Shown one piece after another: positions 1-64,000 of a DNA stretch of 64,000 nucleotides. The stretch comes from Escherichia phage LH01. The position numbers and the translations under genes are program-made. Each line of letters starts with the position of its first letter. Positions within the stretch are counted from its first letter, which is position 1. The stretch lies in sequence record PP434429; one strand, written 5' to 3'. The notes under the pieces are model-generated. The model had not been told where the DNA came from and did no database searches. It was given only the letters and a program-made list of their open reading frames with translations.

Positions 1-2214
1 TTATTTGGCCGCTTCCACGGCCTTCATGAATTTAACGATTTGAGCGACCTGTTCTTTGGAAAGAGTACCACGTCGTCCCATGTATTCTGACACAATATGA
101 TAATTGGTTTCAAATTCAATAACCATTTTATCATCATTATCGTAAGCATTATCTTTAAGCTTATCGAAAATTTTAGCACACAATTCTAACTTCCTGTTAA
201 GGTCTCTGTTATCAGCACCTGCGAATCGATTCCATCCCCAGCGATTATTTACTGTTGAGAGTTTTGCAAAGTCTTTACTGATTTCTTTGTTCTTAGAGCT
301 AAAATACTTACTAAGGAAGTTAAGCTCTTCATTACGAGTAATATGATTCAAATAAGGCTGTGCTCTACGACTTGGTGATACATACTCATCATAATCTACT
401 TTATCGATTAGCATAATATAGTCATTAATTGATTTTTCAAACAAACATTCTACTTCACCAAGTTTACGAACTTTCTTAGCAATCTGTGGACGAACTACAG
501 TGAACTCTTTAATACCTGACAAATCAGCAATACGGGTCAAGAAATTGGAGTCATAGTTCAACCAACCTTTATCTGCGTCAAGACATTCAGCATTAGAACG
601 ATTACGAACTATAGCATAACCTTGGATTTCATCAGCTTCACTCGCTGGAATAAAGAGATCTTCCGATACCCAAACATCGTTTTCGTTCTTGAAGAAACGA
701 TGGGCACTCGGCGATTTAGGACGAGGCTCATTAGTCCGTTTCCTGACTTCAATCCATGGCTTAACGATTTGTAAAAGCTCTGAAGTCTTGTACATGTTAA
801 TGTTGTCGCCATCAAAGATAACTTTAAGGCGTTCCAGAAGTTTCATTGCATCTTCGTCTGTAGGGTCAACGAATAGTACGCTTTTACCAAAACCGCGTGG
901 AACTTTACCGGTTAATTTAACCTCGTCTTTAGACATTTCAATCGAATTAAGAGCTCGCATTAATGGAACGCGTCCCTTAACGTCGTCAATAACAATTTCA
1001 ACGTTTTTAATGTTAATGCCAATCAGGCTGTTAATTGAAATAGTTGATGATGAGCTACCACTTTCACGAATACGACGAAGACGAGGGGATTCAACGATAT
1101 CGTATACGACGCCAAGATTACACCATTCGGGCCCCATTTTAAAACGTTTGTACAACTCAGAATAAGTTAGTTGTTCTTTAGAGTATTTCAGTGATTCAAT
1201 ATTAGACCCAGCCTTTTCCATGTATTTACGAGCGGTATAGCCGAGAGAATCAATTTCACGGAATACATGACGCGGGTATTTACAATCAATCCATTTCTTA
1301 GAATCTTCAGCAAATAATTTTGCATCAATTTCTGCAACACGTTTATGGATATTTGCTACTGTACGTTTATCAAATGACAATGCTTCACGAGACGGGGCTA
1401 CATCTAGTTCACCCATAGGGAATTTAATATAAGCTGTAGTGCATCGCGTCATCATCCATGTCTGTTCTTTAATAACACTTCCGATTGGATATACAATACC
1501 ACCATAAACAGCCATGATATTACCACGTTCACCCCATGGAGCTTCCTTGGCTAAATATACATCGTCAAATTCAGGAAAGTATTTGATATCTTTAACACCA
1601 CGAACTTCTGCAATATCGCCGAGAGGACGCATAACATATGCAATTTCGGATGCGAACTTTTCAAAATCTTCCGGGTTAACCGGTACAACTACTTCTACAC
1701 CCGTACGGTCATCAGGACCCATCTTATCTACAAAGGTCGGCTTAATTTGTGGACCTGTGTCATCTTGGTAGATTACGTAACCACGAACTTCACCATTATG
1801 ATAAGACGTAAGGTTAAACGTATCAGTATATGCTAATGGAGCTTTAGAGCCGAGTCCGAATCCACCAATGAAATCGTTACTCGATGTTTTAGTTGAAGCA
1901 AAATATGAGTTATAAATTCCTGGCTCTTCGTCATTACCACGAATAGTGAAATCACTCATACCAGGTCCAAAATCACGAACTACAAAACGTGGGTCTAAAC
2001 GACCTGGAGCCTGAACAATAAACTTATCAGTGCAACCATTAAGAATTTGCCCATCAATACAGTTTGTGATTAATTCACGTACACAAGCCAATTCTTTGTT
2101 TGTATAAAGGTCATTAGACAAAATCTTATAAACTTTACTATTGCCTTGAATAGTAAATGCTGTGCTTTTACCACCAGAACCAATAATCGTTTCTTTAGCC
2201 GTTTCAATAATCAT
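1..2214 (-). CDS. rIIA: rIIA protein (lysis-inhibition/membrane-associated, GHKL-like ATPase N-terminus)
   Basis: 737-aa ORF, ATG at 2214, stop at window position 1-3; N-terminal Bergerat-fold-like motifs; sits directly upstream of the topoisomerase II gene as in T4-like genomes. Confidence 0.8.
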   Translation of the reverse strand: MIIETAKETIIGSGGKSTAFTIQGNSKVYKILSNDLYTNKELACVRELITNCIDGQILNGCTDKFIVQAPGRLDPRFVVRDFGPGMSDFTIRGNDEEPGIYNSYFASTKTSSNDFIGGFGLGSKAPLAYTDTFNLTSYHNGEVRGYVIYQDDTGPQIKPTFVDKMGPDDRTGVEVVVPVNPEDFEKFASEIAYVMRPLGDIAEVRGVKDIKYFPEFDDVYLAKEAPWGERGNIMAVYGGIVYPIGSVIKEQTWMMTRCTTAYIKFPMGELDVAPSREALSFDKRTVANIHKRVAEIDAKLFAEDSKKWIDCKYPRHVFREIDSLGYTARKYMEKAGSNIESLKYSKEQLTYSELYKRFKMGPEWCNLGVVYDIVESPRLRRIRESGSSSSTISINSLIGINIKNVEIVIDDVKGRVPLMRALNSIEMSKDEVKLTGKVPRGFGKSVLFVDPTDEDAMKLLERLKVIFDGDNINMYKTSELLQIVKPWIEVRKRTNEPRPKSPSAHRFFKNENDVWVSEDLFIPASEADEIQGYAIVRNRSNAECLDADKGWLNYDSNFLTRIADLSGIKEFTVVRPQIAKKVRKLGEVECLFEKSINDYIMLIDKVDYDEYVSPSRRAQPYLNHITRNEELNFLSKYFSSKNKEISKDFAKLSTVNNRWGWNRFAGADNRDLNRKLELCAKIFDKLKDNAYDNDDKMVIEFETNYHIVSEYMGRRGTLSKEQVAQIVKFMKAVEAAK

Positions 2215-2226
2215 ATTTTTCTCTCA

Positions 2227-2427
2227 TCACAAGTTACGTTTAAAAATTTCTGCCACTTCGAGAAGTTCTTCTTTAGTAGCTGTATCGGTTTGTATTTTAT
2301 ATCGAATTTCCTTAAAGCGTTCTTTAAAGGCTTCAGCTGATTCGATATCAAAAAATCTTTGGATAAGCCGGAATTCCCGGAGCACTGCTTTATCAAAAAG
2401 TTCCAAGTCCACGTTATATGTTCTCAT
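2227..2427 (-). CDS. small protein at the rIIA.1 position
   Basis: 66-aa ORF with ATG start immediately upstream of rIIA; assignment by synteny only. Confidence 0.45.
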   Translation of the reverse strand: MRTYNVDLELFDKAVLREFRLIQRFFDIESAEAFKERFKEIRYKIQTDTATKEELLEVAEIFKRNL

Positions 2428-2519
2428 AATATTCTCTTCAGTAGATTCCTAGGGCACTATTACTAAAGACTATATAATCTATCATCTTATGTGTAATAGT
2501 GCCTCAGGCGATTCAGGAT

Positions 2520-2840
2520 TTACGCTGTGAAGATTTTATCCCACATCGCAACAACTGCATCTCGGTTATACTTCTTCCATACCGCTTCAGCACGTTTAAC
2601 TCGAGCTTCGTATGTGTCAGTGAATTCTAATACAGCTTTTGTGTAAAGCGCAACTACTTCTTTCTTAGGAGTAGAGGAATCAATTTCTACACGCACAGTA
2701 TCTGGGTCGTATTCGAATGTCGCATGAGGATAATCCTTAAAAACTAACTGGATTACAGGGACACCTTTAGAGATGGCTTCAATAGAACTATTCTCTACCG
2801 TACCTGTGTCAGGACACGTATTGATAAGTGCTTTAGCTGT
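2520..2840 (-). pseudogene. C-terminal glycosyltransferase fragment in alternate frame (continuation of 2795..3619)
   Basis: 106 sense codons ending at TAA 2520-2522 with no ATG/GTG/TTG near the 5' end; encodes ...VENSSIEAISKGVPVIQLVF..., a GT-B C-terminal signature; overlaps the upstream ORF in a different frame over about 2798-2840. Confidence 0.5.
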
Positions 2841-3619
2841 TTAAGACGTTCCATGATTTCACTGTGTGGAGCATCAATAATAACAGGATACTTAGCCGGT
2901 GGTGCCCATTTACTAGGACAGTATCCTACACCATTTTCGCCTAGTGCTTTAATCGCTTCAAGAGCAACATCAGTACGACGCATTTTAGTGTCATAACGTT
3001 GTGCACTAATAATCAGATCAGTCGCCGGAAGAACTTCAGGTTTATCATTCAAACAAATAACCGGATAATCTTCGGCTTCAAACAACGGATTTGCTCGCCA
3101 ATAATCATAATCAATTTTGTCAGTCAGACCTGAAGTCATATAACAATATTTGCGTTCAAATTCACGGAAGGCTTTAGTAGGAGCATAACTCTTACCACCG
3201 TTCTTATGAATTTGAATAGTCTGGTCCCAAATTTGAACAATGCCACGAGACACCGGTTCAAATGGTGTTGCCATAAAATTCTTATGAACTTTAGAGAGAC
3301 CCGCGTCTTTAATTGCCTGAACGGTTAGTTTGGTCGGTTCCATTGTAACAACGAAATCGTACTCATTAATGCCGGCTAGTTCAACAATCTTACGAGCCAT
3401 AGTATAACTCATACCTAGACTGAATTTAGTCAGATGACCAACAGGATGATGATTAACCTTCCAGTCACCAAACGTGTCATTATCAAAGCCGATATAATCA
3501 ATATCAGCACCGATGGACACAAGATATTTCAATACATTTAAATGTACTGCTTCAAGACCACCTTGTACACGTTCTGGGTTAAATGGGACTGCGCGAGATG
3601 GGATAAACATAACTTTCAT
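2795..3619 (-). CDS. glycosyltransferase-like protein, N-terminal portion of a frame-interrupted gene
   Basis: 274-aa ORF, ATG at 3619; Rossmann-like half typical of GT-B enzymes; frame terminates at TAG 2795 while the C-terminal GT motif continues in another frame. Confidence 0.55.
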   Translation of the reverse strand: MKVMFIPSRAVPFNPERVQGGLEAVHLNVLKYLVSIGADIDYIGFDNDTFGDWKVNHHPVGHLTKFSLGMSYTMARKIVELAGINEYDFVVTMEPTKLTVQAIKDAGLSKVHKNFMATPFEPVSRGIVQIWDQTIQIHKNGGKSYAPTKAFREFERKYCYMTSGLTDKIDYDYWRANPLFEAEDYPVICLNDKPEVLPATDLIISAQRYDTKMRRTDVALEAIKALGENGVGYCPSKWAPPAKYPVIIDAPHSEIMERLKQLKHLSIRVLTQVR

Positions 3620-3645
3620 AATTAAGCCTTATTAAAATTAAAATG

Positions 3646-3663
3646 AAGCTCCCGAAGGAGCTT
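3646..3663 (-). terminator. C(UUCG)G tetraloop hairpin at 3' end of topoisomerase gene
   Basis: perfect 7-bp inverted repeat AAGCTCC/GGAGCTT around CGAA (UUCG on the transcript), overlapping the gene 39 stop codon. Confidence 0.4.
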
Positions 3664-5479
3664 AGGACATCCATTCTTTACGAAGTTCTGAATCATCACC
3701 CATCAGCATTTCAAAGAGTTCTTTCCAATTTTCAGGAAGTTTAACTACGTCGTACACAGGGTTCTGAATCATTTCACGATACTCTGACTTTTCAAGGGAG
3801 CCTAATCCCTTGATGTATCGAATACTATGCTTAGGCAGTGTATCTTTAACTTCTTCATACTCAGCTACAGTATAAAACCATTTTTGAGTTTTGCCAATTT
3901 GTGCAATAATTACAGGTGTTTTAACAAAGCGAATACGTCCTTGTTCAAACAATTCAGGCCAATTACTAAAGAAAGCAAGCAAAGCAGGATAAATACTTCC
4001 AAGACCGTCATGATCGGCATCAGTCATAATTGCAATATTACGATAGTTCGTATTCTCTGCCTTTTCACCAAGAATAAGACCCGTGATAGCACAGATATCA
4101 AAGAGCTCTTTGTTCTTCATCATATCAGCATATGACATACCCCAGCTATTCATCACCTTACCACGTAATGGGAATCCGCCGTGTAGTTCACGGTCACGAA
4201 CATCAATGAGATAACCAATTGCCGAATCACCTTCTGTTAAAAACAATGTCGTATCTGCATCTTTACCACATTGGTTAGCTTTAATATGCTTATGAACCTT
4301 AGCTTTAGTTGCCTTTTTAGCTGCTTTAGTTTCTGCAGCCTTTTCTGCCGCCAATTTACGAGCTAATGCTGCTTCAACAATAGGCATAATCAAGGCTTCA
4401 TTTTTAAGAAGTGCCTGAGCAATTTTCTTAGCATCTAATTGGATATGATTACGAATATCACCATACGTTGACGTTAAACGTTCTTTAGTCTGGGAATCAA
4501 AACGCATGTTGCTCATGTCTCTAATAAACATCAACATTGTGAGACATTCTTTAACACGAGCTTTAGTGACTTCAATACCCTTATATTTCTTTTTAATACC
4601 CGGCAAAAGATGTTCGCAGATATCGTCCATTACACATTCAACATGATGTCCACCATTTTTAGTATGGATGTTATTCACATAAGTTAAATGACGGAAGCCA
4701 TCTGGTGATGTTGTGAATGCTATAGAGACTTTATCATTTTCTTGAATGATGTTATCTTCACCAAATTGTTTAGCAAATCGTTTAAAATTACCATCGACCT
4801 TTTTACCATTAAATGTGAACTTGATATCAGGATAAACGACTGCCAATGTTTGAAGTCGGTCTAAAGTAATATCTAAATAAATTTGAGATAAATTATGATC
4901 TTCAAATGAAGTGAAATCAGGAGTGAAGATTACTTTAGTGCCTTTACCTTTAGATTTCTTAGAAGACCATGATTTGTTTTCCATTCCGTTTGAACAGTTA
5001 ACAGTGATTTCATTTTCGCCATCTGACGTGATGCCTGTAAACAACGTAGAGAAGATATTAGTCAAACTACTCCCGACGCCGTTCATACCACCAGTCTTGC
5101 GTTCAGAGTCATCGCCAAAGTTACCACCAGCTTTTGGAATAGTCCAGGCTGCTACAGGACCAGGAATTTGTTCACCTGTTTGGTCGGTAACTAAACCTTG
5201 AGGAATACCACGTCCGTTATCTTCCACCGAAACTTGATTATTTTTAATTTGCACATCAATTTTATTTGCAAACTTAAATGATGTACGAATAGCTTCATCA
5301 ACCGAGTTGTCAATAATCTCATCGATTAATTTAACCAGACCAGGAACATATTCAACTTGTTGATATTTACCAAACAAAAAACGCTCATGTGCTTCTTTAG
5401 CAGAAGAACCAATATACATGCCACTACGTTTCTTAATATGTTCTACATCTGACAGTACCTTAATTTCATTTTTAATCAT
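3662..5479 (-). CDS. 39: DNA topoisomerase II large subunit (GyrB-like ATPase), single continuous ORF
   Basis: 605-aa ORF; GHKL ATPase and GyrB-type motifs (DNGRGIP, GGMNGVGSS); AGGAG RBS before ATG 5479; the size equals T4 gp39 plus gp60. Confidence 0.9.
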   Translation of the reverse strand: MIKNEIKVLSDVEHIKKRSGMYIGSSAKEAHERFLFGKYQQVEYVPGLVKLIDEIIDNSVDEAIRTSFKFANKIDVQIKNNQVSVEDNGRGIPQGLVTDQTGEQIPGPVAAWTIPKAGGNFGDDSERKTGGMNGVGSSLTNIFSTLFTGITSDGENEITVNCSNGMENKSWSSKKSKGKGTKVIFTPDFTSFEDHNLSQIYLDITLDRLQTLAVVYPDIKFTFNGKKVDGNFKRFAKQFGEDNIIQENDKVSIAFTTSPDGFRHLTYVNNIHTKNGGHHVECVMDDICEHLLPGIKKKYKGIEVTKARVKECLTMLMFIRDMSNMRFDSQTKERLTSTYGDIRNHIQLDAKKIAQALLKNEALIMPIVEAALARKLAAEKAAETKAAKKATKAKVHKHIKANQCGKDADTTLFLTEGDSAIGYLIDVRDRELHGGFPLRGKVMNSWGMSYADMMKNKELFDICAITGLILGEKAENTNYRNIAIMTDADHDGLGSIYPALLAFFSNWPELFEQGRIRFVKTPVIIAQIGKTQKWFYTVAEYEEVKDTLPKHSIRYIKGLGSLEKSEYREMIQNPVYDVVKLPENWKELFEMLMGDDSELRKEWMS

Positions 5480-5501
5480 GTTGTCTCCTCGTTATGAAGG
5501 T

Positions 5502-5528
5502 ATTCTATCATCCGAAATCTAAAGCAAA
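5502..5528 (-). promoter_or_regulatory. MotA-box middle promoter candidate upstream of gene 39
   Basis: minus strand reads TTTGCTTTAG, 12 nt, TAGAAT, about 20 nt before the ATG; matches T4 middle promoter architecture. Confidence 0.4.
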
Positions 5529-5542
5529 AAGGGCCGAAGCCC
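5521..5542 (-). terminator. intrinsic terminator, GGGC(UUCG)GCCC hairpin plus U-tract
   Basis: stem-loop immediately after the stop of 5543..5965, followed on the transcript by UUUUUGCUUU. Confidence 0.6.
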
Positions 5543-5965
5543 TTATTTAAATTTAATTTTCTGAAGTGCATCAATTGCAGCCAAACGCCCTTGTTCACTT
5601 TTAACTGTAATGACCACATCGCCTGATACGATCACCGAACCATCAACAAATTCTATAGAGCCTTTTTTGAAATCGACAGCTGTATCTGGTTCCGGAACTT
5701 CTTCAAAGAATTTAAATTCTGCACCATAAAGCAGAATATCACCTTGCATACTAATGATTGTACGTCCAGGTCCATCGGTTTCAGCGGCAATCATTGAAAC
5801 ACCGTAGCCAATCATCTCTTCTACAATAAAATCTCTTGATAATAAAACCGTATGCAGAGTAGTGTTAAGACGTTTACCAGTCGTATTAAGAATTCTCAAG
5901 AAATTATCTTCCTGTCCTTTGATAATACGATATTTCTTACCAACTTCAAAACCTTTAAAAGCCAT
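5543..5965 (-). CDS. hypothetical protein (syntenic with T4 goF/comC-alpha position)
   Basis: 140-aa ORF with ATG start directly upstream of gene 39; no diagnostic motif recognised. Confidence 0.5.
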   Translation of the reverse strand: MAFKGFEVGKKYRIIKGQEDNFLRILNTTGKRLNTTLHTVLLSRDFIVEEMIGYGVSMIAAETDGPGRTIISMQGDILLYGAEFKFFEEVPEPDTAVDFKKGSIEFVDGSVIVSGDVVITVKSEQGRLAAIDALQKIKFK

Positions 5966-5967
5966 AA

Positions 5968-6147
5968 TTAACCCTTCTTAAGTAAGTCGTAAAAACCACC
6001 GTTCACATGTTTAGGAGCAGAAACCCGACGAGTAGACAGACGATGACATTCAGGGCAAACATCGTTTTCTCGTTCAGAAATCCTTTTAATTTTTTCATAT
6101 TCATGACCACAATCTTCAGATTGGCATTTATAGTCGTATAACGGCAT
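5968..6147 (-). CDS. FmdB-type zinc-ribbon small protein
   Basis: 59-aa ORF below the track threshold: MPLYDYKCQSEDCGHEYEKIK...CPECH; two CxxC pairs and the MP-x-Y-x-Y-x-C N-terminus typical of FmdB-family zinc ribbons. Confidence 0.5.
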   Translation of the reverse strand: MPLYDYKCQSEDCGHEYEKIKRISERENDVCPECHRLSTRRVSAPKHVNGGFYDLLKKG

Positions 6148-6149
6148 TA

Positions 6150-6560
6150 TTATTCCTTAAAATGTGCTTTCAACATTTGATACAAAGACCATGCCTGGTC
6201 GTTATTTTCGATAGTAATTGTCATCACCGGAAATTCAGACAATTCGCCAAGTTCACCAGAATCTTGCTCTTCGGACGCTTGATACGGATTTCCCACTTCA
6301 TCAAAAAACTCTGCTTCACTAGTAGAGAGCCAGATAAAGTTTTCATCAAGGATATCACCGCCTGTTGCGTATCCAACCATGCCAGTAGATGTCACAATTT
6401 TAGTAGGACGTCCAAGATGGTCAACATCTAATACTTTAAATGGTTCCATGCCAAGACGTCGTGCATAAATCCCATTATCAGTGTGGTCTTTAATAAACTC
6501 TTCTTGGGCACGTTTATCTTTAAATTGGTACCATGAATTAACGCGGAATTTATTAGCCAT
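6150..6560 (-). CDS. hypothetical protein
   Basis: ORF 6150..6578; ATG for MANKF at 6560 overlaps the stop of the upstream gene (TAATG). Confidence 0.5.
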
Positions 6561-6787
6561 TAGTAAGTTTCCTTCCAATAAGTTGTACCGTTTTCAGTGA
6601 TTTCACGGAAGATACCATAGATAGGCATTTCATCACCGAGTTTTTCGTAAACGTAAACCACTTCGGTGTAGCATAAAAATCCGGTCCAGTTTTTCTGTAC
6701 AACAACTAAATCAGGATTAAACAGAACATCTTCAAACTCATCGATGTTTGAATCAGTAGTTACGTTTTTAATGATTTGACGTTTCAT
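6560..6787 (-). CDS. hypothetical protein
   Basis: internal ATG (MKRQII) at 6787 preceded by AGGAG RBS and an early-type promoter; longer track ORF extends into the promoter. Confidence 0.45.
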
Positions 6788-6815
6788 AATATTCTCCTCT
6801 TGTTTTGATAGGTCT

Positions 6816-6844
6816 ATAGTATCATAGACCATAGTTGTTGTACA
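6816..6844 (-). promoter_or_regulatory. early-type promoter (-35 TGTACA, 17-nt spacer, -10 TACTAT)
   Basis: motif read on the minus strand between the 6845..7369 stop and the 6787 start. Confidence 0.45.
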
Positions 6845-7369
6845 TCATTTTAGCAAAATAAAATCAACTTGTTCTGCCAATGAACGTCTAAACATTAATT
6901 GACAACTTCCGAGGATGAAATCAGGTGCTTCATAGACCGCGATGTAGTATCCTTTAGCTTTCAAGAGTTCAACATCCACTTGGTCATCAAACCATGCATA
7001 AACCGCATCAACACTTTCAAATCCAAAATAGAACCCTTGAGCCCAATCTTCACTCAATTCAAATGTGTGCTCAATTCTATAGTATCTTAAGATATTTTGT
7101 TCAAGGAGTTTGTCTTCATTTACTGTAGGACGATTAGGGACATTATAGTTGTCGCCGTGATGGTAGAAGTTACCTGAGAGTATTCCATGTTTATCAAGGA
7201 ACTCCCATGTTTCTTCAGAGTTGTCGGTGCCTGACCAACCGTACGGCGAGCGAGGTTCTTTATTCCAAGAGGTTTCCCAAATTCTGACGGCTTTACCGTC
7301 TTCGATAGCAATTCCTGGTAATGATTCACGTTGAGTACAAAAACTACGTTCTACGCGGTAAACTAACAT
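6845..7369 (-). CDS. hypothetical protein
   Basis: 174-aa ORF, ATG at 7369 with AGGAG RBS 7 nt upstream. Confidence 0.55.
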   Translation of the reverse strand: MLVYRVERSFCTQRESLPGIAIEDGKAVRIWETSWNKEPRSPYGWSGTDNSEETWEFLDKHGILSGNFYHHGDNYNVPNRPTVNEDKLLEQNILRYYRIEHTFELSEDWAQGFYFGFESVDAVYAWFDDQVDVELLKAKGYYIAVYEAPDFILGSCQLMFRRSLAEQVDFILLK

Positions 7370-7395
7370 ATTATTCTCCTCTGGTTGATATGGTT

Positions 7396-7424
7396 ATAAT
7401 ATCAAAACCGGAGGAGAAGTAAAC
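7396..7424 (-). promoter_or_regulatory. early-type promoter (-35 GTTTAC, -10 TATTAT)
   Basis: GTTTAC, 17 nt, TATTAT on the minus strand about 25 nt upstream of the 7369 ATG. Confidence 0.45.
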
Positions 7425-7428
7425 AACT

Positions 7429-7848
7429 TTATGCGAAAGCAGCTGGGCTATATTTTTTAATTTGGAATTCAGGAACTACCATGAACTGACCAGCGAAAAC
7501 GATGTTATAAAGCTTAACACCATCTTCTACCCAACGGTCGCTAATAAATCCGGCGATTTGCTTAGTTTTCCATGGCGATCCATCAGTTGCCGCAGCAATA
7601 GTGAATTCATGGTCTTTTTCAACAGAAACTGATCTGCATAGTCCCCATTTGAACGCTTTTTCTTCTGGCTCAATGAACTGGCTTGAGACGTAGCCAATAT
7701 TACCATTAGCATCACGAACTTTAACTTGGTTACGACCAAAAACAGGATCACTCACAGAAAGAACTTCAACCAACTTCCCGGCAACTTTAGAGCGAGAAGC
7801 AACAGATACATATACGTAATCACCTGTAGAGAGATTTACAATATTCAT
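7429..7848 (-). CDS. hypothetical protein, member of a tandem paralog family (copy 1)
   Basis: 139-aa ORF; C-terminal motif GFISDRWVEDGVKLYNIVFAGQFMVVPE shared with the next two genes. Confidence 0.6.
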   Translation of the reverse strand: MNIVNLSTGDYVYVSVASRSKVAGKLVEVLSVSDPVFGRNQVKVRDANGNIGYVSSQFIEPEEKAFKWGLCRSVSVEKDHEFTIAAATDGSPWKTKQIAGFISDRWVEDGVKLYNIVFAGQFMVVPEFQIKKYSPAAFA

Positions 7849-7857
7849 AATAATTCC

Positions 7858-8313
7858 TTAAGCTTTACGAGGAGACACATAGCGAGTGATTTCAGATTCT
7901 TCAACAACTCGGAAGTCACCTAAGAATACAATATTGTATAGCTTTTTATCATCTTCAACCCATTGGTCGCTGATGAAGCCGCACATAGTATCAGTTTTGC
8001 TTGGATAACCGTATTCATCGATGAAGTCAAATTCTTTATCAGTCTGGAATTCAACACCTTTACACAAGGCCCATTTGAACTGTACATTAGGTTCAGTAGA
8101 AGCAAAATGAGCGCTCACATGAGTTTCCAAGAATTTAGGACTTACGTAAGCGTACTGAGTTTCAGTTTTTCCAGAACTAGGAATGATTCGAACTTTAACT
8201 TCTTTAACACGACCAGTACCATTAGTACGAAGTCCTACCACTTCAACTAGACGACCTGCAGCTTTAGAACGAGATGCAGACGATACACGCTTAATTTCAC
8301 CAATATTAATCAT
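7858..8313 (-). CDS. hypothetical protein, tandem paralog family (copy 2)
   Basis: start taken at internal ATG (MINIGEIKRV) with AGAG RBS; shares the SASRSKxAG..LVEV N-terminus and GFISDQWVEDDKKLYNIVFLGDF C-terminus with copy 1. Confidence 0.6.
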   Translation of the reverse strand: MINIGEIKRVSSASRSKAAGRLVEVVGLRTNGTGRVKEVKVRIIPSSGKTETQYAYVSPKFLETHVSAHFASTEPNVQFKWALCKGVEFQTDKEFDFIDEYGYPSKTDTMCGFISDQWVEDDKKLYNIVFLGDFRVVEESEITRYVSPRKA

Positions 8314-8343
8314 ATTTTTTCTCTCTTTGTTTAAGTTGAATTC

Positions 8344-8372
8344 ATTATACTCCAACCATCCTTGGTTGTACA
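8344..8372 (-). promoter_or_regulatory. promoter/stem-loop cassette, copy 1 (-35 TTGTACA, CAACCA/TGGTTG hairpin, -10 TATAAT)
   Basis: contains the 25-nt motif tatactccaaccatccttggttgta also present near 8903, 51088 and 52108. Confidence 0.5.
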
Positions 8373-8375
8373 ACA

Positions 8376-8870
8376 TTAATTAAGGATATTAACCACAGCA
8401 CTACGTGGAACTACACTAAAATCACCTGCATGAACAACGTTCAGAAGTTCAACACCGTCTTCAATCCATTGGTCAGTTACCCATCCATTTACTGGACCAG
8501 CGAATAGGCGTCGAATTGAAACATATTTACACAACAAATCAGTAGGCTCAATAGGCTTAATCAGAGTACCGTACATACAAGCGATATCCATATCAATACA
8601 GATATCTTTAACGGGTTCTACTTCTTCAATCAACAGTTCAAAGTCGGTGCTTGGAAGGGCGGTAGTAGAAATTGTACCATATGAATTTTTAATTTCTAAG
8701 AATAACCAAGGGCCTTCAACTTGTTTGATGAAGTTAACAATAGTGAAACTATTACCTTGAGTGGCACCTAAAATTTCACAAAACTTTTCATAAGCTCGCA
8801 CTGAAGCACCGTACCAGTTGATTTGTTTTTCATCTTTCAGGATGTAAGTAGCCGTGGTATTGATATTCAT
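8376..8870 (-). CDS. hypothetical protein, tandem paralog family (copy 3, divergent)
   Basis: start taken at internal ATG (MNINTTA) with RBS; C-terminal WVTDQWIEDGVELLNVVHAGDFSVVP resembles copies 1-2. Confidence 0.55.
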   Translation of the reverse strand: MNINTTATYILKDEKQINWYGASVRAYEKFCEILGATQGNSFTIVNFIKQVEGPWLFLEIKNSYGTISTTALPSTDFELLIEEVEPVKDICIDMDIACMYGTLIKPIEPTDLLCKYVSIRRLFAGPVNGWVTDQWIEDGVELLNVVHAGDFSVVPRSAVVNILN

Positions 8871-8900
8871 AATGTTTTCCTGTTTGGTTAAGATAGAAAG

Positions 8901-8930
8901 ATTATACTCCAACCATCCTTGGTTGTAAAC
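8901..8930 (-). promoter_or_regulatory. promoter/stem-loop cassette, copy 2 (-35 GTTTACA, hairpin, -10 TATAAT)
   Basis: same 25-nt core as 8346-8370, located between the dexA stop and the 8870 start. Confidence 0.5.
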
Positions 8931-8935
8931 TGGTT

Positions 8936-9613
8936 TTATCGCTGTTTTACACTTAACGGGTCAGGATTCTCAGGGACATCTTCAAGGCCAAGCGCATAAC
9001 GCTGAGCATATTTTAACATCAAAATATCTTTAGCACAATCATGAACACTATCATGGGCAATGAATCCTTTTAGCGTACCCATTGGTAACGGACACATACT
9101 TAATCCTCGTGTCAACGAGTAAGCTTCGATTGCCGTACGAATATCACGTTGAGCCCAGAATTTAACCGGTTCTAATTTATCAGTATCAATATCTGGTTCA
9201 AGAACACCTTCATCACGATAGAGGTCACGAATCAAATCGACCAAGATCGGGAAGTCAAAGCTCATACCACGGCACCACATCTGTGATTTCCATTGGTCAA
9301 CTTTATTAGCTCGACAATAATCTAAAAAGATTTTAATGCCTTCAAGCGTAGTGACATCGTCTTCAGACGGAGCCAGGTTTTTACGTGCTTCTGCAGATTG
9401 TTCTTTCCACCATTTCATAGTGGATTTAGCGAAAACTCGCTTCCCTTTCTGAGAAGCTAAATTAAATTTAATTCGCTTACCTCGTTGAACAAGTTCTTCG
9501 AATGATTCAACAATTTCAGGGTCCGAATTATATGCAATAACCGCAAGGTCAATAACAGCAGCTTTTGACGTATTGCCGAATGTTTCAAAATCTATAATAA
9601 CATCAGTGCTCAT
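8936..9613 (-). CDS. dexA: exonuclease A (DnaQ-like 3'-5' exonuclease)
   Basis: 225-aa ORF; N-terminal DFETFG exo I motif; size and position next to dda as in T4. Confidence 0.75.
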   Translation of the reverse strand: MSTDVIIDFETFGNTSKAAVIDLAVIAYNSDPEIVESFEELVQRGKRIKFNLASQKGKRVFAKSTMKWWKEQSAEARKNLAPSEDDVTTLEGIKIFLDYCRANKVDQWKSQMWCRGMSFDFPILVDLIRDLYRDEGVLEPDIDTDKLEPVKFWAQRDIRTAIEAYSLTRGLSMCPLPMGTLKGFIAHDSVHDCAKDILMLKYAQRYALGLEDVPENPDPLSVKQR

Positions 9614-9622
9614 AATTTTCTC

Positions 9623-10936
9623 TCAAATAAAATGGACGTCAAAACGACCACGAGTTGTGCCGACATATAATAACTGTTTAGCTAATTCTGAATCAGCATA
9701 ATGGATGCACGGTGTATAAACAAAGGCCGTGTCAACAGACATACCCTGAGCCTTATGGAAGGTTGATACTGGTAGTGCCTTCACCTTAGTGAACATACGT
9801 TTAGCATCCCAGAATTCACTCCATGGAGCTTTACCACCTTTATTCCAGAATTTGTATGTTTCTGCAGTCTTAGCCAAAAACAAATTGAATTTATAAAGCT
9901 CTTCTTCAGAAGAAATAACCTTTATATCTTCGCGGACGTATTCTTCATCATCGCCATATGTTTCTACTGTAAGATTCCAGTATCGTATCATATATTCGCC
10001 TGAAACACCACGTGCTTTAACAAATGTAGACGTTTCTACAGCATCTCGAATACGAACGAATTGCCCGTTATTGAAAAGCATTTCGGTCATATTTTTGCCA
10101 TCTAGCTTATATGTCTTAGTAAGTGGCTCTTGTAGAACAATGACTTCGTCTTTAATAAATGGCTTTTCTGTTTCAAAAAGTTTTCGGCGAATAATTGAAT
10201 TCAACTTGTCCACCGACTTATTTGTGAATGCCATCATTCGATTTTCGAAAAGGTCTTCAGGAGTTTTAACGATGTTAAAATAGTTCATCATATACGATTT
10301 AAGGTCTGTATATCCGTGAACACCGTGTCCATCAACTACTTTATCGTAAATCCATTTGCCATTACGAATATCAGTCGCAACATCAATAATTGGTGCATTG
10401 CTACGTTTAACTTCTGTAAGGTTGCATTGCACGAAGTCTTTGTGAGTGAAGAAAGGACTTAGATACGCAGTTGATTCGCCTGGGTCTACCGGTCGAATCT
10501 GGCATCGGTCGCCGATTCCAATTACTGTACACCATTTAGGGATACTAGCTAACATTATTTTAAACAGAGAACGGTCGCACATTGACGCTTCATCAAATAA
10601 CAGTACACGACACAAGGCTAAGTCGGGAACCTTTTTCTGTTCAAACAATACGTTTTCTTCGTATGTAGTTGGGTTGATTTTAAGAATGCTATGAATAGTC
10701 GATGCTTCTTGACCCGCAAGTTTGCTTAGAACCTTTTTAGCAGCATGTGTAGGGGCTGCTAAAATAATACCTGATTCTCCAGAAGAAATAAGGGCTTCAA
10801 CGATGAATCTAGTAAGGGTTGTTTTACCTGTACCAGCAGGCCCATTAATAGTTACGTGATGTTTCTTTTCTTTAATAGCTTTCATAACAACGTTGAAGGC
10901 GTTTTTCTGGCCTTCGGTCAAATCATCAAATGTCAT
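9623..10936 (-). CDS. dda: Dda DNA helicase (SF1B)
   Basis: 437-aa ORF; Walker A GPAGTGKTT, Walker B LLFDEASM; ATG overlaps the upstream stop (ATGA). Confidence 0.85.
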   Translation of the reverse strand: MTFDDLTEGQKNAFNVVMKAIKEKKHHVTINGPAGTGKTTLTRFIVEALISSGESGIILAAPTHAAKKVLSKLAGQEASTIHSILKINPTTYEENVLFEQKKVPDLALCRVLLFDEASMCDRSLFKIMLASIPKWCTVIGIGDRCQIRPVDPGESTAYLSPFFTHKDFVQCNLTEVKRSNAPIIDVATDIRNGKWIYDKVVDGHGVHGYTDLKSYMMNYFNIVKTPEDLFENRMMAFTNKSVDKLNSIIRRKLFETEKPFIKDEVIVLQEPLTKTYKLDGKNMTEMLFNNGQFVRIRDAVETSTFVKARGVSGEYMIRYWNLTVETYGDDEEYVREDIKVISSEEELYKFNLFLAKTAETYKFWNKGGKAPWSEFWDAKRMFTKVKALPVSTFHKAQGMSVDTAFVYTPCIHYADSELAKQLLYVGTTRGRFDVHFI

Positions 10937-11244
10937 CGTAAAGTCCCTGCAATTGGAATACTAACAATACGGCCTGTGTCCAGGATTCGTTGATACAATC
11001 TTTGCGTCTCCGCATCTAGTTTAACGTGTTTCATTTCAAGCTTATTAAACCAGAACTTACGCGGAGTTTCGACCATTCTTAGAACTCCCATTTTTAAATC
11101 TGTTTTATACTGTGTTTTCAAAGTATCGAAAACTTTATCTGCAATATCCTTTCTAAAAAATACTGCAGGACGATGCTCATCAAGTGGAACCGGGACAGTA
11201 AATCCTTCCATATCTCGATAAACTATTGCATATACATAAACCAT
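10933..11244 (-). CDS. hypothetical protein (dda.1 position)
   Basis: 103-aa ORF, ATG start; synteny only. Confidence 0.5.
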   Translation of the reverse strand: MVYVYAIVYRDMEGFTVPVPLDEHRPAVFFRKDIADKVFDTLKTQYKTDLKMGVLRMVETPRKFWFNKLEMKHVKLDAETQRLYQRILDTGRIVSIPIAGTLR

Positions 11245-11246
11245 AA

Positions 11247-11993
11247 TTAACCTTTAATCAGTTGGAATAATGATGCGCTAAGTGGTAAGCCACGTTTCAA
11301 TTTTAATTTACCAATGAAACCAATCTTTTCAAAACGTTGCAGACCTTGGATAACTTTATCATATGTATCGAAAAGCGATTCAGCGTCAGTTAATTTAGTT
11401 TTAGTTTTCCAGTCAGAGCCTTTAAGAAGAACGTTGAGTTTAGTAAGTTCATGGCCTTCTGCTTGATGTGAGCCATTAATGCGTGCTTTCAAAGCAACAA
11501 TTCTAAGTTTAGATTCGTTAGATAAAGGTTGATTTTTCATCATGTTCGCCATATGCTTAACACGATTTTCACGTTTTGCTCGGATTTTTAAAATAGTATC
11601 ATAAACCTTTTTGATTTGGGCCCATTTCTTCTCGTCGAGATTAAGTTTCTCTACTTTACGGACAGAAGGATTAGCGATACGTCTTGCAATGGCATCACGT
11701 TTCTCAATAAGTTCTTCTAATGTTAAATCAGAACGAGCCGTGTTATATTTTTTCTTAACTGGGATAACATTACCTTTAATGTAGCCTATATCGTTATTAA
11801 AACGTTCTAAGGATAATTTCTCACCTTCAACAGAGTTATTGAAAGATTCACCTGAGTAAGCGCAGACCTTTTGATCAAGAACGTTTTTAAGGTAATTAAA
11901 GTCTAAGTTAAAATCCTTAGAGCGTCTCTTCGCAGAAGCTCTAGTGTGGTCAAGACGACGATTGATTTTGTTAATTTTATTATTTGATAACAT
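11247..11993 (-). CDS. hypothetical basic protein (position of T4 srd)
   Basis: 248-aa ORF, ATG at 11993; Lys/Arg-rich; a CAYSGE...NDIGYIKGNV segment vaguely resembles HNH/AP2-type DNA-binding modules but lacks clear catalytic residues. Confidence 0.5.
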   Translation of the reverse strand: MLSNNKINKINRRLDHTRASAKRRSKDFNLDFNYLKNVLDQKVCAYSGESFNNSVEGEKLSLERFNNDIGYIKGNVIPVKKKYNTARSDLTLEELIEKRDAIARRIANPSVRKVEKLNLDEKKWAQIKKVYDTILKIRAKRENRVKHMANMMKNQPLSNESKLRIVALKARINGSHQAEGHELTKLNVLLKGSDWKTKTKLTDAESLFDTYDKVIQGLQRFEKIGFIGKLKLKRGLPLSASLFQLIKG

Positions 11994-12042
11994 AATATTT
12001 TCCTCTGTCTTACGGACGTTAGGTCATTTAGCTGATAGGCCT

Positions 12043-12070
12043 ATAATATCATGCCCTCAGGTAGTGTACA
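12043..12070 (-). promoter_or_regulatory. early-type promoter (-35 TGTACA, -10 TATTAT)
   Basis: minus-strand motif about 50 nt upstream of the 11993 ATG. Confidence 0.4.
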
Positions 12071-12145
12071 CTCTTTTTTCATAAAATGCTTTAATTTTTT
12101 ATGTGTTATAATGGTTCTGAGTTCCATCCGGTTATTCCAATCCAG

Positions 12146-12754
12146 TCAGTAACCGACAATAGACAGATTCCAGATTGTATAACGTCCATCTTGAATAATA
12201 GAATCTACACGCAGTGTAGTCCCTATAGGGAGCATAAATTCACATTCGTCAGATATAAGTCTAGCATTAGACCGTCTTGTCGCTTCAGGGAAAGCTCCAT
12301 TGAACTCACAAGATGGCGCAGCCAGAATCATGTTAAGCATATGTTCACGGAAGTTGAAAGCAAATGGTGCATCTTTGATGCAGAACATATTAAATGTTCC
12401 ATAAAAATTATATGAAGCGAAGTTACGTGCTACACCAAACACCGGACTAAAGCTCATTACTCTGTCAAATTTAATAATACTACCAATGCCTTTATCATCG
12501 AGTGTGGCCATAGTTTTCTTAGAGATTCCACGATACATTGTCTCAGGAACTGAAGACGTCCAATTTCTACGAACGATTGAACTTAACTCCTGTTGAATAC
12601 AGTCTGGCTTGTTTTCCATACACTGCCAAAGGATGCTTTGTTCATTATCGTTGAATTGACTATCAATTTCGTACTGCAATTCATCTTGATATTCGGGGCA
12701 TTGAGCACGGCGAACCATTTCCTCAATTTCACATTCATTATACGGCATAAACAT
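12146..12754 (-). CDS. ModA/ModB-family ADP-ribosyltransferase
   Basis: 202-aa ORF; R-S-E triad pattern: MYRG (Arg), SFSPVFG (S-x-S), DECEFMLP (E-x-E); AGGAG RBS. Confidence 0.7.
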   Translation of the reverse strand: MFMPYNECEIEEMVRRAQCPEYQDELQYEIDSQFNDNEQSILWQCMENKPDCIQQELSSIVRRNWTSSVPETMYRGISKKTMATLDDKGIGSIIKFDRVMSFSPVFGVARNFASYNFYGTFNMFCIKDAPFAFNFREHMLNMILAAPSCEFNGAFPEATRRSNARLISDECEFMLPIGTTLRVDSIIQDGRYTIWNLSIVGY

Positions 12755-12782
12755 TTAGGTTTCTCCTGTGGTTGATAAAGGT

Positions 12783-12811
12783 ATAGTATCATCGTCGGTA
12801 GAGTTTGTACA
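12783..12811 (-). promoter_or_regulatory. early-type promoter (-35 TGTACA, -10 TACTAT)
   Basis: TGTACA, 17 nt, TACTAT in the 57-nt gap between the two ART genes. Confidence 0.4.
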
Positions 12812-13393
12812 CTAAAAATTCAACATTTTTAAATGAATGATTTTGTATAATCGAGATAAAGGGTCATATTCTAAGTCTTCAATTTCCACAATCTCAAATC
12901 GAGAGATGCCTGAGACCATGTACTCTTGTTCAGATTCAATCATATCTAGGACGTCAACACGCGTTTCTTCCATAACATGCTTAGGATTCTTTCCGGCGAG
13001 TACAATGTTAACCATGTTTTGGTAGTAATCAAAAATGAATGGAGCATTCCTGAGACTAAGAATAGTGTACGTCTGATATTCCCATCTCCCAGAGAATTGA
13101 CGAGCTGTACTGAAATCAGTTGTGAACGATGTTACTCGTCCAGGAGACCAATGACATCCAACAGAAAGAAGGGAAAGACGTTCTACTTCTTCTGGAGTTA
13201 CACCACGGTAGAGTTCTACTGGTACTGCAGAAGTCATATGCTTACGAACAAGATGGTCTAATTCATAGTGGAAATCCGGGTCTTCCTTAGAATCAGTGCA
13301 AGCCCAGAGAATGTTTTGTTCTTGGCGGGTGAATTTGCTATCAATCAGATTTGTTAGGTATTCGCGTTCTTGAAGTTCAGATTGACATGTCAT
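12812..13393 (-). CDS. ModA/ModB-family ADP-ribosyltransferase (second copy)
   Basis: 193-aa ORF; LYRGV, SFTTDFSTA, ESEQEYMVSG (R-S-EXE); GGAGG RBS before ATG 13393. Confidence 0.7.
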   Translation of the reverse strand: MTCQSELQEREYLTNLIDSKFTRQEQNILWACTDSKEDPDFHYELDHLVRKHMTSAVPVELYRGVTPEEVERLSLLSVGCHWSPGRVTSFTTDFSTARQFSGRWEYQTYTILSLRNAPFIFDYYQNMVNIVLAGKNPKHVMEETRVDVLDMIESEQEYMVSGISRFEIVEIEDLEYDPLSRLYKIIHLKMLNF

Positions 13394-13420
13394 GATAGAC
13401 CTCCATTTAAAGATAAGCCT

Positions 13421-13449
13421 ATCATAACACGAGAGGAGGGAATGTAAAC
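13421..13449 (-). promoter_or_regulatory. early-type promoter (-35 GTTTAC, -10 TATGAT)
   Basis: GTTTAC, 17 nt, TATGAT about 28 nt upstream of ATG 13393. Confidence 0.4.
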
Positions 13450-13609
13450 TACTTTTTAAGCTTTCCTACTAAAGGACCATCAGGACCGGGTTGTTCTAAC
13501 ATGAATAAAGATGCTTTAAAAAGCAATGTCAACCCTTTCACCATTCGATACCATGTCTCAAAGTCTTTTTCCTTGATTTCTAGTAAGAATTTCTCTTTAA
13601 ATTTCTCTT

Positions 13610-13798
13610 TCATTTCCAAGGACTCCATGGTGGAGGGTCGTCATAATAAGAGGCTAGGTCTTTCAGGACTTCTAATGGTAAACTAAAACCGTGACGTTGT
13701 ATAATACTATCAATTTCATCAACAAGCTCGCCACGTTGTTCTTTAGGAGCCTTGACTTCAGGCTCATCAAACATACTCATCAAGTCCATATTATTCAC
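13610..13798 (-). CDS. hypothetical small acidic protein
   Basis: 62-aa ORF from the track; no motif. Confidence 0.3.
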   Translation of the reverse strand: MNNMDLMSMFDEPEVKAPKEQRGELVDEIDSIIQRHGFSLPLEVLKDLASYYDDPPPWSPWK

Positions 13799-14255
13799 CG
13801 AGATAAAAACTAGCCGGTTCAGAGAATGTTTCTAGCGCTACACCTTTTGTCTTAAAAAATTTCCAAATAGCTCGTTGCAAATGGACTAAATCTGCTAATG
13901 TTGTAATAAAGTATTTCTTGGCAAAATACTTATGGTCCCGCTTTTCAAACAGGTCTAAACGCTTTTCAGGATTCACATAAACAGCATTTTCTGTAGATTC
14001 GTACCCTAAATCCTTTATGCCTTCTTCAAGACTAAACGGAGAATTTTTAGAACGAGTAATAGCTCCAACTCGCTCTACACGAATTTTGTAACCTTTAGGA
14101 ATCTGCAATTTGCAGAATTCTTCTACGATATATTGTGGATTATTTAGACTTTTGTTAATGAGAATAGCTATTTCTAGTGGAGTCTTATCTTCTACTGGTA
14201 TATGTTTAAATGACTTGGCTTCAAGCAAATACATTTTAAATAGCATAGCATCCAT
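13791..14255 (-). CDS. hypothetical protein
   Basis: 154-aa ORF from the track; no motif recognised. Confidence 0.45.
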   Translation of the reverse strand: MDAMLFKMYLLEAKSFKHIPVEDKTPLEIAILINKSLNNPQYIVEEFCKLQIPKGYKIRVERVGAITRSKNSPFSLEEGIKDLGYESTENAVYVNPEKRLDLFEKRDHKYFAKKYFITTLADLVHLQRAIWKFFKTKGVALETFSEPASFYLGE

Positions 14256-14461
14256 TATAATTTCCTCGATGGTTCACCCATATAAAGTTTTACAATACGT
14301 TCGCCTTCATCTTCGACGAGCTTTTCTTCATGTTTCTGGAATTCTTTAGCCATATTCTCTTCAAGAACATCCAGCCAATCTTCTGGACCGACACCATCGT
14401 CCCAGCTTTTAAACCATTTAACTATCTTGTTCATTCGCAGCTCCCTGAGCTTGAACCACAA
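14255..14461 (-). CDS. hypothetical small protein
   Basis: 68-aa ORF; start overlaps the upstream gene. Confidence 0.35.
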   Translation of the reverse strand: MWFKLRELRMNKIVKWFKSWDDGVGPEDWLDVLEENMAKEFQKHEEKLVEDEGERIVKLYMGEPSRKL

Positions 14462-14619
14462 TCAGAATAACTTGACCCGGAATCACCAGGCCAAGACGAT
14501 ACGTATGAATGATTATAACTTGAAGAGCTTGAAGCAGACTTAGGACGAACAACTTCTTCCATCATGCCGTCACCAATGTATTCCCAACTTTTTTCGTGTG
14601 TATCAGGAATAGGCATCAT
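14431..14619 (-). CDS. hypothetical Ser-rich small protein
   Basis: internal ATG pair (MMPIPD) preceded by GAAGG; the longer track ORF overlaps its neighbour in another frame. Confidence 0.3.
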   Translation of the reverse strand: MMPIPDTHEKSWEYIGDGMMEEVVRPKSASSSSSYNHSYVSSWPGDSGSSYSDCGSSSGSCE

Positions 14620-14632
14620 ACCTTCGCCTGGT

Positions 14633-14860
14633 TTAACAGCAAATAACTTCTTCAGTATCGTAAGCATTAATTGTTCCTCGAACAAAACGAACACCACCAT
14701 CATCCCAACGGATTTCGGCATTAAATTTGACGTCTTCACCATCCATCATGAATGAGTGTACGACTACATCATCGTAATATCCAAGACCGTATTTCAACGA
14801 AACTTCTTGAGCAATCAAAGCACCTAATGTGTTATTAGGTTTAATCCAACGATTTAACAT
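14633..14860 (-). CDS. hypothetical small protein
   Basis: internal ATG (MLNRWIKP) with GAGGAG RBS; the upstream extension of the track ORF looks non-coding. Confidence 0.35.
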   Translation of the reverse strand: MLNRWIKPNNTLGALIAQEVSLKYGLGYYDDVVVHSFMMDGEDVKFNAEIRWDDGGVRFVRGTINAYDTEEVICC

Positions 14861-14922
14861 ATTGTTCTCCTCTTGAGTAAGTAAGAATATCTTAACACAG
14901 TTTTTAGTGGTTGTAAACTGTA

Positions 14923-14952
14923 GAAACAAAAAAAGGAATCCCGAAGGATTCC
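14923..14952 (-). terminator. intrinsic terminator, GGAAUCC(UUCG)GGAUUCC hairpin plus U-tract
   Basis: perfect 7-bp stem with UUCG loop about 10 nt after the soc stop, followed by a U7 run on the transcript. Confidence 0.6.
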
Positions 14953-14961
14953 TTAAATTAT

Positions 14962-15198
14962 TTAACCACTTACTGGTGTAGGGGTAAACATTGCAGCGTT
15001 CTTAGTTTTCCAGTCAGCTGCATCAGAAACTACAGTAGAATAAGCTGCCTTTTCTGATGGAAAGATTTGGTAATGAGAATCTGCAATCCGATGTTCGTTT
15101 GAATAAATCTCAAACGGCACAGAAACTTCCATACCTTTAACTTCTTTACCTTCACCAGCAGGATGCGTAAAGGTTTTGATGTTTACATAACCACCCAT
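14962..15198 (-). CDS. soc: small outer capsid protein Soc
   Basis: 78-aa ORF; GYVNIKTF...HYQIFPSEKAAYSTV matches the Soc family as I recall it; AGGAG RBS; late promoter upstream. Confidence 0.8.
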   Translation of the reverse strand: MGGYVNIKTFTHPAGEGKEVKGMEVSVPFEIYSNEHRIADSHYQIFPSEKAAYSTVVSDAADWKTKNAAMFTPTPVSG

Positions 15199-15200
15199 AA

Positions 15201-15425
15201 TTAACTCCTTTGTTGTTTAATTACAGGTGTATTTATAATGAATTTCTTCGGGACAATAAAATATCCGAATTTAGCTAATATAACAACACCACCGTTAATT
15301 ATTACCGGAGAATAATCATCTGGAGTATTAAATTTCCAGTGGAGTCTAGTATTATATCCATCAGAGCCGAATGCTTTATTAGCCGGTCTCCCGGCTTTTT
15401 GCCATGCATAAAAATCAAGTTTCAT
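15201..15425 (-). CDS. hypothetical small protein
   Basis: start at internal ATG (MKLDFYAWQ); the longer track ORF 15201..15539 overlaps a coupled small ORF in another frame. Confidence 0.35.
   Translation of the reverse strand: MKLDFYAWQKAGRPANKAFGSDGYNTRLHWKFNTPDDYSPVIINGGVVILAKFGYFIVPKKFIINTPVIKQQRS
15230..15237 (-). promoter_or_regulatory. late promoter TATAAATA upstream of soc
   Basis: exact TATAAATA on the minus strand about 30 nt upstream of the soc ATG. Confidence 0.55.
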
Positions 15426-15588
15426 TTGCAACCCAATCAACCATATGTAGATGGTCTGATAATTGACTAACATGCTGAAGCTGATTAGACAGGAGTTTAC
15501 AAATAAGCTCACTGTTATCATTTTTAAATAGTTGGTCAATACGTTTCTTATGAGCTTTCTTAAGCTGACGTTTATTTAAACGAGCCAT
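15415..15588 (-). CDS. hypothetical small basic protein
   Basis: 57-aa ORF (MARLNKRQLKKAHKK...) below the track threshold; its ATG overlaps the stop of gene 56 (TAATG). Confidence 0.35.
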   Translation of the reverse strand: MARLNKRQLKKAHKKRIDQLFKNDNSELICKLLSNQLQHVSQLSDHLHMVDWVANET

Positions 15589-16109
15589 TAATAACCTCGG
15601 TCTTGACGTGCGAAATTTTCAGCATTTTTCAGGTAATAAAGTTTAAAGATTTCTTCTGCTGTAAGACCAAGACCTTGGAACATGTTCAGAACGAAATGGA
15701 GAATATCAATCATTTCAAACTTAATTTCCAGTTGGTCTTCAGGAGACAGTTCATCGATACGACGATTTCGATATTCAGCATGTTGTGCTTTCCATGGCTT
15801 CCATACAGAGCTAGCGGCTTTTTCACCATTGCTCATACCACCAAGTGAAGTCAGCAGTTCACGGAATTCATCATCAATATAATCTTTCTGATTACGCAGC
15901 CAATCAACAACATCACCAGCAGTAGCCAATTCATCAGGATGTTTGTTATGTTCAGGCTTGTCATTTGCCAGACGAACTTGTAAAGATTTCTGCATATCAA
16001 GCATTACCTGCAGTGGGTCTTTATCTTCGTGAATCAGAGCATTAAAATAAGCTTCTTCTGCTTTATCAACACCAGAAATAAGTTGTGAACATTCGTTAAA
16101 GTGTGCCAT
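15588..16109 (-). CDS. 56: dCTP pyrophosphatase (MazG-like)
   Basis: start at ATG for MAHFNECSQL with AAAGGA RBS; MazG-like helical NTP-PPase pattern; position adjacent to gene 61. Confidence 0.75.
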   Translation of the reverse strand: MAHFNECSQLISGVDKAEEAYFNALIHEDKDPLQVMLDMQKSLQVRLANDKPEHNKHPDELATAGDVVDWLRNQKDYIDDEFRELLTSLGGMSNGEKAASSVWKPWKAQHAEYRNRRIDELSPEDQLEIKFEMIDILHFVLNMFQGLGLTAEEIFKLYYLKNAENFARQDRGY

Positions 16110-16197
16110 TATTTTTCCTTTCAATTCAGTATAAGAGAGTTAATTCTAACATTAATTTTATAAAGCGTAATAAATAATAGGTAACTAAGGAGATATT

Positions 16198-16395
16198 ATG
16201 TTTAAACTTCCATCGTTAATCAACGCTATTAAAGGCAATAAAAAGAAAACTGCTATCGCTGCAATAGTTGTAGGCGGCATTATTTCATGGAACTTCGGGA
16301 TTGCACCATTGTTAGTTGCCCATGGTATTATAGTTCCTTCTGTTCCATTGGATACTGTAGTTGATTTGGCCTTTGCTATTATAGGACTTGTTTAA
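16198..16395 (+). CDS. small hydrophobic membrane protein (plus strand)
   Basis: 65-aa ORF with strong AAGGAG RBS 5 nt before the ATG; two predicted TM segments; one of the very few plus-strand genes here, convergent with gene 61. Confidence 0.5.
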   Translation: MFKLPSLINAIKGNKKKTAIAAIVVGGIISWNFGIAPLLVAHGIIVPSVPLDTVVDLAFAIIGLV

Positions 16396-17414
16396 ATCTT
16401 CGAATAACGAGATAATCTCATTTTAGCATGCAACCCACTTGAAATATTCTGTTTCATATATTCTAAAATTTCTTGTGGTGTTGCATTTTCTTTCATTACC
16501 ATATCATTCACATCCTTTGATCTCCATGGAGCTCGGTCCCAGAACATGACACGTTCGCCTGCATCAACTAATCGCTTCATACGAGCTATAGTATCCGGAT
16601 GCCTAGGTTCATTATCCATTACCCATACCCGACGTTCTTTAAATGGTACCACATCTAAATCTATTGAGCCGCCTGTAATAGCGATTGCATTGGGTATGAA
16701 TAAACTATCAATAGGGCCTTCCATTACCCAGACGTCTCCTTCCTTAACACGTTCAACACCATAAATTTTTGTTGCAGACTCAAACGCTTTAATAGTGATA
16801 TATTTCTGAGGAGCATCTTTACGAAGTGCACGTCCTTGGAATGACTCGGCCTTCCCATCTTTATTAAAAATAGGAATCACTAAACGCGGTTCAGGAATCT
16901 CTTTCTTATACGTACCAGGTTGAATCTTGTTGACCAATTTGGGCCATTCTAATGTGAACCATAATCTGTTCCATGATTCTTTAGGAATACACCGAGACTT
17001 AACATATTTCACAATAGGATGCTCTTCAGGCAACTTGTCCAGACGAGAACAAGACGGCAAAGAATTTATAGTCTTTTTCTCTGGCTCCGGCTTAGCTTCA
17101 GGAACCTTTTCAATCTTTGGTTCCATTCTAGCTTTTTCTTTACGAACTTCCATTAGATACTCGCGATAAAGCTCTTCATCGTACTCTTTTAAGTATCCAG
17201 AAATTGTATTATGATATTGACAGTTATAGCAATGCACATTACCTGGAGTACCGCCATAATACCATCCGCGGGCTTTCATTGCATCTGTCTGAGAGTCGCC
17301 ACAAACTGGGCATCGAAATGTTAATTTAAATGTGCTTGAATTATTGATTTGTCTAAAACGAGGTAGGTGAGAAAACGCACGATAAGCAAATTCATTATCT
17401 ATCCATTCAGCCAT
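16392..17414 (-). CDS. 61: DNA primase
   Basis: 340-aa ORF; N-terminal zinc ribbon CPVCGDS...CYNC followed by a Toprim region (VWVMEGPID). Confidence 0.85.
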   Translation of the reverse strand: MAEWIDNEFAYRAFSHLPRFRQINNSSTFKLTFRCPVCGDSQTDAMKARGWYYGGTPGNVHCYNCQYHNTISGYLKEYDEELYREYLMEVRKEKARMEPKIEKVPEAKPEPEKKTINSLPSCSRLDKLPEEHPIVKYVKSRCIPKESWNRLWFTLEWPKLVNKIQPGTYKKEIPEPRLVIPIFNKDGKAESFQGRALRKDAPQKYITIKAFESATKIYGVERVKEGDVWVMEGPIDSLFIPNAIAITGGSIDLDVVPFKERRVWVMDNEPRHPDTIARMKRLVDAGERVMFWDRAPWRSKDVNDMVMKENATPQEILEYMKQNISSGLHAKMRLSRYSKI

Positions 17415-17453
17415 AGTATTCTCCAGAGGCCTTAAATTAATAAGGCCATCTTA

Positions 17454-17921
17454 TCACAACTTATTAATATTTACTTTAATTCGCTTTCTTTTCTTGGAAG
17501 GAATTTGTTCTGGACCTTTATTTACGACTGCACCTGTAGTTGTTCCTGATGCAATAGCTTGAGGACTGCCACCTGAATCACCAGCAACCATATCCTCAAA
17601 TAAAGGGAGTTCTTTAAATATTTCTTTCTGTTGTTCTTCAGTAATGTTATAGCGTGAAGCTACAGCACTCCAGGCAGACATCATTGAGGCCATTCCATTA
17701 AGACCTGGAACAGTACTCATCATTCGCTTCATTGAACGAACTGAAGCATGAAAAGGTGTATAAGCCGCTTTCTCTTCGGGAGTAGAAGGACGTTTAAGAA
17801 CACTTCCACGTTCGTCGATTATTTTGGCTTCGTACGCTTTCCATTCGGTAAAAGGTTTTTGCATTAGTCGAATAAACTTATATGCGTAAACAGAATCTAT
17901 TGCAGTGTTAATAATACCCAT
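17454..17921 (-). CDS. hypothetical protein (61.1 position)
   Basis: start at internal ATG (MGIINTA) with GGAGG RBS; the track ORF begins at an upstream TTG. Confidence 0.5.
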   Translation of the reverse strand: MGIINTAIDSVYAYKFIRLMQKPFTEWKAYEAKIIDERGSVLKRPSTPEEKAAYTPFHASVRSMKRMMSTVPGLNGMASMMSAWSAVASRYNITEEQQKEIFKELPLFEDMVAGDSGGSPQAIASGTTTGAVVNKGPEQIPSKKRKRIKVNINKL

Positions 17922-17940
17922 AGGTACCTCCTGAGTATAT

Positions 17941-18138
17941 TTAATCAATCACAAAGATCGCTTTATCACCGTTCGCATCTGTGACTTCATATGTAGTGTC
18001 TTCATAGTGTGGAATATTCCAAATTACACCATCATTAGCTTTTACGCTAATATTGTATTGGTGTTTTGAAACAACTTCATAATCTTCAAAACTTGTAAAA
18101 ACACTAATTTTAGAACCAGTGCAAATTGCAGTAGTCAT
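17941..18138 (-). CDS. hypothetical small protein
   Basis: 65-aa ORF from the track. Confidence 0.35.
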   Translation of the reverse strand: MTTAICTGSKISVFTSFEDYEVVSKHQYNISVKANDGVIWNIPHYEDTTYEVTDANGDKAIFVID

Positions 18139-18139
18139 T

Positions 18140-18790
18140 TTAACCTCGATTCATAAATGCATTAAATATTTGGTCATCAACAGAAATTTCTAATTCGACT
18201 TCAATTGCTTCAACCTTTTCTTCAGGTGGTAATTCGTATCCACACACTACAATTTTTTCATCGATATCAAAATATACAGAAGCAATACGATTAATGTTAC
18301 TTTCAGTTAAGTCTAAATCAACATCAACATCTTTTTGACCTACACTTAAAGGATAACTAATACGAGTTATTTTATTATCTTTAACAAAGAGTCCACCAAC
18401 ATACTCTGTACTACGTTTGAAGTTTACACGTTTCCGAATTGAAAGATATGATACATCTTTACCGTGAGCTCGGCTCATAGGACATAATGAATAACTAGAA
18501 TAAGAGATGTCAAATCCTACGCCTTCAACATGTGCTAGAGTATCATGAGTAAACCAATTATAGTCGTATGCTAAATCCATTAAATTATAATATGTGAAAG
18601 GCACTGGATTAACATCATATGTTGTACCTTTAAAATCTGCCCAGGCAACAATTTCGTTATCTTTAACAATTACAAAAATTACACCAATATGGTATCCGTT
18701 ATTATTTTCATTCGGCGTTATATTATAACATTGTGCATTAGGAAATTTACCATATTTAAATGGTGCGTTTTTGTGCATATAATAAATCAT
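18140..18790 (-). CDS. hypothetical protein
   Basis: about 216 aa; track ORF starts at GTG 18799, the first ATG is at 18790. Confidence 0.5.
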   Translation of the reverse strand: MIYYMHKNAPFKYGKFPNAQCYNITPNENNNGYHIGVIFVIVKDNEIVAWADFKGTTYDVNPVPFTYYNLMDLAYDYNWFTHDTLAHVEGVGFDISYSSYSLCPMSRAHGKDVSYLSIRKRVNFKRSTEYVGGLFVKDNKITRISYPLSVGQKDVDVDLDLTESNINRIASVYFDIDEKIVVCGYELPPEEKVEAIEVELEISVDDQIFNAFMNRG

Positions 18791-18791
18791 A

Positions 18792-19085
18792 TTATTCACC
18801 TGTGATTTCGGTTACGATATCTTTGTTATCGAAATTAGGGTCACAATACAAAACATAGTTGTACTGCATGATACCGCCAGACTTAAGTTGTTCAACAACT
18901 TTATTAACCATATTAGGACGGTCTCGTTTAGTGATGTTCATGATATCAGAGAAGATTTGTTGTTCAACCTCTTCTTGATTTGCAGTCATTGACCACTCAC
19001 AGAGGTCTTTATCATAACCTGCTGTAACTGGAGCCGGTGCACATGATACTGCAAGTAAGATTGCTGCCAATGATAACTTTTTCAT
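18792..19085 (-). CDS. secreted periplasmic protein, Sp (spackle)-like by size and position
   Basis: 97-aa ORF with an N-terminal signal peptide (MKKLSLAAILLAVSCAPAPVTAG); T4 Sp is a similar-size periplasmic preprotein in the 61-41 interval. Confidence 0.5.
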   Translation of the reverse strand: MKKLSLAAILLAVSCAPAPVTAGYDKDLCEWSMTANQEEVEQQIFSDIMNITKRDRPNMVNKVVEQLKSGGIMQYNYVLYCDPNFDNKDIVTEITGE

Positions 19086-19114
19086 TTTAACTCCTTAGTT
19101 GATTTGATAGGACT

Positions 19115-19144
19115 ACTATACTATAGACCATCTATAATGTAAAC
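19115..19144 (-). promoter_or_regulatory. early-type promoter (-35 GTTTAC, -10 TATAGT)
   Basis: minus-strand motif upstream of the 19085 ATG. Confidence 0.4.
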
Positions 19145-19148
19145 AAGT

Positions 19149-19397
19149 TTATTCTTTTTCGCGAATAATAATTACTTGTTGAGGCTGCTGAGCAGATTTC
19201 TTTTCGGCGACGATAGACCAAATTAAAGTTCCAATCCAACCAATCATCGTCCAGTTAAAGAGTAAAGATACAAAGAAGATTGCTGTTGTGCTTTTTGTGC
19301 CACGAATAAGTGCGATTACCCAAGGCAACATGTAAATGATGATTGAACCAATACCTGCGATTAAAACTGCTACTGAACTAGCTACGAATAATTCCAT
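19149..19397 (-). CDS. small inner-membrane protein
   Basis: 82-aa ORF; two hydrophobic helices with GWIGTLIW segment, polar C-terminus. Confidence 0.5.
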   Translation of the reverse strand: MELFVASSVAVLIAGIGSIIIYMLPWVIALIRGTKSTTAIFFVSLLFNWTMIGWIGTLIWSIVAEKKSAQQPQQVIIIREKE

Positions 19398-19458
19398 GTT
19401 AATTTCCTCTTGATTTGTTATGTTTATAGTATCTTGGTTTAACTTTGGTGTAAACCAA

Positions 19459-19827
19459 TTAATTAAATTTGTTTAAACGTTCAATACACTGGACGTAGTT
19501 ATTCGCGATTTGTTTCTGGGTAGGCTCTTTACCAGTTGTTTCAACATAGCGAATAAATGCGATTTCAGTAGCCTGTAGACAATGTTCTTTAACGCGTTGT
19601 TCTTTTGACATAGCTACAGTATCAGAGTCACGATAACGTTGAGCATGAGCATCAGCTTGAATCATTCGATTACCTACAGTAACCGGGTCTTCCACTTCAA
19701 CTTTAGGTTGGTTGTACTGTTTAACATTCGGATTGTAAATCAGTTGGCCAACGTTATTAGGGATAAAACCATGAGCACCACATCCGGTTAATCCAAATAC
19801 CATTGCTAAAGCGATTAATTTTTTCAT
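19459..19827 (-). CDS. lipoprotein
   Basis: start at ATG for MKKLIALAMVFGLTGC (lipobox LTGC) with GAGGAA RBS. Confidence 0.55.
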   Translation of the reverse strand: MKKLIALAMVFGLTGCGAHGFIPNNVGQLIYNPNVKQYNQPKVEVEDPVTVGNRMIQADAHAQRYRDSDTVAMSKEQRVKEHCLQATEIAFIRYVETTGKEPTQKQIANNYVQCIERLNKFN

Positions 19828-19855
19828 TTCAATTTCCTCTATAGTTGATAGGTCT

Positions 19856-19885
19856 ATAGTATCACTACCATAGACCCCTGTAAAC
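19856..19885 (-). promoter_or_regulatory. early-type promoter (-35 GTTTAC, -10 TACTAT)
   Basis: GTTTAC, about 18 nt, TACTAT upstream of the lipoprotein gene. Confidence 0.45.
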
Positions 19886-19897
19886 AATTATTTTATT

Positions 19898-20038
19898 TTA
19901 TTCCTCGTCTTCATGCTCGTAAGCATGTTCTTCAGATTCACGGTCGCAGTCTAAACAAGTCGCATTATCATATGCATCGAAAACAGCTTCGTCTTCATAG
20001 ACGCTACAACCACACACTACACATTCTACTTCTTCCAT
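19898..20038 (-). CDS. small acidic Cys-rich (zinc-ribbon-like) protein
   Basis: 46 aa from internal ATG (MEEVECVVCGC...CLDCD); RBS and spacer nearly identical to the next gene. Confidence 0.4.
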   Translation of the reverse strand: MEEVECVVCGCSVYEDEAVFDAYDNATCLDCDRESEEHAYEHEDEE

Positions 20039-20039
20039 T

Positions 20040-20243
20040 TTAGATTTCCTCTTTACGCCAATCGGATTCAAAAACTTTCTTATCATCAACAAATGCTTCA
20101 ACTAAAGCTTTATTTACTTCAGCAAATTGAGAAGTGGCCCGTAGGATTTGGTCTTTATCAGACACGTCCATGGTAACTTCTTTGGTAAACATATTCCCAT
20201 TTTCAAACCAACCAATAAACAACACTTTAGCCATATTTTCCAT
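20040..20243 (-). CDS. Dmd-like antitoxin candidate
   Basis: 67 aa from ATG for MENMAKVLFIGWF...EVNKALVEAFVDDKKV; size, composition and location between 61 and 41 fit T4 Dmd as I recall it. Confidence 0.45.
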   Translation of the reverse strand: MENMAKVLFIGWFENGNMFTKEVTMDVSDKDQILRATSQFAEVNKALVEAFVDDKKVFESDWRKEEI

Positions 20244-20244
20244 T

Positions 20245-20562
20245 TTAGATTTCCTCACAGAAGGCCCATTCAGCGTGATAAACTGTAGCACCTTTAGTAT
20301 CATTCATTTGAACTACGTCTACCGGAGAAATTACTCGATAGAGACGTGGTTCACCTCCATAAGAGCGTGCTGCTCGTCCTGCATAAATCTTTGCTAAACC
20401 GATATCTTCAGTAAAGAATACACGATCCAAGTTTTTCTTACGTCCAGTTTCAGACAGAACTCCTGTTTCTTCAGGAGGACAAAGCATGTTTTCGATGTTA
20501 GCTGAACTACTTGAACCGTGATAAAAAATCTTAAATTCTGCTTTACAATCGATGGTTTTCAT
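20245..20562 (-). CDS. hypothetical protein with HGS/FFT/E motifs
   Basis: 105-aa ORF; FYHGSSS, RVFFTED and YHAEW segments loosely reminiscent of minimal ART/2'-phosphotransferase-type NAD-binding folds. Confidence 0.5.
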   Translation of the reverse strand: MKTIDCKAEFKIFYHGSSSSANIENMLCPPEETGVLSETGRKKNLDRVFFTEDIGLAKIYAGRAARSYGGEPRLYRVISPVDVVQMNDTKGATVYHAEWAFCEEI

Positions 20563-20588
20563 TTTGTTCTCCAGTAGTTGATAGGTCT

Positions 20589-20617
20589 ATAATAACACAA
20601 CTACTGGAGAAGTAAAC
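20589..20617 (-). promoter_or_regulatory. early-type promoter (-35 GTTTAC, -10 TATTAT)
   Basis: minus-strand motif about 27 nt upstream of ATG 20562. Confidence 0.4.
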
Positions 20618-20992
20618 TTAAAAACGTAATTTAGATATATCTGCGTTGATTTCGTTTTGGTTTGCGTCGTATGCAATTAAACGAACCGCTTTAGATGGGT
20701 CATTCAATGCATAGAAATGATGGAACATTGCTCGAACGATATCACCATTTACGAGTTCTACCTGGATAGGAGAACCTTTTTCGAGTTGGAAATGTTCATA
20801 AGCTTTGATGGTTCGCAGATAATCAAGTTTTTGATTTCCGGCTCCGACAATTTGTACGATACGTTTGCCCATGTTTTCCATACGAGATACAATAGTTTTA
20901 GGGGCAAGAATAACGTAGGTTGCCAGTGGAGAAACTACTTCAACAGTTGTGTTTTCTGTGATTGCAGTAAAAATTGCTTGAGACATATTCAT
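20618..20992 (-). CDS. hypothetical protein
   Basis: 124-aa ORF with ATG start. Confidence 0.5.
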   Translation of the reverse strand: MNMSQAIFTAITENTTVEVVSPLATYVILAPKTIVSRMENMGKRIVQIVGAGNQKLDYLRTIKAYEHFQLEKGSPIQVELVNGDIVRAMFHHFYALNDPSKAVRLIAYDANQNEINADISKLRF

Positions 20993-21021
20993 AATGTTTT
21001 CCTCTTGGTTGGTGTAAGTTC

Positions 21022-21051
21022 ATCATATCATGCCTAGAGGAAGATGTAAAC
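21022..21051 (-). promoter_or_regulatory. early-type promoter (-35 GTTTAC, -10 TATGAT)
   Basis: motif between the gene 41 terminator hairpin and ATG 20992. Confidence 0.4.
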
Positions 21052-21058
21052 CCCGAAA

Positions 21059-21074
21059 GGAGACCGAAGTCTCC
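21059..21074 (-). terminator. GGAGAC(UUCG)GUCUCC hairpin after gene 41
   Basis: perfect 6-bp stem with UUCG loop 7 nt downstream of the gene 41 stop. Confidence 0.35.
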
Positions 21075-21080
21075 TTTTTA

Positions 21081-22523
21081 TTAAAATTTTAGCTCATTGG
21101 CTAAGCTATCTAGGTCAGCACGTGTTGCTTTGGCTTTACCTACGCGTTCCGTACGATTCACCTCTGCCTGACGCATCTGAGCACCTGCGTTTTCATTTAC
21201 GGTGTTAGGTGTGTTCATGCCTTCTTGCTCAATCTCAATCCATTTCTGGTTGCCTTTACGTACACCCATCAGGAATTTATTCCACTTATTCTTATCACCA
21301 TATCGTGATTTGATTTGTTTGATAAGTTGTTGTTCAGCTTGTGCAAGTTCTTCGGTTTCAATTACGGCCAACATGAAATCTGCCGTTGCTGGTAAACCTG
21401 CTGATTCTGCAATATCACTCATGTTCATATCCGAAGCATCCCATGCTGCACGTCCTACTTGAGCTGCAGTCCATAGAACTGTTTCAGATTCTACTGCTAA
21501 TGCACGAAGTTCTTCTGCGATAGCTTTAACTAATGTGTAGCTATTTTCAGTGTAAACTCTGATACGACAAGACCCACAAATACCTAAGTAATCAACCATG
21601 ATTACAGATGGCACAAAGTTCTTCTTGAGTTTCAATTCATTAAGCAATGCACGGAATGTATTAGCATTAGCTCCGCCGGTAGGATACTGTTTAACTACTA
21701 AACGTCCTAATGTGGATTTTGAACGCCATTTTTCCATCTTGGCTTTATATTCAGCATAAGATACGTTACCATCATCAATATCATCAAGTGATACATCAAG
21801 CATGTTTGCATCTATACGCTTAGCGCAAACTTCTTCGGCCATTTCCATGGAAATATAAAGAACATTATGACCTGTTTGAAGATAATCTGCAGCAAGTGAA
21901 CAAAGGCCTAAAGATTTACCAACGTTAACACCCGCCATTAAAACGTTTAGTGTACCGGTTTCGGCACCACCTTTGGTGATTTTATTCAAAATGTTTAATT
22001 TGAACGGGACCTTACGTGCTTTATTTAGATAAGAAAGCCAGCGTGCTTCGTAGTCTTCCATCCAGTCATGTCCAACATAACTATCGAACGAAATTGAAAG
22101 CGCTTGACGCATAATATCAGGAATAGCTCCTACGTCAGGCATTTTCTTGTTACGTTGTTCTGGAGGTAGTTCAGCATTAGACTGAATCTCAATGATTTTG
22201 GATGTAGCATTATACATCGCTTTTTGCTGGACATATTTCTCAGTTTCTTTAACCAGCCATTCATGGTCTTCAGGAGTATCAGCCAATTTTTCAATTAGGT
22301 CTGAAGTTCCTTTATATTCAGCTTCAGTTAAAGAACTGTTATCTAAAGCCACCTTTAATGCATTGATAGATGGCATTGCATTATATTCGTTAACGTGGCT
22401 CTTTATAATTTTAAAGACGTTTTTTGCCGGTCCACGCTCAAAGTAATCAGAATCCATATAAGGCCAGACCTTAGAAAAATAAGCCTGGTCGTATACTAGA
22501 TGAGACAAAATAATTTCTACCAC
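21081..22523 (-). CDS. 41: replicative DNA helicase (DnaB-like)
   Basis: 480-aa ORF; Walker A GVNVGKS, RecA-like core; GTG start preceded by TAAGGAG. Confidence 0.9.
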   Translation of the reverse strand: MVEIILSHLVYDQAYFSKVWPYMDSDYFERGPAKNVFKIIKSHVNEYNAMPSINALKVALDNSSLTEAEYKGTSDLIEKLADTPEDHEWLVKETEKYVQQKAMYNATSKIIEIQSNAELPPEQRNKKMPDVGAIPDIMRQALSISFDSYVGHDWMEDYEARWLSYLNKARKVPFKLNILNKITKGGAETGTLNVLMAGVNVGKSLGLCSLAADYLQTGHNVLYISMEMAEEVCAKRIDANMLDVSLDDIDDGNVSYAEYKAKMEKWRSKSTLGRLVVKQYPTGGANANTFRALLNELKLKKNFVPSVIMVDYLGICGSCRIRVYTENSYTLVKAIAEELRALAVESETVLWTAAQVGRAAWDASDMNMSDIAESAGLPATADFMLAVIETEELAQAEQQLIKQIKSRYGDKNKWNKFLMGVRKGNQKWIEIEQEGMNTPNTVNENAGAQMRQAEVNRTERVGKAKATRADLDSLANELKF

Positions 22524-22532
22524 GATAACTCC

Positions 22533-22895
22533 TTAAAAGAATTTAAATTTTTTCTTGGTTCGTTCATTAAAAGCTTGTTGTACTTGCATTGTAACACATT
22601 TTTCAACGTGTGGTGCAAGTTCTGCTTTTCTGTCCTGGTCAAGAACTGCAAAGTCCATTACGATTTTACCATCAACCCAGTCTAGTTTTGTAATATAGAC
22701 TATATGATGGGAACCGTCTTCAAGTGTAATCAGAATCTCTTGAATGACATTTTCCATTGCTGAACGGACAATTTTAAGAGATTCATTAAACACTCGTTCT
22801 TTGCGAATGTCCTCCCCTTCCAAAGAAGGGGATTCATCAACGATTTCTAGATTTAAATCATCGAGATTATTCATCGAAATCTTCCATTTCGTCAA
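22533..22895 (-). CDS. hypothetical protein at the T4 gene 40 position
   Basis: 120-aa ORF between 41 and uvsX; synteny only. Confidence 0.4.
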   Translation of the reverse strand: MTKWKISMNNLDDLNLEIVDESPSLEGEDIRKERVFNESLKIVRSAMENVIQEILITLEDGSHHIVYITKLDWVDGKIVMDFAVLDQDRKAELAPHVEKCVTMQVQQAFNERTKKKFKFF

Positions 22896-24039
22896 GGTCG
22901 TTTTCTATATCTGCTGCAGACGGAGCATCAGAAGTTTTAACCGGAACTTTAGTTGTTGCTTTGCAATTAATAAGGTCGTTAACAGCGTCATCAACTTCTT
23001 TAATAGACGAGATGGCGCCTAGCTTATATTTCATTTCAATCGCATCACGGAAAGGTTTGTGTTTAAACAAAGGTCCCCAGAATTCTACACAATCAGTAGC
23101 TTTAGCACGCCACGATTTCTCTTCACGAATCATTTCACCTGTTTCTTCGTCAAGGAATTCGCGAGCATACCAACCGGCTTTAGGCTTAACAACAAATCCA
23201 ATTTCAGTTGCCATTTCTAACAAGCCACTGAATGGATCAATACCGCCATCAAAATTAACCGTGATTGGGAAAGTAGATTTCTCTTTAACTGTACGAGATT
23301 TTTCTGCTTTCAACGTGAAGTCATAACCGGTCAATTCTGTACCTTCTTTAACCTGACGTTTAGAGATAAAGAATACAGTGTTAGCAGAGTAAAGAATACC
23401 TGTACCACCACCCATAATCTCTTTAGGATATAGTCCGCCGATTTCCATTGCTGTATGGTTGATTGCAACACATGGAATATCTTTAATAGTCAGATAAGGA
23501 GTCACAATACGGAACAGAGATTTAAGTGCCTTAGCACGAGACATATCACCTACGACTTTCTCGTTCAATGCATCTTCGGTTTCTTTCTTAGATGCAGTAT
23601 TACCGATTGAATCGATAAAGATAATAACTTTATCACCGCGTTCAATAGCGTCAAGCTGATTAGTCATATCAACTTTAAGTTGTTCGACAGATTGAATCGG
23701 AGTATGAACTACACGGTCTAAATCAACACCCATTGAACGAAAATAAGATTCTGAAGCACCGAATTCTGAGTCATAAAACAAACAGATTGCATCTTTATAT
23801 TTCTTCATATACGCTGCAACCATAGTTAGCCCAAACAATGTTTTAAAATGTTTAGAAGGTGCAGCAAAAATAGTCAAGCCTGATTGCAATCCTGCATTCA
23901 GAGCACCACCTAGTGCGATATTCAACATCGGAATACGAGTAGGGACTTCATCACGATTATTAAACAGCTTAGACTTAGTCAAGTCTGCAGTCATTTTAGA
24001 AGTAGAAGCTTTAATCAGACGAGATTTTAAATCAGACAT
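22867..24039 (-). CDS. uvsX: UvsX recombinase (RecA-like)
   Basis: 390-aa ORF; RecA-fold P-loop region and acidic C-terminal tail. Confidence 0.9.
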   Translation of the reverse strand: MSDLKSRLIKASTSKMTADLTKSKLFNNRDEVPTRIPMLNIALGGALNAGLQSGLTIFAAPSKHFKTLFGLTMVAAYMKKYKDAICLFYDSEFGASESYFRSMGVDLDRVVHTPIQSVEQLKVDMTNQLDAIERGDKVIIFIDSIGNTASKKETEDALNEKVVGDMSRAKALKSLFRIVTPYLTIKDIPCVAINHTAMEIGGLYPKEIMGGGTGILYSANTVFFISKRQVKEGTELTGYDFTLKAEKSRTVKEKSTFPITVNFDGGIDPFSGLLEMATEIGFVVKPKAGWYAREFLDEETGEMIREEKSWRAKATDCVEFWGPLFKHKPFRDAIEMKYKLGAISSIKEVDDAVNDLINCKATTKVPVKTSDAPSAADIENDLDEMEDFDE

Positions 24040-24137
24040 TGTATTTTTCCATAGGCATCATTATATTTTACTCATGTTTAAAAGATAAGACGATTATATA
24101 TTAAGGGTTATACAGCATTTAAAACTTTAAATGGCTC

Positions 24138-24686
24138 TTAACGAGCCCATTTGATGATTTCTGTAATCAAACCATTACGTTCGCTTGCATTAAATCCTAT
24201 AACTTTGTTAGCACCATCATGATTAAGTAATTGATATGTTTGGATTTTGTTATGAATTGCAAACTCTTCAAAATGTGAAATGACTGTATTAAAACCGAAT
24301 GAAGACAAAGTAATAAGGTCGTCTTCAAAACTTTCAGTCATTTCGTTACGTGTTAAAATAATTGTGAACACATCATGGTTTTGGCAAAGACGAACATAGT
24401 CCTGTTCATAAACGTCAAGAACCGAGTCCGCATCTTGTCGAATACGCCCATAAACCCAGTTACTAATATATCCACGGTCTAACAGATAAATCTTAGTAGG
24501 GTCTAAATAATTCAACATCGTTTCGAAACAGCCAACTTCATTTCGAGACTTAACATCGAAACGCCCATCAACTGTTCGTTTAGGGAAATCAATCTTTACA
24601 TATCTTTCACTAATTTCCATTATGTCATTAATGAAAGTTGTTTTACCAGCATTATCTGGGCCGTCTACTAAAATAATTTTAGCCAT
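24138..24686 (-). CDS. P-loop nucleoside-monophosphate kinase, thymidylate-kinase-like
   Basis: 182-aa ORF; Walker A GPDNAGKTT and a DRGYIS segment resembling the TMPK DRY motif; ATG lies 1 nt after the upstream stop. Confidence 0.6.
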   Translation of the reverse strand: MAKIILVDGPDNAGKTTFINDIMEISERYVKIDFPKRTVDGRFDVKSRNEVGCFETMLNYLDPTKIYLLDRGYISNWVYGRIRQDADSVLDVYEQDYVRLCQNHDVFTIILTRNEMTESFEDDLITLSSFGFNTVISHFEEFAIHNKIQTYQLLNHDGANKVIGFNASERNGLITEIIKWAR

Positions 24687-24687
24687 T

Positions 24688-25587
24688 TTATTCCTCGATT
24701 ACGACATCTTCGTATTTAGGTATATTATACGGTGAAGAAATTAAAGCATTAAAGTAGATGAACTCACCAAGACCTGGATGGAATACTTCTTCAGGATTTT
24801 CGAAATATTGAATTTTCGGACGTCCTTTAAGAATTTGATAGTACTCAGTTTTAGTTGGTTTAAAAATTCGAATCAGCGCTTCTTCAGGATACTTATTTCT
24901 GTCGAAGCTATTATTTGGATCGGTTATATAAAGCGGTTGACCTAATTGAATTGCACATTCAACCACTTGTTCAAAACGATAACATGGGTCACTAATTCGA
25001 AATGGATGAAAAATACCATCTAGATGAATAGGAGCCAAATCACCTACAAGACGCTGCATGATGGAAGGACGTATAACTTTCTGAGTTACGATAATCTTAT
25101 TACCATCTGCACCGGCGTTAACCAGCACTTCTTTTTGACGTTCATTCAACACAGTAGTTTGAAGTGAACGATTAACCGACAACATATCGGTTTTTAAGAA
25201 TTCGTCAATATAAAAACGTGGTTTATTAGGGTCTGCCGTGATATTGAAATTGAATTCTACATCAAAAGCGCCGTCATATCCAGTGATATCTGTTATTAGA
25301 AAATCACAATCATAATAAGCAATTAATGAATCAACCACAAATTCATTTTCAGACCAGAAATATTTACGAGTGTTATACGCGTTATCTTTATACCATAATG
25401 GAACAAACTTAAATTCTGGGAAAAGACGTTCACATTCTTTAATATCAGATGCATTACGTGGATATGTAATCACATCACCCGGATTAGCACGGTGCAAATG
25501 AAGTTGGAAGTTGCCATCCTTAAGGATAGCATACTGTCCAGTTTCATAAGACCGCATACTCAAGATAGGTACGCGGAAAATAGCCAT
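24688..25587 (-). CDS. hypothetical protein translationally coupled to gene 42 (candidate DNA-modification enzyme)
   Basis: 299-aa ORF whose ATG overlaps the gene 42 stop (TAATG); occupies the locus where T4 has beta-gt; no recognisable motif. Confidence 0.55.
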   Translation of the reverse strand: MAIFRVPILSMRSYETGQYAILKDGNFQLHLHRANPGDVITYPRNASDIKECERLFPEFKFVPLWYKDNAYNTRKYFWSENEFVVDSLIAYYDCDFLITDITGYDGAFDVEFNFNITADPNKPRFYIDEFLKTDMLSVNRSLQTTVLNERQKEVLVNAGADGNKIIVTQKVIRPSIMQRLVGDLAPIHLDGIFHPFRISDPCYRFEQVVECAIQLGQPLYITDPNNSFDRNKYPEEALIRIFKPTKTEYYQILKGRPKIQYFENPEEVFHPGLGEFIYFNALISSPYNIPKYEDVVIEE

Positions 25588-26303
25588 TAGTCAAGGAATC
25601 CTTTAACATAATCAAAATCACGTTCAAACACATGGGCACTTACCATGGTATGAGTATAATCACCAACTTCTACACCACATTCGTTAGCGATATAATGAAG
25701 TAATTTTCCTTGGAGATAAAAATCCAACTGCATAACAACAGCACAGTTCTGAGAACGCATATGACAGTGGGTATAAAGCTTACCATCACGAATATAATAA
25801 GTTACTGAGTCAGTACATGGATATTCAAGTGTTTCGTCCGAATCAAGCAAAGCCTGATCAGAACTTTCTAGAATTTGGAACACAACTCTTCGGGAGTTAG
25901 GCTTCTCTTTAAGTTCTTTTAGAAGAGCTGGTAATTGGGCCGCAATGCGAGGACCATAGAAAGTGTTGAAGTTCGCCGGCAAAACATCTGATTTTGGTTT
26001 AGAAATAAATTTAGCGACATTAGGATATGCCTTAAACGCTTCTTCTGCGTTGGTACCACCAGAAATCATAAACTTCCAGAAGTCTTCGGCATATTCATAA
26101 GAGATGCGGTTAATACGTGGGTCGGTCATTTTGAATGATGATGGAGTGTCAACAACTACTGTCATAGACCCAATTTCATTACAACGTCCAATACGAGAAT
26201 CAGTTACGAATTCGGGGTTTTCTAAAATTTCACGATTGACTGCTTTAAATGCGGTTTGAAAATCTGCGGCTTTGATATATTTCATTGTGTTATGTTTTCC
26301 CAT
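25587..26303 (-). CDS. 42: dCMP hydroxymethylase (thymidylate-synthase fold)
   Basis: 238-aa ORF; TS-like catalytic region EYPCTDS...HMRSQN with Asp where TS has Asn (QLDFY) by my alignment; position between uvsX and 43. Confidence 0.65.
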   Translation of the reverse strand: MGKHNTMKYIKAADFQTAFKAVNREILENPEFVTDSRIGRCNEIGSMTVVVDTPSSFKMTDPRINRISYEYAEDFWKFMISGGTNAEEAFKAYPNVAKFISKPKSDVLPANFNTFYGPRIAAQLPALLKELKEKPNSRRVVFQILESSDQALLDSDETLEYPCTDSVTYYIRDGKLYTHCHMRSQNCAVVMQLDFYLQGKLLHYIANECGVEVGDYTHTMVSAHVFERDFDYVKGFLD

Positions 26304-26345
26304 GTTTACCTCAATACAATTTATTATATACTCAATTCATAAAGC

Positions 26346-26585
26346 TTATTTGAATTTCTTGGCAATGTTGATATAACGTAAAGCTTCAGAATCTATACTT
26401 CCAAGAACACTATGAAGGAATGCATCAGTGTAGTATTCCAATTGAACAGGTTCTTTAATCACTTTAGCCGCTTTGGTTTCAAACAGGCCCATAAGGGCCT
26501 TTTTAAGAATTTGTTCGTTAGTGTTCAGTTTCATAGTCAAAATCTCTTTGTTAAGTTTATAATTAAAACTTTTTCTAGAAATCAT
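26346..26585 (-). CDS. hypothetical small protein
   Basis: 79-aa ORF from the track. Confidence 0.35.
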   Translation of the reverse strand: MISRKSFNYKLNKEILTMKLNTNEQILKKALMGLFETKAAKVIKEPVQLEYYTDAFLHSVLGSIDSEALRYINIAKKFK

Positions 26586-27751
26586 TCCGGGTACCTCAAA
26601 GCGTCATCAGAGTTAGTTATATCAATAATAGATATGGAGTTTTCTGCTAACCCGTTTTTAGATAATTGACGTTTATAATACCTTTCACAATATGTACACG
26701 TTGACCCACAGATTTCATTAGCACAATCAAAATCTGGATGTCTGAACCACCTTTTTTCTAAAAAGCCATCTAACAAAGAGGTTTCAATATTTACTGTATG
26801 TGAAAACTCAGTCTCATTTTCAAGAGTGAAAATAGTCTCTAAAGGCTTCCACAGTTCTAACAAATTACCTTCAAACTTTTCAGAAGCGTATGCTTCAAGA
26901 ACTTTCAAAATGTAGTCTGTGCTACCTGTACGTCCTGAAACTTTGAATTGAGTGATACCAATATCATTATAAAGTTTCAAATCTTGAGGACGAACAAAAC
27001 GAGTTCTCAACCAGTTAAATGGGTCTGTATCACGAGCTTTAATGCAGTGTTGCATTGGATATCCATTTAAGGATTTAGCATCATCAGCTGTAACATCAGT
27101 ACTATGGAAAATATAGCAAGAGTCACGATAACTGCAATGTGTTGTATACCCTTTACCAGCATTAGAACAGAACTCATTTACAAGAACTTCAAATATTATA
27201 TTGTTCTTATTGCAAAACTCTGCTGCACGCTTCAGGAAAGAAACTGAACGGTTCTTATGAATTCCACAGCAGACCTTTTTGATATTGTATTGGTCATGTA
27301 AGTATTTTATTTGAGTTACAGCATCGACATGTAGAATTGTTGAAACTTCAATCTCAATGTCTTTATTGACTTCACGAACAATTTCCATAACAACAGGGTT
27401 AGCGATAGTAATACGCCATACGCCTATTGACCAAAGATACTGAACATAATCCTGAATAGCTTTCTTCTTCCACTCGACTAGTTCTCTTTTTGAACCAGGA
27501 TTTATCGTGTTGAGTGTATAGTTAAAGCAAATACCTAATTCGTTACAACGTTTAACGTAATCTTCTAACATCTTTTTGTCAACGTCAGGAAGCCTAAAAT
27601 CAGGTCTGGCTGCTACAAAAGCCATTTCTCTTGTAGAGCCGTATACTTCGTTTATCAAGCTGTTAGGATAAGTTTTATTGAGCTCTACGATTTTATCAAG
27701 AAGAGCTAAATCAAAATTCGTTCCGATTTTAAAAGTATTCATTTTTTGCAT
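26582..27751 (-). CDS. Cys-rich protein of unknown function (candidate modification enzyme)
   Basis: 389-aa ORF; C-terminal CGSTCTYC (CxxxCxxC) plus further conserved-looking Cys; no confident family call. Confidence 0.55.
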   Translation of the reverse strand: MQKMNTFKIGTNFDLALLDKIVELNKTYPNSLINEVYGSTREMAFVAARPDFRLPDVDKKMLEDYVKRCNELGICFNYTLNTINPGSKRELVEWKKKAIQDYVQYLWSIGVWRITIANPVVMEIVREVNKDIEIEVSTILHVDAVTQIKYLHDQYNIKKVCCGIHKNRSVSFLKRAAEFCNKNNIIFEVLVNEFCSNAGKGYTTHCSYRDSCYIFHSTDVTADDAKSLNGYPMQHCIKARDTDPFNWLRTRFVRPQDLKLYNDIGITQFKVSGRTGSTDYILKVLEAYASEKFEGNLLELWKPLETIFTLENETEFSHTVNIETSLLDGFLEKRWFRHPDFDCANEICGSTCTYCERYYKRQLSKNGLAENSISIIDITNSDDALRYPE

Positions 27752-27797
27752 CTCGCGTTAATTGATGCGATGGTTTTTGCAGGTCTTACTTAAATTA

Positions 27798-28184
27798 TTA
27801 TAGATTCGGTTTATATGATTTAAATGTTTCGAATTCGCCTTTATTCATAAGAGCTTTGAATTCGTCAGGACGCATAGCTTTGTCGTCGATAATCCAATCA
27901 TATACTGGTTTATGTGTTAGCAAATTATGGTACTTCAAGCCAATGTTTGCCAAGTTCTGAATCAGACTTGGGAGAATGTCAATTGCTATACGACCAGGAC
28001 CTACTGACTTCATACCACGAGCAGTGTAAAGCGTTATGGTATGCCCTGCATCATACAGGGCATTAATGGCAGACACCATTTCGACGTCTGGTTTGAAGTT
28101 CACGTAATCACGATTGTTATTCCACTCTGTTATACAATCATCGACATCAAAACAAAGATTAAGCATGTTTTCTACACGGTGCAT
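27798..28184 (-). CDS. HAD-superfamily phosphatase (small, KdsC-like size)
   Basis: start at ATG for MHRVENMLNLCFDVDDCIT (HAD motif I DxDx[T/C]); later LYTARG and DWIIDDKA motifs; ATG overlaps the upstream stop. Confidence 0.6.
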   Translation of the reverse strand: MHRVENMLNLCFDVDDCITEWNNNRDYVNFKPDVEMVSAINALYDAGHTITLYTARGMKSVGPGRIAIDILPSLIQNLANIGLKYHNLLTHKPVYDWIIDDKAMRPDEFKALMNKGEFETFKSYKPNL

Positions 28185-29869
28185 TAGATTCGTTCCCATT
28201 GATGAGTGATATCGCCACCGATTGGACGATAGGAAACACCAGTTTCTTTATCAGTTAGTACCCATTTACCAGGATTTTTTGTAATCAGAGTAGCCGTTAC
28301 AGGTTCTGCTACGTCATAACTAATAGAGCCGTCTTGAAGTACACGGCCCATGTTGCGTAATTGCTTAGTCAGAAGTTCCATACCTTTATAATATGCGGCT
28401 ACCGCTTTAAGTGGATTATTCTTGAAATAACCACCTAATGCAATCCAGATAATTGCCACCGCCAAATGATGATACTCGTTAAACGAACTCATCTTTCCAT
28501 ATTTGTAAATTAATGGATTGATGTTAATAGTCACATTACAAGTTGTTTCATCAATAGTAAACTGTCCCCAGGTCGGATTAGCATTGAATTCATCATAACC
28601 TGAAACGGCATAAAGCACTTTAGCTTCATCATACAATTTTGGCCCGTAAATCTTGGTTTCGCCAAAATATCCACGAGGGTCGATAAACTTGACTTCGCCG
28701 TTATCAGTAATCATAGTATTACTGAAGTTCGGGTCACCATGAATAACAGAGTACTGTCCCTGAGAACGATTATGATAACGAATAAGGTGTTCTAAAGCTT
28801 GTTTCAGCATTGGCTTCAGACGTCCAATCTTAGTGTAGTTCACATGTGTGATTTTACCAAATGAATCAATCAATGGTTGAATACTTTCACAACGATCAAT
28901 AACTTTCGTATAGAATTCTTTAGTGAAATCACGACGAACAGTTTCAGGACTTACAAAATACGTGTCTGTGCTGAATTTCAGTGCATCTAAAATTGCATCA
29001 ACAATTTGTGGACGAGCAAGACTTGATTTGGATTTAATATATTCAAATGCCGGCTTACCTTTAATGCGTTCCATTTCAAAGTTATTTTCATTAACAGAAA
29101 CTAACTGAGGAACTGAATCTGATTTCACTTTCAAATACCACGAAATCTCATCTTTCTGAAGAGCTCGTCCCTGTTCGGTTAATGCGAATTTAGTTACAGT
29201 TTCTTCACCAATTTCAACTGCATTAAAACTACGATTAAGTTCACGAACTTCATGAGCTTTTTCAAGTTTAGGCATATCACCTAAATCAATTAGATTCATA
29301 AGCTCTGATTTATTGAATGCGCCGCTGTAAAGGAATTCTACGAAATCACGTCCTTTGCAGTATTCATGAATTTCCTCATCGGTAGAACCCATATAGAATT
29401 CCCAGTCTTTGAACTGATAAATTCCTACAACATTACCACCTGTTGAACCTACGTTAGTGATATTTTCACCGTCGAAATTATACCGACATTCGTCACCCTT
29501 AACATAGATTGCGTTAACATTCCAAGACCATGAACCAAAATCAGGAATAATATCACACCAGTTAACAATTACATTATGGCCATCTAAATCTTTGTGTAAT
29601 TTAGCAAGAGCATAAGCAGAACCATACGCTTCATCAACTGTACGAATAGTCACATTGAACCCTTCTTGCTCACAATAAGCTCGAACAGTTTCAGCAAATT
29701 TTGAATGAACTACTACAATAATTTCATCTGCGCCAAGGTCAGAATAAATTGTATACAAATTGCTCAGAATAGTGTCTTGTTTATAGTTAACAAGCACCTT
29801 AGGAATATGATGCGTTATTGGATACAAACGAGTTGCCAGTCCAGCACCAAGAATAACAGCTTTTTTCAT
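28184..29869 (-). CDS. bifunctional sugar-1-phosphate nucleotidyltransferase / sugar kinase (APH-ChoK-like)
   Basis: 561-aa ORF; N-terminus ILGAGLATRLYPIT...PKVLV (NTP-transferase signature); C-terminus VIHGDPNFSNTMI...FIDPRGYFG (Brenner HGD-N and DFG-like motifs of APH/choline-kinase fold). Confidence 0.75.
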   Translation of the reverse strand: MKKAVILGAGLATRLYPITHHIPKVLVNYKQDTILSNLYTIYSDLGADEIIVVVHSKFAETVRAYCEQEGFNVTIRTVDEAYGSAYALAKLHKDLDGHNVIVNWCDIIPDFGSWSWNVNAIYVKGDECRYNFDGENITNVGSTGGNVVGIYQFKDWEFYMGSTDEEIHEYCKGRDFVEFLYSGAFNKSELMNLIDLGDMPKLEKAHEVRELNRSFNAVEIGEETVTKFALTEQGRALQKDEISWYLKVKSDSVPQLVSVNENNFEMERIKGKPAFEYIKSKSSLARPQIVDAILDALKFSTDTYFVSPETVRRDFTKEFYTKVIDRCESIQPLIDSFGKITHVNYTKIGRLKPMLKQALEHLIRYHNRSQGQYSVIHGDPNFSNTMITDNGEVKFIDPRGYFGETKIYGPKLYDEAKVLYAVSGYDEFNANPTWGQFTIDETTCNVTININPLIYKYGKMSSFNEYHHLAVAIIWIALGGYFKNNPLKAVAAYYKGMELLTKQLRNMGRVLQDGSISYDVAEPVTATLITKNPGKWVLTDKETGVSYRPIGGDITHQWERI

Positions 29870-29910
29870 GTTGTGGTCCTCATTGGTAAGTAGGAGTATT
29901 GTACACTATT

Positions 29911-30054
29911 CTAGTTAAAGCATTCATACTTTGCTTGTAGTCCAATCATAGTCCATCCGATTATAAGAGTCGGAATCATTACTGGAGCCGTTAAGCTCCA
30001 GTAGATAGTCATGACAAGCATCAATAGTAAAAGTCCTATTGTTATTGCTTTCAT
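29911..30054 (-). CDS. small membrane protein
   Basis: 47-aa ORF below the track threshold (MKAITIGLLLLMLVMTIYW...); ATG overlaps the SIS gene stop (ATGA). Confidence 0.35.
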   Translation of the reverse strand: MKAITIGLLLLMLVMTIYWSLTAPVMIPTLIIGWTMIGLQAKYECFN

Positions 30055-30686
30055 TGCTCGCCTCGTAACATGGCACCTAGTGCACCGCCTGGATGGAACT
30101 TAAGGAAATCATTAGAGGTAAATCCACGTTCAGACGAAAGGTTGATAGCAAAAGTATCGATAAGCGCTAACAATAATGTAGTGGACATAGTCGGAGCCAG
30201 AGAATTCTCATCAACCTCTACTGCGATGCCTGTACAGAACGTATAATCAAAAAGAGCTTCGTATTCTTGTGGAATGTCTGGGTTACAATGCAACAGAATC
30301 TGTTTGACGTTCGGACGAATCATTTTAAGATGCTTAGCCACGCCTATCATTTCTTCAGTTTTACCAGAACGACTAATATGAATCAACACATCATTAGGCG
30401 CAATGAATCCTGCATCACCGTGAGAATAATGCCCAGTGTTCAAGTACATACTCGGGATACCGAGTGAAGCAAATGTCTCAGAAGCTTTAGTTGCAATATT
30501 AGCATTCTTACCAACACCTGTAATAATTACTCGGCTTTCATAATTACTAAGTCCAGGGCGTCGAAGAGTTTCTAGAATAGCATTATAACGAGCAGGGTTT
30601 TGACTAATTACTTTGGCCATAGCGGCCAAAGAAGAAGCTTGTTTTATGATTGCGTCAATAGCGATATTAATAGGAGTAGTTTTCAT
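30051..30686 (-). CDS. SIS-domain sugar-phosphate isomerase, KdsD/GutQ-type (single domain)
   Basis: 211-aa ORF; ITGVGKNANIATKA...HGDAG...ISRSGKTEE...APTMSTT...HPGGALG matches the arabinose-5-phosphate isomerase SIS pattern; no CBS domains. Confidence 0.75.
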   Translation of the reverse strand: MKTTPINIAIDAIIKQASSLAAMAKVISQNPARYNAILETLRRPGLSNYESRVIITGVGKNANIATKASETFASLGIPSMYLNTGHYSHGDAGFIAPNDVLIHISRSGKTEEMIGVAKHLKMIRPNVKQILLHCNPDIPQEYEALFDYTFCTGIAVEVDENSLAPTMSTTLLLALIDTFAINLSSERGFTSNDFLKFHPGGALGAMLRGEQ

Positions 30687-30726
30687 ATTTCTCTCATTTA
30701 ATTAGTTTACCGTCCATGGCATTATA

Positions 30727-33438
30727 TCAAAAATCGAACATATCGAAGAGAGATGCTTTCTTCTCGTAATCGAGTTTCGCTGCTGATGTGAATCCTTCAA
30801 GTGGTTTAATAAATGTCTTCTCAAGGAGAACAGTGTAGTCCATCCAATGAAGTACGTCGTCTTTAATTAAATCTGTGATTTCAGTACCAGAAGGCCATGC
30901 GATACATTTATCACCGAATGGGTTTCCTTCACGTAAAGGCAGAACATATACTTTTTCACCTTCTACAACTTGTGGAGCATCAATATTACCTTTGATAGCT
31001 CGGTTATATGTCAGAATTCCACGAATATGGAACGGACATTTAGGACCAGGGAATCCACCAACGTCATATTTAGCAATGTTATTCGCAGAAGATACCGACG
31101 CGATGCTAATATAATTCAATTGACGGAATTCTTTTTCAAACTCTTTAAAATATTCTTGTAATGATTCTTCACCTTCTTGAAGCATACGGCGAATACATTC
31201 TTTAAGAGCTTTCTGTACTGCTTTAGGGGTCGAAGATTTCTGTGTTTCGAGACCCATGATTTTGAGTTTAGGCTCAGCGTATCTGGTTCCTTCCATATCC
31301 CACACGTTTAATGCATAACGTTTCTTACCAGTCCAGAATCCGCCAATACCTTTAGAACCGAGTGGAGGACCAGCGATAGCTTCTCGGTCCATGAACATTA
31401 AGTGTTGTTTATTGTTCATGTATTCACACATTTCACGGAAACCTCTATCAATAGCCGGTTCCATACGTTCACGAGCGAACTTATCTAAGAAGTCTACCCA
31501 ATGGTTGGTATCACGGAATTTAGATTCACCAACCTTATCAATAATTTTATCTGCAGATACGTAAATAGAGTCTGTATCACCATAAAGAACGAAAGCTTCA
31601 CCTTCTGTACCACAAACTTCGTTCAGATATTCATTAACTTTACGTTCAATCCACTGTAAAGCCATTTGCCCGAATGTTGTGATTGCAGTAGCATTACGCA
31701 AATCATAATAACGGAACCAAACGTTGCCAAGTGCACCATAAAGTGAGTTGATAAGCAATTTACGGTTAATTTGTGCAGTCATACCTGCAACTTCAGTACG
31801 TTGAGCTCTAAACAACATTTCATTAAGAGATTTAGCAGACAACTTTTTAATCTTTTCTTTAATCTCATCGCTGAAGTCGAAACGATAATCAACATCTAAT
31901 GGTTCGTCAACAGAAAGATTAGGATTATGCAATGCCTCTTTAATTATTTCACCATTACGTTGAGCAGCAAGCATATAACCTTTATGTTCTTTACGTTGAT
32001 TAAAGACTTTAGTGATTTCGGTTGGAACTACACCATCACGGTCTTTATAATACATCATGCCGTTAGGAGAACAACTGTACACATCTGAAGGACGTTCAGC
32101 GATTGCGTTAATATAATCATGCAGTGGAGCTACTTTAAACGTTCCTGCTATTGTTTCCGGGCTAATATTCACTTGGCGAATAATACTTGGATACAGGGAT
32201 GTAAGGTCGAAACTCATTACATATTTGTATCGATTTGGAATAGGTTCCTTAACAAAAGCACCGGGATAAGGTTGAACCGGGTGAGAACGACCTTGTGGAA
32301 TCACCTTGCTCTGCTCTTTAAGGCTATTAAAAATAATAGCATCCCATGTTTTAATTGGGCTAAACACAGATTGAATCTGTATCTTAGCATAATAACCCAT
32401 GTCCAAACTCAAGTTGATGAACTGACGCTTAGCATCAATTTGCAATACACGATACACGTCGATAATGTTATAAGAAATATACCGTTGGTGATTGCTTTCA
32501 CGAAGCTTAGAAATAGGGCCGTCATATTTCAGTTTACCAACGTTCAATTCAAATTCTGAAATGTAATCCAGAGAATACGACGGTTGATTGGTAAAAGAGA
32601 ATTTTTTGTAAAGGTCGATATAATCAAGAACAGAGATACCGAACAATGTAATGATTTCACGAGAACCATACATGTTTTCGATAACTTTAACACGAGTTTT
32701 ACGATGTGGTGATAAACGTTTCGCAGTAGATTCGCCAAAAATATTCTTGATTCGGTTATACACATATGGAATATCAAATGACTCAACGTTCCATCCAGTC
32801 AAAATGACAGGAGTTTTCTGTTGCCAGAAGTTGAGATATTCCATCAACAATTCTTTTTCGTTATCGAACGGCATATAAATGATTTTATCGATAATTTCGG
32901 ATGGAACTTCATCACCACCTTGTTCTTGAAGCTTAGCCGCAATTTCGATAGACCATTCTTCTACATTACCGTATGGAGAATTCAAAAGGTCAAATACATA
33001 AAACCTGTCATCAATTGAGTCATAATGGGTGATAGCATCAATCGGATGTTTTGCTTGTGACGGCTCAGGGAACCCGTCCGGAGATGTTACTTCGATGTCG
33101 AAGTTAGCCACACGAATTTTTGTATGGTCGTATTTGATTTCATAGTTATAAGTGTCAGACAAATACGCCAATTTGAAATCGTCCATGCCAAGTGCTTCAA
33201 GTCCGATATCTTCCATGCGTTTAATCCATTGGGAGGCATCACGCATATTAGCGAACAACTTACGAGTGCACGGCTTACCGTAGATATCGAAATATTTCGT
33301 AGCCTGACTTTCTGGACAATGAGCAAACAGTGATGGTTTATATTCTACTTCACGAGTACGTTCACGGCCATTAGAATCGATGTAACGTTCAAAAATTGAA
33401 TCACCAATCTGTTCAACCGTTAGGTAAAATTCTTTCAT
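30727..33438 (-). CDS. 43: DNA polymerase (family B) with 3'-5' exonuclease
   Basis: 903-aa ORF; exo motifs (FDIEV, YNIIDV), pol motifs DLTSLYPSII, KxxxNSLYG, YGDTDS; sequence reads like RB69 gp43 from memory. Confidence 0.95.
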   Translation of the reverse strand: MKEFYLTVEQIGDSIFERYIDSNGRERTREVEYKPSLFAHCPESQATKYFDIYGKPCTRKLFANMRDASQWIKRMEDIGLEALGMDDFKLAYLSDTYNYEIKYDHTKIRVANFDIEVTSPDGFPEPSQAKHPIDAITHYDSIDDRFYVFDLLNSPYGNVEEWSIEIAAKLQEQGGDEVPSEIIDKIIYMPFDNEKELLMEYLNFWQQKTPVILTGWNVESFDIPYVYNRIKNIFGESTAKRLSPHRKTRVKVIENMYGSREIITLFGISVLDYIDLYKKFSFTNQPSYSLDYISEFELNVGKLKYDGPISKLRESNHQRYISYNIIDVYRVLQIDAKRQFINLSLDMGYYAKIQIQSVFSPIKTWDAIIFNSLKEQSKVIPQGRSHPVQPYPGAFVKEPIPNRYKYVMSFDLTSLYPSIIRQVNISPETIAGTFKVAPLHDYINAIAERPSDVYSCSPNGMMYYKDRDGVVPTEITKVFNQRKEHKGYMLAAQRNGEIIKEALHNPNLSVDEPLDVDYRFDFSDEIKEKIKKLSAKSLNEMLFRAQRTEVAGMTAQINRKLLINSLYGALGNVWFRYYDLRNATAITTFGQMALQWIERKVNEYLNEVCGTEGEAFVLYGDTDSIYVSADKIIDKVGESKFRDTNHWVDFLDKFARERMEPAIDRGFREMCEYMNNKQHLMFMDREAIAGPPLGSKGIGGFWTGKKRYALNVWDMEGTRYAEPKLKIMGLETQKSSTPKAVQKALKECIRRMLQEGEESLQEYFKEFEKEFRQLNYISIASVSSANNIAKYDVGGFPGPKCPFHIRGILTYNRAIKGNIDAPQVVEGEKVYVLPLREGNPFGDKCIAWPSGTEITDLIKDDVLHWMDYTVLLEKTFIKPLEGFTSAAKLDYEKKASLFDMFDF

Positions 33439-33485
33439 TTAATTTCCTTTAGACGAGTTATTGTCTTTTGTTTGTTTATGAACTT

Positions 33486-33515
33486 ATTATACTCCAAATG
33501 GGACCGAAGTCCCAT
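33486..33515 (-). promoter_or_regulatory. -10 TATAAT element preceded by C(UUCG)G hairpin upstream of gene 43
   Basis: ATGGGAC(UUCG)GUCCCAT hairpin immediately upstream of TATAAT, about 48 nt before ATG 33438. Confidence 0.35.
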
Positions 33516-33519
33516 TGCT

Positions 33520-33888
33520 TTAATTACCAATTGTATATTTTGCTTTCAAAGTCCAGTCATCTTTCTGTTTAAAAGAGATAACACGGAAGTTATTAGTCAG
33601 GCTAAATAGATCTTCACGAGCAGAGTCTTCAATAATAATTAACCCCCAGTCTTCAAGCAACTGAGCAATCGAATCACGTCGCTGATAGTCTTCACCGTCG
33701 ATATCAACCTGACGTCCGTCCATACGCAGCATTTCTTTAAAGTGGACGATGTAATATTTACCTTGCTTTTGGAGGATATGACAAGACTGGTAAAGGACTT
33801 TATCCTTGTTATTAGCGATGCCCATACGGGTCAAAGTCTCTTTGACTTTCAGAAAATCTTCAGGGTTCTTCAATTTAATTTCAATCAT
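33520..33888 (-). CDS. regA: RegA translational repressor
   Basis: start at ATG for MIEIKLKNPEDFLKVKETLTRMGIANNKDKVLYQSCHILQK...; strongly conserved RegA sequence and position after 62. Confidence 0.85.
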   Translation of the reverse strand: MIEIKLKNPEDFLKVKETLTRMGIANNKDKVLYQSCHILQKQGKYYIVHFKEMLRMDGRQVDIDGEDYQRRDSIAQLLEDWGLIIIEDSAREDLFSLTNNFRVISFKQKDDWTLKAKYTIGN

Positions 33889-33890
33889 TT

Positions 33891-34454
33891 TTACCATTCC
33901 AATGCTAATTTTTTAAATTGTTTTTGTTCTTTTACGTTTTTAGTAACTTCTTTGAGAAACTCATCAGTGACCATGGCCTTCAGTTCTTTAAGGACTATTG
34001 GCAACTTGTTATTTTTTTCAAGGAGCCGCTTATACTCGGTAGCATCATTCATGTTGATTGTGTAATGTTTCATCAACAGTTTGATAACTAGTAACTCTGA
34101 AGTGTCTTCGACTAGTTTAGCCCATTTAGAGAATCGACGACCACGCGGAATTGCCGCCATCATATAGTTGAAGTGCGCTTCATCACTTAATTCAGAACCG
34201 ACTAAGTTCATCATGTAAACAGCTGGCATACATTCTGGGAACTGGGATAATGAGTTCTCAACCATAAATTTTGAGTAGTCGACCTGAGCAATTGACATAG
34301 GTTTCTTTTCATTAATAGCATTAATGATTTTAAAGAATTCGTTCTCAGGTTTTTCTTTAAACATATCAGCACATTTTTGAATCGCATCAGCGTCATTAGA
34401 CTTCCATGCAATTTGGTGCTCGTTAAGCTGGACGTCATCATCGAATAAGTTCAT
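33891..34454 (-). CDS. 62: clamp-loader small subunit
   Basis: 187-aa ORF; conserved ...[11 protein letters not shown]...LKKLALEW as recalled for T4 gp62; upstream of regA. Confidence 0.85.
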
Positions 34455-34455
34455 A

Positions 34456-35418
34456 TTATTTCCAAGTCAGTTCGCAGGTCAGTTGAAGAAGCATATACAT
34501 AACATGTAATTCAATATTACTTGCTAGTCCATGAAACTTATTGTTTTCGCCTGCAATTTCGTAAAGCGAAATAATACTTTTACCAGGTGCAACTTGGTCA
34601 TAACATTCTGAAACTAATTTATCGATGAACCATGAATAATCTGCAGCATATTTTGGAGCTAATGCACGAAGCTGTTTAATATCTTTGTTCTTCATTGCTT
34701 CGATAACATCAGAGACTGTGCCACGGTCATTAGTTACGATAGACAAAATACCTGCATCAAGAACACCTTTAGACGAGTATTGGTCTAATTGTCCAATTGT
34801 ACGACGAAAGTCCGGGAAGTTCTTTTTAACCAGAGCTGCAACAACTTTCATATCAGCGATTTCGATATTTTCGTTCTTACAGATTTCAACCATACGATGA
34901 ATCATTTTCTTCATCATCGAGATTTTATCTTCTTCGGTTGGACGTCCGAATTCGATAACTCGACAACGGCTACGTAATGGTTCAATAATTCCATCAATAT
35001 TGTTAGCAGTGATAATAATAGAGCAGTTACTAGAGAATTCTTCCATGAATGTACGAAGGTGACGTTGTGATTCGGCGAGGCCACTACGGTCAAATTCATC
35101 AATAACAATAACTTTAGGCTTGCCTTCCATTGAGACTGAACGAGCGAATGCAGTTAACGGACCACGCACAAAATCAATCTTACAATCAGAACCGTTGACG
35201 AACATCATTTCGGCATTGATATCATTACATAATGCTTTTGCCACGGTTGTTTTACCTGTACCAGGAGAAGGAGAGTGCAAAATAATATGAGGAAGTTTTC
35301 CTTTAGATACTAAAGACTTGAACGTTTCATGGTCATACGCAGGCAGAATACATTCGTCAATGGAAGAAGGACGATATTTCTGTTCTAGAATGTGTTCTTT
35401 GGAATTGATAGTAATCAT
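34456..35418 (-). CDS. 44: clamp-loader large subunit (AAA+ ATPase)
   Basis: 320-aa ORF; Walker A SPGTGKTT, Walker [12 protein letters not shown]-like LRSRC. Confidence 0.9.
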
Positions 35419-35493
35419 GTAATTTTCCTCATTATCATTAATCTGGAGGATTTCTCCTCCATAATCATACTACATTAAACGTAAAGCTTTGTC

Positions 35494-36180
35494 TTAGAAG
35501 TCGTGAGTAGAATCGGCTTCCATTGCAATAACATAACTTACTTGAGAGCTTTCAAACTTGGCTGCAACTTTATCACCAGCTCCCCACAACATTACTTTAT
35601 AGTTACCTGGCTGGATTTTCATATTAGCCATATTGATTACGAAGTTAAAGTTGTTAGAACCGTCATAATCGGTAAGAGTCAAAGAATACTTAGGACGAGT
35701 TAGTCCAGAATCTTCAACTTTATTGTAACCATTGATAACAATTTTACCATCTTTATTTGTAATAGCAATTGTATCAATCTGGAGACCACGTGAAACTCGA
35801 AGCAATTGTTGAAGGTCTTCAGCTTTAATTTCAGTAATCACAGAAGCCACTGGGAATTGAATTGGCTTATTAGGAAAAACAATGGTGCTCTTGTCGGCAG
35901 CAGGCCAATAAACTGTGGAACGTGTATCTGCAATTTTAATATTGCCATCAGTGTGCATTGAAATTTCAGCATCATCAGACACTAGACTCAAAATGCTTAA
36001 GAAGCTATTCAAATCATAAAGTGCTACGTCAAAATCAATTTCATCAGAGATATTTGCTTCCGCATAAGTGGTGCCATTAACTGCACGGGTCATAATAAAT
36101 TTACCTTGACTCAGCAGAATACCGGAGTTAATAGAGGCAAAGTTTTTCAGAATAGCGATAGTATCTTTAGACAGTTTCAT
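35494..36180 (-). CDS. 45: sliding clamp
   Basis: start at ATG for MKLSKDTIAILKNFASINSGILL; about 228 aa; position upstream of 44. Confidence 0.9.
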   Translation of the reverse strand: MKLSKDTIAILKNFASINSGILLSQGKFIMTRAVNGTTYAEANISDEIDFDVALYDLNSFLSILSLVSDDAEISMHTDGNIKIADTRSTVYWPAADKSTIVFPNKPIQFPVASVITEIKAEDLQQLLRVSRGLQIDTIAITNKDGKIVINGYNKVEDSGLTRPKYSLTLTDYDGSNNFNFVINMANMKIQPGNYKVMLWGAGDKVAAKFESSQVSYVIAMEADSTHDF

Positions 36181-36222
36181 TTTATTTCCTTTCAAGACAA
36201 TTCAAAGTTTATAACAAATTTA

Positions 36223-36639
36223 TTACGCAGCAACCATCTGCTTTTTAATAGCTTCAGGTAGTGATTCAATATATTCTGGAATTTTAGAAGCAACAATTTC
36301 GCCGGCTGCAATTAATTGTTCGTCGGCATCAACACAGTAGAAATCTTCCAGACGCTCAGAACCATCTTTATCAAGAACGATTTTTCCACCGGCTTCAATA
36401 GAATCTTTATAGTGCTTACGCATCAGATGAATCCACATATCAGATACATCGTTGTCGATAAAACCATAAATCATAAAACGAGTTTCTTGTGGCAAAGATT
36501 GAAGCTTTTTAGCACTCGCGTCATCACAATGCAGGACCCATGCTTTACGAACACGATTATGGTTATGCGGGTTAGCGTCAGTACGGATAGAAGTAACTTT
36601 CAGATCAGCAGCAGTGAAACCTTTAGCAGTAGTAAACAT
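36223..36639 (-). CDS. hypothetical protein at the rpbA position
   Basis: 138-aa ORF between 45 and 46; synteny only. Confidence 0.45.
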   Translation of the reverse strand: MFTTAKGFTAADLKVTSIRTDANPHNHNRVRKAWVLHCDDASAKKLQSLPQETRFMIYGFIDNDVSDMWIHLMRKHYKDSIEAGGKIVLDKDGSERLEDFYCVDADEQLIAAGEIVASKIPEYIESLPEAIKKQMVAA

Positions 36640-36651
36640 ATTATTTCTCTC

Positions 36652-36852
36652 TTATTCGTAGAAGTCAGTAACTGTCCATGCGGAATTGCGATTAGACATT
36701 ATTTTATTATACTCATCTTTAAAAGCAGATTTGAGCATTTGTTCAGTAACAATATGTTCTTCACCTGAAAACGTATTGGTCAAAACATATTTTTTAATTT
36801 CAGGGACAACGAGAAGATGTTGTCCGGTTGAATACTCCATGTTGTTCTCCAT
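36652..36852 (-). CDS. hypothetical small protein (45.2 position)
   Basis: 66-aa ORF from the track. Confidence 0.4.
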   Translation of the reverse strand: MENNMEYSTGQHLLVVPEIKKYVLTNTFSGEEHIVTEQMLKSAFKDEYNKIMSNRNSAWTVTDFYE

Positions 36853-36894
36853 TTAATTTGATGTGGTCATTATAACCACATCGTGTTAAAGCGT

Positions 36895-38583
36895 TTATGA
36901 AACAGTCATCACAGTAAATCGTCCAACTTTGCTCATTTGAAGATGTTGTCCATAAGCTTGTGGGTCATGGTCTCTGTGACTAATTATAAACACGTTTGCA
37001 TCGGTTAGAGAGTTAAGAATTGTTGAAATAGCTTTAATACCTTCAGAATCAGTCGCGGAATCCATGACTTCGTCCATAATTAATGTATTGATTCTAACAC
37101 CAGAGACCTTTTCAGCAATATCTCGCCATGTAAACAACAATGCGATATCGATACGTGCCTTTTCACCTTGACTAAATGAAGCATAACTGAACTCTTCACG
37201 GCCACGTGATTTTATAGATTCATTGAATTCTTCATCAATAGAAAACACGTAATCAGCTTCCATGATTTTAAGGTAATGGTTAATCTGCTTGTTGAACAGA
37301 GGCACATATTTTTTAATGATAGCACCTTTAATACCAGAATCTTTTAACATATCTGTTATAATACCACGATGGTATTTTTCAAGAACGATATCCGATTTTG
37401 TTTTAATGATTTTATCAAGTTCTTTTTGAAGCAAAGCTATCTCATCGGCATGGTCGATAAATTCCGCCGAGGCTTGTTCTATTGCAGCTTTAACTTTCTT
37501 AGCTTTATCAATAGTGGCAATCATTGCTTGTTTCTTGGTACGAATATCAGATGCAAGGTCCTGTTTAGTCTTAACATTAGCTCTATATTCGTCCACTAGG
37601 ACACTCAGATTATCTCTGTGACAGGTAAGTTGCTCGAATGAGTGATTACATTCATGAAGCTTATCGGTAATCTTAGAGACAATAGGGTCACCCTGGTGCA
37701 ACTGTGATGCGCAAGTAGGACATGTACCGCCATCATGATACATCTTAATAACTTTGTTATATGAGTCGATTTTAGATTTAATCAAGAATGCTTCTTGTCC
37801 GATCTTGTTGAATGCCTCAGTAGGGTCTTCGTCAAGAACGATATTAAGTAGACGCTCATTAGCTTCTTCAATTTCTGCTTTTAATGAACGAGCTTCTTTG
37901 GCTAGGTCGTCATACATATTCTGTAGACGTGCTACATTATCGCCAGATAATTTCTTTTGGCGTTCGATATTCTCGTTATAAATCTTAATTTGTTGGATAA
38001 TACCATCTTTCTTGGCATCGAGAACTTGCCCCTGGGAATTAAGTTCTCGAACTTGAGACTTATTGATTTTATCCATTTCAGCGAGTGTGCCGACTTCTAA
38101 AAGGTCTTCGACAAGTTTTCTACGAGCAGGGGTGCTAAGAGCCATGAAAGGGGTATACCCTGCCGTCCCAAGCACAACGATCTGTTTAAAAGACGCGTAT
38201 GACATTCCGATGCTACGTTCAAATTCTTCTTGGAAGTCACGACTGCTGGCAGATTCATCAAGACGAACACCGTCAACGGAGATTTCGAAAATATTGGGCT
38301 TTTGGCCACGTTTAATGAAGTATTTTTTATCATCGAATTCCATCCAAAGCTCAACTAAGAGCTCTTTCTTGTTCGTGCTATTAATGATTTGTCCTTTCTT
38401 AACATCACGAAATGGTTTACCGAAAAGTCCGAAAGTAATGGCTTCTAACATCGTAGATTTACCACCACCATTTTTACCAGTGATTAATGTCTTTTGGACT
38501 TTATCTAATTGGATATCAATAGGATTCCCACCTACCGACATGATGTTTTGATAACGAACACGATTTAATTTAAATGATTTCAT
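36895..38583 (-). CDS. 46: recombination endonuclease subunit (Rad50/SbcC-like ATPase)
   Basis: 562-aa ORF; Walker A GKNGGGKST, central coiled coil with CPTC zinc hook, C-terminal ABC signature/D-loop region. Confidence 0.85.
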   Translation of the reverse strand: MKSFKLNRVRYQNIMSVGGNPIDIQLDKVQKTLITGKNGGGKSTMLEAITFGLFGKPFRDVKKGQIINSTNKKELLVELWMEFDDKKYFIKRGQKPNIFEISVDGVRLDESASSRDFQEEFERSIGMSYASFKQIVVLGTAGYTPFMALSTPARRKLVEDLLEVGTLAEMDKINKSQVRELNSQGQVLDAKKDGIIQQIKIYNENIERQKKLSGDNVARLQNMYDDLAKEARSLKAEIEEANERLLNIVLDEDPTEAFNKIGQEAFLIKSKIDSYNKVIKMYHDGGTCPTCASQLHQGDPIVSKITDKLHECNHSFEQLTCHRDNLSVLVDEYRANVKTKQDLASDIRTKKQAMIATIDKAKKVKAAIEQASAEFIDHADEIALLQKELDKIIKTKSDIVLEKYHRGIITDMLKDSGIKGAIIKKYVPLFNKQINHYLKIMEADYVFSIDEEFNESIKSRGREEFSYASFSQGEKARIDIALLFTWRDIAEKVSGVRINTLIMDEVMDSATDSEGIKAISTILNSLTDANVFIISHRDHDPQAYGQHLQMSKVGRFTVMTVS

Positions 38584-38828
38584 ATGTATTCTCTTCGAAT
38601 GAAGTCCTCTACATATTTTAACATGTCATCCCTATCAGCAAAATATTCATCTAGTTCTGCATACATAACAACACCCGGTGCGTACTCACAGGTAACATAC
38701 ATTGTTCCAAAGAAACGAGGAGTTGTCTCCTCGTAATTCTCAGTCCATTCAACGATACCAATATAACCGTCACCAATACTAAATTCATGACGATGGATTT
38801 CATAATCAGTCTTCGTCATTATACGCAT
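38580..38828 (-). CDS. hypothetical small protein (46.1 position)
   Basis: 82-aa ORF; start overlaps the upstream gene. Confidence 0.4.
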   Translation of the reverse strand: MRIMTKTDYEIHRHEFSIGDGYIGIVEWTENYEETTPRFFGTMYVTCEYAPGVVMYAELDEYFADRDDMLKYVEDFIRREYI

Positions 38829-39063
38829 CCTTGATACATGCTTCAGCCATTTTAAGAATAGAGCCAGGAGTATCGTTGTCCATTATATTAAAGCTAAATT
38901 CAATAGCCCAGTCGGTGTAGACATGAACTGCTTTAACTTCATTGCCTTCAACGCGTAATGGCTCAATCCAATACTTGATAGTGTTCTCGAATCCATCATC
39001 ATCTTTAACGTCCATTTCAACTTCAAGCCCGAGCCCAGCATTATTAAATTCATCTAAAGTCAT
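38806..39063 (-). CDS. hypothetical small protein (46.2 position)
   Basis: 85-aa ORF from the track. Confidence 0.4.
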   Translation of the reverse strand: MTLDEFNNAGLGLEVEMDVKDDDGFENTIKYWIEPLRVEGNEVKAVHVYTDWAIEFSFNIMDNDTPGSILKMAEACIKDAYNDED

Positions 39064-40079
39064 TGTGTTGCCTCAATATAAAGTTCGTTGGAATATTTGA
39101 CCAGCGCTTCTCTGTCTTCGTCTGAGATATCTGGAATCGCGTCAATATATTCTTTAATGATATCTTGAAGTGATTTAATCTCGATTTCCTGGTCGTCATC
39201 AGATTCAACACTGTTATCAACTTTAGAAACCATACGAAGAGAGTGAACTACTTTTTCAAGTTCAGATTCAAACTTAGTCAACTCTGAATCAATTTCTGAT
39301 ACTATAACACGTACGGCTAGATTGGTATAATCAGAATAATTGATTTTGCCTTTAAACGGATAAGTGATTCGTCGATGCCATGTTGTTTCATTAGGAATAA
39401 ATTCCATACGTTCAACATCAGTGTCAAATACCCAGAACCCGCGCGGGTCGTTCTCATCACCTGCAGTAAGGGTCCATGGTGTCCCAATATATTTGACGTT
39501 AGCAGCTTCAGAGATTGTGTGGAAGTGGCCAGACCAGACTTGTTTATAAGTCTTTAAGAAATCAGGTTCAAGCCCATGAGACTTCATCCCTTTATAGAAA
39601 TAAAAGCCGTTCAGTTCCCAGTGCCCAACACAATACGCAGCAGAAGAAGTCTTGATGTGCTCTAAGATTTCACCTGTATTTTCTTCACACATCCATGGAA
39701 CGATATCAATCAGACATCCGTCAAAATCTACAGTAGTTGGATGTTCGTAAATAGTAAAGTTTTCAAATTGAGTTAACAATTCAGAAACAGTGTTAGGTGT
39801 TATTGTATTCTTAAACGCCATGTCATGGTTTCCTATCGTGACATGAACGTGAATGCCTGCTTTAGAAATCATATCAACTATTTCACGATTGAATTCCATT
39901 GTACGATGTGTTATTGCTTTACGGACGTCGAACCAATCACCGTACTGAATCCAAGTTTTAATCCCGTGTTTCTTAGAGTATTCAATTGCTTGACGAATAC
40001 CATCGCGTTGAATATCTTGAACCCATGGGTCGTCTTGTTTGACTCCGATATGGAAGTCGCCTAAGTGCAAAATTTTCAT
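39060..40079 (-). CDS. 47: recombination nuclease subunit (Mre11/SbcD-like phosphoesterase)
   Basis: 339-aa ORF; N-terminal MKILHLGDFHIG, later GNHD and GHWE/GHFH metallophosphatase motifs. Confidence 0.85.
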   Translation of the reverse strand: MKILHLGDFHIGVKQDDPWVQDIQRDGIRQAIEYSKKHGIKTWIQYGDWFDVRKAITHRTMEFNREIVDMISKAGIHVHVTIGNHDMAFKNTITPNTVSELLTQFENFTIYEHPTTVDFDGCLIDIVPWMCEENTGEILEHIKTSSAAYCVGHWELNGFYFYKGMKSHGLEPDFLKTYKQVWSGHFHTISEAANVKYIGTPWTLTAGDENDPRGFWVFDTDVERMEFIPNETTWHRRITYPFKGKINYSDYTNLAVRVIVSEIDSELTKFESELEKVVHSLRMVSKVDNSVESDDDQEIEIKSLQDIIKEYIDAIPDISDEDREALVKYSNELYIEATQ

Positions 40080-40102
40080 ATTATTTCCTCATTAGTTAAT
40101 TC

Positions 40103-40126
40103 ATTCTATCATCCGTTTATAAAGCA
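40103..40126 (-). promoter_or_regulatory. MotA-box middle promoter candidate upstream of gene 47
   Basis: TTTTGCTTTAT, 11 nt, TAGAAT about 25 nt upstream of ATG 40079; shares GGATGATAGAAT with the gene 39 promoter. Confidence 0.45.
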
Positions 40127-40149
40127 AAAAAGGAACTCCGAAGAGTTCC
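40121..40149 (-). terminator. intrinsic terminator, GGAACUC(UUCG)GAGUUCC hairpin plus U-tract
   Basis: perfect 7-bp stem, UUCG loop, followed on the transcript by UUUUUUGCUUU. Confidence 0.55.
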
Positions 40150-40322
40150 TATCCACATAGTACACCGTACAGAGGCTCATTTGAACTTTTAAATCGAATG
40201 GGCTTGTACGTAATAGTTCCTTCGGCTTTAGCTTTATCATAAGACTCTTTAAAACGTCTCATTCTTTCTGCTTTGCCTTTACGGATTTTATCGAAATTTT
40301 CAGAAGTCGGGATGTTCGTCAT
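40149..40322 (-). CDS. hypothetical small protein
   Basis: 57-aa ORF below the track threshold (MTNIPTSENFDKIRKGKAERMRRFK...), ATG start. Confidence 0.35.
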   Translation of the reverse strand: MTNIPTSENFDKIRKGKAERMRRFKESYDKAKAEGTITYKPIRFKSSNEPLYGVLCG

Positions 40323-40361
40323 GCATAAGCACCTCTCAGAAAATGCCTAAATCGATTTCTC

Positions 40362-40568
40362 TCATCGTTTCCACCATTTCTTAACTTGAAATGAATCAAC
40401 CCACACGAGTTGTTTTGGGTCTGCCTTTACAATAGGCGGACAAATTTCTGTAATAGAACCGTCGTGATATTCCTTTTCAGAAATTTTAACACAAAGAGGA
40501 CCACCCAATTTAATGGTGAACCCTGCGTTCAGCTTCAGACGTTTAAACTTTGTTTGAACTAGCGCCAT
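40362..40568 (-). CDS. hypothetical small protein
   Basis: track ORF 40362..40583 trimmed to internal ATG; weak. Confidence 0.25.
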   Translation of the reverse strand: MALVQTKFKRLKLNAGFTIKLGGPLCVKISEKEYHDGSITEICPPIVKADPKQLVWVDSFQVKKWWKR

Positions 40569-40866
40569 TAATGATGTCCTCAATAGCCTGACGAGTAGTA
40601 ATCCACTGGATTTTAATTAACTTGTCATTATATGGTTGTCGTAGAATATCCCGAGATTTCTTAATAGCATATTCGTAAGCTTCGAAGTTGTTTTGAATTG
40701 CTGCTTCTTGAGCATGAGCATAAAGTCGATTTAGTTCGAAACGATTCTTTTTAAGAATCTTTTCAGATTTTTTACGTGCTTCTGCTTCATTTTTCTTTTG
40801 TATTTCTTGTAGCATTTTAGCTACTGCATCTTCTGCTTCTTTATTTTCAATAATCTCGGTAGTCAT
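40543..40866 (-). CDS. hypothetical protein (Lys/Glu-rich helical)
   Basis: 107-aa ORF from the track. Confidence 0.45.
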   Translation of the reverse strand: MTTEIIENKEAEDAVAKMLQEIQKKNEAEARKKSEKILKKNRFELNRLYAHAQEAAIQNNFEAYEYAIKKSRDILRQPYNDKLIKIQWITTRQAIEDIINGASSNKV

Positions 40867-40867
40867 A

Positions 40868-41083
40868 TTATCTCATTAAATTAAAATAAAAACGTCCGTC
40901 CTCTTCAATGCAGAACTCGTACTCAACTGGAGTCCCATTTATCGAAAATGACACGTCATGTGGGTTCAAAGGGTCGATGTCAAAATTAATTTTAAATTCT
41001 CGACCCAACAGTTTTACCAAATAAGGGATTGCTTCGTCAAAAGGTTCTTCTAAGTAGTTAGAGATATCAATTGTCATCCTCAT
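40868..41083 (-). CDS. hypothetical small protein
   Basis: track ORF trimmed to an internal ATG just downstream of the gene 55 stop. Confidence 0.3.
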
Positions 41084-41624
41084 ATAAAAAATCCAAACTA
41101 GGCGAATCGCTAACAACTTCCTTCTTTTCAGCCCCAGGAGCTTTATAAGCGGATTCTTCATAATGCGTCATTTTATCGTAGATGTCTTGAATAAACGTTT
41201 CATCTACCAACGCTACCATATCATCGTCATGACTGTCGTAGACATTATGAACGAAGTAACTATATTTCTTTGCAACTTCCTTACGTTCTTTTTTGATACG
41301 TTGGACAAAAGCATTAAAACAAGCTCGAGTTATGTATGCATGTGGGTTATTGTACTTAGTTTCGTCGAAATTATGAAGTCCCTTAATAGAGGCTTCAATC
41401 CCATCTGCAATCATCTCCTGCTTCCAAGACTGGGTATATCCTGAAAAGTTGAAACGTTTGGACAGGCCTTCGGCGATAAGCATAATTGCTAAACCGATGG
41501 TATCATTCTGACGAATAATTTTGTTTGGGTCTTTATTATTTAAGAGCTCCTTTTTCCACTCGATTATAGCGGCGAGAAGCTCTTTATTATTCACATAGTT
41601 ATTTTTAGGTTTTTGTTCAGTCAT
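41067..41624 (-). CDS. 55: late sigma factor gp55
   Basis: start at ATG for [17 protein letters not shown] with AAGAGG RBS; sequence closely follows T4 gp55 as I recall it. Confidence 0.85.
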
Positions 41625-41696
41625 AAGTACCTCTTGGCTCAATTCATAGGTCTATTATATCATAATATTTAGAGACCTATCTTAAAGCACGAGATA

Positions 41697-41966
41697 CTAT
41701 CGGAGCAAACAATAAGCCTGAAACACTTTTTCCATTAAACGTTTGAACTCATGGATATCGATATAAAGCTCAGTAAGACCGGCGTTATAAAGAAAATCTA
41801 AAAAGTTCTCATGTGTTTCGTTATAGTCGCCTTCGTTTAATTGAGATACATGAGTTTCCCAAAAACCGACACCTTTAACAAATGGAAAATACGTAACTTT
41901 CATAAAGTTGTCGACGTAAAATTCGCCCAGCTTTTCTTCAGTTATACTGATTCGAGTTAATTTCAT
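41697..41966 (-). CDS. hypothetical small protein
   Basis: 89-aa ORF from the track. Confidence 0.4.
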   Translation of the reverse strand: MKLTRISITEEKLGEFYVDNFMKVTYFPFVKGVGFWETHVSQLNEGDYNETHENFLDFLYNAGLTELYIDIHEFKRLMEKVFQAYCLLR

Positions 41967-42190
41967 TCTAGTTCCTTTGCTGCAAATAAGGCAGCATCCA
42001 ATGAATCAAATTGGTCAACGAAATCAATATTCAACGCATCGTCAACCGTAGCATATAACCACCATTGTTTGAATTCGTATTCTAGAATAAATCCAGGACC
42101 TTCAATCTGAGGAAGACCTAGGCTATTTGTACCAACTTCGTAACCAGCTAGACGCAGGTCATTAATCAAAGTTTCTGTTAATACGCTCAT
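41963..42190 (-). CDS. hypothetical small protein
   Basis: 75-aa ORF from the track. Confidence 0.4.
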   Translation of the reverse strand: MSVLTETLINDLRLAGYEVGTNSLGLPQIEGPGFILEYEFKQWWLYATVDDALNIDFVDQFDSLDAALFAAKELE

Positions 42191-42519
42191 TTTACCGCCT
42201 TAACAATTTTCAGGTCAACGAATTTTTTCTTACGTTGGTTTTTCATACGACGGATAGTCTTTTCAGAGATTTCATGTTTCTGATAAGCTTTAGATTCAAC
42301 ACCAAATGCAGCAACGTCAAATTCAGAAAGAATATATTGCACTAGAATTTCACGAATAGAATTACGTCCAATTTTCTGGTTGTGTTTTTGCATGATTTCA
42401 TAAAGACGGAATTCCCACGCGTCAAGAACTTGAGGAGTAACAATATTGCCGGATTCCAGAAGAGCAACAACTTTATCGAAAGCGAAAGAATTAACTACGT
42501 TTTTGATTTTAGTAGACAT
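42187..42519 (-). CDS. hypothetical protein
   Basis: start at internal ATG (MSTKIKNV) with GAGGAA RBS. Confidence 0.45.
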   Translation of the reverse strand: MSTKIKNVVNSFAFDKVVALLESGNIVTPQVLDAWEFRLYEIMQKHNQKIGRNSIREILVQYILSEFDVAAFGVESKAYQKHEISEKTIRRMKNQRKKKFVDLKIVKAVK

Positions 42520-42585
42520 ATTATTTTCCTCGGTTATTTTATTATCCAACGAGAGAATTATACTCATCTCTCAAGAGTTTGTATA

Positions 42586-42825
42586 TTATTTTTTAAGCAT
42601 GAAAAGTAAGTAATTTGTATCACGTGGAGTAATATCAACACCCATATCAAAGATGCCTTTATAGATTGGGTATTTGTTTTCGGTTGTATCGAAGCTGAAA
42701 CTATTTCCATCACAACTAACAGTAATAGCATCTGTTAAAATGTCATACTCAATCCTAACAATTGAATTCCCAATTTTAACGTCGAGGTGTTTTTTGAATT
42801 TGATAAAATCTAATTCTTGGGCCAT
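42586..42825 (-). CDS. hypothetical small protein
   Basis: 79-aa ORF; early-type promoter (TGTACA ... TATTAT) about 35 nt upstream. Confidence 0.4.
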   Translation of the reverse strand: MAQELDFIKFKKHLDVKIGNSIVRIEYDILTDAITVSCDGNSFSFDTTENKYPIYKGIFDMGVDITPRDTNYLLFMLKK

Positions 42826-42888
42826 GATATTTTCCTCATTTTAAGACGATAGGAAGATAATAACATGTCTTCCTATCGTTGTACATTA

Positions 42889-43101
42889 TTAACCGAACTT
42901 TTTAGCGCCTTTCCAGCCTTCGTACATAGCTGCACAAGTCAATAGTACAGCGTGCTGGCATTCTTTGTATTTGTAAATCCAGAACCAGCGTAAAAAGTCT
43001 TCATCCTCAACACCATTGAGTTTCATGTTGGCAAAGAATTCGGCACGTTCTTCACGAAGTTGCCATGACACAATATTTTCAGGATTCATTTTGTGTTCCA
43101 C
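42889..43101 (-). CDS. hypothetical small protein
   Basis: 70-aa ORF from the track. Confidence 0.4.
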   Translation of the reverse strand: MEHKMNPENIVSWQLREERAEFFANMKLNGVEDEDFLRWFWIYKYKECQHAVLLTCAAMYEGWKGAKKFG

Positions 43102-43313
43102 GCCCCATTTTCATCGATGAACTTAATCCAGTCATTTACAGACCATTTAGTTGTATCACCCTTTGGATTAACATTTAAAGTATATAATCCCTGCTTAAAA
43201 AGCATTCGTTTGATATTCATAATTTCCTCAACTGTAACGATAACATTCGTTAGCTTTACGTTTGGCTTCAGTATGAGAAGTATTATAATCATACTCTTCT
43301 TTACTGTAAACAT
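43086..43313 (-). CDS. hypothetical small protein
   Basis: 75-aa ORF from the track; N-terminal hydrophobic segment. Confidence 0.35.
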   Translation of the reverse strand: MFTVKKSMIIILLILKPNVKLTNVIVTVEEIMNIKRMLFKQGLYTLNVNPKGDTTKWSVNDWIKFIDENGAWNTK

Positions 43314-43548
43314 CTTTTTTCAACTTACGAACTTCTTTGCGGAGTTGTCGATTCATTTCATTCTTGACTTCAGAATCAACTCCTTTCATACGTTTCCATT
43401 TATCTGAGCGGAAAATGTTTTCAACCATGTCTTTGTGGCTAACACCGTCAGGAGCTTTACGCTTACCAAAATAGTCATAATCGCGAACTTTCAAATCTTT
43501 ACGACGATATGTTTTACCCATAAGTACCTCAGAGGTTGATTGATACAA
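43228..43548 (-). CDS. hypothetical basic protein
   Basis: 106-aa Lys/Arg-rich ORF; overlaps its neighbour, start uncertain. Confidence 0.4.
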   Translation of the reverse strand: MYQSTSEVLMGKTYRRKDLKVRDYDYFGKRKAPDGVSHKDMVENIFRSDKWKRMKGVDSEVKNEMNRQLRKEVRKLKKDVYSKEEYDYNTSHTEAKRKANECYRYS

Positions 43549-43777
43549 TGCGTTTGATAAAATTCACTTCACTTACTGAAAGGTCTTTAAGACCGATTGA
43601 TTCTAAACGCTGAGTAAGCGTCAACATCGGGATATAATCCCAATGAGTTTTATTTGCTTGATAAGTACGAACGCCATTAGCAATTTCAACATGCAAATCT
43701 GAAATGGTAACGAATACCAGACGCTCATCATTAACTTTAAGGGTTAGAACAACTTTCTTTGAATCTAAACTAATCAT
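43529..43777 (-). CDS. hypothetical small protein
   Basis: 82-aa ORF from the track. Confidence 0.35.
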   Translation of the reverse strand: MISLDSKKVVLTLKVNDERLVFVTISDLHVEIANGVRTYQANKTHWDYIPMLTLTQRLESIGLKDLSVSEVNFIKRIVSINL

Positions 43778-44049
43778 AGTTTAATTTCCTTCGCGATTGA
43801 ACAGAAGATACCACGGTCACAAAGCATTTCACCAATTTCTGGATATTTGATTGAACGATACCAAACATCCAGGCTTGAAATTCTGGTTATCCGTACTGCA
43901 TTACCATTGACAGAATAATACTGGTCAACCTTAATTTCTTTATCTTCAATTTTCATTTTGTTTTCCTCTATAGCAGATGGTTTAATCTTAACACATCTAT
44001 TGAGGATGTAAACTGTTTTATGAAAATATTTTCGATTTGAGAGGGGCAC
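43774..44049 (-). CDS. hypothetical small protein
   Basis: 91-aa ORF from the track. Confidence 0.4.
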   Translation of the reverse strand: MPLSNRKYFHKTVYILNRCVKIKPSAIEENKMKIEDKEIKVDQYYSVNGNAVRITRISSLDVWYRSIKYPEIGEMLCDRGIFCSIAKEIKL

Positions 44050-44118
44050 AAGGAGATAGTGAAGTGAAGATTCTAATGGATTATATTAGAAATAGGATAA
44101 AGAAGACCAGGCACCTGG

Positions 44119-44442
44119 TCAATCTTCTATGATATCAGAGTCGTATCCTAATGAAATCAAGGACTTTTTAAACTCTGCAATATTCTTTTGTTTCTTATCA
44201 TTTAAAAATATGACAGGATAACGAATATTAAGTGAAGTGAATCCTGCACGTTTAGCAAGAGATACGATTAAAGGACGATCATATTCAATCTTACCATTAT
44301 TAGTGAGGACTTTATAAAATGTATAAGGAGCATTGAGCTCCTTTAAAAGTTTTGTAACAGTATAACATCCTGGACAACGTCCAACTTCTTCAGGGATGCC
44401 ATAAATTTCAATCTTGTTCTTTAAGTTCGAGTTTTGTTCCAC
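44119..44442 (-). CDS. thioredoxin-fold redoxin (NrdH/glutaredoxin-like), probable GTG start
   Basis: IEIYGIPEEVGRCPGC active-site region; no in-frame ATG upstream; GTG at 44442 preceded by AAGGA is the most plausible start. Confidence 0.5.
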   Translation of the reverse strand: MEQNSNLKNKIEIYGIPEEVGRCPGCYTVTKLLKELNAPYTFYKVLTNNGKIEYDRPLIVSLAKRAGFTSLNIRYPVIFLNDKKQKNIAEFKKSLISLGYDSDIIED

Positions 44443-44725
44443 GAGAAATAATTCCTTGATAAGCCCAATAAGGAGGATTAACAGAATCCTCACCAGAGTT
44501 TTCTTCAGGAAAATAAACCTGGATAACAAATCCGGATGCATCAAATGTAAAATAAACTGTAGGCAGTTCACCTAACAATTCGGCACGAGCATTAATTTCT
44601 TCGAGATCTCGTTCACGTCCAGCCCAAAAACTAGGATTTAGATTACATTCGTAAAAATAATAGTCATTACCGAACATATCAAACCCCTTCCAACTCTCTA
44701 CCACATACCGCTCAAAACTAATCAT
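44408..44725 (-). CDS. hypothetical protein
   Basis: 105-aa ORF; its 3' end overlaps the redoxin start region. Confidence 0.45.
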   Translation of the reverse strand: MISFERYVVESWKGFDMFGNDYYFYECNLNPSFWAGRERDLEEINARAELLGELPTVYFTFDASGFVIQVYFPEENSGEDSVNPPYWAYQGIISRGTKLELKEQD

Positions 44726-44727
44726 AA

Positions 44728-44943
44728 TTAAGCCTTTTTATCAAGAACAGAATTCAGTTTGTTAGTAATTTTATCCAGACGCTCATTGAACTCATTAGAA
44801 GATAAGCCCTTTTCTGGAGAAATTAAACTAATCACGAAAAATACACCAGTAAAAGGAATAAGAAAAATAGCTCCAACTGCCATAAACAGAAAGAATGTTA
44901 CAGTTGTAAGAAAATCAGCTAAACCTTTACGAAATTTATACAT
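44728..44943 (-). CDS. small membrane protein
   Basis: 71-aa ORF with two hydrophobic helices. Confidence 0.4.
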   Translation of the reverse strand: MYKFRKGLADFLTTVTFFLFMAVGAIFLIPFTGVFFVISLISPEKGLSSNEFNERLDKITNKLNSVLDKKA

Positions 44944-45050
44944 ATTTACCCTTAATTAACCAAGCGTTGATAAGCAAACCATATTGCGAATAAAATTCTG
45001 GACCAAAATGAAAAATCATATCATTTATAGTATCCATAATGTAATTCAAT

Positions 45051-45521
45051 TTAATCATGTTTCCACACCCCATCGGTATTTGACCAAAGTCGCTGATTAT
45101 CTGATCCTCGCCACAACTTTTTGGTCGGAAGATTTTTCTCATACTTCCCATCAATAATAACATCAACATATTTAAGCATTTCTAGCTGTTTAATATCTTC
45201 AAACTTATATCCTGTCCACAACCAAATGCTTTTATTGGGATAAAGATTTTTAATAGTTTGAACTACAGAGCGAATAACATCTCGGTTATCAGGATAGAGA
45301 GGGTCTCCTCCGGTTATAGTTAATCCTTCTATATAATCATTATTCAAGCATTCAATTAATTGTTCTAGTGTCTCTCCAGTGAATGGAATACCATTTCTAG
45401 CGTTCCATGTTGATTTATTATAACACCCTTCACATTTATGCAAACAACCTGTAACGAAAAGAACGACCCTGCAACCAGGGCCATTCACAAAATCGCAAGG
45501 ATAAAATCTATCATAATTCAT
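45051..45521 (-). CDS. nrdG: anaerobic ribonucleotide reductase activating protein (radical SAM)
   Basis: 156-aa ORF; CDFVNGPGCR and CxxxCxxC (CLHKCEGC); ATG overlaps the nrdD stop (ATGA). Confidence 0.85.
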   Translation of the reverse strand: MNYDRFYPCDFVNGPGCRVVLFVTGCLHKCEGCYNKSTWNARNGIPFTGETLEQLIECLNNDYIEGLTITGGDPLYPDNRDVIRSVVQTIKNLYPNKSIWLWTGYKFEDIKQLEMLKYVDVIIDGKYEKNLPTKKLWRGSDNQRLWSNTDGVWKHD

Positions 45522-47335
45522 TGGTGTTTAACTCTATGCATGATTTCTTTATTTTTACCGAGATTAAATCCGCGTTCGTTCGGATTTCCCAAATAACCGC
45601 ATGTTCTTCTTATGGTGTTCATCTTTTTAGGATCAGTTTCTCCGCAAACTGAACAAACAAATCCGTTTTCAGTAGGAGTCATTTCATGAGTACTTCCACA
45701 TGTAAAACATTTATCTACTGGCATATTAACACCAAAATAATCTAAATGTTGTGCAGCATAATCCCAGACAGCCTCAAGTCCCTTTAAATTGTTTTTCATA
45801 TCTGGAAGTTCAACATAAGAAATGTGACCACCTGTCGCAATGAAATGATATGGCGCTTCACGAGAAATCTTTTCAAACGGAGTAATATTTTCTTCTACTG
45901 AAACGTGGAAACTATTAGTGTACCAGCCTTTATCGGTAACATCTTTTACGCTTCCATATTTTTCTGTATCAAGTTTACAGAAACGATAACACAAGTTTTC
46001 AGCAGGAGTAGAATATAAACTAAAAGCAAATCCAGTTCTTTCGGTCCACTGTTTAAGATGAGCATTCATTTTAGTTAAAATTTCTTGCCCAATATCACGA
46101 CCGACAAGAATATTCAATTCGTGAATACCAATGTATCCCAAAGACACTGAACTTCTACCGTTTTTAAATAACTCAATTATGTCGTCATCAGGTTTAAGAC
46201 GGGCCCCGAATGCACCTTCTTGGTAAAGAATAGGAGCAACAGTCGCTTTAACTCCTTTTAAGGAACTAATTCTACACATCAAAGCTTCAAAACACAGGTC
46301 CATTCGTTCGTTAAATAGCTCAACAAATTTCTGTTCATTGAACTGTGTTCCAATATAAGAATCTAACGCAATACGAGGAAGATTCAGTGTTACAACACCA
46401 AGATTATTACGTCCATCAAGAATTTCATTACCAGTCGAATCTTTCCATACGCTCAAGAAACTACGGCAACCCATCGGAGAAACAGGAACTGAAGAACCGG
46501 TAATAGCTTTATTATTCTTAACCGAAATAATGTCAGGATACATTCTTTTGCTTGCACATTCTAACGCAAGTTGTTTAATATCATAGTTTGGATCATCTTT
46601 ATAAAGATTAACACCTTCTTCAACAAACATAACAAGTTTAGGAAAAATAGGAGTTATCCCATCACGTCCAAGACCTTTAATACGATTTTTCAGAATTGCT
46701 TTCTGAATCATTCGTTCAGTCCAGTCAGTTCCCGTACCAAATGTAATTGTTACAAAAGGCGTTTGCCCGTTTGAACTAAAGAGAGTATTTACTTCATATT
46801 CGTAAGCTTGGAATGCGTCATAGACATCTTTTTCTGTTTTAGATTGAGCATAATTCAACGCATCAGTGATTTGCCATTTTTCTGCATCCTCAATATGTTT
46901 TGCATAGGTGCGTTTAACATAAGGAGAAAGTACTTTATCTACATTAGCAAAAGTCGTTCCGCCGTATTGATGGGAAGCAACTTGTGCAGTAATTTGTGCC
47001 ATAATTGCAGTAGCAACACCAATCGATTTAGGCGTTTCAATTTGAGCATTGCCTAATTTAAATCCGTTCTCAAGCATCCCCTTTAAATCGACTAAACAGC
47101 AATTAGTAAATGGAAGAGCAGGGGAATAATCAATATCGTGGAAATGGATAATTCCGCTTTCATGTGCTTTCATAATAAAAGACGGGACCATATTTTTGGC
47201 AATGTGTTTAGACACAATACCGGCCATAAGGTCCCGTTGAGTTGGAAAAACACGAGAATCTTTATTAGCATTCTCGTTTAAAAGGTCTTTATTAGTTTTA
47301 TGAATCAATCCTTCAATTTCTTTTTCAATTGTCAT
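45518..47335 (-). CDS. nrdD: anaerobic ribonucleoside-triphosphate reductase (class III), uninterrupted
   Basis: 605-aa ORF; C-terminal zinc ribbon CFTCGS...CSVCGE and glycyl-radical segment RRTCGYLG. Confidence 0.9.
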   Translation of the reverse strand: MTIEKEIEGLIHKTNKDLLNENANKDSRVFPTQRDLMAGIVSKHIAKNMVPSFIMKAHESGIIHFHDIDYSPALPFTNCCLVDLKGMLENGFKLGNAQIETPKSIGVATAIMAQITAQVASHQYGGTTFANVDKVLSPYVKRTYAKHIEDAEKWQITDALNYAQSKTEKDVYDAFQAYEYEVNTLFSSNGQTPFVTITFGTGTDWTERMIQKAILKNRIKGLGRDGITPIFPKLVMFVEEGVNLYKDDPNYDIKQLALECASKRMYPDIISVKNNKAITGSSVPVSPMGCRSFLSVWKDSTGNEILDGRNNLGVVTLNLPRIALDSYIGTQFNEQKFVELFNERMDLCFEALMCRISSLKGVKATVAPILYQEGAFGARLKPDDDIIELFKNGRSSVSLGYIGIHELNILVGRDIGQEILTKMNAHLKQWTERTGFAFSLYSTPAENLCYRFCKLDTEKYGSVKDVTDKGWYTNSFHVSVEENITPFEKISREAPYHFIATGGHISYVELPDMKNNLKGLEAVWDYAAQHLDYFGVNMPVDKCFTCGSTHEMTPTENGFVCSVCGETDPKKMNTIRRTCGYLGNPNERGFNLGKNKEIMHRVKHQ

Positions 47336-47805
47336 TTTAAACTCTTTTTAAGCTGCTTTTTGAATGAAGCTATTAATTGTGTTTTAGTATCAGATTTATT
47401 ATATTCAAATCCTCTTTGAAGCATCTCAGCCATCATTTCCTCTTTACCTAGTCTTGAGAACTCTTTAGTTTTGTCTGGAACAAAATTAGGATGGATATTA
47501 TTATCAGAATAATCTTGTTTCAAATAAGCAAGAAGAGCTTCAAGCCATTCGAGGTAATCAACGTTTTGACCTTTAAGACCAGAACGGTTGAACTTATGCT
47601 TCATTTGACCTTCTGCTGCATTGCACAGATTACAGAGTAATCCACGAACTCTACCGGCTTTTGGCCCGTTTAATTCATGGTCGTGGTCAAGATGGTTACC
47701 TTGAACATCAGGGTCTAATTCACGGTGGCAAATAGGACACTTACCGTTCTGTGCATCATAAAATTTTTGTTTTTCTTCTTTGTATTTTGCGCCTGATAAT
47801 AACAT
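47332..47805 (-). CDS. 49: endonuclease VII (Holliday junction resolvase)
   Basis: 157-aa ORF; zinc/His-Me finger region CPICHREL...HLDHDH...CNLCN; late promoter upstream. Confidence 0.85.
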   Translation of the reverse strand: MLLSGAKYKEEKQKFYDAQNGKCPICHRELDPDVQGNHLDHDHELNGPKAGRVRGLLCNLCNAAEGQMKHKFNRSGLKGQNVDYLEWLEALLAYLKQDYSDNNIHPNFVPDKTKEFSRLGKEEMMAEMLQRGFEYNKSDTKTQLIASFKKQLKKSLK

Positions 47806-47834
47806 GATAAACCCTTACCTTAAATAGATAAGGG

Positions 47835-47842
47835 TATTTATA
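47835..47842 (-). promoter_or_regulatory. late promoter TATAAATA upstream of gene 49
   Basis: exact TATAAATA about 30 nt upstream of ATG 47805. Confidence 0.5.
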
Positions 47843-47844
47843 AT

Positions 47845-48024
47845 TTAGTAAACGTTATAAAAGTCTCGATGGAAACGCTTATACTGACGAATCATTCTTT
47901 TAGTAGGACGAGTTTCTGAAATAATTGAAGTCCTCATATTTGGATTGTTTGGGGCCCCAATCATAATAAATTTCCAAGATTTTTGACCGTTTGTTCTTTC
48001 GCCAAAAAATAATGCAGTTTTCAT
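47845..48024 (-). CDS. small basic protein, RPTKR paralog family (copy 1)
   Basis: 59-aa ORF below the track threshold; ...TRPTKRMIRQYKRFHRDFYNVY C-terminus resembles 48449..48619. Confidence 0.35.
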   Translation of the reverse strand: MKTALFFGERTNGQKSWKFIMIGAPNNPNMRTSIISETRPTKRMIRQYKRFHRDFYNVY

Positions 48025-48033
48025 AATAAGCCC

Positions 48034-48447
48034 TTAACTTAAACGTCTTTCTAAATATTCAATGTATTCCGCTGCGGCTTGCATCAGATTACCTTCATAA
48101 CCGTCATTATTTTCTTGACCGGCTAATTTAGCTAAAGCATAAGAAATACGTTCACCTTCGAATTCGCCAAGTCCACCATCACAAACTACCTGGTCAATTT
48201 CTTCGAGTTCATCTATTGAATGGGATTCCCAGAAGCACCAAAGAGAAGTATCACGGTCATAGATGCAAAGTTTCTCACCTGTGTTCAACATCACTTCGAT
48301 AATGCCATGGTCGCCATAACCATCTTCGGTAGTAGTACCAATTACCTTGATGATTGTTCCTTTCTTTAATTCAGGAAACTTGACTTGTAGTTCTTCATCT
48401 TCTTTAACAATCTTGAACCATTTACCGCGAGTTTCAGAAATATTCAT
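48034..48447 (-). CDS. hypothetical acidic protein
   Basis: start at internal ATG (MNISETRG); the upstream part of the track ORF is a hydrophobic read-through of the intergenic region. Confidence 0.45.
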   Translation of the reverse strand: MNISETRGKWFKIVKEDEELQVKFPELKKGTIIKVIGTTTEDGYGDHGIIEVMLNTGEKLCIYDRDTSLWCFWESHSIDELEEIDQVVCDGGLGEFEGERISYALAKLAGQENNDGYEGNLMQAAAEYIEYLERRLS

Positions 48448-48448
48448 A

Positions 48449-48619
48449 TCAATATTCTCTATAAAAGTTACGATGAGAACGTTTAGCTTTGCGAAGCTGA
48501 CGTTTAGTAGGACGAACTGTAAATGGTTGTCCAGAGAAAAAATTAGGATCGGTTTTAATAAGCAAATACCAATCATGCTTGTCATTTTTTAATAAACGGT
48601 ACAATAATTTAACTTGCAT
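48449..48619 (-). CDS. small basic protein, RPTKR paralog family (copy 2)
   Basis: start at internal ATG (MQVKLLY) with GGAAGAG RBS; ...TVRPTKRQLRKAKRSHRNFYREY C-terminus. Confidence 0.35.
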   Translation of the reverse strand: MQVKLLYRLLKNDKHDWYLLIKTDPNFFSGQPFTVRPTKRQLRKAKRSHRNFYREY

Positions 48620-48920
48620 AATAATCTCTTCCCATTTCCATATCAATTAATTCATTTATTGAAGGTTCATCATAACACGTTTCTTCGTCGTTGTAAACTG
48701 TTTCAACGTCTGGCTCGACAGTCTCCCATCGAGCGACATACCATGGCTTAACCGCGGAGCTTATTGAGCTCTTCATAATCAACCCAGGATTCTAGCCCAG
48801 ATGGCAAATCAGATTCAATTTCCCAAAGAAGCTCTTCAATTTTCTGAAGACGATCTAATTCTTCAACAGGAATAGTAACCATTGATGGAGCTCTTGCTGC
48901 ACTAATATCGTAAATCATAT

Positions 48921-49136
48921 TTACCCCAGTTTAACCATGCAATCGCCGTATTTCCATTTAGAAATAGACTTTTCGCCATTAGAATAATAAACTTCGAGTT
49001 TAGCACGATTATTTTTAATTTGAATAACCTTGGATGTCATCAAAGTTCCATACCCATAGTAAACTGCAACTTCATCACCTACATATACCGCGTTTCCACG
49101 GTAGTCGTGGATATAATCAGTTCCTTCAAGCATCAT
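48921..49136 (-). CDS. hypothetical small protein
   Basis: 71-aa ORF from the track. Confidence 0.4.
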   Translation of the reverse strand: MMLEGTDYIHDYRGNAVYVGDEVAVYYGYGTLMTSKVIQIKNNRAKLEVYYSNGEKSISKWKYGDCMVKLG

Positions 49137-49396
49137 TTAAAATATTCTCGCAGTTGATCAAATCCACCAATGTGACTTCCGTCAGGAGCAAACACTTGAG
49201 GCATAGTCAATCCAACTTGTGATTCGCGTCCAAGCTTAACAAGAAGCTCAGTAATTTTCTCATCGTCGAACACACCTTTTTCTGGCATAACATTAATGAA
49301 TTCGAATGGCTGTTTCTTAACAGTCAGCAATCGTTTCGCATTATCACAATAAATGCATTTATGAATAGTAGAGTCATACCCGTACACTTTAAACAT
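49133..49396 (-). CDS. nrdC: thioredoxin/glutaredoxin-like protein
   Basis: start at ATG for MFKVYGYDSTIHKCIYCDNAKRL (CxxC active site); about 87 aa. Confidence 0.75.
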   Translation of the reverse strand: MFKVYGYDSTIHKCIYCDNAKRLLTVKKQPFEFINVMPEKGVFDDEKITELLVKLGRESQVGLTMPQVFAPDGSHIGGFDQLREYFK

Positions 49397-49802
49397 TATT
49401 TTTCCTTTCATCGATTAAATATGCAACGCCAAATACAATACATGTAATAAAACCTGTGATACAGATAGAAACCAACAACACTGTACCAAAGAACCAAATC
49501 AGGTTATCTTTAGTAGTTTGTTTTATATCCATCTCACGAATTTCTATAGCTATAGTATCACCTTTATTCAGAAGCGTATAAAACGACGGTGATACATGCC
49601 TGTCAAAAACTCGTCCTTGCTCATCTTTATAGATGGCAATAAATTCTAATTTAGAATATTTTCCTGTAGATTGACCTGAGATTAATTCCACTACCTCCAC
49701 AGGAATTACTTTAGTTTCCATGTAAGTATTTTGACTGTTCCAAATGAATGGAATAATAGCAAAAACTAAAGCTGCGATAAAACAACGAAGGCTATATCTC
49801 AT
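49389..49802 (-). CDS. membrane protein
   Basis: 137-aa ORF with N- and C-terminal hydrophobic helices. Confidence 0.45.
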   Translation of the reverse strand: MRYSLRCFIAALVFAIIPFIWNSQNTYMETKVIPVEVVELISGQSTGKYSKLEFIAIYKDEQGRVFDRHVSPSFYTLLNKGDTIAIEIREMDIKQTTKDNLIWFFGTVLLVSICITGFITCIVFGVAYLIDERKNNV

Positions 49803-50107
49803 TATAATGTTCTCTCAAATTTGTGGAAGCATTTACGGCATTTCAATTTCAAGTTATCACTGGTCCAGTTAACCAGTTGGACTTGGATAGTTCCACATTC
49901 CGGACATGGATGTTTTGCTGCCGATTTGGCAGCATTTTCACGTCGTTCAACCATTTTCATTATTTCGTTCCATGCTGGAGGAACGAACTCTTCTTCACCA
50001 TGAATTTTATCTCGCTGAACAAATTCAATCTTTGAACTATCATCAATAAACTTAACCAAGCCATGATTAGTGCTCATATCAATATCCTCTAGAAGACGTA
50101 GGTTCAT
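49802..50107 (-). CDS. zinc-ribbon protein
   Basis: 101-aa ORF; CPECG...CRKC pairs near the C-terminus. Confidence 0.45.
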   Translation of the reverse strand: MNLRLLEDIDMSTNHGLVKFIDDSSKIEFVQRDKIHGEEEFVPPAWNEIMKMVERRENAAKSAAKHPCPECGTIQVQLVNWTSDNLKLKCRKCFHKFERTL

Positions 50108-51057
50108 TATAACACCTCAATGGCATTTCGTAAACCGTCCGCTTTCGCATTCAGAGCTTTTAACGATTTAGTTTGTTCTGCAATCTGGGCTTCGACTTCT
50201 TTCAGACGAGATTTGAGGTACTCACGTTCTTCAGCCATGATATCAACCTTTTCTGCTTTAGGTTCTTTAATAAGCTTAGGTTTATACGTATTAGGGTTCT
50301 TCAGCTTAATTCGGGTACGAGAACTGTATAACATTGAACCGTTATCTTCGGATTCGTCGAACGTTTCAACAACATCCATAGTCTCTAACAATGTAATAAG
50401 TTTATAAGACAATGAACGAACGGTTTTGTTGTGCTTATTAATTTCTTCGGCTTTCATAGTACCGAGATTACGTGAGTAGTAATAAGGAACCTGGATATCA
50501 ATTGATAATGATGCGTTACCATTACCTGTTGGTTTGAATACTGCAGTAACCCAATCTTTAACATGAACTTTATTTGTACGACCATCACCGCCAGTGAATA
50601 ATTTACGAGAATGTTTAAAAAGCATATTCACTTGGTTATTGAATTCACAAGCAAATTTATCAGCAAATTTAGTTTCAGGAATGGTAGATAACCAATCAGC
50701 CAAATGAGCCTTTTTAACATCATTAACAATAGTGAATTCAACCAAATCGGTTTTAGATGTCACAGATTTAATAAAGCTCGGCTTCATAAAGTTTTTAATA
50801 TTATCGCGAGCTACAGTAGAAGATAATAAACGAGAACGTTTGAACCATTGAAGCAGTGTCCCTAATGAATGAGAATACGCATTCTGAGTATCTTTACAGA
50901 TATGATTTTCTTGGCCTGTGTATGTACCAAAATCGCGAAGAATACCACTTACTACATCTCGGTGTGGAACATCAAATCCTAGTGCACCAGAAGCACGTTG
51001 GGCATGAACGTTAGCGATAAGACCTGCAAAGTATTCAATGTAATGTGAACGTGTCAT
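50107..51057 (-). CDS. hypothetical protein with C-terminal coiled coil
   Basis: 316-aa ORF; heptad-rich C-terminus; preceded by promoter/stem-loop cassette copy 3. Confidence 0.55.
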   Translation of the reverse strand: MTRSHYIEYFAGLIANVHAQRASGALGFDVPHRDVVSGILRDFGTYTGQENHICKDTQNAYSHSLGTLLQWFKRSRLLSSTVARDNIKNFMKPSFIKSVTSKTDLVEFTIVNDVKKAHLADWLSTIPETKFADKFACEFNNQVNMLFKHSRKLFTGGDGRTNKVHVKDWVTAVFKPTGNGNASLSIDIQVPYYYSRNLGTMKAEEINKHNKTVRSLSYKLITLLETMDVVETFDESEDNGSMLYSSRTRIKLKNPNTYKPKLIKEPKAEKVDIMAEEREYLKSRLKEVEAQIAEQTKSLKALNAKADGLRNAIEVL

Positions 51058-51085
51058 AATATTTTCCTCTCGTTAAGATAGATTC

Positions 51086-51115
51086 ATTATACTCCAACCA
51101 TCCTTGGTTGTAAAC
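51086..51115 (-). promoter_or_regulatory. promoter/stem-loop cassette, copy 3
   Basis: identical 25-nt core tatactccaaccatccttggttgta; -35 TTTACA, -10 TATAAT. Confidence 0.5.
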
Positions 51116-51119
51116 TATT

Positions 51120-52079
51120 TTATGATTTTAATGCATTCATTGCGTTAAAAAGTTTAGAATACTGCAACTGGAGATTCGTTACAACACTTTGAGCATCACG
51201 AAGCTTAGCTTGTGCTTTGTCAAGTTCAACAGACAGTTGGTCCATAGTGGCCTTGATTTGATTGTAATGGTAATCTTCGGCAGGAAGAAGGTCATTAGAA
51301 ACATTTAGTTTTACTGCCGACAGTTTGCACACATTTGGCAAACCTTTAAACATTGATTTACCCGAAGTAGAATATGCACCTAGAACTTCAGCATTGCCAA
51401 TTGGGGTTGCAGTAATTGACGCTTCGAACGTTGCATTTTCCTTTTTAAGATTTTGATAGTATTCAGAGTCTTTGTGCCACCATGGCGCAGGAACCTTTTT
51501 ACCAATAGATACACGAGCCTGGATAGCGATATGGCCCTTATTCTTGATAGGGTCGATAATATTAAGCTCACGAGAATAAATTGCTTTAATCTGGTGGATA
51601 TTATCACCTAAAACTTCCAACGCTTGGTGGAATACACGAGCAACGTTATCATTCTTAGGTTTATACGTAAGAGTGAACTCGTTCTCACTGATAACCATGA
51701 TTTCTAACTTATCGTAAGTATATTTCAAATGTTTCATGTTAATTGCTTGAGGACGAATACGAGAAGCAATGGCCATCAGATTGTTAAGGTTATTCCGGAA
51801 CTGCTTAGCGAAATATTGACCTTCACCGCCAATACAAAAATTACGAAGTTTCTGTTTGGCCAATAAACGGCTGAACTCACCATTTTTAATGAACTCTTTA
51901 ACGGGTGTGTTAGTAACGCATTCAAATTGGGTAAACATACGAGAAGTAATCCCATAATACGAACAGACTTCCTCAATCTCTTCAGGAGTCTTTACAGGCA
52001 TACGGATAGGATTAGGTCCTGGAGTATATGCGTTCGAGGTAAATTCTTTGATAAGTTCTCTACGTGTAATAAAAGCCAT
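51120..52079 (-). CDS. hypothetical protein with C-terminal coiled coil
   Basis: 319-aa ORF; preceded by cassette copy 4. Confidence 0.55.
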   Translation of the reverse strand: MAFITRRELIKEFTSNAYTPGPNPIRMPVKTPEEIEEVCSYYGITSRMFTQFECVTNTPVKEFIKNGEFSRLLAKQKLRNFCIGGEGQYFAKQFRNNLNNLMAIASRIRPQAINMKHLKYTYDKLEIMVISENEFTLTYKPKNDNVARVFHQALEVLGDNIHQIKAIYSRELNIIDPIKNKGHIAIQARVSIGKKVPAPWWHKDSEYYQNLKKENATFEASITATPIGNAEVLGAYSTSGKSMFKGLPNVCKLSAVKLNVSNDLLPAEDYHYNQIKATMDQLSVELDKAQAKLRDAQSVVTNLQLQYSKLFNAMNALKS

Positions 52080-52105
52080 TTTATATTCCTCATGTTGAAA
52101 AATTT

Positions 52106-52134
52106 ATTATACTCCAACCATCCTTGGTTGTACA
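52106..52134 (-). promoter_or_regulatory. promoter/stem-loop cassette, copy 4
   Basis: identical 25-nt core; -35 TGTACA, -10 TATAAT. Confidence 0.5.
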
Positions 52135-53130
52135 TCATTCCTTAAGAAGTTTTACTACTTGAATAAGATTAGCTCGTTCTGTTTTATTTTTACCGTTTAA
52201 GCCTGCTAATCGTGAGATTTCATCGTCAGTCTGTTGAATAGTTACATTAAGTTCGTTAATCAAAGCTTCAAAGTATTTAATTTGCTCAGCATGTTTTGAT
52301 TCAAATTTCTGAACCGGAATAACGTCTTGGTTCAGTTCATCAATAAGGTCTTTAAGAGCATCTTCTTGGTTGATATCATATTCAACTTCTTTTATTTCTT
52401 CAACGAGCTCGTCTTTATATCTAACGTCTTTTAGTCCTGGTGCTGGTCCTGAAATCTCTTCTTTAAGAGTACAAACATACCCAATACGGTATCCAATGCC
52501 GTCTCGCTTGATATCAACTTCGTCGATAAATCCGCAATGTTTAAGACCAGAGCCAATTAGGTCAAAATATCCTTGACGTCGTCCTTCAAACGTTACACGA
52601 ACTACTAAGAAAGTTTTGCCTGCAACCTTTTGAAGCTCACATTTATAAAAGTCTGTTGAACCTGAATAACGTGGATGAGTTTTAAAGTTCATCTGACGAT
52701 CTAGGCCCATTTGTAAACGTGCTGTTACGGCCATAAAACGTGTTTGGTTCTCGTTAAGATGAGCAACAATCCATTTCAAAGGCATTTTACACTGTTCACG
52801 ACCGAACAAATCAGTACGTCCTAGATTACGCAGGATGTTGTTAGAGTTAATCATCGACAGAACGTTAAGTTTATTCAGCGCGCTGAAGATTCCGTCAGCC
52901 ATTGATTTTCCATAACCTTTACACGCTTTAATAAGTGCTCGCGGCAGATTAGTATAGATTTCAGACGGCATATGAAAATCAAATTTACTAGTCAGTAATT
53001 GATGAACTTGGATAGCAATTTGCTCATAATTAAGTGCTCTGCGATCGTTATGGTCTTTAAACCACACTTTAATCTGTGAAGCACATAAACCGTTAATTTC
53101 ATGTTTTACCGCATCAGATGTAATGCTCAT
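52135..53130 (-). CDS. hypothetical protein with C-terminal coiled coil
   Basis: 331-aa ORF from the track. Confidence 0.55.
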   Translation of the reverse strand: MSITSDAVKHEINGLCASQIKVWFKDHNDRRALNYEQIAIQVHQLLTSKFDFHMPSEIYTNLPRALIKACKGYGKSMADGIFSALNKLNVLSMINSNNILRNLGRTDLFGREQCKMPLKWIVAHLNENQTRFMAVTARLQMGLDRQMNFKTHPRYSGSTDFYKCELQKVAGKTFLVVRVTFEGRRQGYFDLIGSGLKHCGFIDEVDIKRDGIGYRIGYVCTLKEEISGPAPGLKDVRYKDELVEEIKEVEYDINQEDALKDLIDELNQDVIPVQKFESKHAEQIKYFEALINELNVTIQQTDDEISRLAGLNGKNKTERANLIQVVKLLKE

Positions 53131-53192
53131 AACTATTTCCTCAGATTGAATTGGAACTCAAAACCATTATAACCCGTCCTTGGGTAAAGCGT

Positions 53193-53720
53193 TTATGCGT
53201 GAACCGTCTTTAAACGTTCTTCAAATTTCCGAAGAGTACTAATACGTTCTGCTTTCTGTTTTGTATAGTTTGCAATACGTTCTGAAGTGAGAGCGTATCG
53301 TTCGTTTACTGTTTCTTTCATGAAGTCAGGGATTTCACGAGAAGCTTTAATTTCATCAAACTTATCGAGTACTGCCTGGTCTTCAGCGATTAAATTTTCG
53401 TACATCTCGATATCTTTCTTAATGAAGTCGATATCTTCCTGGGTTACTTTGGATAAACGAGATGCTTTATCCTTTTTGTACTGCTCGTTAGTTTCACGAG
53501 ACCAGAATAATGTACGTTTTTTGTTAGTGTTTTTGTAGACTTCCACAATTCCAACTGAATCGATGATAACAATCCAATTCCAGCGAGATTTGAAAATCTG
53601 ACCTCCATCTACGGTAATCTCGTTACCATAAGCAACGTCATTAAAGAACTTGCTCTGTGCTTCAGATTTAAATTTACCGTCGTTATAATTTACCAGGTTG
53701 AAAATATCTTTAGCGTTCAT
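53193..53720 (-). CDS. hypothetical protein
   Basis: 175-aa ORF with ATG start; helical Lys/Glu-rich C-terminus. Confidence 0.5.
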   Translation of the reverse strand: MNAKDIFNLVNYNDGKFKSEAQSKFFNDVAYGNEITVDGGQIFKSRWNWIVIIDSVGIVEVYKNTNKKRTLFWSRETNEQYKKDKASRLSKVTQEDIDFIKKDIEMYENLIAEDQAVLDKFDEIKASREIPDFMKETVNERYALTSERIANYTKQKAERISTLRKFEERLKTVHA

Positions 53721-53747
53721 GTTTTACCTCCAGTAGTTGATAGGTCT

Positions 53748-53776
53748 ATAATAACATAACCATAGACCTTGTAAAC
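53748..53776 (-). promoter_or_regulatory. early-type promoter (-35 GTTTAC, -10 TATTAT)
   Basis: motif about 28 nt upstream of ATG 53720. Confidence 0.45.
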
Positions 53777-53778
53777 AA

Positions 53779-54066
53779 CTAAAAGAAACTTTTTTCGGTA
53801 TTTTTTCCACTGAACCAAACAGACTTCGGGATTTTTTGTAATTTTTCAGATTTAAGTTTCTCTTCCTGTTCTTTCTTATATACACTCTTGTCGTACTGGA
53901 GCATCTCTATGGCATTCTTTTGCAAATGATCTAAGGTAATTAAGGCTTTAGTTTTTCCTTTCAAGGAAGAGTCCTGGCGAACTTCCTCGCTATATTGCAT
54001 CGTAGAACTAACCATACGATGTGCATAGAGTTCGACTGCGGCTTTAATTTTTTGCATAAAATCCAT
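53779..54066 (-). CDS. hypothetical small protein
   Basis: 95-aa ORF from the track. Confidence 0.4.
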   Translation of the reverse strand: MDFMQKIKAAVELYAHRMVSSTMQYSEEVRQDSSLKGKTKALITLDHLQKNAIEMLQYDKSVYKKEQEEKLKSEKLQKIPKSVWFSGKNTEKSFF

Positions 54067-54204
54067 AACATATCCTCTTTGATTTGTACATCATTATTTT
54101 TAAATATTTCTATGCCCTCAGTAGGTTCCTGGTGTCCTTCTTTGAGGTAAGCCATATGATTATTCATCTTTATGGCTTTTGTTACCTCAGAACTTCCTAT
54201 AAGC

Positions 54205-55206
54205 TTATTTCAGTAAAGTAACTTCCGAGATTTCTTCCCAACCATCTTTATCAGTTGAAATAAAATCTGCTACATAAAGAGCCGTACGTAATGATACATT
54301 GCGAAGACGAGATACGTTAGCCTTCATCCAGGACAATGCTTTATACGTTTCTGCATCCGTCAAGCCACGTTTCTGCATCATGTCAGTAGATAATATTACA
54401 TCTTCAACTCGAACCATAATCTCTTCATTAGAGTGTACTCCAAGGTCGAGATACACTGAACGAGATACTAAAGCTTGAAGGTGTGGAGCAAGTTTCGAAC
54501 CCCGTTCTAACTCTTTATCGATATCAACGTTTGTAATGAAAACGATAGTACCTTCAAACTCAAATTCTTTATCAATACCCTTATCCTCGAGATAAGATGA
54601 CGCAGTGCTCCAACAAACTTTGCGTTTATCTCCGGTATCTAATGCTGCTTTAAGAAGGTTCAGGATGTCCATATCTGAGAATACGTCAACGTCATCGATT
54701 AAGAGAACGCTGTCTGCATCACGGTTGAGCCAAAGTTGTTCGTAAAGGCCAATACCAGAGATTTTACCATTAATGCTTTTGTATTTGATGAAACCATTAT
54801 CATTAGCATTACTAAGTGCTTTATCCAGAGAATACGTCTTACCAATACCAGCTGCACCTGAAATAATGAGTGAACGAATTTTGCCATCGATAATGCCATT
54901 CGTCATCATGTTCATTACTTTAAAGCGTTTGTTGATACGAGTTTTCATATCTTCAGTGCTTTCAACAACTGCAACTGGTGACGTCTCAACTCCTTCCATT
55001 ACGATGTCTGATTTGAAGACCCATACTCCACGTTCAGAACCATCAATCATAACGAAAATTTTACCATCACCTAAGTGGGAACATTCAGGATTAAGCTTTG
55101 CCGGGAACCATGTCTTTGTGGCAACATAAGAACCAGAGATTTCGTTATTACGATAGATACCTTTTTTGATTTGAACGTTGAACATTTTATTCTCCAATTT
55201 ACTCAT
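54205..55206 (-). CDS. P-loop NTPase (AAA-like ATPase)
   Basis: 333-aa ORF; Walker A SGAAGIGKTYS and Walker B VLLIDDVD after an N-terminal domain of about 110 aa. Confidence 0.6.
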   Translation of the reverse strand: MSKLENKMFNVQIKKGIYRNNEISGSYVATKTWFPAKLNPECSHLGDGKIFVMIDGSERGVWVFKSDIVMEGVETSPVAVVESTEDMKTRINKRFKVMNMMTNGIIDGKIRSLIISGAAGIGKTYSLDKALSNANDNGFIKYKSINGKISGIGLYEQLWLNRDADSVLLIDDVDVFSDMDILNLLKAALDTGDKRKVCWSTASSYLEDKGIDKEFEFEGTIVFITNVDIDKELERGSKLAPHLQALVSRSVYLDLGVHSNEEIMVRVEDVILSTDMMQKRGLTDAETYKALSWMKANVSRLRNVSLRTALYVADFISTDKDGWEEISEVTLLK

Positions 55207-55223
55207 TTCGTTTCGATAGGTCT

Positions 55224-55251
55224 ATAGTATCATATCCTAAAAGCATGTACA
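55224..55251 (-). promoter_or_regulatory. early-type promoter (-35 TGTACA, -10 TACTAT)
   Basis: motif upstream of ATG 55206. Confidence 0.4.
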
Positions 55252-55282
55252 CTACTTTTTAAAAATATTTTGACCCCCTAAA

Positions 55283-55298
55283 GGGACCCGAAGGTCCC
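55283..55298 (-). terminator. GGGACC(UUCG)GGUCCC hairpin
   Basis: perfect 6-bp stem with UUCG loop just downstream of the 55304..55564 stop. Confidence 0.4.
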
Positions 55299-55303
55299 CA
55301 CAT

Positions 55304-55564
55304 TTACTTATCGCACTTAGCAACATAATTAGGCATATCACAGAATACGGAGCGTGTAACTACTCGACCCTTTGACCATGCTTCAGTTGCTTGTCCGGCA
55401 GTGCTATTAATATAGCTCGATTTGATATTCTCAATACCCTGAGAATGTGATGCATTTACCGAACCGTTGGAAGGCCCAGAAGACTGGTTACCACCAGCTC
55501 CTGTGGTAGCACCAACAGAGAATGCCATCATTACTGCGAATAAACCAATTGCTAATTTTTTCAT
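55304..55564 (-). CDS. small secreted protein
   Basis: 86-aa ORF; signal peptide MKKLAIGLFAVMMAFSVGA; two C-terminal Cys; late promoter upstream. Confidence 0.45.
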   Translation of the reverse strand: MKKLAIGLFAVMMAFSVGATTGAGGNQSSGPSNGSVNASHSQGIENIKSSYINSTAGQATEAWSKGRVVTRSVFCDMPNYVAKCDK

Positions 55565-55595
55565 ATTTACCTCAAGTTAAGGGTTATTTATCTAC

Positions 55596-56585
55596 TTATT
55601 TATAGTAAGAATTATGATTTTCGAGATAGACTTGCTCAAGGAAATCATCCCAGAAACTCATATCTACTTTTTGTTGCATACCATTCTTGGCAGCTTGTTC
55701 TGACGCATGTTCAACTTGGTCAACGATATCTTCTAGGAATTCTTGTACAGTTTTAAACGTATGTTTACCAAGCTTAACATCGAGAATAAATGGAGCATCC
55801 TGAAGTGGGTAAACCAGGTCGCCGGTTTTGTAAATTTCCAATAATTGAAGTCCACCACGACATGCATGACTCAATGCTTTCCAGTCAATACCTTCGTTAG
55901 CTTCTGCTTTACGAGCACGTTCACCATAGTTCTCTTCCAGTTTAACCAGGATAGCATTGAACTCTTTATTGGTTAACGTGTCTTGGAATTTACGGTCTAA
56001 CAGACTATAGAATGTTTGCTTACCTGTTTTCTCGTTTTCGGTTTCAACCCACGAAGCAAATTCACCTACAGGCAGAACATTCTTCATATGTGATAAACGA
56101 ATTACTGCACCATTATCAAAGTATTGTCCCCATTCATTAGAACGTTTAAGGGCTTGACGAAGAACAGCCAGTCGAGAACCCTTGACACCGTATTTAGAAG
56201 CTTGCTTACGGACATACCCTAAATAAGATTTCATGTTAGTGGTATAGAAACGAGACCTGTTATCTTGAATATACTTCCATACATCAGGCAAATCAGATTT
56301 AACTATTAGACTTGGTGGAGTGTGAAGCATATCTAATGCGACAGTTTCACCATCTGCAGCTAGTTTAAAGAAATATTTGAGACTATATAACTCATGGTCC
56401 ACATCGTCTTTTGTGTTCTTAGAAGATGTGTTATTCGTGTTCTTGCTCATATGTTCTTTAACGTTACCGGTCAAAATATCACGAGCATGAGGGACATAAA
56501 TTTCTTTAAAATCGACGTCAGATTCAGGAGTAGACGTTCCATAAAGGTGGCTACCAAAGTAGCTTTTCATAATTGTTTTCATCAT
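55596..56585 (-). CDS. Pol-beta-superfamily nucleotidyltransferase
   Basis: 329-aa ORF; N-terminal FGSHLYGTSTPESDVDF (GS ... D-x-D nucleotidyltransferase signature) followed by a helical domain. Confidence 0.6.
   Translation of the reverse strand: MMKTIMKSYFGSHLYGTSTPESDVDFKEIYVPHARDILTGNVKEHMSKNTNNTSSKNTKDDVDHELYSLKYFFKLAADGETVALDMLHTPPSLIVKSDLPDVWKYIQDNRSRFYTTNMKSYLGYVRKQASKYGVKGSRLAVLRQALKRSNEWGQYFDNGAVIRLSHMKNVLPVGEFASWVETENEKTGKQTFYSLLDRKFQDTLTNKEFNAILVKLEENYGERARKAEANEGIDWKALSHACRGGLQLLEIYKTGDLVYPLQDAPFILDVKLGKHTFKTVQEFLEDIVDQVEHASEQAAKNGMQQKVDMSFWDDFLEQVYLENHNSYYK
55597..55604 (-). promoter_or_regulatory. late promoter TATAAATA
   Basis: exact TATAAATA about 33 nt upstream of ATG 55564, within the 3' end of the nucleotidyltransferase gene. 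Confidence 0.4.
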
Positions 56586-57055
56586 TTAGCCTTATATTCA
56601 AGAGTAGGACAGACTTTTTCTTTACGAGCTTTAAGGTATTCACCTATTAATGATTTCTTACGTTCAATAGGCTCAAGTCCATTTTTAATTCGTTCTTGGT
56701 TTTGCGCAATGAGCTCAATTTCTTTATAATATTTTCTGTCGTTATATTTGTCTAACAACCAAGACGGACCAATTACTAACCCGGTAGCAATAAAAGCCAT
56801 GACTGCTACAATTAAAATGCCTACACCAATTGAGGCTGGAACTAATGTCCATAGACTGCTAAAAACAAAGAATTTAGTTAAAATTTCGTGGCCAAAGATT
56901 GTGACTGCTGCTAAAATCGCAAATCCAATAATTGAAACAGCCAATACCGGGATTAACGTTTTCCAAAAATAAGCACACAACGTTTTCGGACGATTCCATG
57001 TACTATTGAACGCGGCATAAATTTTAAAGTGCCAAGAGTTTTCATTGATAATCAT
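56582..57055 (-). CDS. membrane protein
   Basis: 157-aa ORF with several hydrophobic helices. Confidence 0.5.
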   Translation of the reverse strand: MIINENSWHFKIYAAFNSTWNRPKTLCAYFWKTLIPVLAVSIIGFAILAAVTIFGHEILTKFFVFSSLWTLVPASIGVGILIVAVMAFIATGLVIGPSWLLDKYNDRKYYKEIELIAQNQERIKNGLEPIERKKSLIGEYLKARKEKVCPTLEYKAK

Positions 57056-57064
57056 AATAATTCC

Positions 57065-57595
57065 TTATTTCAAAGTTGGGATAATAGAATCGAGATAAGC
57101 TTTAAGAGCAACTGCTTCATCTTTGTCTAATGTAACGATATGTTGACGAAGGTCATCAATTTGACGAATAACTACAACATCGCCATCTTCATAAGAAGGA
57201 TTAACGCCTAGGACTGTTGTATAGTCAGGGCGGTCCTGATTTGTAATAAAAGCATTACGGCATTTAGCCCATTGAAGTTTGGCCTTTTTGGCTATTTCAG
57301 ATTCCATTAATTCTTTCACCTTAGTGACGAATGTTTTCCAATTATTGATAGAAAGGCATTCATCTTCTGTTTCGATATTAACCCCACTATAAAGACCGTG
57401 ATAAAAACGAACTTGAAGGTCTTCATCGATGTTAATTACAGATGCATGGCCTGGCGGATTGAGTTTCAAAATCTTGTCCAGTTCCATAGGAAGAATAGTA
57501 ACAGAATCATCTTCTTGTGTCAGAACGTAAGCATAACCACGTTTTTCGATACATAAATCACCAAACAACTCGGTTGTTTCAATTACAATTTTCAT
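57065..57595 (-). CDS. hypothetical protein
   Basis: start at first ATG (MKIVIETTE); the track ORF begins at an upstream TTG. Confidence 0.5.
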   Translation of the reverse strand: MKIVIETTELFGDLCIEKRGYAYVLTQEDDSVTILPMELDKILKLNPPGHASVINIDEDLQVRFYHGLYSGVNIETEDECLSINNWKTFVTKVKELMESEIAKKAKLQWAKCRNAFITNQDRPDYTTVLGVNPSYEDGDVVVIRQIDDLRQHIVTLDKDEAVALKAYLDSIIPTLK

Positions 57596-57596
57596 A

Positions 57597-57776
57597 TTAT
57601 TCACCAATTAAAGTTTCAACAAAATTCACCAAAGCATTCTGGCACGCATCAACCTGATTTTCATAAAAGTCTCCGTTATCATTTACCGCGTGATAAGCTA
57701 CATCATTCAAATCTGAATCGGCTTCACGTAGGTCACGGATAAGGTCCATCAATTTATTAGCTTGTTCACGGGTCAT
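57597..57776 (-). CDS. hypothetical small protein (MTR paralog, copy 1)
   Basis: about 59 aa, below the track threshold (MTREQANKLMDLIRDL...); ATG overlaps the stop of an upstream mini-ORF. Confidence 0.3.
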   Translation of the reverse strand: MTREQANKLMDLIRDLREADSDLNDVAYHAVNDNGDFYENQVDACQNALVNFVETLIGE

Positions 57777-57911
57777 TTTACCATACTCGTTTCAATAAGA
57801 TTCACTATGCCGTTTACCATGTTATAAGTAAACATCGGATAATTGTATTGTACTACAACATAAGCGATAAGCAAAAGTTTCATTTTGTTCTCCGTTTGTT
57901 TTGGTAGGACT

Positions 57912-57941
57912 ACTATAACATAGTCCTACCAAGATGTAAAC
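57912..57941 (-). promoter_or_regulatory. early-type promoter (-35 GTTTAC, -10 TATAGT)
   Basis: motif upstream of the small ORFs at 57600-57885. Confidence 0.35.
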
Positions 57942-58147
57942 TACCGATTGTGTTTTAAATGTTGATAAAGTTCTTCAACTTGTTTTGGGTCTAAAACAAT
58001 TAGGTCATTTTCTTGACGAAGATAAATCCATCCCTTATCCCCAGGACCATTTTTACAAAACATTGCCACCATATCATCATCTTCAGCGCTTTCAGGTAAA
58101 AGTTCAACCACACCGTCTTCAGATTTTCCGGTATAATCGTAAAGCAT
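57941..58147 (-). CDS. hypothetical small protein
   Basis: track ORF trimmed to internal ATG (MLYDYTGK). Confidence 0.35.
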   Translation of the reverse strand: MLYDYTGKSEDGVVELLPESAEDDDMVAMFCKNGPGDKGWIYLRQENDLIVLDPKQVEELYQHLKHNR

Positions 58148-58154
58148 AATATCC

Positions 58155-58334
58155 TCACATAATCTCGTTAACATACATTTGCAATTCAGTGTGGGCGTCG
58201 GCCATCTTTTTCATAGCTCTGTTAATGTCGATGTCTCCATCTTCGCACCCGTGAGCATTTTCCCAATCAGATACCGCATTAGCATACTCTTCAATCAAAA
58301 ACATCAACTTAGAAATCTTTTCTTTACGTGTCAT
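58155..58334 (-). CDS. hypothetical small protein (MTR paralog, copy 2)
   Basis: about 59 aa, below the track threshold (MTRKEKISKLMFLIEEY...); N-terminus similar to 57597..57776. Confidence 0.3.
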   Translation of the reverse strand: MTRKEKISKLMFLIEEYANAVSDWENAHGCEDGDIDINRAMKKMADAHTELQMYVNEIM

Positions 58335-58361
58335 AGCGTTCTCCTATAGTAAGTAAGGACT

Positions 58362-58390
58362 ACTATAACACAACCTGAGGAGAAGTAAAC
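58362..58390 (-). promoter_or_regulatory. early-type promoter (-35 GTTTAC, -10 TATAGT)
   Basis: GTTTAC, 17 nt, TATAGT about 28 nt upstream of ATG 58334. Confidence 0.4.
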
Positions 58391-58401
58391 TGATAGATGC
58401 C

Positions 58402-58428
58402 AAAAAGCCCCAACCATAAGGAAGGGGC
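58402..58428 (-). terminator. intrinsic terminator (GCCCC stem, 12-nt loop, U-tract)
   Basis: GCCCC/GGGGC inverted repeat followed on the transcript by UUUUUGG, just downstream of the 58436..58738 stop. Confidence 0.5.
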
Positions 58429-58435
58429 TAGTAAA

Positions 58436-58738
58436 TTAGATAGATGTAGGCTCTAATTTTATTTTCATGAACTCAGCAAATTGTCTGGCAGTTTTTATGC
58501 CTTGTTCATGACATTCAAATGCATCATCACAGGGGCTATTTTTGTAATGCTTTGCCATATACTTATAGAATTTTTCAGAATTCTCGACATTTTGAATTTC
58601 AAACAAAGTATATACGTTTTTAATCCCTGATTCCATAAAGTTATCAAAATATGGGTCAATATGTGCAGTACCAACGATAGGAGTTGTTGCTGCAAAAAAC
58701 CCCAGCATCGCCATGACAGCTATCGCTCTTAAGGCCAT
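58436..58738 (-). CDS. periplasmic protein with signal-anchor, rI-like by size and position
   Basis: 100-aa ORF; N-terminal hydrophobic segment MALRAIAVMAMLGFFAATTPIVG; lies next to tk, as T4 rI does. Confidence 0.45.
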   Translation of the reverse strand: MALRAIAVMAMLGFFAATTPIVGTAHIDPYFDNFMESGIKNVYTLFEIQNVENSEKFYKYMAKHYKNSPCDDAFECHEQGIKTARQFAEFMKIKLEPTSI

Positions 58739-58750
58739 ATAGGCCTCCTG

Positions 58751-58963
58751 TTAATTTTGGCCAGTATTTATTTTTCGCCTTTGGACGGCCTTAACATCTG
58801 CGAGGTATTTTTCCAGCTTGCGCTTGCGTGTATAATCAGCTTTAGAACCAGTTTGACGGATATCCTCGTTTAAATGAGAAATAGAATGTCCTAATTCTCT
58901 TCGGATTTCATCCAATTGGGTTACAGTAAGATTACGAAGTTGTCTTTCGTTTAATTGCTGCAT
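58751..58963 (-). CDS. hypothetical small basic protein
   Basis: 70-aa ORF from the track. Confidence 0.4.
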
Positions 58964-58990
58964 ATATACCTCTTGGTTAGATATTAGTAT

Positions 58991-59572
58991 TTATAACAAC
59001 CCTGTCAAATCATTCCAATGCTTCCGGCATAATGACACATATCTATCGGTATCACCAATTTCAATTTGACTGCCATCTGTAATTGGAAGTCCGTCTTCCG
59101 TGACTCTAGCTACCATTGTGGCCTTTTTACCGCAATGACAGACACCTTTAAGTTCAACAAGCTTATCGGCAATAGCCATTAATGCTTGAGAACCTTCAAA
59201 TAGATTACCTTTAAAATCTGTTCGTAGTCCATATGCCATTACCGGCACATTGTATACGTCAACAATACGACTAAGTTGATACACCTTTTCAGTAGTTAAG
59301 AACTGAGCTTCGTCAACAAATACACAGTGAATATCCTTTTGTGCTGCAGCCCATTTATAGAATTCAAAGATATCCATGTCTTTTGTAATTATATTGGCAT
59401 CCTGACGAATACCAATACGAGAGACTATTTCACCTTTTGAATCACGAGTATCAATAGCCGGTTTAAGAACTAATACACCCATGCCACGTTCTTTATAGTT
59501 ATGTGCGGCAGTAAGTAATGAAGCAGACTTACCAGCGTTCATAGCGGCATATGTAAAAATTAAACTAGCCAT
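58991..59572 (-). CDS. tk: thymidine kinase
   Basis: 193-aa ORF; P-loop AMNAGKS, VDEAQF, C-terminal zinc site CHCGKKA. Confidence 0.9.
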   Translation of the reverse strand: MASLIFTYAAMNAGKSASLLTAAHNYKERGMGVLVLKPAIDTRDSKGEIVSRIGIRQDANIITKDMDIFEFYKWAAAQKDIHCVFVDEAQFLTTEKVYQLSRIVDVYNVPVMAYGLRTDFKGNLFEGSQALMAIADKLVELKGVCHCGKKATMVARVTEDGLPITDGSQIEIGDTDRYVSLCRKHWNDLTGLL

Positions 59573-59581
59573 AAGAGTCCC

Positions 59582-59764
59582 TTATAGTGAATTCACGTAG
59601 TCAATGAGTTCTTGTTCTTTCCTGTCAAATGATTCCAACAATGCTTGATATTCTTCATCTGTTAAAGGAGCATATTCATCGTACGCATTGGTGGCTGCTT
59701 GCTCATCCAATAGGTCATGGATAAGTTCGAACAGTTTAGTTTTCTCTTCTTTAGTCAATTTCAT
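59582..59764 (-). CDS. hypothetical small acidic protein
   Basis: 60-aa ORF from the track. Confidence 0.4.
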   Translation of the reverse strand: MKLTKEEKTKLFELIHDLLDEQAATNAYDEYAPLTDEEYQALLESFDRKEQELIDYVNSL

Positions 59765-59988
59765 TTAGGTTCACCTTCTTTAACGAAATCTGGGTAAGGG
59801 TAAAATCCTGAGTAAAACCCTTCACCTTTATGATTGCTACAACCTTTGTTCGAACAGTAACACCAATAATCAAAATCACAGGCCATTTCGTCATTGCATA
59901 GAGCAAAAACTACAGGCCATTCGCATTTTTCGCATTTAGCACCTGTAAGAATTTTTGTTTGACTCATAACCACGTCACCTGCATGCAA
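59761..59988 (-). CDS. Cys-rich small protein
   Basis: 75-aa ORF with multiple Cys pairs (CEKCEW...CYCSNKGC). Confidence 0.4.
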   Translation of the reverse strand: MHAGDVVMSQTKILTGAKCEKCEWPVVFALCNDEMACDFDYWCYCSNKGCSNHKGEGFYSGFYPYPDFVKEGEPK

Positions 59989-60191
59989 TATTCTTCGACA
60001 TGCTTTTTACGACCTTTCTTATCGATAAAGGTGTATTCCATAAAGCGTCCATGATAACGACGTTCAACATCGTGAGGGGTGTTAATAGGACACTTAGTCT
60101 GACGAATTTCTTCCCATTCACGAATAATAACTGCTTTATTCTTTGGGTCATATGGGTGCGGATAGTGTACATTCATAACAATGGTTCCCAA
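59964..60191 (-). CDS. hypothetical small protein
   Basis: 75-aa ORF from the track; start uncertain. Confidence 0.35.
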   Translation of the reverse strand: MGTIVMNVHYPHPYDPKNKAVIIREWEEIRQTKCPINTPHDVERRYHGRFMEYTFIDKKGRKKHVEEYCMQVTWL

Positions 60192-60640
60192 TCAACAATC
60201 ACAATTTCTAGTTTAGTGGAATACGTATCCAGAATCTCTTCGATAATATCCCAGTTTCCACCGCCTATACCTGCACCAATTCTTGGCATGTAAATCACAG
60301 GCTTTGTTATCTTATTCTTTCCGAATTCATTTAATTCTATTATACAATTCATTAAAGCAGAGTACTCAAAATTAGGTCCCGGCTCAAACTGCGTATAAAG
60401 ATTAAAGCAATAAGCTTTATGGGTCTTAAAATATTTTTCATAAACCGAATAAGTCCCGAGTTTAGACTCGTCTCCGAATTCGGTTTGAAGTTTATCGGCT
60501 TCCAGAATTTTTGGATAAGCCTTTGCTAATTGTCCTGCCACACCGGCGCCCATTGTATGAAAACAATTACACCCATGAGCAATATTATTACCTTTAGAAA
60601 ACAGGGCGACAATATCGCCCTTGATATAGTTTTTAATCAC
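60173..60640 (-). CDS. macro-domain protein (ADP-ribose binding/processing)
   Basis: N-terminal NNIAHGCNCFHTMGAGVAGQL and C-terminal PRIGAGIGGG match the two macro-domain glycine-rich motifs; no ATG start, so GTG at 60640 or TTG at 60670. Confidence 0.6.
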   Translation of the reverse strand: MIKNYIKGDIVALFSKGNNIAHGCNCFHTMGAGVAGQLAKAYPKILEADKLQTEFGDESKLGTYSVYEKYFKTHKAYCFNLYTQFEPGPNFEYSALMNCIIELNEFGKNKITKPVIYMPRIGAGIGGGNWDIIEEILDTYSTKLEIVIVDWEPLL

Positions 60641-60980
60641 TTGCTGCAAGTCCTCTAGTATAAGAGTCAACTAGGCGGTCCACCATAGAATTGCATGCTG
60701 CCTTATCTTTAGGTTCCGCCACCGAGCATTCTAATATTTGCCATTTTTTATAGTATCTTTTAATTAAGGTAGACGCCTTGAACCTACTAGACGCCCCATC
60801 TTTTTCTCCGTCTTTATACGCATATAACAATTTTTGTGAAAAATCTACTTTACACTCTTGACTTTTACCACAATAATCAGACGCCGTTCTGTTTGTATAC
60901 TCCGTTACATCAGTATATGTAGTATTAGCAAGAGCGTTAAATGAAACCAAGCCAACTATTAAAGCTAACATTTTGGTCAT
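60633..60980 (-). CDS. secreted protein
   Basis: 115-aa ORF; signal peptide MTKMLALIVGLVSFNALA; four Cys; ATG overlaps the upstream stop. Confidence 0.45.
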   Translation of the reverse strand: MTKMLALIVGLVSFNALANTTYTDVTEYTNRTASDYCGKSQECKVDFSQKLLYAYKDGEKDGASSRFKASTLIKRYYKKWQILECSVAEPKDKAACNSMVDRLVDSYTRGLAASD

Positions 60981-61519
60981 TCTTTTATTTCCAGTAGTTT
61001 ATTTGATTTAAGGTAATTAGCCTTTTCTAGGACTTCAGAAGCATATTTACTTCCAGCACCTGTCTTCCATCCCGCATTATATGAGGATACAGCTTTTCTT
61101 ATATCCCCGTTATGTATATTTAACCAATAAGAAAATTCGATATAAGCCCATCTGGCTGAATTAGACCGCTTAGATAGCATTTTCTTAATTTGGGCATCAG
61201 TCATATTATAACCAAGCTGGTTAATTCTTGCCCTCATTGTCGGTAGATAATTTTGGAACATTCCATACGCATGGTGACCTTTCTTATCTTTAAGATTAAT
61301 ACCGGCAGATGATTCCTGCCATAGTATTGCGGCCATTATGTATCCAAGTCCTTTCTTATGCATATTTTCATGCGTTTTAAATTTTCCATCCTTAGAAAAC
61401 TGTTCCCCAAACTGATAAGCATAATTCAAGTTATCGAGTTGGACATTACTAAAAGTATGCTCGGAGCTATGTGCTGATAACGAAAGAGCAAATAGACCAG
61501 CGAGTAGTGCTTTTCTCAT
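60977..61519 (-). CDS. secreted lytic-transglycosylase-like protein (SLT/lysozyme fold)
   Basis: 180-aa ORF; signal peptide MRKALLAGLFALSLSAHS; ILWQESS...YGMFQ resembles the SLT catalytic Glu-Ser and GLMQ motifs. Confidence 0.5.
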   Translation of the reverse strand: MRKALLAGLFALSLSAHSSEHTFSNVQLDNLNYAYQFGEQFSKDGKFKTHENMHKKGLGYIMAAILWQESSAGINLKDKKGHHAYGMFQNYLPTMRARINQLGYNMTDAQIKKMLSKRSNSARWAYIEFSYWLNIHNGDIRKAVSSYNAGWKTGAGSKYASEVLEKANYLKSNKLLEIKE

Positions 61520-61527
61520 GTTTACCT

Positions 61528-61986
61528 CTAGATTTTAATCACTGCTTTAGAAGCTTTTCCTGGTAGCCGTTTACTGTTAATAATAGCCATTCTGCATTGA
61601 AGAGTCTTCATTTTGAATGCTGGATTTTCGCGACAAACTGTAAGTCCTAACCAAAGATTTCCATCAGTTATTTCTAAACGGCCTGGGCGATATTCGACAC
61701 CTTCGACAAAATCTTCATCAACATCTGGACGTGCCGGCATTGATAAAAATTCTGCAACTTCTTTAACATGATTTTTTACTTTATGAAATAATTCAAAAAC
61801 GTAATTCTCATCTATTTCTCTCTGGATGGCACGATCTAAGAGATGTTGAGAATACTTGATATGAAAGCCTGGTAGTCCAAGAGACTTTGCAGCATCTTTT
61901 ATACCGGCATTTATTTTGCGGAACTCCGTTTCAAAGATTCGACGGAGTTTATTACGGCGGATAAAAACTTCCGAATTGATAGTCAT
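61528..61986 (-). CDS. hypothetical protein at the regB (endoribonuclease) position
   Basis: 152 aa from ATG for MTINSEVFIRRNKLRR; size and location fit T4 RegB; GAGGAG RBS and early promoter upstream. Confidence 0.5.
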   Translation of the reverse strand: MTINSEVFIRRNKLRRIFETEFRKINAGIKDAAKSLGLPGFHIKYSQHLLDRAIQREIDENYVFELFHKVKNHVKEVAEFLSMPARPDVDEDFVEGVEYRPGRLEITDGNLWLGLTVCRENPAFKMKTLQCRMAIINSKRLPGKASKAVIKI

Positions 61987-62014
61987 TTTGATTTCTCCTC
62001 TAGTTGACAAGTCT

Positions 62015-62043
62015 ATAGTAACACAACTAGAGGAGAAGTAAAC
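62015..62043 (-). promoter_or_regulatory. early-type promoter (-35 GTTTAC, -10 TACTAT)
   Basis: GTTTAC, 17 nt, TACTAT about 29 nt upstream of ATG 61986. Confidence 0.45.
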
Positions 62044-62342
62044 TACTCTTTGAAAGGAATTAACTTTTTAACTGCTTTAGATACTTCGTCACGAACCTGA
62101 TGGAAGTTCTTGAGCTGTTCAAGGCGTTGTTCGTAATACGCAATCTCATCTTCTTCAAGACAATCGTCAGCGTCTTCTTTCAGATATGCCTTGTACTCAT
62201 TAAAGAGGACCCATAGGCGGTTCTCAAAGTCATCAAGGCTTTGAATTTTCTTGTGCTTCGGAACAAGGCCAAAAGGATTGCTTTCAGTTATGCGTCTAGA
62301 CGCTTCATAATGAGTTCCAAAGCCTGATAGGATTTGAGCCAT
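62043..62342 (-). CDS. hypothetical protein
   Basis: 99 aa from ATG for MAQILSG; ATG overlaps the upstream stop (TAATG). Confidence 0.45.
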
Positions 62343-62587
62343 TAGTATTTTTCCTCTGGTTGAAATACCGCACGACAAGCCCACATACTAGCTTCCTTTA
62401 GGCGTTCTTTAGCACAGTTCAATTGGGACAAAGCTGTCAAAGCTTCAGGAGTATTCGCAGACAACGCTTCTTCCGCCAAGGCATCGAAAATAAGCCCTAA
62501 TCGAACTTCTGCATCTTTAATAGCGTTCACTTTACCGATTTTATCATCGGTATGCGGCTTGTAGCCTTTGATGTCTTCAATCGACAT
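62342..62587 (-). CDS. hypothetical small protein
   Basis: track ORF trimmed to internal ATG (MSIEDIKG); overlaps a neighbour, weak. Confidence 0.3.
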
Positions 62588-62801
62588 AAGGAATTTCCTC
62601 ATCGGTGGCAAGGTCATATTCGACCAATTGGATAGGCTCATTAATACCATATCCACGTACAGTGATATCAGTTGCCGGATAGTTTCCAGTAATATCACCC
62701 ATTCTAAATGCTTCAATGAATGATTGCTCGCCTGAGCAACTAAACCAGGCGGCAAAACATTTTAAAACATCTTCAGACCCTTCTATAATCAATTTAGCCA
62801 T
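62577..62801 (-). CDS. hypothetical small acidic protein
   Basis: 74-aa ORF; ATG overlaps the stop of the GrcA-like gene (TAATG). Confidence 0.35.
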   Translation of the reverse strand: MAKLIIEGSEDVLKCFAAWFSCSGEQSFIEAFRMGDITGNYPATDITVRGYGINEPIQLVEYDLATDEEIPYVD

Positions 62802-63163
62802 TATAGACTCTCAGTAAAGGTACGAGCGATAACGTCACGCTGCTGTTCCGGAGTCAGAGAGTTAAAGCGAACTGCATAACCGGATACACGGATGGTCAAC
62901 TGCGGATATTTTTCTGGATGCTTAACTGCATCTTCCAGAGTTTCACGACGCAGAACATTAACGTTCAGGTGTTGACCACCTTCAATTTTAACTTTAGGTT
63001 GATGTTCAATTTCAATTTCACGGGCATTCAAACCGTAGAAAATTTCCGGGTCTACAATAGCGTCTTCTTTAAAAGTCTTAGAGACAATAATCCGGGCTTG
63101 AGTACCGTCTTCAAAATAAATAGTGCCTTTATGTGCACCTTCAAGAATTTGATATGCTTTCAT
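62801..63163 (-). CDS. grcA: autonomous glycyl-radical cofactor (GrcA/YfiD-like)
   Basis: 120-aa ORF; C-terminal ...[59 protein letters not shown] carries the RVSGY glycyl-radical motif and reads like enterobacterial GrcA. Confidence 0.85.
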
Positions 63164-63169
63164 ATAACC

Positions 63170-63526
63170 TCAATTAGAAAATAAATTTATCCAAGTTTTT
63201 TCTTTAATCAAAAATGGGTCGGAATTAAACGCCATTAAACTTTGAGTGATTAATCCCTTAAATGGTCCATCAATAAATTCCATTTTGAAATGCGGAATAC
63301 TAGTCATCAACCGTGCATTAGGAGCAGTACAAAGAACCTGCTGCCCCGCGAACGGACCTTTAGTCAAACGGTATCGTTTAGGTTTAAAATGGTAAATCTC
63401 GTAATTTTCTACAAGAGCCCTTTTATTGCATACTGGGCTGTTATAACAATATTCAAAAACTTCAATAGTGGTCATCATTGCATTCCAATCACAAAAAATT
63501 GAGGACGAGCATTGCCGCCGATGCAA
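63170..63526 (-). CDS. hypothetical protein
   Basis: 118-aa ORF from the track; start uncertain. Confidence 0.4.
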   Translation of the reverse strand: MHRRQCSSSIFCDWNAMMTTIEVFEYCYNSPVCNKRALVENYEIYHFKPKRYRLTKGPFAGQQVLCTAPNARLMTSIPHFKMEFIDGPFKGLITQSLMAFNSDPFLIKEKTWINLFSN

Positions 63527-63978
63527 TATTTGCTTTTGCAGCAGTACTGTACTGTTTTAATATGGACATTGTAAATCTTATCCATATCAGGAGCTTTAAT
63601 AGGCTCGTCAATTATATACAGAATACGAGAAAGCGTTAATCCACGGAATTTAGAACCTTCATTGCCAATAAAACTACGAACAGAATCAGTAAATAAACGG
63701 AATCGAATATCGTCGCTAGAATAACGAGAAAATTCTTTTTCAATATTGTCAGCAGAAATTTTAGCATAAGCTGAAGTATTGGAAAGAACAATAATTGTTC
63801 CACCATCATACAGCCAATTAGCAGCAAAGTTAGTCACAGCAATTGATTTACCTGATTGTCGGCCGCCGTCTAAACGAAGTGTACAGTACTGCTTGAGTAC
63901 GTCTTCAAACGGTGGGATATAACCGTTCTTACAAATTTCTTCTACTCTAGCATCAGAATGGTGTGTAAAAGCATTCAT
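63475..63978 (-). CDS. P-loop NTPase of unknown function
   Basis: 167-aa ORF; Walker A DGGRQSGKS and Walker B-like ILYIIDEP. Confidence 0.45.
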   Translation of the reverse strand: MNAFTHHSDARVEEICKNGYIPPFEDVLKQYCTLRLDGGRQSGKSIAVTNFAANWLYDGGTIIVLSNTSAYAKISADNIEKEFSRYSSDDIRFRLFTDSVRSFIGNEGSKFRGLTLSRILYIIDEPIKAPDMDKIYNVHIKTVQYCCKSKYCIGGNARPQFFVIGMQ

Positions 63979-64000
63979 CAGGGATAGATAAGGTCCAGTT

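What the first reader, a model, noticed from the sequence alone, without database searches (positions are those of the whole stretch)
24688..25587. Uncharacterised 299-aa protein coupled to dCMP hydroxymethylase at the beta-gt locus
Its ATG overlaps the gene 42 stop (TAATG), and its own stop is 1 nt before the ATG of a TMPK-like kinase. The three genes therefore form one translationally coupled unit: hydroxymethylase, unknown protein, dNMP kinase. Sitting exactly where T4 has beta-glucosyltransferase, it is the best candidate for the hmC sugar transferase or a modification accessory protein.
Basis: inference. Interest (0 to 1): 0.6.

Follow-up and report, generated by a model that had tools for sequence, protein, structure and literature searches.

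The report
Putative first arabinosyltransferase for phage DNA
This gene encodes a small sugar-transferase-shaped protein that most likely attaches the first arabinose to the 5-hydroxycytosine (not hydroxymethylcytosine) of an RB69-like phage's DNA. Recent papers already propose this role for it, but nobody has shown it biochemically.

Summary
A 299-aa ORF lies on the minus strand at 24688..25587. Its ATG overlaps the upstream stop (TAATG), and its own stop lies 1 nt before the ATG of a TMPK-like kinase.

The window is a Mosigvirus. The protein is 99.3% identical to RB69 ORF047c+046c ("gp46:47"), which a 2026 NAR paper already predicts to be "arabinosyltransferase 1".

The upstream "gene 42" carries the 5-hydroxy-dCMP synthase signature (RSQN, where T4 gp42 has RSND). 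The base is therefore 5-hydroxycytosine. The protein is a positional analogue of T4 beta-gt, not a homologue.

Support for the first-transferase role:
- The ThyA-homolog-then-GT order is conserved in seven of the nine loci examined.
- The GT and the kinase co-occur almost one-to-one (348 vs 343 phage genomes).
- About 135 genomes have this GT but lack the other arabinosyltransferase type.

Still open is whether the acceptor is DNA or the mononucleotide. I found natural GT-kinase and HAD-GT fusion proteins, which keep a pre-replicative route alive.

Verdict: real, but already known as a prediction.

The parts
24688..25587 (-). 299-aa GT-B-fold protein. Ortholog of RB69 ORF047c+046c (gp46:47), DLP3 gp79 and Thanatos TH1_063. 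Putative alpha-D-arabinofuranosyltransferase 1.
25587..26303 (-). 238-aa thymidylate-synthase-family enzyme. It is a 5-hydroxy-dCMP synthase (RB69 gp48 type), not a dCMP hydroxymethylase.
   Evidence: PF00303, E 2e-15. 99% identical to RB69 gp48. 'MRSQN...LD' signature, i.e. Asn at ThyA-D169 and Asp at ThyA-N177. Activity of gp48 was shown experimentally in PMC13326640.
24138..24686 (-). 182-aa TMPK-like P-loop nucleotide kinase (RB69 gp45 type). Its substrate is unknown.
   Evidence: PHROG 761 'thymidylate kinase', E 6e-45. P-loop DGPDNAGKTT and an LDR motif. Present in 343 phage records against 348 for the GT, with matching genus counts. Homologous domains occur fused to the GT in metagenomic proteins.
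25585..25589 (-). TAATG stop/start overlap between the ThyA homolog and the GT.
   Evidence: Overlap or near-abutment of these two genes recurs in Thanatos, DLP3, JS98, L005, L006 and L013.
24684..24690 (-). TAA-a-ATG junction between the GT and the kinase, preceded by a GAGGA Shine-Dalgarno.
26582..27751 (-). 389-aa peptidase-U32-family protein (RB69 gp50 type). Member of the same cluster; role unknown.
   Evidence: PF01136, E 7e-11. PHROG 5757. A homolog at E 3e-120 lies in the L012 cluster.
27798..28199 (-). 133-aa HAD phosphatase (RB69 gp51 / HY126 AfhF type). Donor-sugar pathway.
   Evidence: PHROG 1238. Function is as summarised for HY126 AfhF in PMC13326640.
28184..29869 (-). 561-aa bifunctional NTase-kinase (RB69 gp52:53 / HY126 AfhE type). 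It makes UDP-arabinofuranose.
   Evidence: PF00483, E 9e-10, plus weak kinase-family hits. PHROG 4098. Published role.
30051..30686 (-). 211-aa arabinose-5-phosphate isomerase (RB69 gp55 type).
   Evidence: NCBIfam KpsF/GutQ, E 2e-32, and KdsD, E 1e-30.
2520..3619 (-). gp3-type GT4 glycosyltransferase ('arabinosyltransferase 2'). In this window it is frameshifted by a 1-nt deletion at about 2837-2840.
   Evidence: About 97% identical to PDB 9iqz (phage HY126 glycosyltransferase) up to about residue 262. 1100 nt here against 1101 nt in RB69, and 1301 against 1302 in all listed relatives.

Best explanation
The 299-aa protein is a compact, sequence-orphan GT-B glycosyltransferase. It installs the base-proximal alpha-D-arabinofuranose on the 5-hydroxyl of 5-hydroxycytosine, using UDP-arabinofuranose made by the neighbouring isomerase, NTase-kinase and HAD genes.

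Inferred pathway: the upstream ThyA homolog hydroxylates dCMP to 5-hydroxy-dCMP. Kinases raise it to the triphosphate and the polymerase incorporates it. The GT then arabinosylates 5hoC in the duplex, as T4's alpha/beta-GTs do with hmC. GT4-type enzymes (gp3 type) extend the chain afterwards.

Shown here: the ORF and its junctions, orthology to RB69 gp46:47, the GT-B fold, the hydroxylase signature of the neighbour, and the synteny and co-occurrence. Shown by others: the 5hoC chemistry, the alpha linkage of the first sugar, and UDP-Araf synthesis. Inferred: that this protein is the first transferase, and that its acceptor is DNA.

For: Invariant residues: R197 follows the first strand of the C-domain. 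K246 and H270-P-G272 with E/D275 sit at a helix start. These are where GT-B enzymes bind the NDP. This is inference; I made no superposition.

Orthology: 99.3% to RB69 ORF047c+046c, 46% to DLP3 gp79, 47.5% to Thanatos TH1_063.

Synteny: the gene lies directly downstream of a ThyA homolog carrying the RSxN hydroxylase signature in the window, RB69, DLP3, Thanatos, JS98, L005, L006 and L013. In L004 a 200-aa unknown gene lies between the two.

Copy-number arithmetic: the gp3-type GT is found in only 211 phage records and is absent from the Klebsiella, Serratia, Enterobacter, Proteus and Shewanella phages that do carry the 299-aa GT (348 records). Thanatos has no gp3-type gene and is mono-arabinosylated. 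RB69 has one and is di-arabinosylated. DLP3 has two and is tri-arabinosylated.

Published prediction: 'arabinosyltransferase 1'. Later arabinoses are added on DNA in vitro, which gives a precedent for DNA-level transfer in this system.
Against: No activity has been demonstrated. Lee et al. report that individual DLP3 GTs, the gp79 ortholog included, gave no arabinosylation of 5hoC-containing DNA with UDP-Araf or UDP-Arap (data not shown). They state that their experiments cannot tell whether the first arabinosylation happens on the mononucleotide or on DNA.

The Thanatos ortholog did not glycosylate DNA, dCMP or dCTP, but none of those substrates carried the 5-OH.

The family is acidic (median pI 5.07; net charge -10 here), whereas T4 beta-GT has pI 9.05.

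The GT co-occurs almost one-to-one with an extra TMPK-like kinase and is sometimes fused to it. A purely DNA-level enzyme does not obviously need that.

GT-B membership rests on a predicted structure only. Pfam, NCBIfam, a PDB profile search and hhalign against GT4-type phage GTs all found nothing.
Confidence: 0.55

Rival explanations
1. Pre-replicative, nucleotide-level glycosylation. The GT arabinosylates free 5-hydroxy-dCMP as it leaves the translationally coupled hydroxylase. The dedicated TMPK-like kinase then phosphorylates the bulky arabinosyl-5-hydroxy-dCMP, which the general gp1-type dNMP kinase may not accept. The polymerase incorporates the already glycosylated dCTP. Only the later arabinoses are added on DNA.
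For: The hydroxylase-then-GT gene order is conserved, with the kinase always in the same operon. GT and kinase co-occur in 348 vs 343 phage records with matching genus counts, although these phages also keep a gp1-type dNMP kinase that already phosphorylates 5hodCMP. Eight divergent metagenomic clusters fuse the GT to a domain homologous to this kinase (hhalign 95.1%, E 3e-8), in both orders. The published assay on 5hoC-DNA was negative, and the authors say explicitly that the question is open. The protein is acidic. The N-terminal acceptor domain holds many invariant polar residues (S10-M-R-S13, K23-D-G-N26, R33, R74, D100, N115, Y126-I-D128), which suggests a defined small-molecule pocket.
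Against: Expressing the hydroxylase with the gp1-type kinase is enough to put 5hoC into DNA, so a DNA-level acceptor is available. The T4 paradigm and the demonstrated DNA-level third arabinosylation both point the other way. HAD-GT fusions also exist, and the HAD step is not adjacent to the GT step. Fusion in this family therefore marks shared pathway membership, not necessarily consecutive catalysis. In most fusions the kinase P-loop reads GKD rather than GK(S/T), so the domain may not be catalytic. DLP3 gp77 acts on DNA and is also acidic (pI 5.7). Kinase order is not fixed relative to the GT.
Confidence: 0.22
2. The protein is a UDP-pentose pyrophosphorylase. It makes the activated sugar from UTP and pentose-1-phosphate, as reported in vitro for the Thanatos ortholog TH1_063, and does not transfer the sugar.
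For: PMC12838424 reports formation of UDP-xylose from UTP and xylose-1-phosphate with purified TH1_063, but not with TH1_060 purified in parallel. TH1_063 is the ortholog: 47.5% identity and the same position after the ThyA homolog.
Against: The fold is GT-B, not the nucleotidyltransferase fold. There is no NTP_transferase Pfam match. The cluster already encodes a true NTase domain in the 561-aa protein (PF00483). Its HY126 ortholog AfhE is reported to be the UDP-D-arabinose pyrophosphorylase. Nucleotidyl transfer is not GT-B chemistry (my knowledge). The published control was a no-enzyme reaction, so a co-purifying E. coli uridylyltransferase is not excluded. On this reading, phages without a gp3-type GT would have no transferase at all.
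Confidence: 0.04
3. The protein is a GT-B-fold enzyme or subunit that does not itself glycosylate the base. It could be a UDP-sugar-modifying enzyme of the UDP-GlcNAc 2-epimerase type, or a non-catalytic partner that presents 5hoC or the donor to another enzyme.
For: UDP-GlcNAc 2-epimerases score as well as MshA in Foldseek (E 2e-6 to 1e-5). The published third arabinosylation needed two GT proteins together, so cooperative GT pairs occur in this system. A degenerate homolog that has lost most invariant residues persists in Serratia phage PS2, next to genuine hmC glucosyltransferases.
Confidence: 0.08

Closest known systems
RB69 gp46:47 (ORF047c+ORF046c), DLP3 gp79 and Thanatos TH1_063: 'arabinosyltransferase 1' of arabinosyl-5-hydroxycytosine phages (PHROG 3891)
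   Different: Nothing substantive. In this window the gene is one intact ORF, whereas the RB69 reference record splits it. The function is still a prediction in the papers I could read.
T4 beta-glucosyltransferase (b-gt)
   Same: It occupies the slot immediately downstream of the ThyA-family gene, between gene 42 and uvsX. It is a GT-B-class enzyme that decorates a C5 hydroxyl of a modified cytosine.
T4 DNA alpha-glucosyltransferase and retaining GT4-type enzymes (MshA, BshA, PimA, sucrose-phosphate synthase)
   Different: The protein is 50-100 residues shorter. There is no Pfam Glycos_transf_1 match and no EX7E motif; the family has HPGxxE/D instead. Identity in the structural alignments is only 7-12%.
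gp3-type phage arabinosyltransferases (RB69 ORF003c, DLP3 gp76/gp77, HY126 GT, PDB 9iqz/9ir0)
   Different: Unrelated at the sequence-profile level (hhalign probability 0.2%). They are encoded elsewhere, between rIIA and the topoisomerase gene. They are present in only 211 of the roughly 348 genomes. They are assigned to the second and third arabinoses, and were shown to act on DNA.

Membership tests
GT-B fold glycosyltransferase superfamily | Two Rossmann-like alpha/beta domains separated by a cleft | tested here: met
GT-B fold glycosyltransferase superfamily | NDP-sugar binding residues in the C-terminal domain: a basic residue after the first C-domain strand, and an acidic or His residue at the N-terminus of a helix for ribose and phosphate | tested here: inconclusive
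   Invariant F196-R197-x-S199-D200, K246 and H270-P271-G272 with E/D275 fall on the expected elements. No residue-level superposition or ligand docking could be done with these tools.
GT-B fold glycosyltransferase superfamily | Catalyses glycosyl transfer from an NDP-sugar | not testable with these tools
   Published attempts were negative or uninformative.
CAZy GT4 / Pfam Glycos_transf_1 | Sequence match to the family profile | tested here: not met
   No Pfam hit at E<=0.1 and no NCBIfam hit. A family profile against all PDB sequences returns only a chance hit at E 0.34. hhalign against GT4-type phage arabinosyltransferases gives probability 0.2%.
CAZy GT4 / Pfam Glycos_transf_1 | EX7E motif in the C-terminal domain | tested here: not met
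   The corresponding conserved segment reads H270-P-G-L-G-E275-F-I-Y-F-N-A-L-I. No second Glu follows seven residues on.
T4 beta-glucosyltransferase family | Homology to T4 b-gt | tested here: not met
T4 beta-glucosyltransferase family | Genomic position between the ThyA-family gene and uvsX | tested here: met
   T4 map compared with the window ORF map.
Arabinosyl-5-hydroxycytosine 'arabinosyltransferase 1' family (RB69 gp46:47 type) | Sequence orthology to RB69 gp46:47, DLP3 gp79 and TH1_063 | tested here: met
   99.3%, 45.9% and 47.5% identity over the full length. Locus tags verified. PHROG 3891, E 3e-156.
Arabinosyl-5-hydroxycytosine 'arabinosyltransferase 1' family (RB69 gp46:47 type) | Encoded next to a 5hodCMP synthase (ThyA homolog with Asn at the D169 position) | tested here: met
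   Window 'MRSQN' against T4 and PS2 'MRSND'. The same signature is seen in Thanatos, DLP3, L004, L005, L006 and L013.
Arabinosyl-5-hydroxycytosine 'arabinosyltransferase 1' family (RB69 gp46:47 type) | Co-occurrence with UDP-arabinofuranose synthesis genes (A5P isomerase, NTase-kinase, HAD) | tested here: met
   All are present in the window, and also in DLP3, RB69, JS98, L006, L012 and L013. Exception: L005 has none within 7 kb.
Arabinosyl-5-hydroxycytosine 'arabinosyltransferase 1' family (RB69 gp46:47 type) | Transfers the first arabinose to 5hoC | not testable with these tools
   This is only a prediction in the papers I could read. He et al. 2026 and Mahler et al. 2025 were not available.
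Sugar-1-phosphate nucleotidyltransferase (UDP-sugar pyrophosphorylase) | Nucleotidyltransferase fold and NTP_transferase profile match | tested here: not met
   The fold is GT-B and there is no PF00483/PF12804 hit. Those domains are in the neighbouring 561-aa protein.

The most novel reading that the evidence does not exclude
The first arabinose is added before replication, on the free nucleotide. The hydroxylase, the GT and a dedicated TMPK-like kinase would form a channelled 'glycosylated-dNTP' line: dCMP to 5-hydroxy-dCMP, then arabinosyl-5-hydroxy-dCMP, then the diphosphate. The phage polymerase would then polymerise a sugar-bearing dCTP. The recurrent GT-kinase fusion proteins found here would be the fossil of that coupling. 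This would be the first natural case of pre-replicative glycosylation of a DNA base.
Probability: 0.2. Interest if true: 0.75.

Novelty: already known. Interest (0 to 1): 0.35.

Why it matters
Arabinosyl-5-hydroxycytosine shields Mosigvirus-type phages from restriction enzymes, DNA glycosylases and some CRISPR systems. These phages are common candidates for therapy. The enzyme that puts the first sugar on the base is the one step of the pathway still without biochemical proof.

Identifying its true acceptor would decide whether this system copies T4 (sugar added to finished DNA) or works in a new way (sugar added to the nucleotide).

In practical terms, the family is a very small, sequence-orphan GT-B enzyme with only about 225 clusters among 1.84 billion representative proteins. 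It could be useful for making glycosylated DNA.

For this scan the finding is a correct rediscovery. It is not a new system.

Tried and rejected
1. Sequence-based assignment found nothing. I tried Pfam and NCBIfam, phmmer and a family profile against all PDB sequences (the only hit is a chance one at E 0.34), and hhalign against gp3-type GT4s and against T4 b-gt.
2. Homology to T4 beta-gt is rejected: the two genes share a position only.
3. 'Gene 42 = dCMP hydroxymethylase' is rejected on the D169N signature and 99% identity to RB69 gp48.
4. The solved 'phage HY126 glycosyltransferase' (9iqz) is not the ortholog. It belongs to the gp3-type gene at window 2520..3619.
5. I tried to read He et al. 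2026 (Nat Chem Biol) and Mahler et al. 2025 (Cell Host Microbe) by DOI and by PubMed id. Neither is held. Keyword searches for Afh and Aat gene names were unproductive. Either paper may hold experimental data on this protein that I could not see.
6. The promoter/terminator scan is uninformative: 12 sites against 12.3 expected, and no terminators.
7. The AFDB50 fold library was not available.
8. Direct phmmer searches, and locus-built HMMs of the kinase, HAD and ThyA families, largely failed to label the fused extensions. Pfam and profile-profile comparison were needed.
9. Net charge as a DNA-versus-nucleotide discriminator is only suggestive, because the DNA-acting DLP3 gp77 is also acidic.
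10. The start/stop overlap taken as special in itself is rejected. About a third of junctions in this window are equally tight.

Full report
**1. Observation**

The window holds a 299-aa, ATG-initiated ORF at 24688..25587 on the minus strand.
- On the coding strand, the upstream junction reads GACTAATGGCT. The TAA stop of the 238-aa ThyA-family gene (25587..26303) and the ATG share one base.
- The downstream junction reads GAGGAATAAAATG: stop, one base, then the ATG of a 182-aa P-loop protein (24138..24686).
- Tight junctions are common in this genome, however. In a rough gene set, 34 of 98 same-strand junctions overlap or lie within 5 nt. The overlap alone says little.
- A promoter/terminator scan of the region added nothing: 12 promoter-like sites against 12.3 expected, and no terminators.

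**2. What the locus is**

The 2.4-kb region is 98-99% identical to more than 150 Mosigvirus (RB69-like) genomes.
- The protein is 99-100% identical to 'hypothetical proteins' in those phages. It is 99.3% identical to RB69, where the reference record splits it into ORF047c and ORF046c.
- Lee et al. (NAR 2026, PMC13326640) state that this split is a sequencing error. They model 'gp46:47' as one protein and propose it as 'arabinosyltransferase 1'.
- The orthologs in DLP3 (gp79) and Shewanella phage Thanatos (TH1_063) were confirmed by locus tag.
- The finding is thus a rediscovery of a published prediction.

**3. The chemical premise has to be corrected**

Lee et al. showed by MS/MS and NMR that RB69 cytosines are beta-D-Araf-(1-3)-alpha-D-Araf linked by an ether bond to C5 of 5-hydroxy-dC. 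The base is not hydroxymethyl-dC.
- They also showed that RB69 gp48, a thymidylate-synthase homolog, is an FMN- and O2-dependent 5-hydroxy-dCMP synthase.
- Their diagnostic is Asn at the position of E. coli ThyA D169.
- The window's upstream gene is 99% identical to gp48. It reads 'MRSQN...LD', whereas T4 gp42 and the Serratia phage PS2 homolog read 'MRSND'.
- So 'gene 42 / dCMP hydroxymethylase' is wrong for this window.

**4. Fold**

No sequence method assigns the 299-aa protein to a family.
- Pfam and NCBIfam give nothing.
- PHROG 3891 is 'unknown function'.
- phmmer and a 37-sequence family profile find no solved relative.
- hhalign against the GT4-type phage arabinosyltransferases and against T4 b-gt gives probabilities of 0.2% and 0.1%.

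An AlphaFold2 model built on a diverse alignment is confident (pLDDT 93.8, pTM 0.88).
- Foldseek against the PDB puts the retaining GT4 enzyme MshA first (E 2e-6), followed by UDP-GlcNAc 2-epimerases and further GT4 enzymes.
- The protein is therefore a compact GT-B enzyme. It is structurally nearest to retaining GT4-type transferases, which fits the alpha linkage of the base-proximal arabinose.
- It fails the sequence criteria for GT4: no profile match and no EX7E motif.
- Invariant residues R197, K246, H270-P-G272 and E/D275 lie where GT-B enzymes bind the nucleotide. That placement is inferred from secondary structure only.

**5. Context and co-occurrence**

The window carries the whole published cluster:
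- a U32-family protein, a HAD phosphatase and an NTase-kinase;
- an arabinose-5-phosphate isomerase.

T4's gene order confirms that the GT occupies the b-gt slot.

Neighbourhoods of distant homologs (37-45% identity, metagenomic contigs) keep the ThyA-homolog, GT, roughly-180-aa-kinase order.
- The junctions overlap in L005 and L006. In L004 a 200-aa unknown gene lies between the ThyA homolog and the GT.
- All three proteins are homologous to the window's, and every ThyA homolog has the RSxN signature.
- In JS98 the kinase instead precedes the ThyA homolog. In seven of the nine loci examined the hydroxylase is followed directly by the GT. The kinase sits in the same operon, on either side of the pair.

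Across annotated phages the counts are:

| Protein | Phage records |
|---|---|
| 299-aa GT | 348 |
| TMPK-like kinase | 343 |
| gp3-type GT | 211 |

- The GT and the kinase show matching genus counts.
- The gp3-type GT is absent from the Klebsiella, Serratia, Enterobacter, Proteus and Shewanella phages that carry the 299-aa GT.
- Thanatos has no gp3-type gene and is mono-arabinosylated. RB69 has one and is di-arabinosylated. DLP3 has two and is tri-arabinosylated.
- The number of arabinoses therefore equals one plus the number of gp3-type genes. This is the strongest indirect argument that the 299-aa protein adds the first sugar.

**6. New observations bearing on mechanism**

An exhaustive profile search of 1.84 billion representative proteins finds only 225 family members. 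Among them are recurrent fusions.
- Seven mutually divergent clusters carry the GT followed by a roughly 200-aa domain with a TMPK-type P-loop (EGFDRIGKD/S). One cluster has the same domain in front of the GT.
- Seven clusters carry an N-terminal HAD phosphatase fused to the GT.
- Profile-profile comparison shows that the fused P-loop domain is homologous to the kinase next to the GT in the window (95.1%, E 3e-8, with the P-loop and DR motifs aligned).
- The fusion genes lie in the same kind of cluster, with an A5P isomerase, an NTase-kinase, a U32 protein or an RSQN-type ThyA homolog nearby.

These fusions tie the GT physically to both the nucleotide side and the sugar side of the pathway.

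**7. Mechanism and rivals**

*Best explanation (0.55).* This is the first alpha-arabinofuranosyltransferase. It acts on 5hoC after incorporation into DNA, as in T4 and as shown for the third arabinose.

*Main rival (0.22).* It acts on free 5-hydroxy-dCMP, and the dedicated kinase phosphorylates the glycosylated nucleotide.
- In favour: the extra kinase, which exists despite a functional gp1-type kinase; the fusions; the acidic protein (pI 5.13 against 9.05 for T4 beta-GT); and the negative published assay on 5hoC-DNA, whose authors call the question open.
- Against: 5hoC reaches DNA without the GT. HAD-GT fusions show that fusion need not mean consecutive steps. The P-loop in most fusions reads GKD. 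The DNA-acting gp77 is also acidic.

*Pyrophosphorylase (0.04).* A published claim holds that the Thanatos ortholog is a UDP-xylose pyrophosphorylase. This conflicts with the GT-B fold and with the true NTase encoded next door.

*Epimerase-like or non-catalytic role (0.08).* I cannot exclude this.

**8. Verdict**

However, the base chemistry was mis-assigned, the resemblance to beta-gt is positional only, and the assignment is already in the literature as a prediction. Biochemical proof and the identity of the acceptor remain open. Two primary papers that might settle this could not be read.

Noticed in passing
window 2520..3619 (-), deletion at about 2837-2840: The second, gp3-type arabinosyltransferase is frameshifted in this window. 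It is about 97% identical to the solved phage HY126 GT (PDB 9iqz). A 1-nt deletion in a short homopolymer (coding strand AAAA to AAA) truncates it at about residue 260 of 366. RB69 and all listed relatives have the extra base. This is either a homopolymer sequencing error or a genuine loss, in which case the DNA would be predicted to be mono-arabinosylated only.
   Followed up: yes
window 26582..27751 (-): The cluster contains a peptidase-U32-family protein (RB69 gp50 type), which the NAR paper labels only 'sugar or heterocycle reductase'. From my own knowledge, U32 members RlhA and TrhP are O2-independent C5-hydroxylases of cytidine and uridine in rRNA and tRNA; these correspond to refs 65 and 66 of that paper. 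The protein might therefore provide an anaerobic route to 5-hydroxycytosine for gut phages, whose flavin hydroxylase needs O2. A homolog at E 3e-120 sits in the distant L012 cluster.
   Followed up: partly
metagenomic proteins P0228, P0234, P0235, P0244, P0253, P0261, P0216, P0238 (GT plus kinase); P0139, P0149-P0151, P0162, P0166, P0219 (HAD plus GT); loci L012 6001-7725 and L013 6001-7650: Natural fusion proteins join this GT family to a TMPK-like domain (in either order) or to a HAD phosphatase. In most kinase fusions the P-loop reads GKD instead of GK(S/T).
   Followed up: yes
L005 5739-6293: In one distant locus a Flavodoxin_2-family (NAD(P)H-dependent FMN reductase-like) gene lies immediately upstream of the RSQN-type ThyA homolog, GT and kinase trio. 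That fits the flavin dependence of the hydroxylase. No isomerase or NTase genes occur within 7 kb, so that phage may use a host NDP-sugar.
   Followed up: no
L014 (Serratia phage PS2) 3501-4427: A degenerate homolog of the GT lies directly after a true hydroxymethylase-type gene 42 ('MRSND') and before two annotated hmC glucosyltransferases, with no TMPK-like kinase. The homology is solid (hhalign 99.2%, 20% identity), but most of the family's invariant residues are lost. It may be a relic or a repurposed protein. Serratia phage Muldoon has a similar structure (TM 0.74).
   Followed up: partly
L010 (phage JS98) 4273-6394: In Dhakavirus the TMPK-like kinase precedes the ThyA homolog (kinase, ThyA homolog, GT, each with 4-nt overlaps). 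The kinase's position in the operon is therefore not fixed.
   Followed up: yes
window 26346..26585 (-): A 79-aa ORF (PHROG 8601, unknown function; RB69 ORF049c type) lies between the U32 gene and the ThyA homolog and overlaps the U32 gene by 4 nt. No function is assigned anywhere.
   Followed up: no

Follow-up and report, generated by a model that had tools for sequence, protein, structure and literature searches.

Introduction

The best described relatives of the protein considered here are the U32 hydroxylases of Escherichia coli. RlhA (YdcP), the synthase of 5-hydroxycytidine at C2501 of 23S rRNA, needs prephenate, and a PheA variant with chorismate mutase (CM) activity only is sufficient to support it. 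UbiU and UbiV, which are O2-independent ubiquinone hydroxylases, each hold one 4Fe-4S cluster via four Cys, spaced CX6CX16CX38C in UbiU, and prephenate serves as their oxygen donor. Twice in E. coli an O2-dependent enzyme is paired with a U32 enzyme, namely, TrhO with TrhP and UbiI/H/F with UbiU/V. Anaerobes have TrhP only, and organisms of both oxygen regimes have TrhP and TrhO. U32 hydroxylases have so far been neither reconstituted nor assayed in vitro (PMC10990095).

A different hydroxylation is known from phages that carry arabinosyl-5-hydroxycytosine (5hoC) in their DNA. Their ThyA-like 5-hydroxy-dCMP (5hodCMP) synthase is flavin- and O2-dependent; 5hodC is formed in vivo, oxygen from 18O2 is incorporated, and the cofactor is FMN-like (PMC13326640). 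The GT-B arabinosyltransferase 1 (RB69 gp46:47) then places arabinose onto 5hoC in DNA (PMC13326640). In the literature searched, no paper ties U32, prephenate, or CM to phage 5hoC, an earlier assignment being possible in He et al., Nat Chem Biol 2026 (HY126 Afh genes), or Mahler et al., Cell Host Microbe 2025.

The Gene and Its Cluster

The window analysed is a stretch of 64,000 nucleotides from Escherichia phage LH01 (PP434429), and its relevant features are collected in Table 1. The gene under study is the ortholog of RB69 ORF050c and belongs to the 5hoC DNA-modification cluster of an RB69-like Mosigvirus coliphage, in agreement with the initial annotation, which had placed it in a modification cluster. 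The reading frame, described there as a 389-aa protein with Cys clusters, is real: it opens with ATG and runs without an internal stop. Translation more likely begins at Met4, as this codon has a GAG 9 nt before it and the orthologs start there. The stop of the gene overlaps the start of the 79-aa reading frame by 4 nt (ATGA), and the AF2 model of this small protein is a low-confidence helical hairpin. Scans for promoters and terminators gave results no better than those from shuffled sequence, and PADLOC returned zero matches for the U32 proteins.

Table 1: Features of the LH01 window and putative metal sites of the U32 protein.
Feature	Position	Strand	Remarks
dCTPase (gp56 homolog)	15591..16109	-	PMC13326640 Table 1; dCTP removal, would pass dCMP on for hydroxylation
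Thymidylate-kinase-like nucleotide kinase (RB69 gp45 ortholog)	24138..24686	-	
GT-B arabinosyltransferase 1 (RB69 gp46:47 ortholog)	24688..25587	-	PMC13326640 Table 1
ThyA-homolog 5-hydroxy-dCMP synthase (RB69 gp48 ortholog)	25587..26303	-	Thymidylate synthase family
79-aa conserved small protein (RB69 ORF049c, PHROG 8601)	26346..26585	-	Homolog of Yersinia phage phiR1-RT g049
U32-family protein (RB69 ORF050c ortholog)	26582..27751	-	389 aa, or 386 aa from Met4 (27742)
Putative metal site 1 of the U32 protein	C195, C206, C212, C236		
Putative metal site 2 of the U32 protein	C343, C348, C352, C355		
HAD phosphatase (AfhF / RB69 gp51 ortholog)	27798..28199	-	UDP-arabinose pathway
Bifunctional sugar kinase and nucleotidyltransferase (AfhE / RB69 gp52:53 ortholog)	28184..29869	-	
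Arabinose-5-phosphate (A5P) isomerase (RB69 gp55 ortholog)	30051..30686	-	
Anaerobic ribonucleotide reductase NrdD and activase NrdG	45054..47335	-	tblastn

The suggestion that the protein might be the missing transferase of the cluster finds no support, as the arabinosyltransferases are the adjoining 299-aa GT-B protein and the Orf003c homolog (PMC13326640). In unrelated phage contigs, homologs of arabinosyltransferase 1 adjoin U32. The NrdD and NrdG of the window are 98-99% identical to the annotated Shf125875 proteins, and the phage is therefore equipped to replicate in anoxic hosts. A GrcA-like protein is also encoded in the window.

Family, Fold, and Cysteine Sites

The protein had been described as lacking any recognisable signature, which proved wrong. 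Residues 97-289 match Pfam Peptidase_U32 (PF01136) at 42.2 bits, where the gathering score is 22.4, and the ortholog of LC53 reaches 44.5 bits; the fold is the U32 TIM barrel rather than GT-A or GT-B. Among the E. coli U32 paralogs, RlhA is the best match by hhalign (probability 81%, 196 columns), and hhalign to UbiV found nothing. The sole NCBIfam match is UbiU, with 18.4 bits against a cutoff of 440, and none of the equivalog cutoffs for UbiU, UbiV, TrhP, and RlhA is reached. Sequence searches of the PDB, whether run with the protein alone or with a profile, gave one match, BIM1, which was dismissed as chance. The phage protein falls in a distinct U32 subfamily that is essentially viral; it counts 455 cluster representatives (50% identity) at E up to 1e-30, and 185,579 species genomes contain just 7 such loci.

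Ten Cys are invariant across 29 homologs with identity down to 46%, a conservation far beyond chance, and the Cys clusters seen at the outset are functionally conserved. A wider set comprised 128 full-length proteins, each the representative of a cluster at 50% identity. In the first putative site, part of which lies in FCSNAGKGYTTHCSYRDSCY (residues 194-213), Cys occupies position 195 in 99% of the representatives and positions 206 and 236 in 100%, while position 212 alternates between Cys (59%) and His (41%). In the alignment, C195/C206 correspond to C169/C176 of UbiU, C170/C177 of TrhP, and C169/C176 of RlhA, and C236 in GYPMQHC corresponds to C232 in the GYPTLC of UbiU. The UbiU Cys at the aligned positions are experimentally defined 4Fe-4S ligands (PMC6747719). 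The U32 domain thus offers four Cys for a 4Fe-4S site, with a spacing (CX10CX5CX23C) that is a variant of the canonical CX6CX15CX3/4C and in an ambiguous register, as the hhalign and MAFFT alignments disagree.

The second putative site includes the motif CGSTCTYC (residues 348-355), and its four Cys are present in 94-96% of the representatives. The C-terminal CxxxCxxC noticed originally is present; it is not a three-Cys site, since C343 adds a fourth conserved Cys and the full motif is CX4CX3CX2C.

Phyletic Pattern

The U32 gene occurs in 221 phage records, all from phages of Enterobacterales or Shewanella, and among 50,697 phage records it is confined to 5hoC-type phages. Homologs of the ThyA-type synthase are also found in 57 Acinetobacter and 20 Rhizobium phage records, as well as in Agrobacterium and Pseudomonas phages, and the collinear clusters of Acinetobacter, Pseudomonas, and Rhizobium phages lack U32. 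The coliphage Dhakavirus Bp7 has the same cluster without U32, and hence phages of facultative anaerobes can do without the gene. The correlation of U32 with the host is confounded by phage phylogeny, with few independent events of gain or loss.

Outside the Straboviridae, 34 IMG/VR loci with U32 were compared. Within about 10 kb of U32, a ThyA-type synthase is present in none of the 34. In 24 of these loci a 5hoC glycosyltransferase homolog lies nearby, often overlapping U32, and 21 have a Tmk-like kinase. The context of U32 is the same at 14 metagenome or MAG loci. Some U32 homologs of huge phages adjoin a dCMP deaminase, and the substrate there may be uracil.

Genes for Prephenate Supply

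In LC53, an AroQ chorismate mutase (44.6 bits) shows translational coupling with U32. As many as 54 phage records and 13 of 15 Straboviridae-type IMG/VR loci contain CM, and the U32-CM pair is still adjacent in the rearranged cluster of Thanatos-1. CM also occurs at one further locus (L010, 68 bits) and in one group of jumbo phages, in which several of the CM-bearing contigs are near-duplicates. Other loci have a DAHP synthase (L002, L043, L068) or a DAHPS::CM fusion (L054, L056, L059) adjoining U32. Given the A5P isomerase nearby, these synthases could plausibly have been KDO8P synthases, an identity that was rejected because they score 2-4 times higher against DAHPS models and because three of them carry a fused CM. 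CM, DAHP synthase, and DAHPS::CM are suppliers of prephenate, and this context suggests that the U32 protein uses it.

In the Mosigvirus LH01, a chorismate mutase of the phage itself was not found, and it would therefore rely on the host PheA/TyrA. The 79-aa reading frame was considered as a cryptic CM because CM fills that slot in other phages; it was rejected, with no Pfam match, no BLASTP or HMM similarity, and a homolog, phiR1-RT g049, that coexists with CM.

Proposed Function and Mechanism

Taken together, these features make it probable that the phage U32 protein is an Fe-S, O2-independent, prephenate-using hydroxylase of C5 in a cytosine deoxynucleotide, most likely dCMP. Independence of O2 is suggested by the family and by the phyletic pattern. 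As to the initial proposals, a redox enzyme acting on a nucleotide is the best reading of the protein, whereas its version acting on a sugar survives only as a rival, and nothing speaks in favor of an epimerase. The Cys residues are conserved, and the fold is not one unrelated to nucleotide chemistry. An anaerobic route would be needed because the adjoining 5hodCMP synthase is a flavin-carrying enzyme whose source of oxygen is O2 (PMC13326640). The purpose of the U32 protein would be to keep 5-hydroxy-dCMP production going where that synthase fails, for example, in the anoxic gut.

The proposed route would begin with the phage dCTPase, which would give dCMP. This would be bound by the U32 TIM barrel, and the ring would lose two electrons, which may reach some acceptor by way of site 1, of the [4Fe-4S] type (C195/C206/C212/C236), and of site 2, the additional set of four Cys near the C-terminus. 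Decarboxylation of prephenate would then deliver hydroxide to C5, yielding 5hodCMP, phenylpyruvate, and CO2. Kinases would convert the product to 5hodCTP for incorporation by the polymerase, and glycosyltransferases would arabinosylate it. More generally, the evidence tilts slightly towards phages owning a U32 subfamily that makes 5-hydroxypyrimidine deoxynucleotides without O2, via prephenate, for DNA hypermodification.

Alternative Functions

The same prephenate-dependent chemistry could act on a polymer, so that cytosines already in DNA, not the mononucleotide, are hydroxylated. The characterised nucleic-acid U32 enzymes RlhA and TrhP do modify RNA polymers, and the first of them is also the nearest E. 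coli paralog. Nevertheless, this is unlikely: the phage dCTPase removes dCTP, and little cytosine should therefore enter phage DNA; the C-terminal extensions of RlhA are missing (389 aa versus 653 aa); and U32 is consistently linked to NMP-kinase-like genes, even where the ThyA-type synthase is absent, which fits a mononucleotide product.

A role in the sugar branch is more doubtful still. The protein is listed as a "sugar or heterocycle reductase" (PMC13326640 Table 1) and in some GenBank records as an "enzyme involved in UDP-arabinose biosynthesis"; its gene stands between the sugar-activation and base-modification genes, and homologs of the A5P isomerase and the NTase-kinase accompany U32 at 9-16 of the 34 distant loci. 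On the other hand, Acinetobacter and Pseudomonas phages make or encode this arabinose pathway without U32, the synthesis of UDP-arabinose from A5P is ascribed to AfhE and AfhF alone, and many U32 loci are devoid of sugar-nucleotide genes (L026-L028, L046, L050, L051). Moreover, no U32 member is known as a reductase, and the linkage to CM and DAHP synthase would be left unexplained.

That linkage would be explained by an RNA hydroxylase of host takeover, forming ho5U or ho5C in host or phage tRNA or rRNA apart from any DNA modification, as every characterised nucleic-acid U32 enzyme acts on RNA and uses prephenate. Such a function has very little probability, given the confinement of U32 to 5hoC-type phages and the independent phage lineages in which it is coupled to or adjoins a DNA glycosyltransferase, nucleotide kinases, dCMP deaminase, and DNA polymerase.

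Finally, a radical-SAM enzyme, suggested initially by the spacing C348-X3-C352-X2-C355, or a collagenase-like protease, after the labels "peptidase" and "collagenase-like protease" in database records, can be given hardly any credence, as no Radical_SAM model of Pfam or NCBIfam matches at E up to 0.1, the fold is that of U32, C343 (94%) would fully ligate the cluster, and the conserved residues are metal ligands and not a protease triad in a context of nucleotide metabolism.

Significance

If the U32 protein is indeed a hydroxylase of dCMP, RB69-like phages would have an aerobic/anaerobic dual pathway, with the U32 enzyme beside the flavin-dependent ThyA-like synthase, and in uncultured phages of anaerobes U32 would be the only hydroxylase feeding the DNA glycosyltransferases. 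This would close a gap in the pathway published in 2026, where a 5hodCMP synthase that needs O2 contrasts with prey among gut bacteria and with an anaerobic ribonucleotide reductase. It is predicted that RB69-like phages keep their protective DNA modification under anoxia and that Dhakavirus-like phages without U32 perhaps do not. Many U32 phages would import CM, DAHP synthase, or DAHPS::CM to raise the prephenate supply of the host, and these auxiliary genes would gain a rationale in feeding a DNA-modification enzyme. The protein would count as the first U32 hydroxylase of a virus and the first to have a DNA precursor for substrate; it might also be the first whose substrate is a soluble small molecule, and such a nucleotide could supply an in vitro U32 assay and open the chemistry of prephenate as an oxygen donor. 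The family, with at least 455 clusters at 50% identity, would flag many uncultured jumbo phages as likely to have glycosylated 5-hydroxypyrimidine DNA.

Comparison with Known Systems

RlhA shares the Pfam domain with the phage protein and is its best E. coli profile match; Cys align in the region of the Fe-S motif, and C5 of cytosine would be the target atom of both. In contrast, RlhA has 653 aa with DUF3656-type extensions and modifies one rRNA residue, its Cys are spaced CX6CX15CX3C and it has no counterpart of the additional C-terminal four-Cys motif, and the phage protein, of 389 aa, is linked to deoxynucleotide genes. UbiU-UbiV are similar in the aligned Cys (C169/C176 and GYPTLC232 of UbiU with C195/C206 and GYPMQHC236) and in being the anaerobic counterpart of the flavin/O2 hydroxylases UbiI/H/F, a logic proposed also for the phage. 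They differ in forming a heterodimer that acts on a lipid with the help of UbiT, whereas the phage protein has both putative sites in one chain. Mk0906 (PDB 5d88), the only U32 structure solved, shows 14% identity, has 247 aa, and lacks an equivalent of the C-terminal Cys domain of the phage protein.

The ThyA-like 5hodCMP synthase (RB69 gp48, DLP3 gp80, and the HY126 enzyme) is a neighbor in the same cluster with the same proposed product, 5hodCMP, but it has an unrelated fold and flavin/O2 chemistry and is present in phages of aerobes. The relation between the two is paralleled by TrhP and TrhO, where a prephenate-dependent U32 enzyme and an O2-dependent enzyme form the same 5-hydroxypyrimidine, and where the distribution resembles that in phages, which have U32 only, both enzymes, or the ThyA type only. 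In that pair, however, the substrate is U34 of tRNA, and the O2-dependent partner is a rhodanese and not a homolog of thymidylate synthase.

The U32 gene and its cluster

The gene of the Peptidase_U32 family is an intact open reading frame with an ATG start and no internal stops, encoding 389 aa. The frame and the cysteine clusters described in the initial annotation were confirmed: the protein contains 13 cysteines, with FCSNAGKGYTTHCSYRDSCY at residues 194-213 and CGSTCTYC at residues 348-355. Translation more probably begins at Met4 (27742), given the GAG 9 nt upstream and the start of the orthologs at this residue. The phage belongs to the T4-like Mosigvirus phages of the RB69 group; over the cluster it shares 99% identity with Escherichia phage LF82-4. 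Its U32 protein matches that of Shigella phage Shf125875 at 100% identity and RB69 ORF050c (gp50) at 99.2%.

The gene is located between uvsX and the DNA polymerase gene (gp43), a position occupied in T4 by beta-gt and gene 42. On the minus strand it follows the genes for arabinose-5-phosphate (A5P) isomerase, a sugar kinase/nucleotidyltransferase and a HAD phosphatase, and it precedes ORF79, a ThyA homolog, a GT-B glycosyltransferase and a Tmk-like kinase. RB69 DNA bears mono- and di-arabinosylated 5-hydroxycytosine (5hoC) (2026 paper, PMC13326640). The ThyA homolog gp48, which contains an FMN-like flavin, converts dCMP to 5hodCMP, and 18O2 labels the product with 18O; studies in vitro with phage HY126 are cited as evidence that the oxygen derives from O2 (PMC13326640). 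Table 1 of that paper lists RB69p050 (gp50) only as a "sugar or heterocycle reductase" and reports fold matches to 5d88. Its text does not discuss this protein, the terms U32, peptidase, prephenate and iron-sulfur are absent, and its Discussion names the tRNA/rRNA pyrimidine hydroxylation pathways with no link to gp50. Earlier papers mention "homologs among peptidases" at most, or are silent on the gene.

ORF79 (79 aa) is translationally coupled to the U32 gene through a 4-nt stop/start overlap (ATGA). It is conserved in Mosigvirus; homologs are present in Tegunavirus (phiR1-RT g049) and in 5 of the 15 IMG/VR loci of Straboviridae type, in every case immediately after U32. It contains no Cys and matches no family, and its model is a low-confidence helical hairpin. 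ORF79 could assist the U32 enzyme as an accessory factor; its identification as a chorismate mutase (CM) was rejected, because it is the homolog of g049, a separate small protein.

Relative to Shf125875, the RB69 Orf003c homolog (beta-arabinosyltransferase 2) is frameshifted by a 1-nt deletion in an A run (CTTAAAACAG to CTTAAACAG), which shortens it from 363 to 274 aa. Either the deletion is a sequencing error, or it marks a phage limited to mono-arabinosylation of its own DNA.

Coordinates of the features discussed
Feature	Location	Coordinates	Strand
U32 gene	window	26582-27751	-
ORF79	window	26346-26585	-
NrdD/NrdG	window	45054-47335	-
GrcA-like protein	window	62804-63163	-
Srd homolog	window	11250-12023	-
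Orf003c homolog (frameshift near 2831)	window	2523-3619	-
Arabinosylation cluster	L020 (phage Bp7)	4409-8589	
Radical-SAM/SPASM gene	L026	7980-9011	
Radical-SAM/SPASM gene	L027	7972-9000	
Radical-SAM/SPASM gene	L073	6951-7967	
Radical-SAM/SPASM gene	L001	1-249	
DAHPS::CM fusion	L054	8399-9430	
DAHPS::CM fusion	L056	3-968	
DAHPS::CM fusion	L059	8323-9384	
DAHPS::CM fusion, by architecture	L057	7290-8354	
U32 with dCMP deaminase	L001 (466-kb contig)	7447-9939	
U32 with dCMP deaminase	L003 (60-kb contig)	7504-9826	
U32 with TAGT-like gene	L025 (61-kb phage contig)	7777-16179	
Operon ending in U32 homolog	L013-L016	about 3000-7100	
Operon ending in U32 homolog	L069	7940-11083	

Family comparison and metal sites

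O2-independent, prephenate-dependent hydroxylases are known only from the U32 family. RlhA forms ho5C2501 in 23S rRNA and requires prephenate, a CM-only PheA variant being sufficient. TrhP forms ho5U34 in tRNA and is active anaerobically, with the O2-dependent TrhO as aerobic backup. UbiU-UbiV serve anaerobic ubiquinone synthesis with one 4Fe-4S cluster each and prephenate as oxygen donor. The best E. coli paralog match of the phage family is RlhA (hhalign, probability 81%, 196 columns), and no curated U32 subfamily threshold is reached (UbiU, 18 bits against a cutoff of 440).

Ten cysteines are invariant across 29 homolog sequences with identity down to 46%. Searched exhaustively, 1.84 billion cluster representatives yielded 1,657 matches at E<=1e-3 and 455 at E<=1e-30, and conservation was computed on 128 full-length sequences from this search. 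C195 (Cys in 99%), C206 (100%), position 212 (Cys 59%, His 41%) and C236 (100%) form site 1; C343, C348, C352 and C355 (94-96% each) form site 2; C161 (56%) and C180 (13%) belong to neither. The phage family therefore has two four-ligand sites. MAFFT aligns C195/C206 with ligands one and two of UbiU (C169, C176), TrhP (C170, C177) and RlhA (C169, C176), C212 with the final Cys of the CX3C in TrhP/RlhA, and GYPMQHC236 with UbiU GYPTLC232; the exact correspondence is uncertain because the hhalign register is shifted by one Cys relative to MAFFT.

Site 2 (CX4CX3CX2C) includes the CGSTCTYC that had been read as radical-SAM spacing. That reading is not supported: the site has four conserved Cys, it lies C-terminally, and the fold is not radical-SAM. 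The motif is better read as a putative auxiliary, fully ligated cluster or zinc site. By analogy, it may play a role like that of the second subunit's cluster in UbiU-UbiV.

Genes adjacent to U32

Genes accompanying U32 in 49 IMG/VR loci (ThyA-type synthase scored within about 10 kb of U32)
Gene	Straboviridae-type loci	Other viral loci (some truncated)
ThyA-type synthase	15/15	0/34
5hoC glycosyltransferase homolog	15/15	24/34
Tmk-like kinase	15/15	21/34
NTase-kinase	15/15	16/34
A5P isomerase	11/15	9/34
Chorismate mutase	13/15	6/34
DAHP synthase	0/15	6/34

In direct BLASTP the glycosyltransferase (GT) homologs align over their full length at 23-27% identity (47-70 bits), and their genes overlap or abut U32 by -32, -8, +4 and -11 nt. 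In several phage contigs with DnaE-type polymerases, the GT-U32 pair is separated from the Tmk-like kinase by a radical-SAM/SPASM gene. In L001 and L003, U32 has a dCMP deaminase on one side and, on the other, a conserved ~250-aa protein that belongs to no family. In L025 it stands amid Gly_transf_sug, the GT homolog, a TAGT-like DNA glycosyltransferase, dUTPase/DCD and UDP-galactopyranose mutase, which suggests galactofuranosylated 5-hydroxypyrimidine DNA made with no ThyA-type hydroxylase.

A distinct conserved operon (L013-L016, L069) comprises a GP88-family protein, a guanylate-kinase::SAM-methyltransferase fusion, a 267-aa protein and the U32 homolog. It is carried by Bacteroidota, BRC1 and Woesearchaeota MAGs and a Phocaeicola faecalis isolate; the L016 flanks are cellular in appearance. 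Its product may be a 5-methoxy or other O-alkylated pyrimidine nucleotide, and PADLOC gave no match for its U32 protein.

Prephenate supply

In Serratia phage LC53, the gene of a 114-aa AroQ chorismate mutase (CM_2, 44.6 bits, cutoff 27) overlaps the U32 stop with its start and also overlaps the ThyA homolog. AroQ-type enzymes are present in 54 phage records, in the identical slot in each locus inspected, and keep the AroQ active-site pattern by comparison with the E. coli sequence. In the rearranged cluster of Shewanella phage Thanatos-1, U32 (TH1_065) and CM (TH1_066) still adjoin with a 4-nt overlap; CM is absent from the Mosigvirus of the window. In L010, a viral locus, CM (68 bits) adjoins the Tmk-like kinase and GT homolog.

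In jumbo-phage contigs, of which several bearing CM are near-duplicates from one sample, a DAHP synthase (DAHPS) with a C-terminal CM lies immediately upstream of U32; the fusion was confirmed in L054, L056 and L059. The U32-adjacent DAHPS is therefore tied to the shikimate-prephenate route, of which these fusions are phage auxiliary genes. KDO8P synthase identity was rejected, as DAHPS models score 2-4 times above KDO8P synthase models.

The Srd anti-sigma factor homolog of the window weakly matches the phage CM HMM (E 0.003), probably a chance resemblance between helical proteins.

Distribution and hosts

By tblastn of 50,697 phage genomes, the U32 gene was found in 221 records, all Straboviridae infecting facultative anaerobes: Shewanella or Enterobacterales (Escherichia, Shigella, Klebsiella, Serratia, Proteus, Yersinia, Enterobacter, Providencia, Edwardsiella and others). 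The O2-dependent synthase homolog occurs in 373 phage records, including 57 of Acinetobacter, 20 of Rhizobium, and Agrobacterium and Pseudomonas phages; this host correlation rests on a small number of independent evolutionary events, and phage taxonomy is a confounder. Collinear clusters lacking U32, ordered A5P isomerase, NTase-kinase, HAD, ThyA homolog, GT and kinase, are found in Acinetobacter phage Konradin and Pseudomonas phage PspYZU05. A counter-example is coliphage Bp7 (Dhakavirus), which also lacks U32. Its arabinosylation cluster comprises NTase-kinase, HAD, a 178-aa protein, ThyA homolog and GT, with U32 and CM absent; Bp7 is a natural control whose DNA modification is predicted to need O2.

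Next-tier homologs (45-58% identity, about 360 aa) occur in contigs from uncultured phages, many of jumbo size (120-466 kb) and with DnaE-type polymerases. Only 7 of 185,579 species genomes contain relatives, all in MAGs or at scaffold ends and assigned to taxa rich in anaerobes (Oscillospiraceae, Erysipelotrichales, Tannerella, Phocaeicola, Planctomycetota, Woesearchaeota, BRC1). The anaerobic ribonucleotide reductase NrdD/NrdG and the GrcA-like autonomous glycyl-radical cofactor of the window are further signs, the second and third, that the phage is adapted to anoxic hosts.

Proposed function

The simplest account pairs the ThyA-like synthase with the U32 protein as its putative O2-independent counterpart. 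Within a known kind of enzyme, the gene represents an apparently new branch that is essentially viral, and the proposed role is well supported. The transferase and epimerase readings of the initial annotation find no support; its redox enzyme acting on the nucleotide comes close. Prephenate-dependent hydroxylation by the U32 enzyme would provide the 5-hydroxyl group to which the sugar is attached. On the model proposed for UbiU/V, this would be a two-electron oxidation with electrons relayed through the clusters and hydroxide delivered from prephenate decarboxylation. A mononucleotide substrate (dCMP) is favoured, because NMP kinases constantly accompany U32 and the window phage has a dCTPase; the adjoining dCMP deaminase in the L001/L003 lineage hints at uracil (dUMP) there, so that dUMP is a possible substrate in some huge phages. 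The distribution of TrhP and TrhO is mirrored in phages, with U32 alone where hosts are anaerobes, both enzymes in facultative anaerobes and the O2 enzyme alone in aerobes.

Follow-up and report, generated by a model that had tools for sequence, protein, structure and literature searches.

A probable D-arabinose-5-phosphate kinase fused to a nucleotidyltransferase in Escherichia phage LH01, a Mosigvirus with a DNA-arabinosylation gene cluster

Introduction

Several described systems combine a kinase that acts at the anomeric carbon of a sugar with a nucleotidyltransferase. Both the HldE/GmhA/GmhB and the GmhA-HddA-GmhB-HddC pathways use an SIS isomerase, an anomeric kinase that forms a 1,n-bisphosphate, an HAD phosphatase and a nucleotidyltransferase, and in the GDP-heptose pathway (GmhA-HddA-GmhB-HddC) the steps follow the order isomerase, kinase, phosphatase, nucleotidyltransferase. 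In HldE the kinase and the nucleotidyltransferase are fused and catalyze non-consecutive steps. FKP, the L-fucokinase/GDP-fucose pyrophosphorylase of Bacteroides, carries an N-terminal nucleotidyltransferase and a C-terminal anomeric kinase in a single chain, and the same domain order is found in Leishmania AFKP80 (D-arabino-1-kinase/GDP-D-Arap pyrophosphorylase), which activates D-arabinose. AmgK and MurU of MurNAc salvage, which belong with the NahK-type anomeric kinases among systems of this kind, are separate proteins that act in consecutive steps on a free sugar, and neither an isomerase nor a phosphatase is needed. LicA and LicC pair a choline kinase with a CTP:phosphocholine cytidylyltransferase.

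For T-even phages, an enzyme encoded by ORF53_52c (gp52:53) of RB69 was predicted in 2018 (Thomas et al., PMC6024577). The DNA of RB69 carries D-arabinofuranose on 5-hydroxy-dC, and glycosyltransferases of related phages accept UDP-Araf in vitro (PMC13326640). According to that 2026 NAR paper, which cites He et al. 2026, AfhE of phage HY126 is a characterized bifunctional D-arabinose-5-phosphate kinase/UDP-D-arabinose pyrophosphorylase. Its text describes conversion of D-arabinose-5-phosphate to arabinose-1,5-bisphosphate by AfhE, removal of the 5-phosphate by AfhF, a Mg-dependent Ara-1,5-bisP phosphatase, and subsequent formation of UDP-Ara by the nucleotidyltransferase domain. Table 1 of the same paper contradicts this text by giving another order, in which gp51 converts Ara5P to Ara and the C-terminal domain converts Ara to Ara1P (PMC13326640).

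Here, we compare these systems with a locus in a stretch of 64,000 nucleotides of Escherichia phage LH01 (record PP434429; the window), which was assigned to Mosigvirus and derives from an RB69-like T-even phage.

Results

A single open reading frame orthologous to AfhE

The features of the locus are listed in Table 1. The coordinates given by an earlier reading of the sequence alone correspond exactly to one ATG-initiated ORF of 561 codons plus stop; the strand, which that reading had not stated, is minus. The ATG is preceded by a Shine-Dalgarno sequence (GAGGA) at a distance of 8 nt. The encoded protein shares 99% identity with RB69 p053 and p052, which represent both halves of gp52:53, and 96.4% identity with HY126 AfhE (XAN60479.1) at 100% coverage, consistent with full-length orthology; length and two-domain architecture are common to all three. 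The 20 substitutions and the 1-aa indel that separate it from AfhE cluster at the N-lobe of the kinase (aa 181-265) and spare the invariant residues, and no functional difference is known to follow from them. Identical proteins (100%) are encoded by JN02 and LF82-3. Homologs occur in 373 phage records, with at least 99% identity in 131 of these, and the full-length protein matches PHROG 4098 (E 9e-295). Together with the Pfam match and the invariant residues described below, this is far more than chance would produce. In the databases the protein is still labeled "hypothetical" or "GlmU", and its phosphatase partner "phosphoheptose isomerase". A promoter/terminator scan of 27500-30900 returned 10 promoter-like sites against 11.8 expected, a count that has no bearing on expression.

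Table 1. Coordinates of the features of the LH01 locus
Feature	Position	Strand	Basis
Bifunctional kinase/nucleotidyltransferase, ortholog of RB69 ORF53_52c (gp52:53) and HY126 AfhE	28184..29869	-	ORF, orthology
Sugar-1-phosphate nucleotidyltransferase domain, aa ~1-208	29246..29869	-	AGLATRL (aa 9-15), K24, D106
Choline-kinase/APH-fold small-molecule kinase domain, aa ~209-507	28349..29245	-	K227, E241, H377-G-D379-x4-N384, D397-P-R-G400
C-terminal tail, aa 508-561 (54 aa)	28187..28348	-	Model secondary structure: short strands, lower confidence (pLDDT 82-91)
Small capless HAD-type phosphatase, 128 aa, ortholog of RB69 gp51 and HY126 AfhF	27798..28184	-	HAD motif I F-D-V-D-D-C-I-T
KpsF/KdsD-type arabinose-5-P isomerase, 211 aa, limited to the SIS domain, RB69 gp55	30051..30686	-	Pfam, NCBIfam, PHROG
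Hydrophobic small ORF, 47 aa, between isomerase and kinase/nucleotidyltransferase	29911..30054	-	Annotated in HY126; RB69p054 region
Thymidylate-synthase homolog, RB69 gp48 ortholog by position	25587..26303	-	Pfam Thymidylat_synt E 2.3e-15, RB69 synteny
299-aa protein, position of RB69 gp46:47 (RB69p046/047), putative first DNA arabinosyltransferase	24688..25587	-	Synteny

Domain architecture

The N-terminal domain matches Pfam NTP_transferase (PF00483) over aa 3-99 (39.1 bits, cutoff 21.2; E 8.5e-10). This sequence-level alignment is limited to the first ~100 residues, and the predicted fold of the whole domain matches that of sugar-1-phosphate nucleotidyltransferases (RmlA/GlmU/LicC fold). 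In an alignment of 49 sequences (29-75% identity), G10, R14, K24 and D106 are invariant. The sugar-1-phosphate nucleotidyltransferase proposed by the sequence-only reading is thus upheld by Pfam, conserved residues and fold. The signature that it quoted, ILGAGLATRLYPIT, spans aa 6-19; the motif is present, with the Lys (PK24) about 10 residues on from the (A/G)G-x-G-T-R-(L/M) loop, but its strict form G-x-G-x-R-L does not hold, as the loop reads A-G-L-A-T-R-L with Ala in place of the second Gly throughout the family. This P-loop-like signature is of the LicC/HddC type (AGLGTRL) with the family-wide replacement, and HddC is the nearest solved nucleotidyltransferase by sequence.

The motifs VIHGDPNFSN (aa 375-384) and FIDPRGYFG (aa 395-403) reported for the C-terminal part are both present. 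They supply a Brenner-type catalytic loop (H-x-D-x4-N, here H377-G-D379-PNFS-N384) and the downstream metal-binding D397-P-R-G400; K227 is the beta3 Lys and E241 the alphaC Glu. K227, E241, G378, D379, N384, D397, R399 and G400 are invariant in the same alignment, and H377 is conserved in at least 90% of the sequences. All Pfam matches of the protein to kinase families, namely APH (PF01636; 14.4 bits against a cutoff of 23.2), Fructosamin_kin (17.1 against 22.4), EcKL (16.2 against 22) and RIO1, fall below the cutoffs, so that the kinase assignment rests on the motifs and the predicted fold; some homologs carry a precomputed PF01636 match. The bilobal fold resembles small-molecule kinases and not protein kinases. 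Together with the motifs, this agrees with the earlier proposal of an APH/choline-kinase-fold domain in one chain with the nucleotidyltransferase, and the domain is neither the protein kinase nor the pseudokinase which that proposal had named as the contrary outcome. A search by sequence and with Foldseek found no solved full-length structure of a protein of this kind.

Gene neighborhood

The phosphatase gene lies directly downstream and overlaps the kinase/nucleotidyltransferase gene at its start/stop (TAATG). Its product is 100% identical to HY126 AfhF (XAN60478.1), and matches PDB entries 9iqw_A (E 1.8e-87) and 1xpj (E 4.9e-10) as well as the NCBIfam capsule biosynthesis phosphatase TIGR01689 (E 3.8e-13). 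The isomerase encoded upstream matches Pfam SIS (E 1.5e-10), NCBIfam kpsF (2.3e-32) and KdsD (1.2e-30), and PHROG 5670 (E 2.8e-116). The 47-aa ORF between the isomerase and kinase/nucleotidyltransferase genes is probably not part of the arabinose pathway. The thymidylate synthase homolog of the RB69 gp48 type is reported to be a 5-hydroxy-dCMP synthase, which makes the acceptor hydroxyl for arabinosylation (PMC13326640). For the 299-aa protein, we found a function-less entry (PHROG 3891) and no Pfam match; the role of RB69 gp46:47 as an arabinosyltransferase that consumes UDP-Araf is taken from PMC13326640 only. The gene order in the window is that of HY126 and RB69, in which the same genes (isomerase, AfhF phosphatase, U32-like, ThyA-like, glycosyltransferase) flank the locus, and the association with AfhF, isomerase, ThyA-like protein and arabinosyltransferase is therefore shared.

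Homologs beyond Mosigvirus

Isomerase, phosphatase and ThyA-like neighbors are kept in distant phages. Dhakavirus IME08 encodes a homolog (43% identity) within a conserved module, where orf44, upstream of the homolog, gave no SIS match. A 350-kb jumbo-phage contig combines a homolog of 35% identity with SIS, GT2, HAD and ThyA-like genes. In Tenacibaculum phage PTm5 (27% identity), a His_Phos_1 phosphatase (E 9e-23) replaces the HAD enzyme and the homolog stands beside a ThyA homolog. The homolog of Vibrio phage 6E35-1b (28% identity, 435 aa) has QueC-like, radical SAM and NAMPT neighbors, and no isomerase, phosphatase or ThyA-like gene was recognizable near it.

More distant relatives (30-35% identity) form part of Rosetta-stone fusions, in which HAD, SIS (KdsD-type), nucleotidyltransferase and kinase domains follow each other in one chain of 890-955 aa. 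The contigs encoding them carry giant-virus hallmarks (Rpb2, Rpb10, MutS-HNH, long PolB), and glycosyltransferase and epimerase genes sometimes adjoin the fusion; one fusion comes from a eukaryote transcriptome. The HAD domain was rejected as an ortholog of the small phage HAD, as the two belong to different subfamilies (beta-PGM-type and capless TIGR01689-like) and their alignment is meaningless. The fusions thus support a phosphatase step and not phosphatase orthology. We found no description of such a giant-virus arabinose fusion in the searchable literature, and other papers may cover it. Among cultured relatives, TetV-1 encodes a protein, TetV_403, that carries the annotation arabinose-5-P isomerase (PMC12126595).

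Discussion

The enzyme is already known: RB69 ORF53_52c was flagged in 2018, a 96%-identical ortholog is reported as characterized in 2026, and our analysis re-derives published knowledge. With a probability of roughly 85%, we consider the LH01 protein to be the Mosigvirus AfhE ortholog, a bifunctional D-arabinose-5-phosphate 1-kinase/UDP-D-arabinofuranose pyrophosphorylase that acts in a four-step route via a bisphosphate. Architecture, folds, catalytic residues, orthology and gene neighborhood come from the present analysis, and substrates and step order are taken second-hand from the literature.

In the proposed route, the SIS isomerase would convert host ribulose-5-P to D-arabinose-5-P, and the C-terminal domain would use ATP to phosphorylate the anomeric C1 hydroxyl, yielding arabinofuranose-1,5-bisphosphate. 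The translationally coupled HAD phosphatase would then take off the 5-phosphate, and the N-terminal domain would form UDP-Araf and PPi from Araf-1-P and UTP. Finally, phage glycosyltransferases would place the arabinose on 5-hydroxycytosine of the phage DNA, guarding it against host nucleases. The two domains are thus reported to catalyze non-consecutive steps, the second and the fourth. Phosphorylation at C1 while O5 is blocked by phosphate would lock the furanose ring, which would explain a furanosyl donor without a pyranose-furanose mutase. A kinase acting on Ara5P, together with the adjacent isomerase and phosphatase, points to an intermediate of the pentose phosphate pathway as the input and not to a salvaged sugar.

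By analogy, the closest parallel in pathway logic appears to be HldE with GmhA and GmhB, not AmgK/MurU. Similar to HldE, the kinase and nucleotidyltransferase of the phage protein are fused while a phosphatase step would separate them, and the set of isomerase, kinase, phosphatase and nucleotidyltransferase is that of both heptose pathways. Membership of the HldE family was nevertheless rejected on fold, as the phage protein has neither a PfkB/ribokinase-fold kinase nor a cytidylyltransferase-like (CTP_transf_like) nucleotidyltransferase. FKP and AFKP80 share its single-chain domain order and differ in their GHMP-fold kinase, free pyranose substrate and GDP-sugar product; an assignment to the FKP type was likewise rejected on fold, since no GHMP match was obtained.

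The sequence-only reading had named arabinose as a candidate sugar and had proposed that the phage makes its own NDP-sugar donor. Both ideas agree with the literature, in which the donor is not supplied by E. coli (PMC6024577, PMC13326640). Its further proposal, C1 phosphorylation of a free sugar and direct activation in one chain after the manner of AmgK/MurU, lacks such backing: AfhE is reported to act on the sugar 5-phosphate, and the AfhF step intervenes. The presence of the isomerase and phosphatase also argues against simple AmgK/MurU-type salvage. An order that does accommodate them would have the HAD enzyme convert Ara5P to free D-arabinose, followed by phosphorylation at C1 and direct nucleotidyl transfer, consecutively as in AmgK/MurU, NahK/GlmU and FKP. 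As the same four genes are needed, the neighborhood and the fusions fit this order equally well and gene content cannot separate the two. We nevertheless regard it as unlikely. Both heptose-nucleotide pathways with this gene set pass via a bisphosphate, and free D-arabinose would be mainly pyranose, whereas the DNA adduct was identified as furanose by NMR (PMC13326640). In favor of this order, it is the one given in Table 1 of PMC13326640; against it, the text of that paper, which cites experiments on the 96%-identical AfhE and on AfhF, names Ara5P as the substrate of the kinase and Ara-1,5-bisP as that of the phosphatase.

Another substrate or nucleotide, either through a LicA/LicC-like route via phosphocholine to CDP-choline or through a GDP- or CDP-pentose, seems very improbable. 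The nearest nucleotidyltransferase by sequence, HddC, does use GTP, but such matches are just 9-22% identical to the phage protein, and LicA and LicC (12-21% identity) belong to another substrate class and an unrelated genomic context. An arabinose-5-P isomerase flanks the gene within a DNA-arabinosylation cluster, RB69-type DNA contains arabinose and not choline (PMC6024577, PMC13326640), and the glycosyltransferases of related phages use UDP-Araf in vitro (PMC13326640).

Three points of our analysis are of use: a corrected pathway logic (bisphosphate intermediate, non-consecutive domains), the errors in database labels and the lead provided by the giant-virus fusions. Tentatively, the role of the family may extend far past the modification of phage DNA, with the fusions in giant viruses also making NDP-D-arabinofuranose, although we would put this at somewhat less than an even chance. 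If true, the whole route from ribulose-5-P to NDP-Araf would be united in a single protein of giant viruses that infect eukaryotes, where it would presumably serve virion glycans. In Mosigvirus, the enzyme would supply the activated sugar for arabinosylation of 5-hydroxycytosine in phage DNA, a modification that blocks most restriction enzymes and influences how sensitive the phage is to type IV restriction and to further defense systems. With just three small genes, a virus would thereby turn a central metabolite into a nucleotide sugar that its host does not make.

Results

The kinase/nucleotidyltransferase gene is one open reading frame, with an ATG start and a GAGGA ribosome-binding site 8 nt 5' of it. 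All three motifs quoted in the sequence-only reading are found in the product: ILGAGLATRLYPIT at residues 6-19, VIHGDPNFSN at 375-384 and FIDPRGYFG at 395-403. In Pfam, residues 3-99 match NTP_transferase above the curated cutoff (E 8.5e-10), and APH, fructosamine kinase, EcKL and RIO1 match residues ~345-405, all below their cutoffs. Many NCBIfam sugar-1-phosphate nucleotidyltransferases, including HddC and MurU, match the N-terminus sub-threshold, and PHROG 4098, of "unknown function", aligns over the whole length of the protein. In a PDB profile search, the closest solved relative of the nucleotidyltransferase domain by sequence is HddC, a heptose-1-phosphate guanylyltransferase (E 7.6e-14); neither this search nor Foldseek (TMq <= 0.31) returned a solved structure spanning both domains. 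The AlphaFold2 model, built on an alignment of 49 homologues (29-75% identity), is confident (pLDDT 94.7, pTM 0.91).

In the same alignment, G10, R14, K24 and D106 of the nucleotidyltransferase domain and K227, E241, G378, D379, N384, D397, R399 and G400 of the kinase domain are invariant, and H377 is conserved in at least 90%. Judged from this conservation, the kinase residues form the complete catalytic set of the choline-kinase/APH type (beta3 Lys, alphaC Glu, H-x-D-x4-N and metal-binding Asp), and the domain is not a pseudokinase. Profiles, conserved residues and model thus confirm the earlier proposal of a nucleotidyltransferase fused to an APH/choline-kinase-fold kinase.

The protein is 96.4% identical over its full length to AfhE of phage HY126 (XAN60479.1), 99% identical to RB69 p053 (residues 1-218) and p052 (residues 219-561), and 100% identical to the JN02 and LF82-3 proteins; the DNA of the region is 98-99% identical to that of many Mosigvirus (RB69/JS09-like) coliphages. 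In RB69, ORF053c/052c is a single 561-residue gene that a sequencing error had split; its product, when expressed, gave a ~64-kDa band, and was proposed to act with the SIS-domain ORF055c in UDP-arabinose synthesis (Thomas et al., 2018; PMC6024577). A model of RB69 gp52:53 has a nucleotidyltransferase N-terminal and a kinase C-terminal domain (Lee et al., 2026; PMC13326640). Orthology, architecture and gene context all assign the predicted protein to the AfhE family. Such an enzyme had been predicted in 2018, and the characterization of an orthologue with 96% identity was reported in 2026. Membership of HldE and of FKP was rejected on the kinase fold.

Of the 20 differences between this protein and HY126 AfhE, only three lie outside residues 181-265, a segment of 85 residues in the N-lobe of the kinase, and elsewhere the two proteins are nearly identical; RB69 has the LH01-type sequence. 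Such clustering looks more like a patch introduced by recombination than like uniform drift. Public labels of the protein ("hypothetical", "GlmU", "mannose-1-phosphate guanyltransferase") are inconsistent or wrong.

Genes of the cluster in phage LH01
Feature	Coordinates	Strand	Matches and remarks
SIS isomerase	30051..30686	-	KpsF 2.3e-32, KdsD 1.2e-30
47-aa strongly hydrophobic ORF, MKAITIGLLLLMLVMTIYWSLTAPVMIPTLIIGWTMIGLQAKYECFN	29911..30054	-	annotated in HY126; corresponds to RB69p054 region
Kinase/nucleotidyltransferase	28184..29869	-	561-codon ORF
128-aa capless HAD phosphatase	27798..28184	-	PDB 9iqw (E 1.8e-87), 1xpj
Peptidase_U32-family protein	26582..27751	-	Pfam E 7e-11; weak UbiU NCBIfam match
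79-aa ORF		-	between U32-family gene and ThyA homologue
ThyA homologue	25587..26303	-	reported as 5-hydroxy-dCMP synthase
299-aa protein		-	at the place of putative arabinosyltransferase gp46:47
Thymidylate-kinase-like protein		-	follows the 299-aa protein in gene order

The cluster lies entirely on the minus strand, between the DNA polymerase gene (30727..33438) and uvsX (22867..24039), and has the gene order of RB69 and HY126. The 47-aa ORF and the isomerase gene share 4 nt at the isomerase stop; this ORF probably encodes a small membrane protein. The phosphatase ATG overlaps the TAA of the kinase/nucleotidyltransferase gene (TAATG), and its product is 100% identical to HY126 AfhF and also matches NCBIfam TIGR01689, a capsule biosynthesis phosphatase. 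PHROG 1238 and many RefSeq and GenBank records call it "phosphoheptose isomerase", which looks like a propagated mis-annotation.

The U32-family protein, encoded within this arabinosyl-5-hydroxycytosine cluster, gave no PDB match by sequence. The family includes O2-independent hydroxylases such as RlhA (ho5C in rRNA), TrhP and UbiU/V, and by analogy the protein might allow 5-hydroxy-dC to be made anaerobically. Its gene is absent from the cluster of Dhakavirus IME08, and is labeled only "sugar or heterocycle reductase" by Lee et al. (2026; PMC13326640).

In IME08 the homologue (43% identity) adjoins an orf051-like phosphatase and ThyA-like and glycosyltransferase genes. An unrelated large phage, a 350-kb metagenomic jumbo-phage contig (L017:4135-10689), encodes an AfhE-like protein (35% identity) together with an SIS isomerase, GT2, HAD hydrolase, ThyA homologue and T4 EndoIV-like nuclease; genes for dCMP deaminase, NAMPT and NAD kinase lie close by. 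In Tenacibaculum phage PTm5 (L005:6001-8939), the homologue (27% identity) precedes a protein of the histidine phosphatase superfamily (His_Phos_1, E 9.3e-23), after which comes a ThyA homologue; this non-homologous phosphatase takes the place of the HAD enzyme, and the phosphatase step is thus kept by non-orthologous replacement.

Single chains of 890-955 aa, 30-35% identical to the LH01 protein, join HAD, SIS, nucleotidyltransferase and kinase domains in that order: P0084 (L006-L009), P0089 (L012-L013), P0118 (L010-L011) and P0091 (eukprot), the last from a eukaryote transcriptome. Their HAD domain is of the beta-PGM type and their SIS domain of the KpsF/KdsD type, like the LH01 isomerase. 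The contigs carry giant-virus hallmarks (Rpb2, Rpb10, MutS-I/III/V+HNH, a 1553-aa PolB, UCH, RING proteins and a Ski2-like helicase); GT2, epimerase or sulfotransferase genes adjoin some fusions, and one contig has two paralogues. A literature search on the fusions returned only a passing mention of a TetV-1 "arabinose 5-phosphate isomerase".

Another homologue, P0106 (L015:5412-9361), has a C-terminal cupin (mannose-6-phosphate-isomerase-like) domain after the nucleotidyltransferase-kinase part, and adjoins an epimerase/dehydratase-HAD fusion and two more epimerases. PIF1, UvrD-like, RING and FtsH-like genes are on the same contig.

Discussion

The best-supported reading is a four-step bisphosphate route to UDP-arabinofuranose. 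The isomerase would convert ribulose-5-phosphate to D-arabinose-5-phosphate, which the kinase domain would phosphorylate with ATP to arabinofuranose-1,5-bisphosphate; the HAD phosphatase would release arabinofuranose-1-phosphate, and the nucleotidyltransferase domain would join this to UTP, a specificity taken from the literature and not from the sequence. The fused domains would therefore catalyze the second and fourth steps.

The sequence-only reading envisaged AmgK/MurU-like activation of a free sugar. Its architecture, folds, sugar and purpose stand, but not the free sugar or consecutive steps in one chain. The distant neighborhoods and the fusions are independent evidence for the four-step logic: they link the function of the enzyme to a phosphatase and to an isomerase of sugar phosphates, neither of which would be needed for pure salvage of a free sugar. 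Lee et al. (2026; PMC13326640), citing He et al., report that AfhF (RB69 gp51) is a Mg-dependent phosphatase acting on arabinose-1,5-bisphosphate. An order in which the phosphatase acts first, and the kinase then on free arabinose, would use the same genes and still stands in Table 1 of that paper. Only biochemistry can tell the two orders apart, and the experiments cited in the paper favor the bisphosphate route.

HldE acts with GmhA and GmhB, and GmhA-HddA-GmhB-HddC is another heptose-nucleotide route. Both follow the same logic as the non-consecutive steps of the bisphosphate route, but the folds of HldE differ, the LH01 protein giving no PfkB or cytidylyltransferase-like signal. The likeness to AmgK/MurU is in the fold pair. 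We infer that phosphorylation at C1 while O5 is phosphate-bound would fix the furanose ring, which would account for a furanosyl donor without a mutase and is consistent with the D-arabinofuranose residues present on RB69 DNA (PMC13326640).

The cupin-bearing protein may be a case of the kinase/nucleotidyltransferase core working with another isomerase and thus on another sugar. The four-domain fusions suggest that giant viruses of eukaryotes have a route to NDP-arabinose within one protein.
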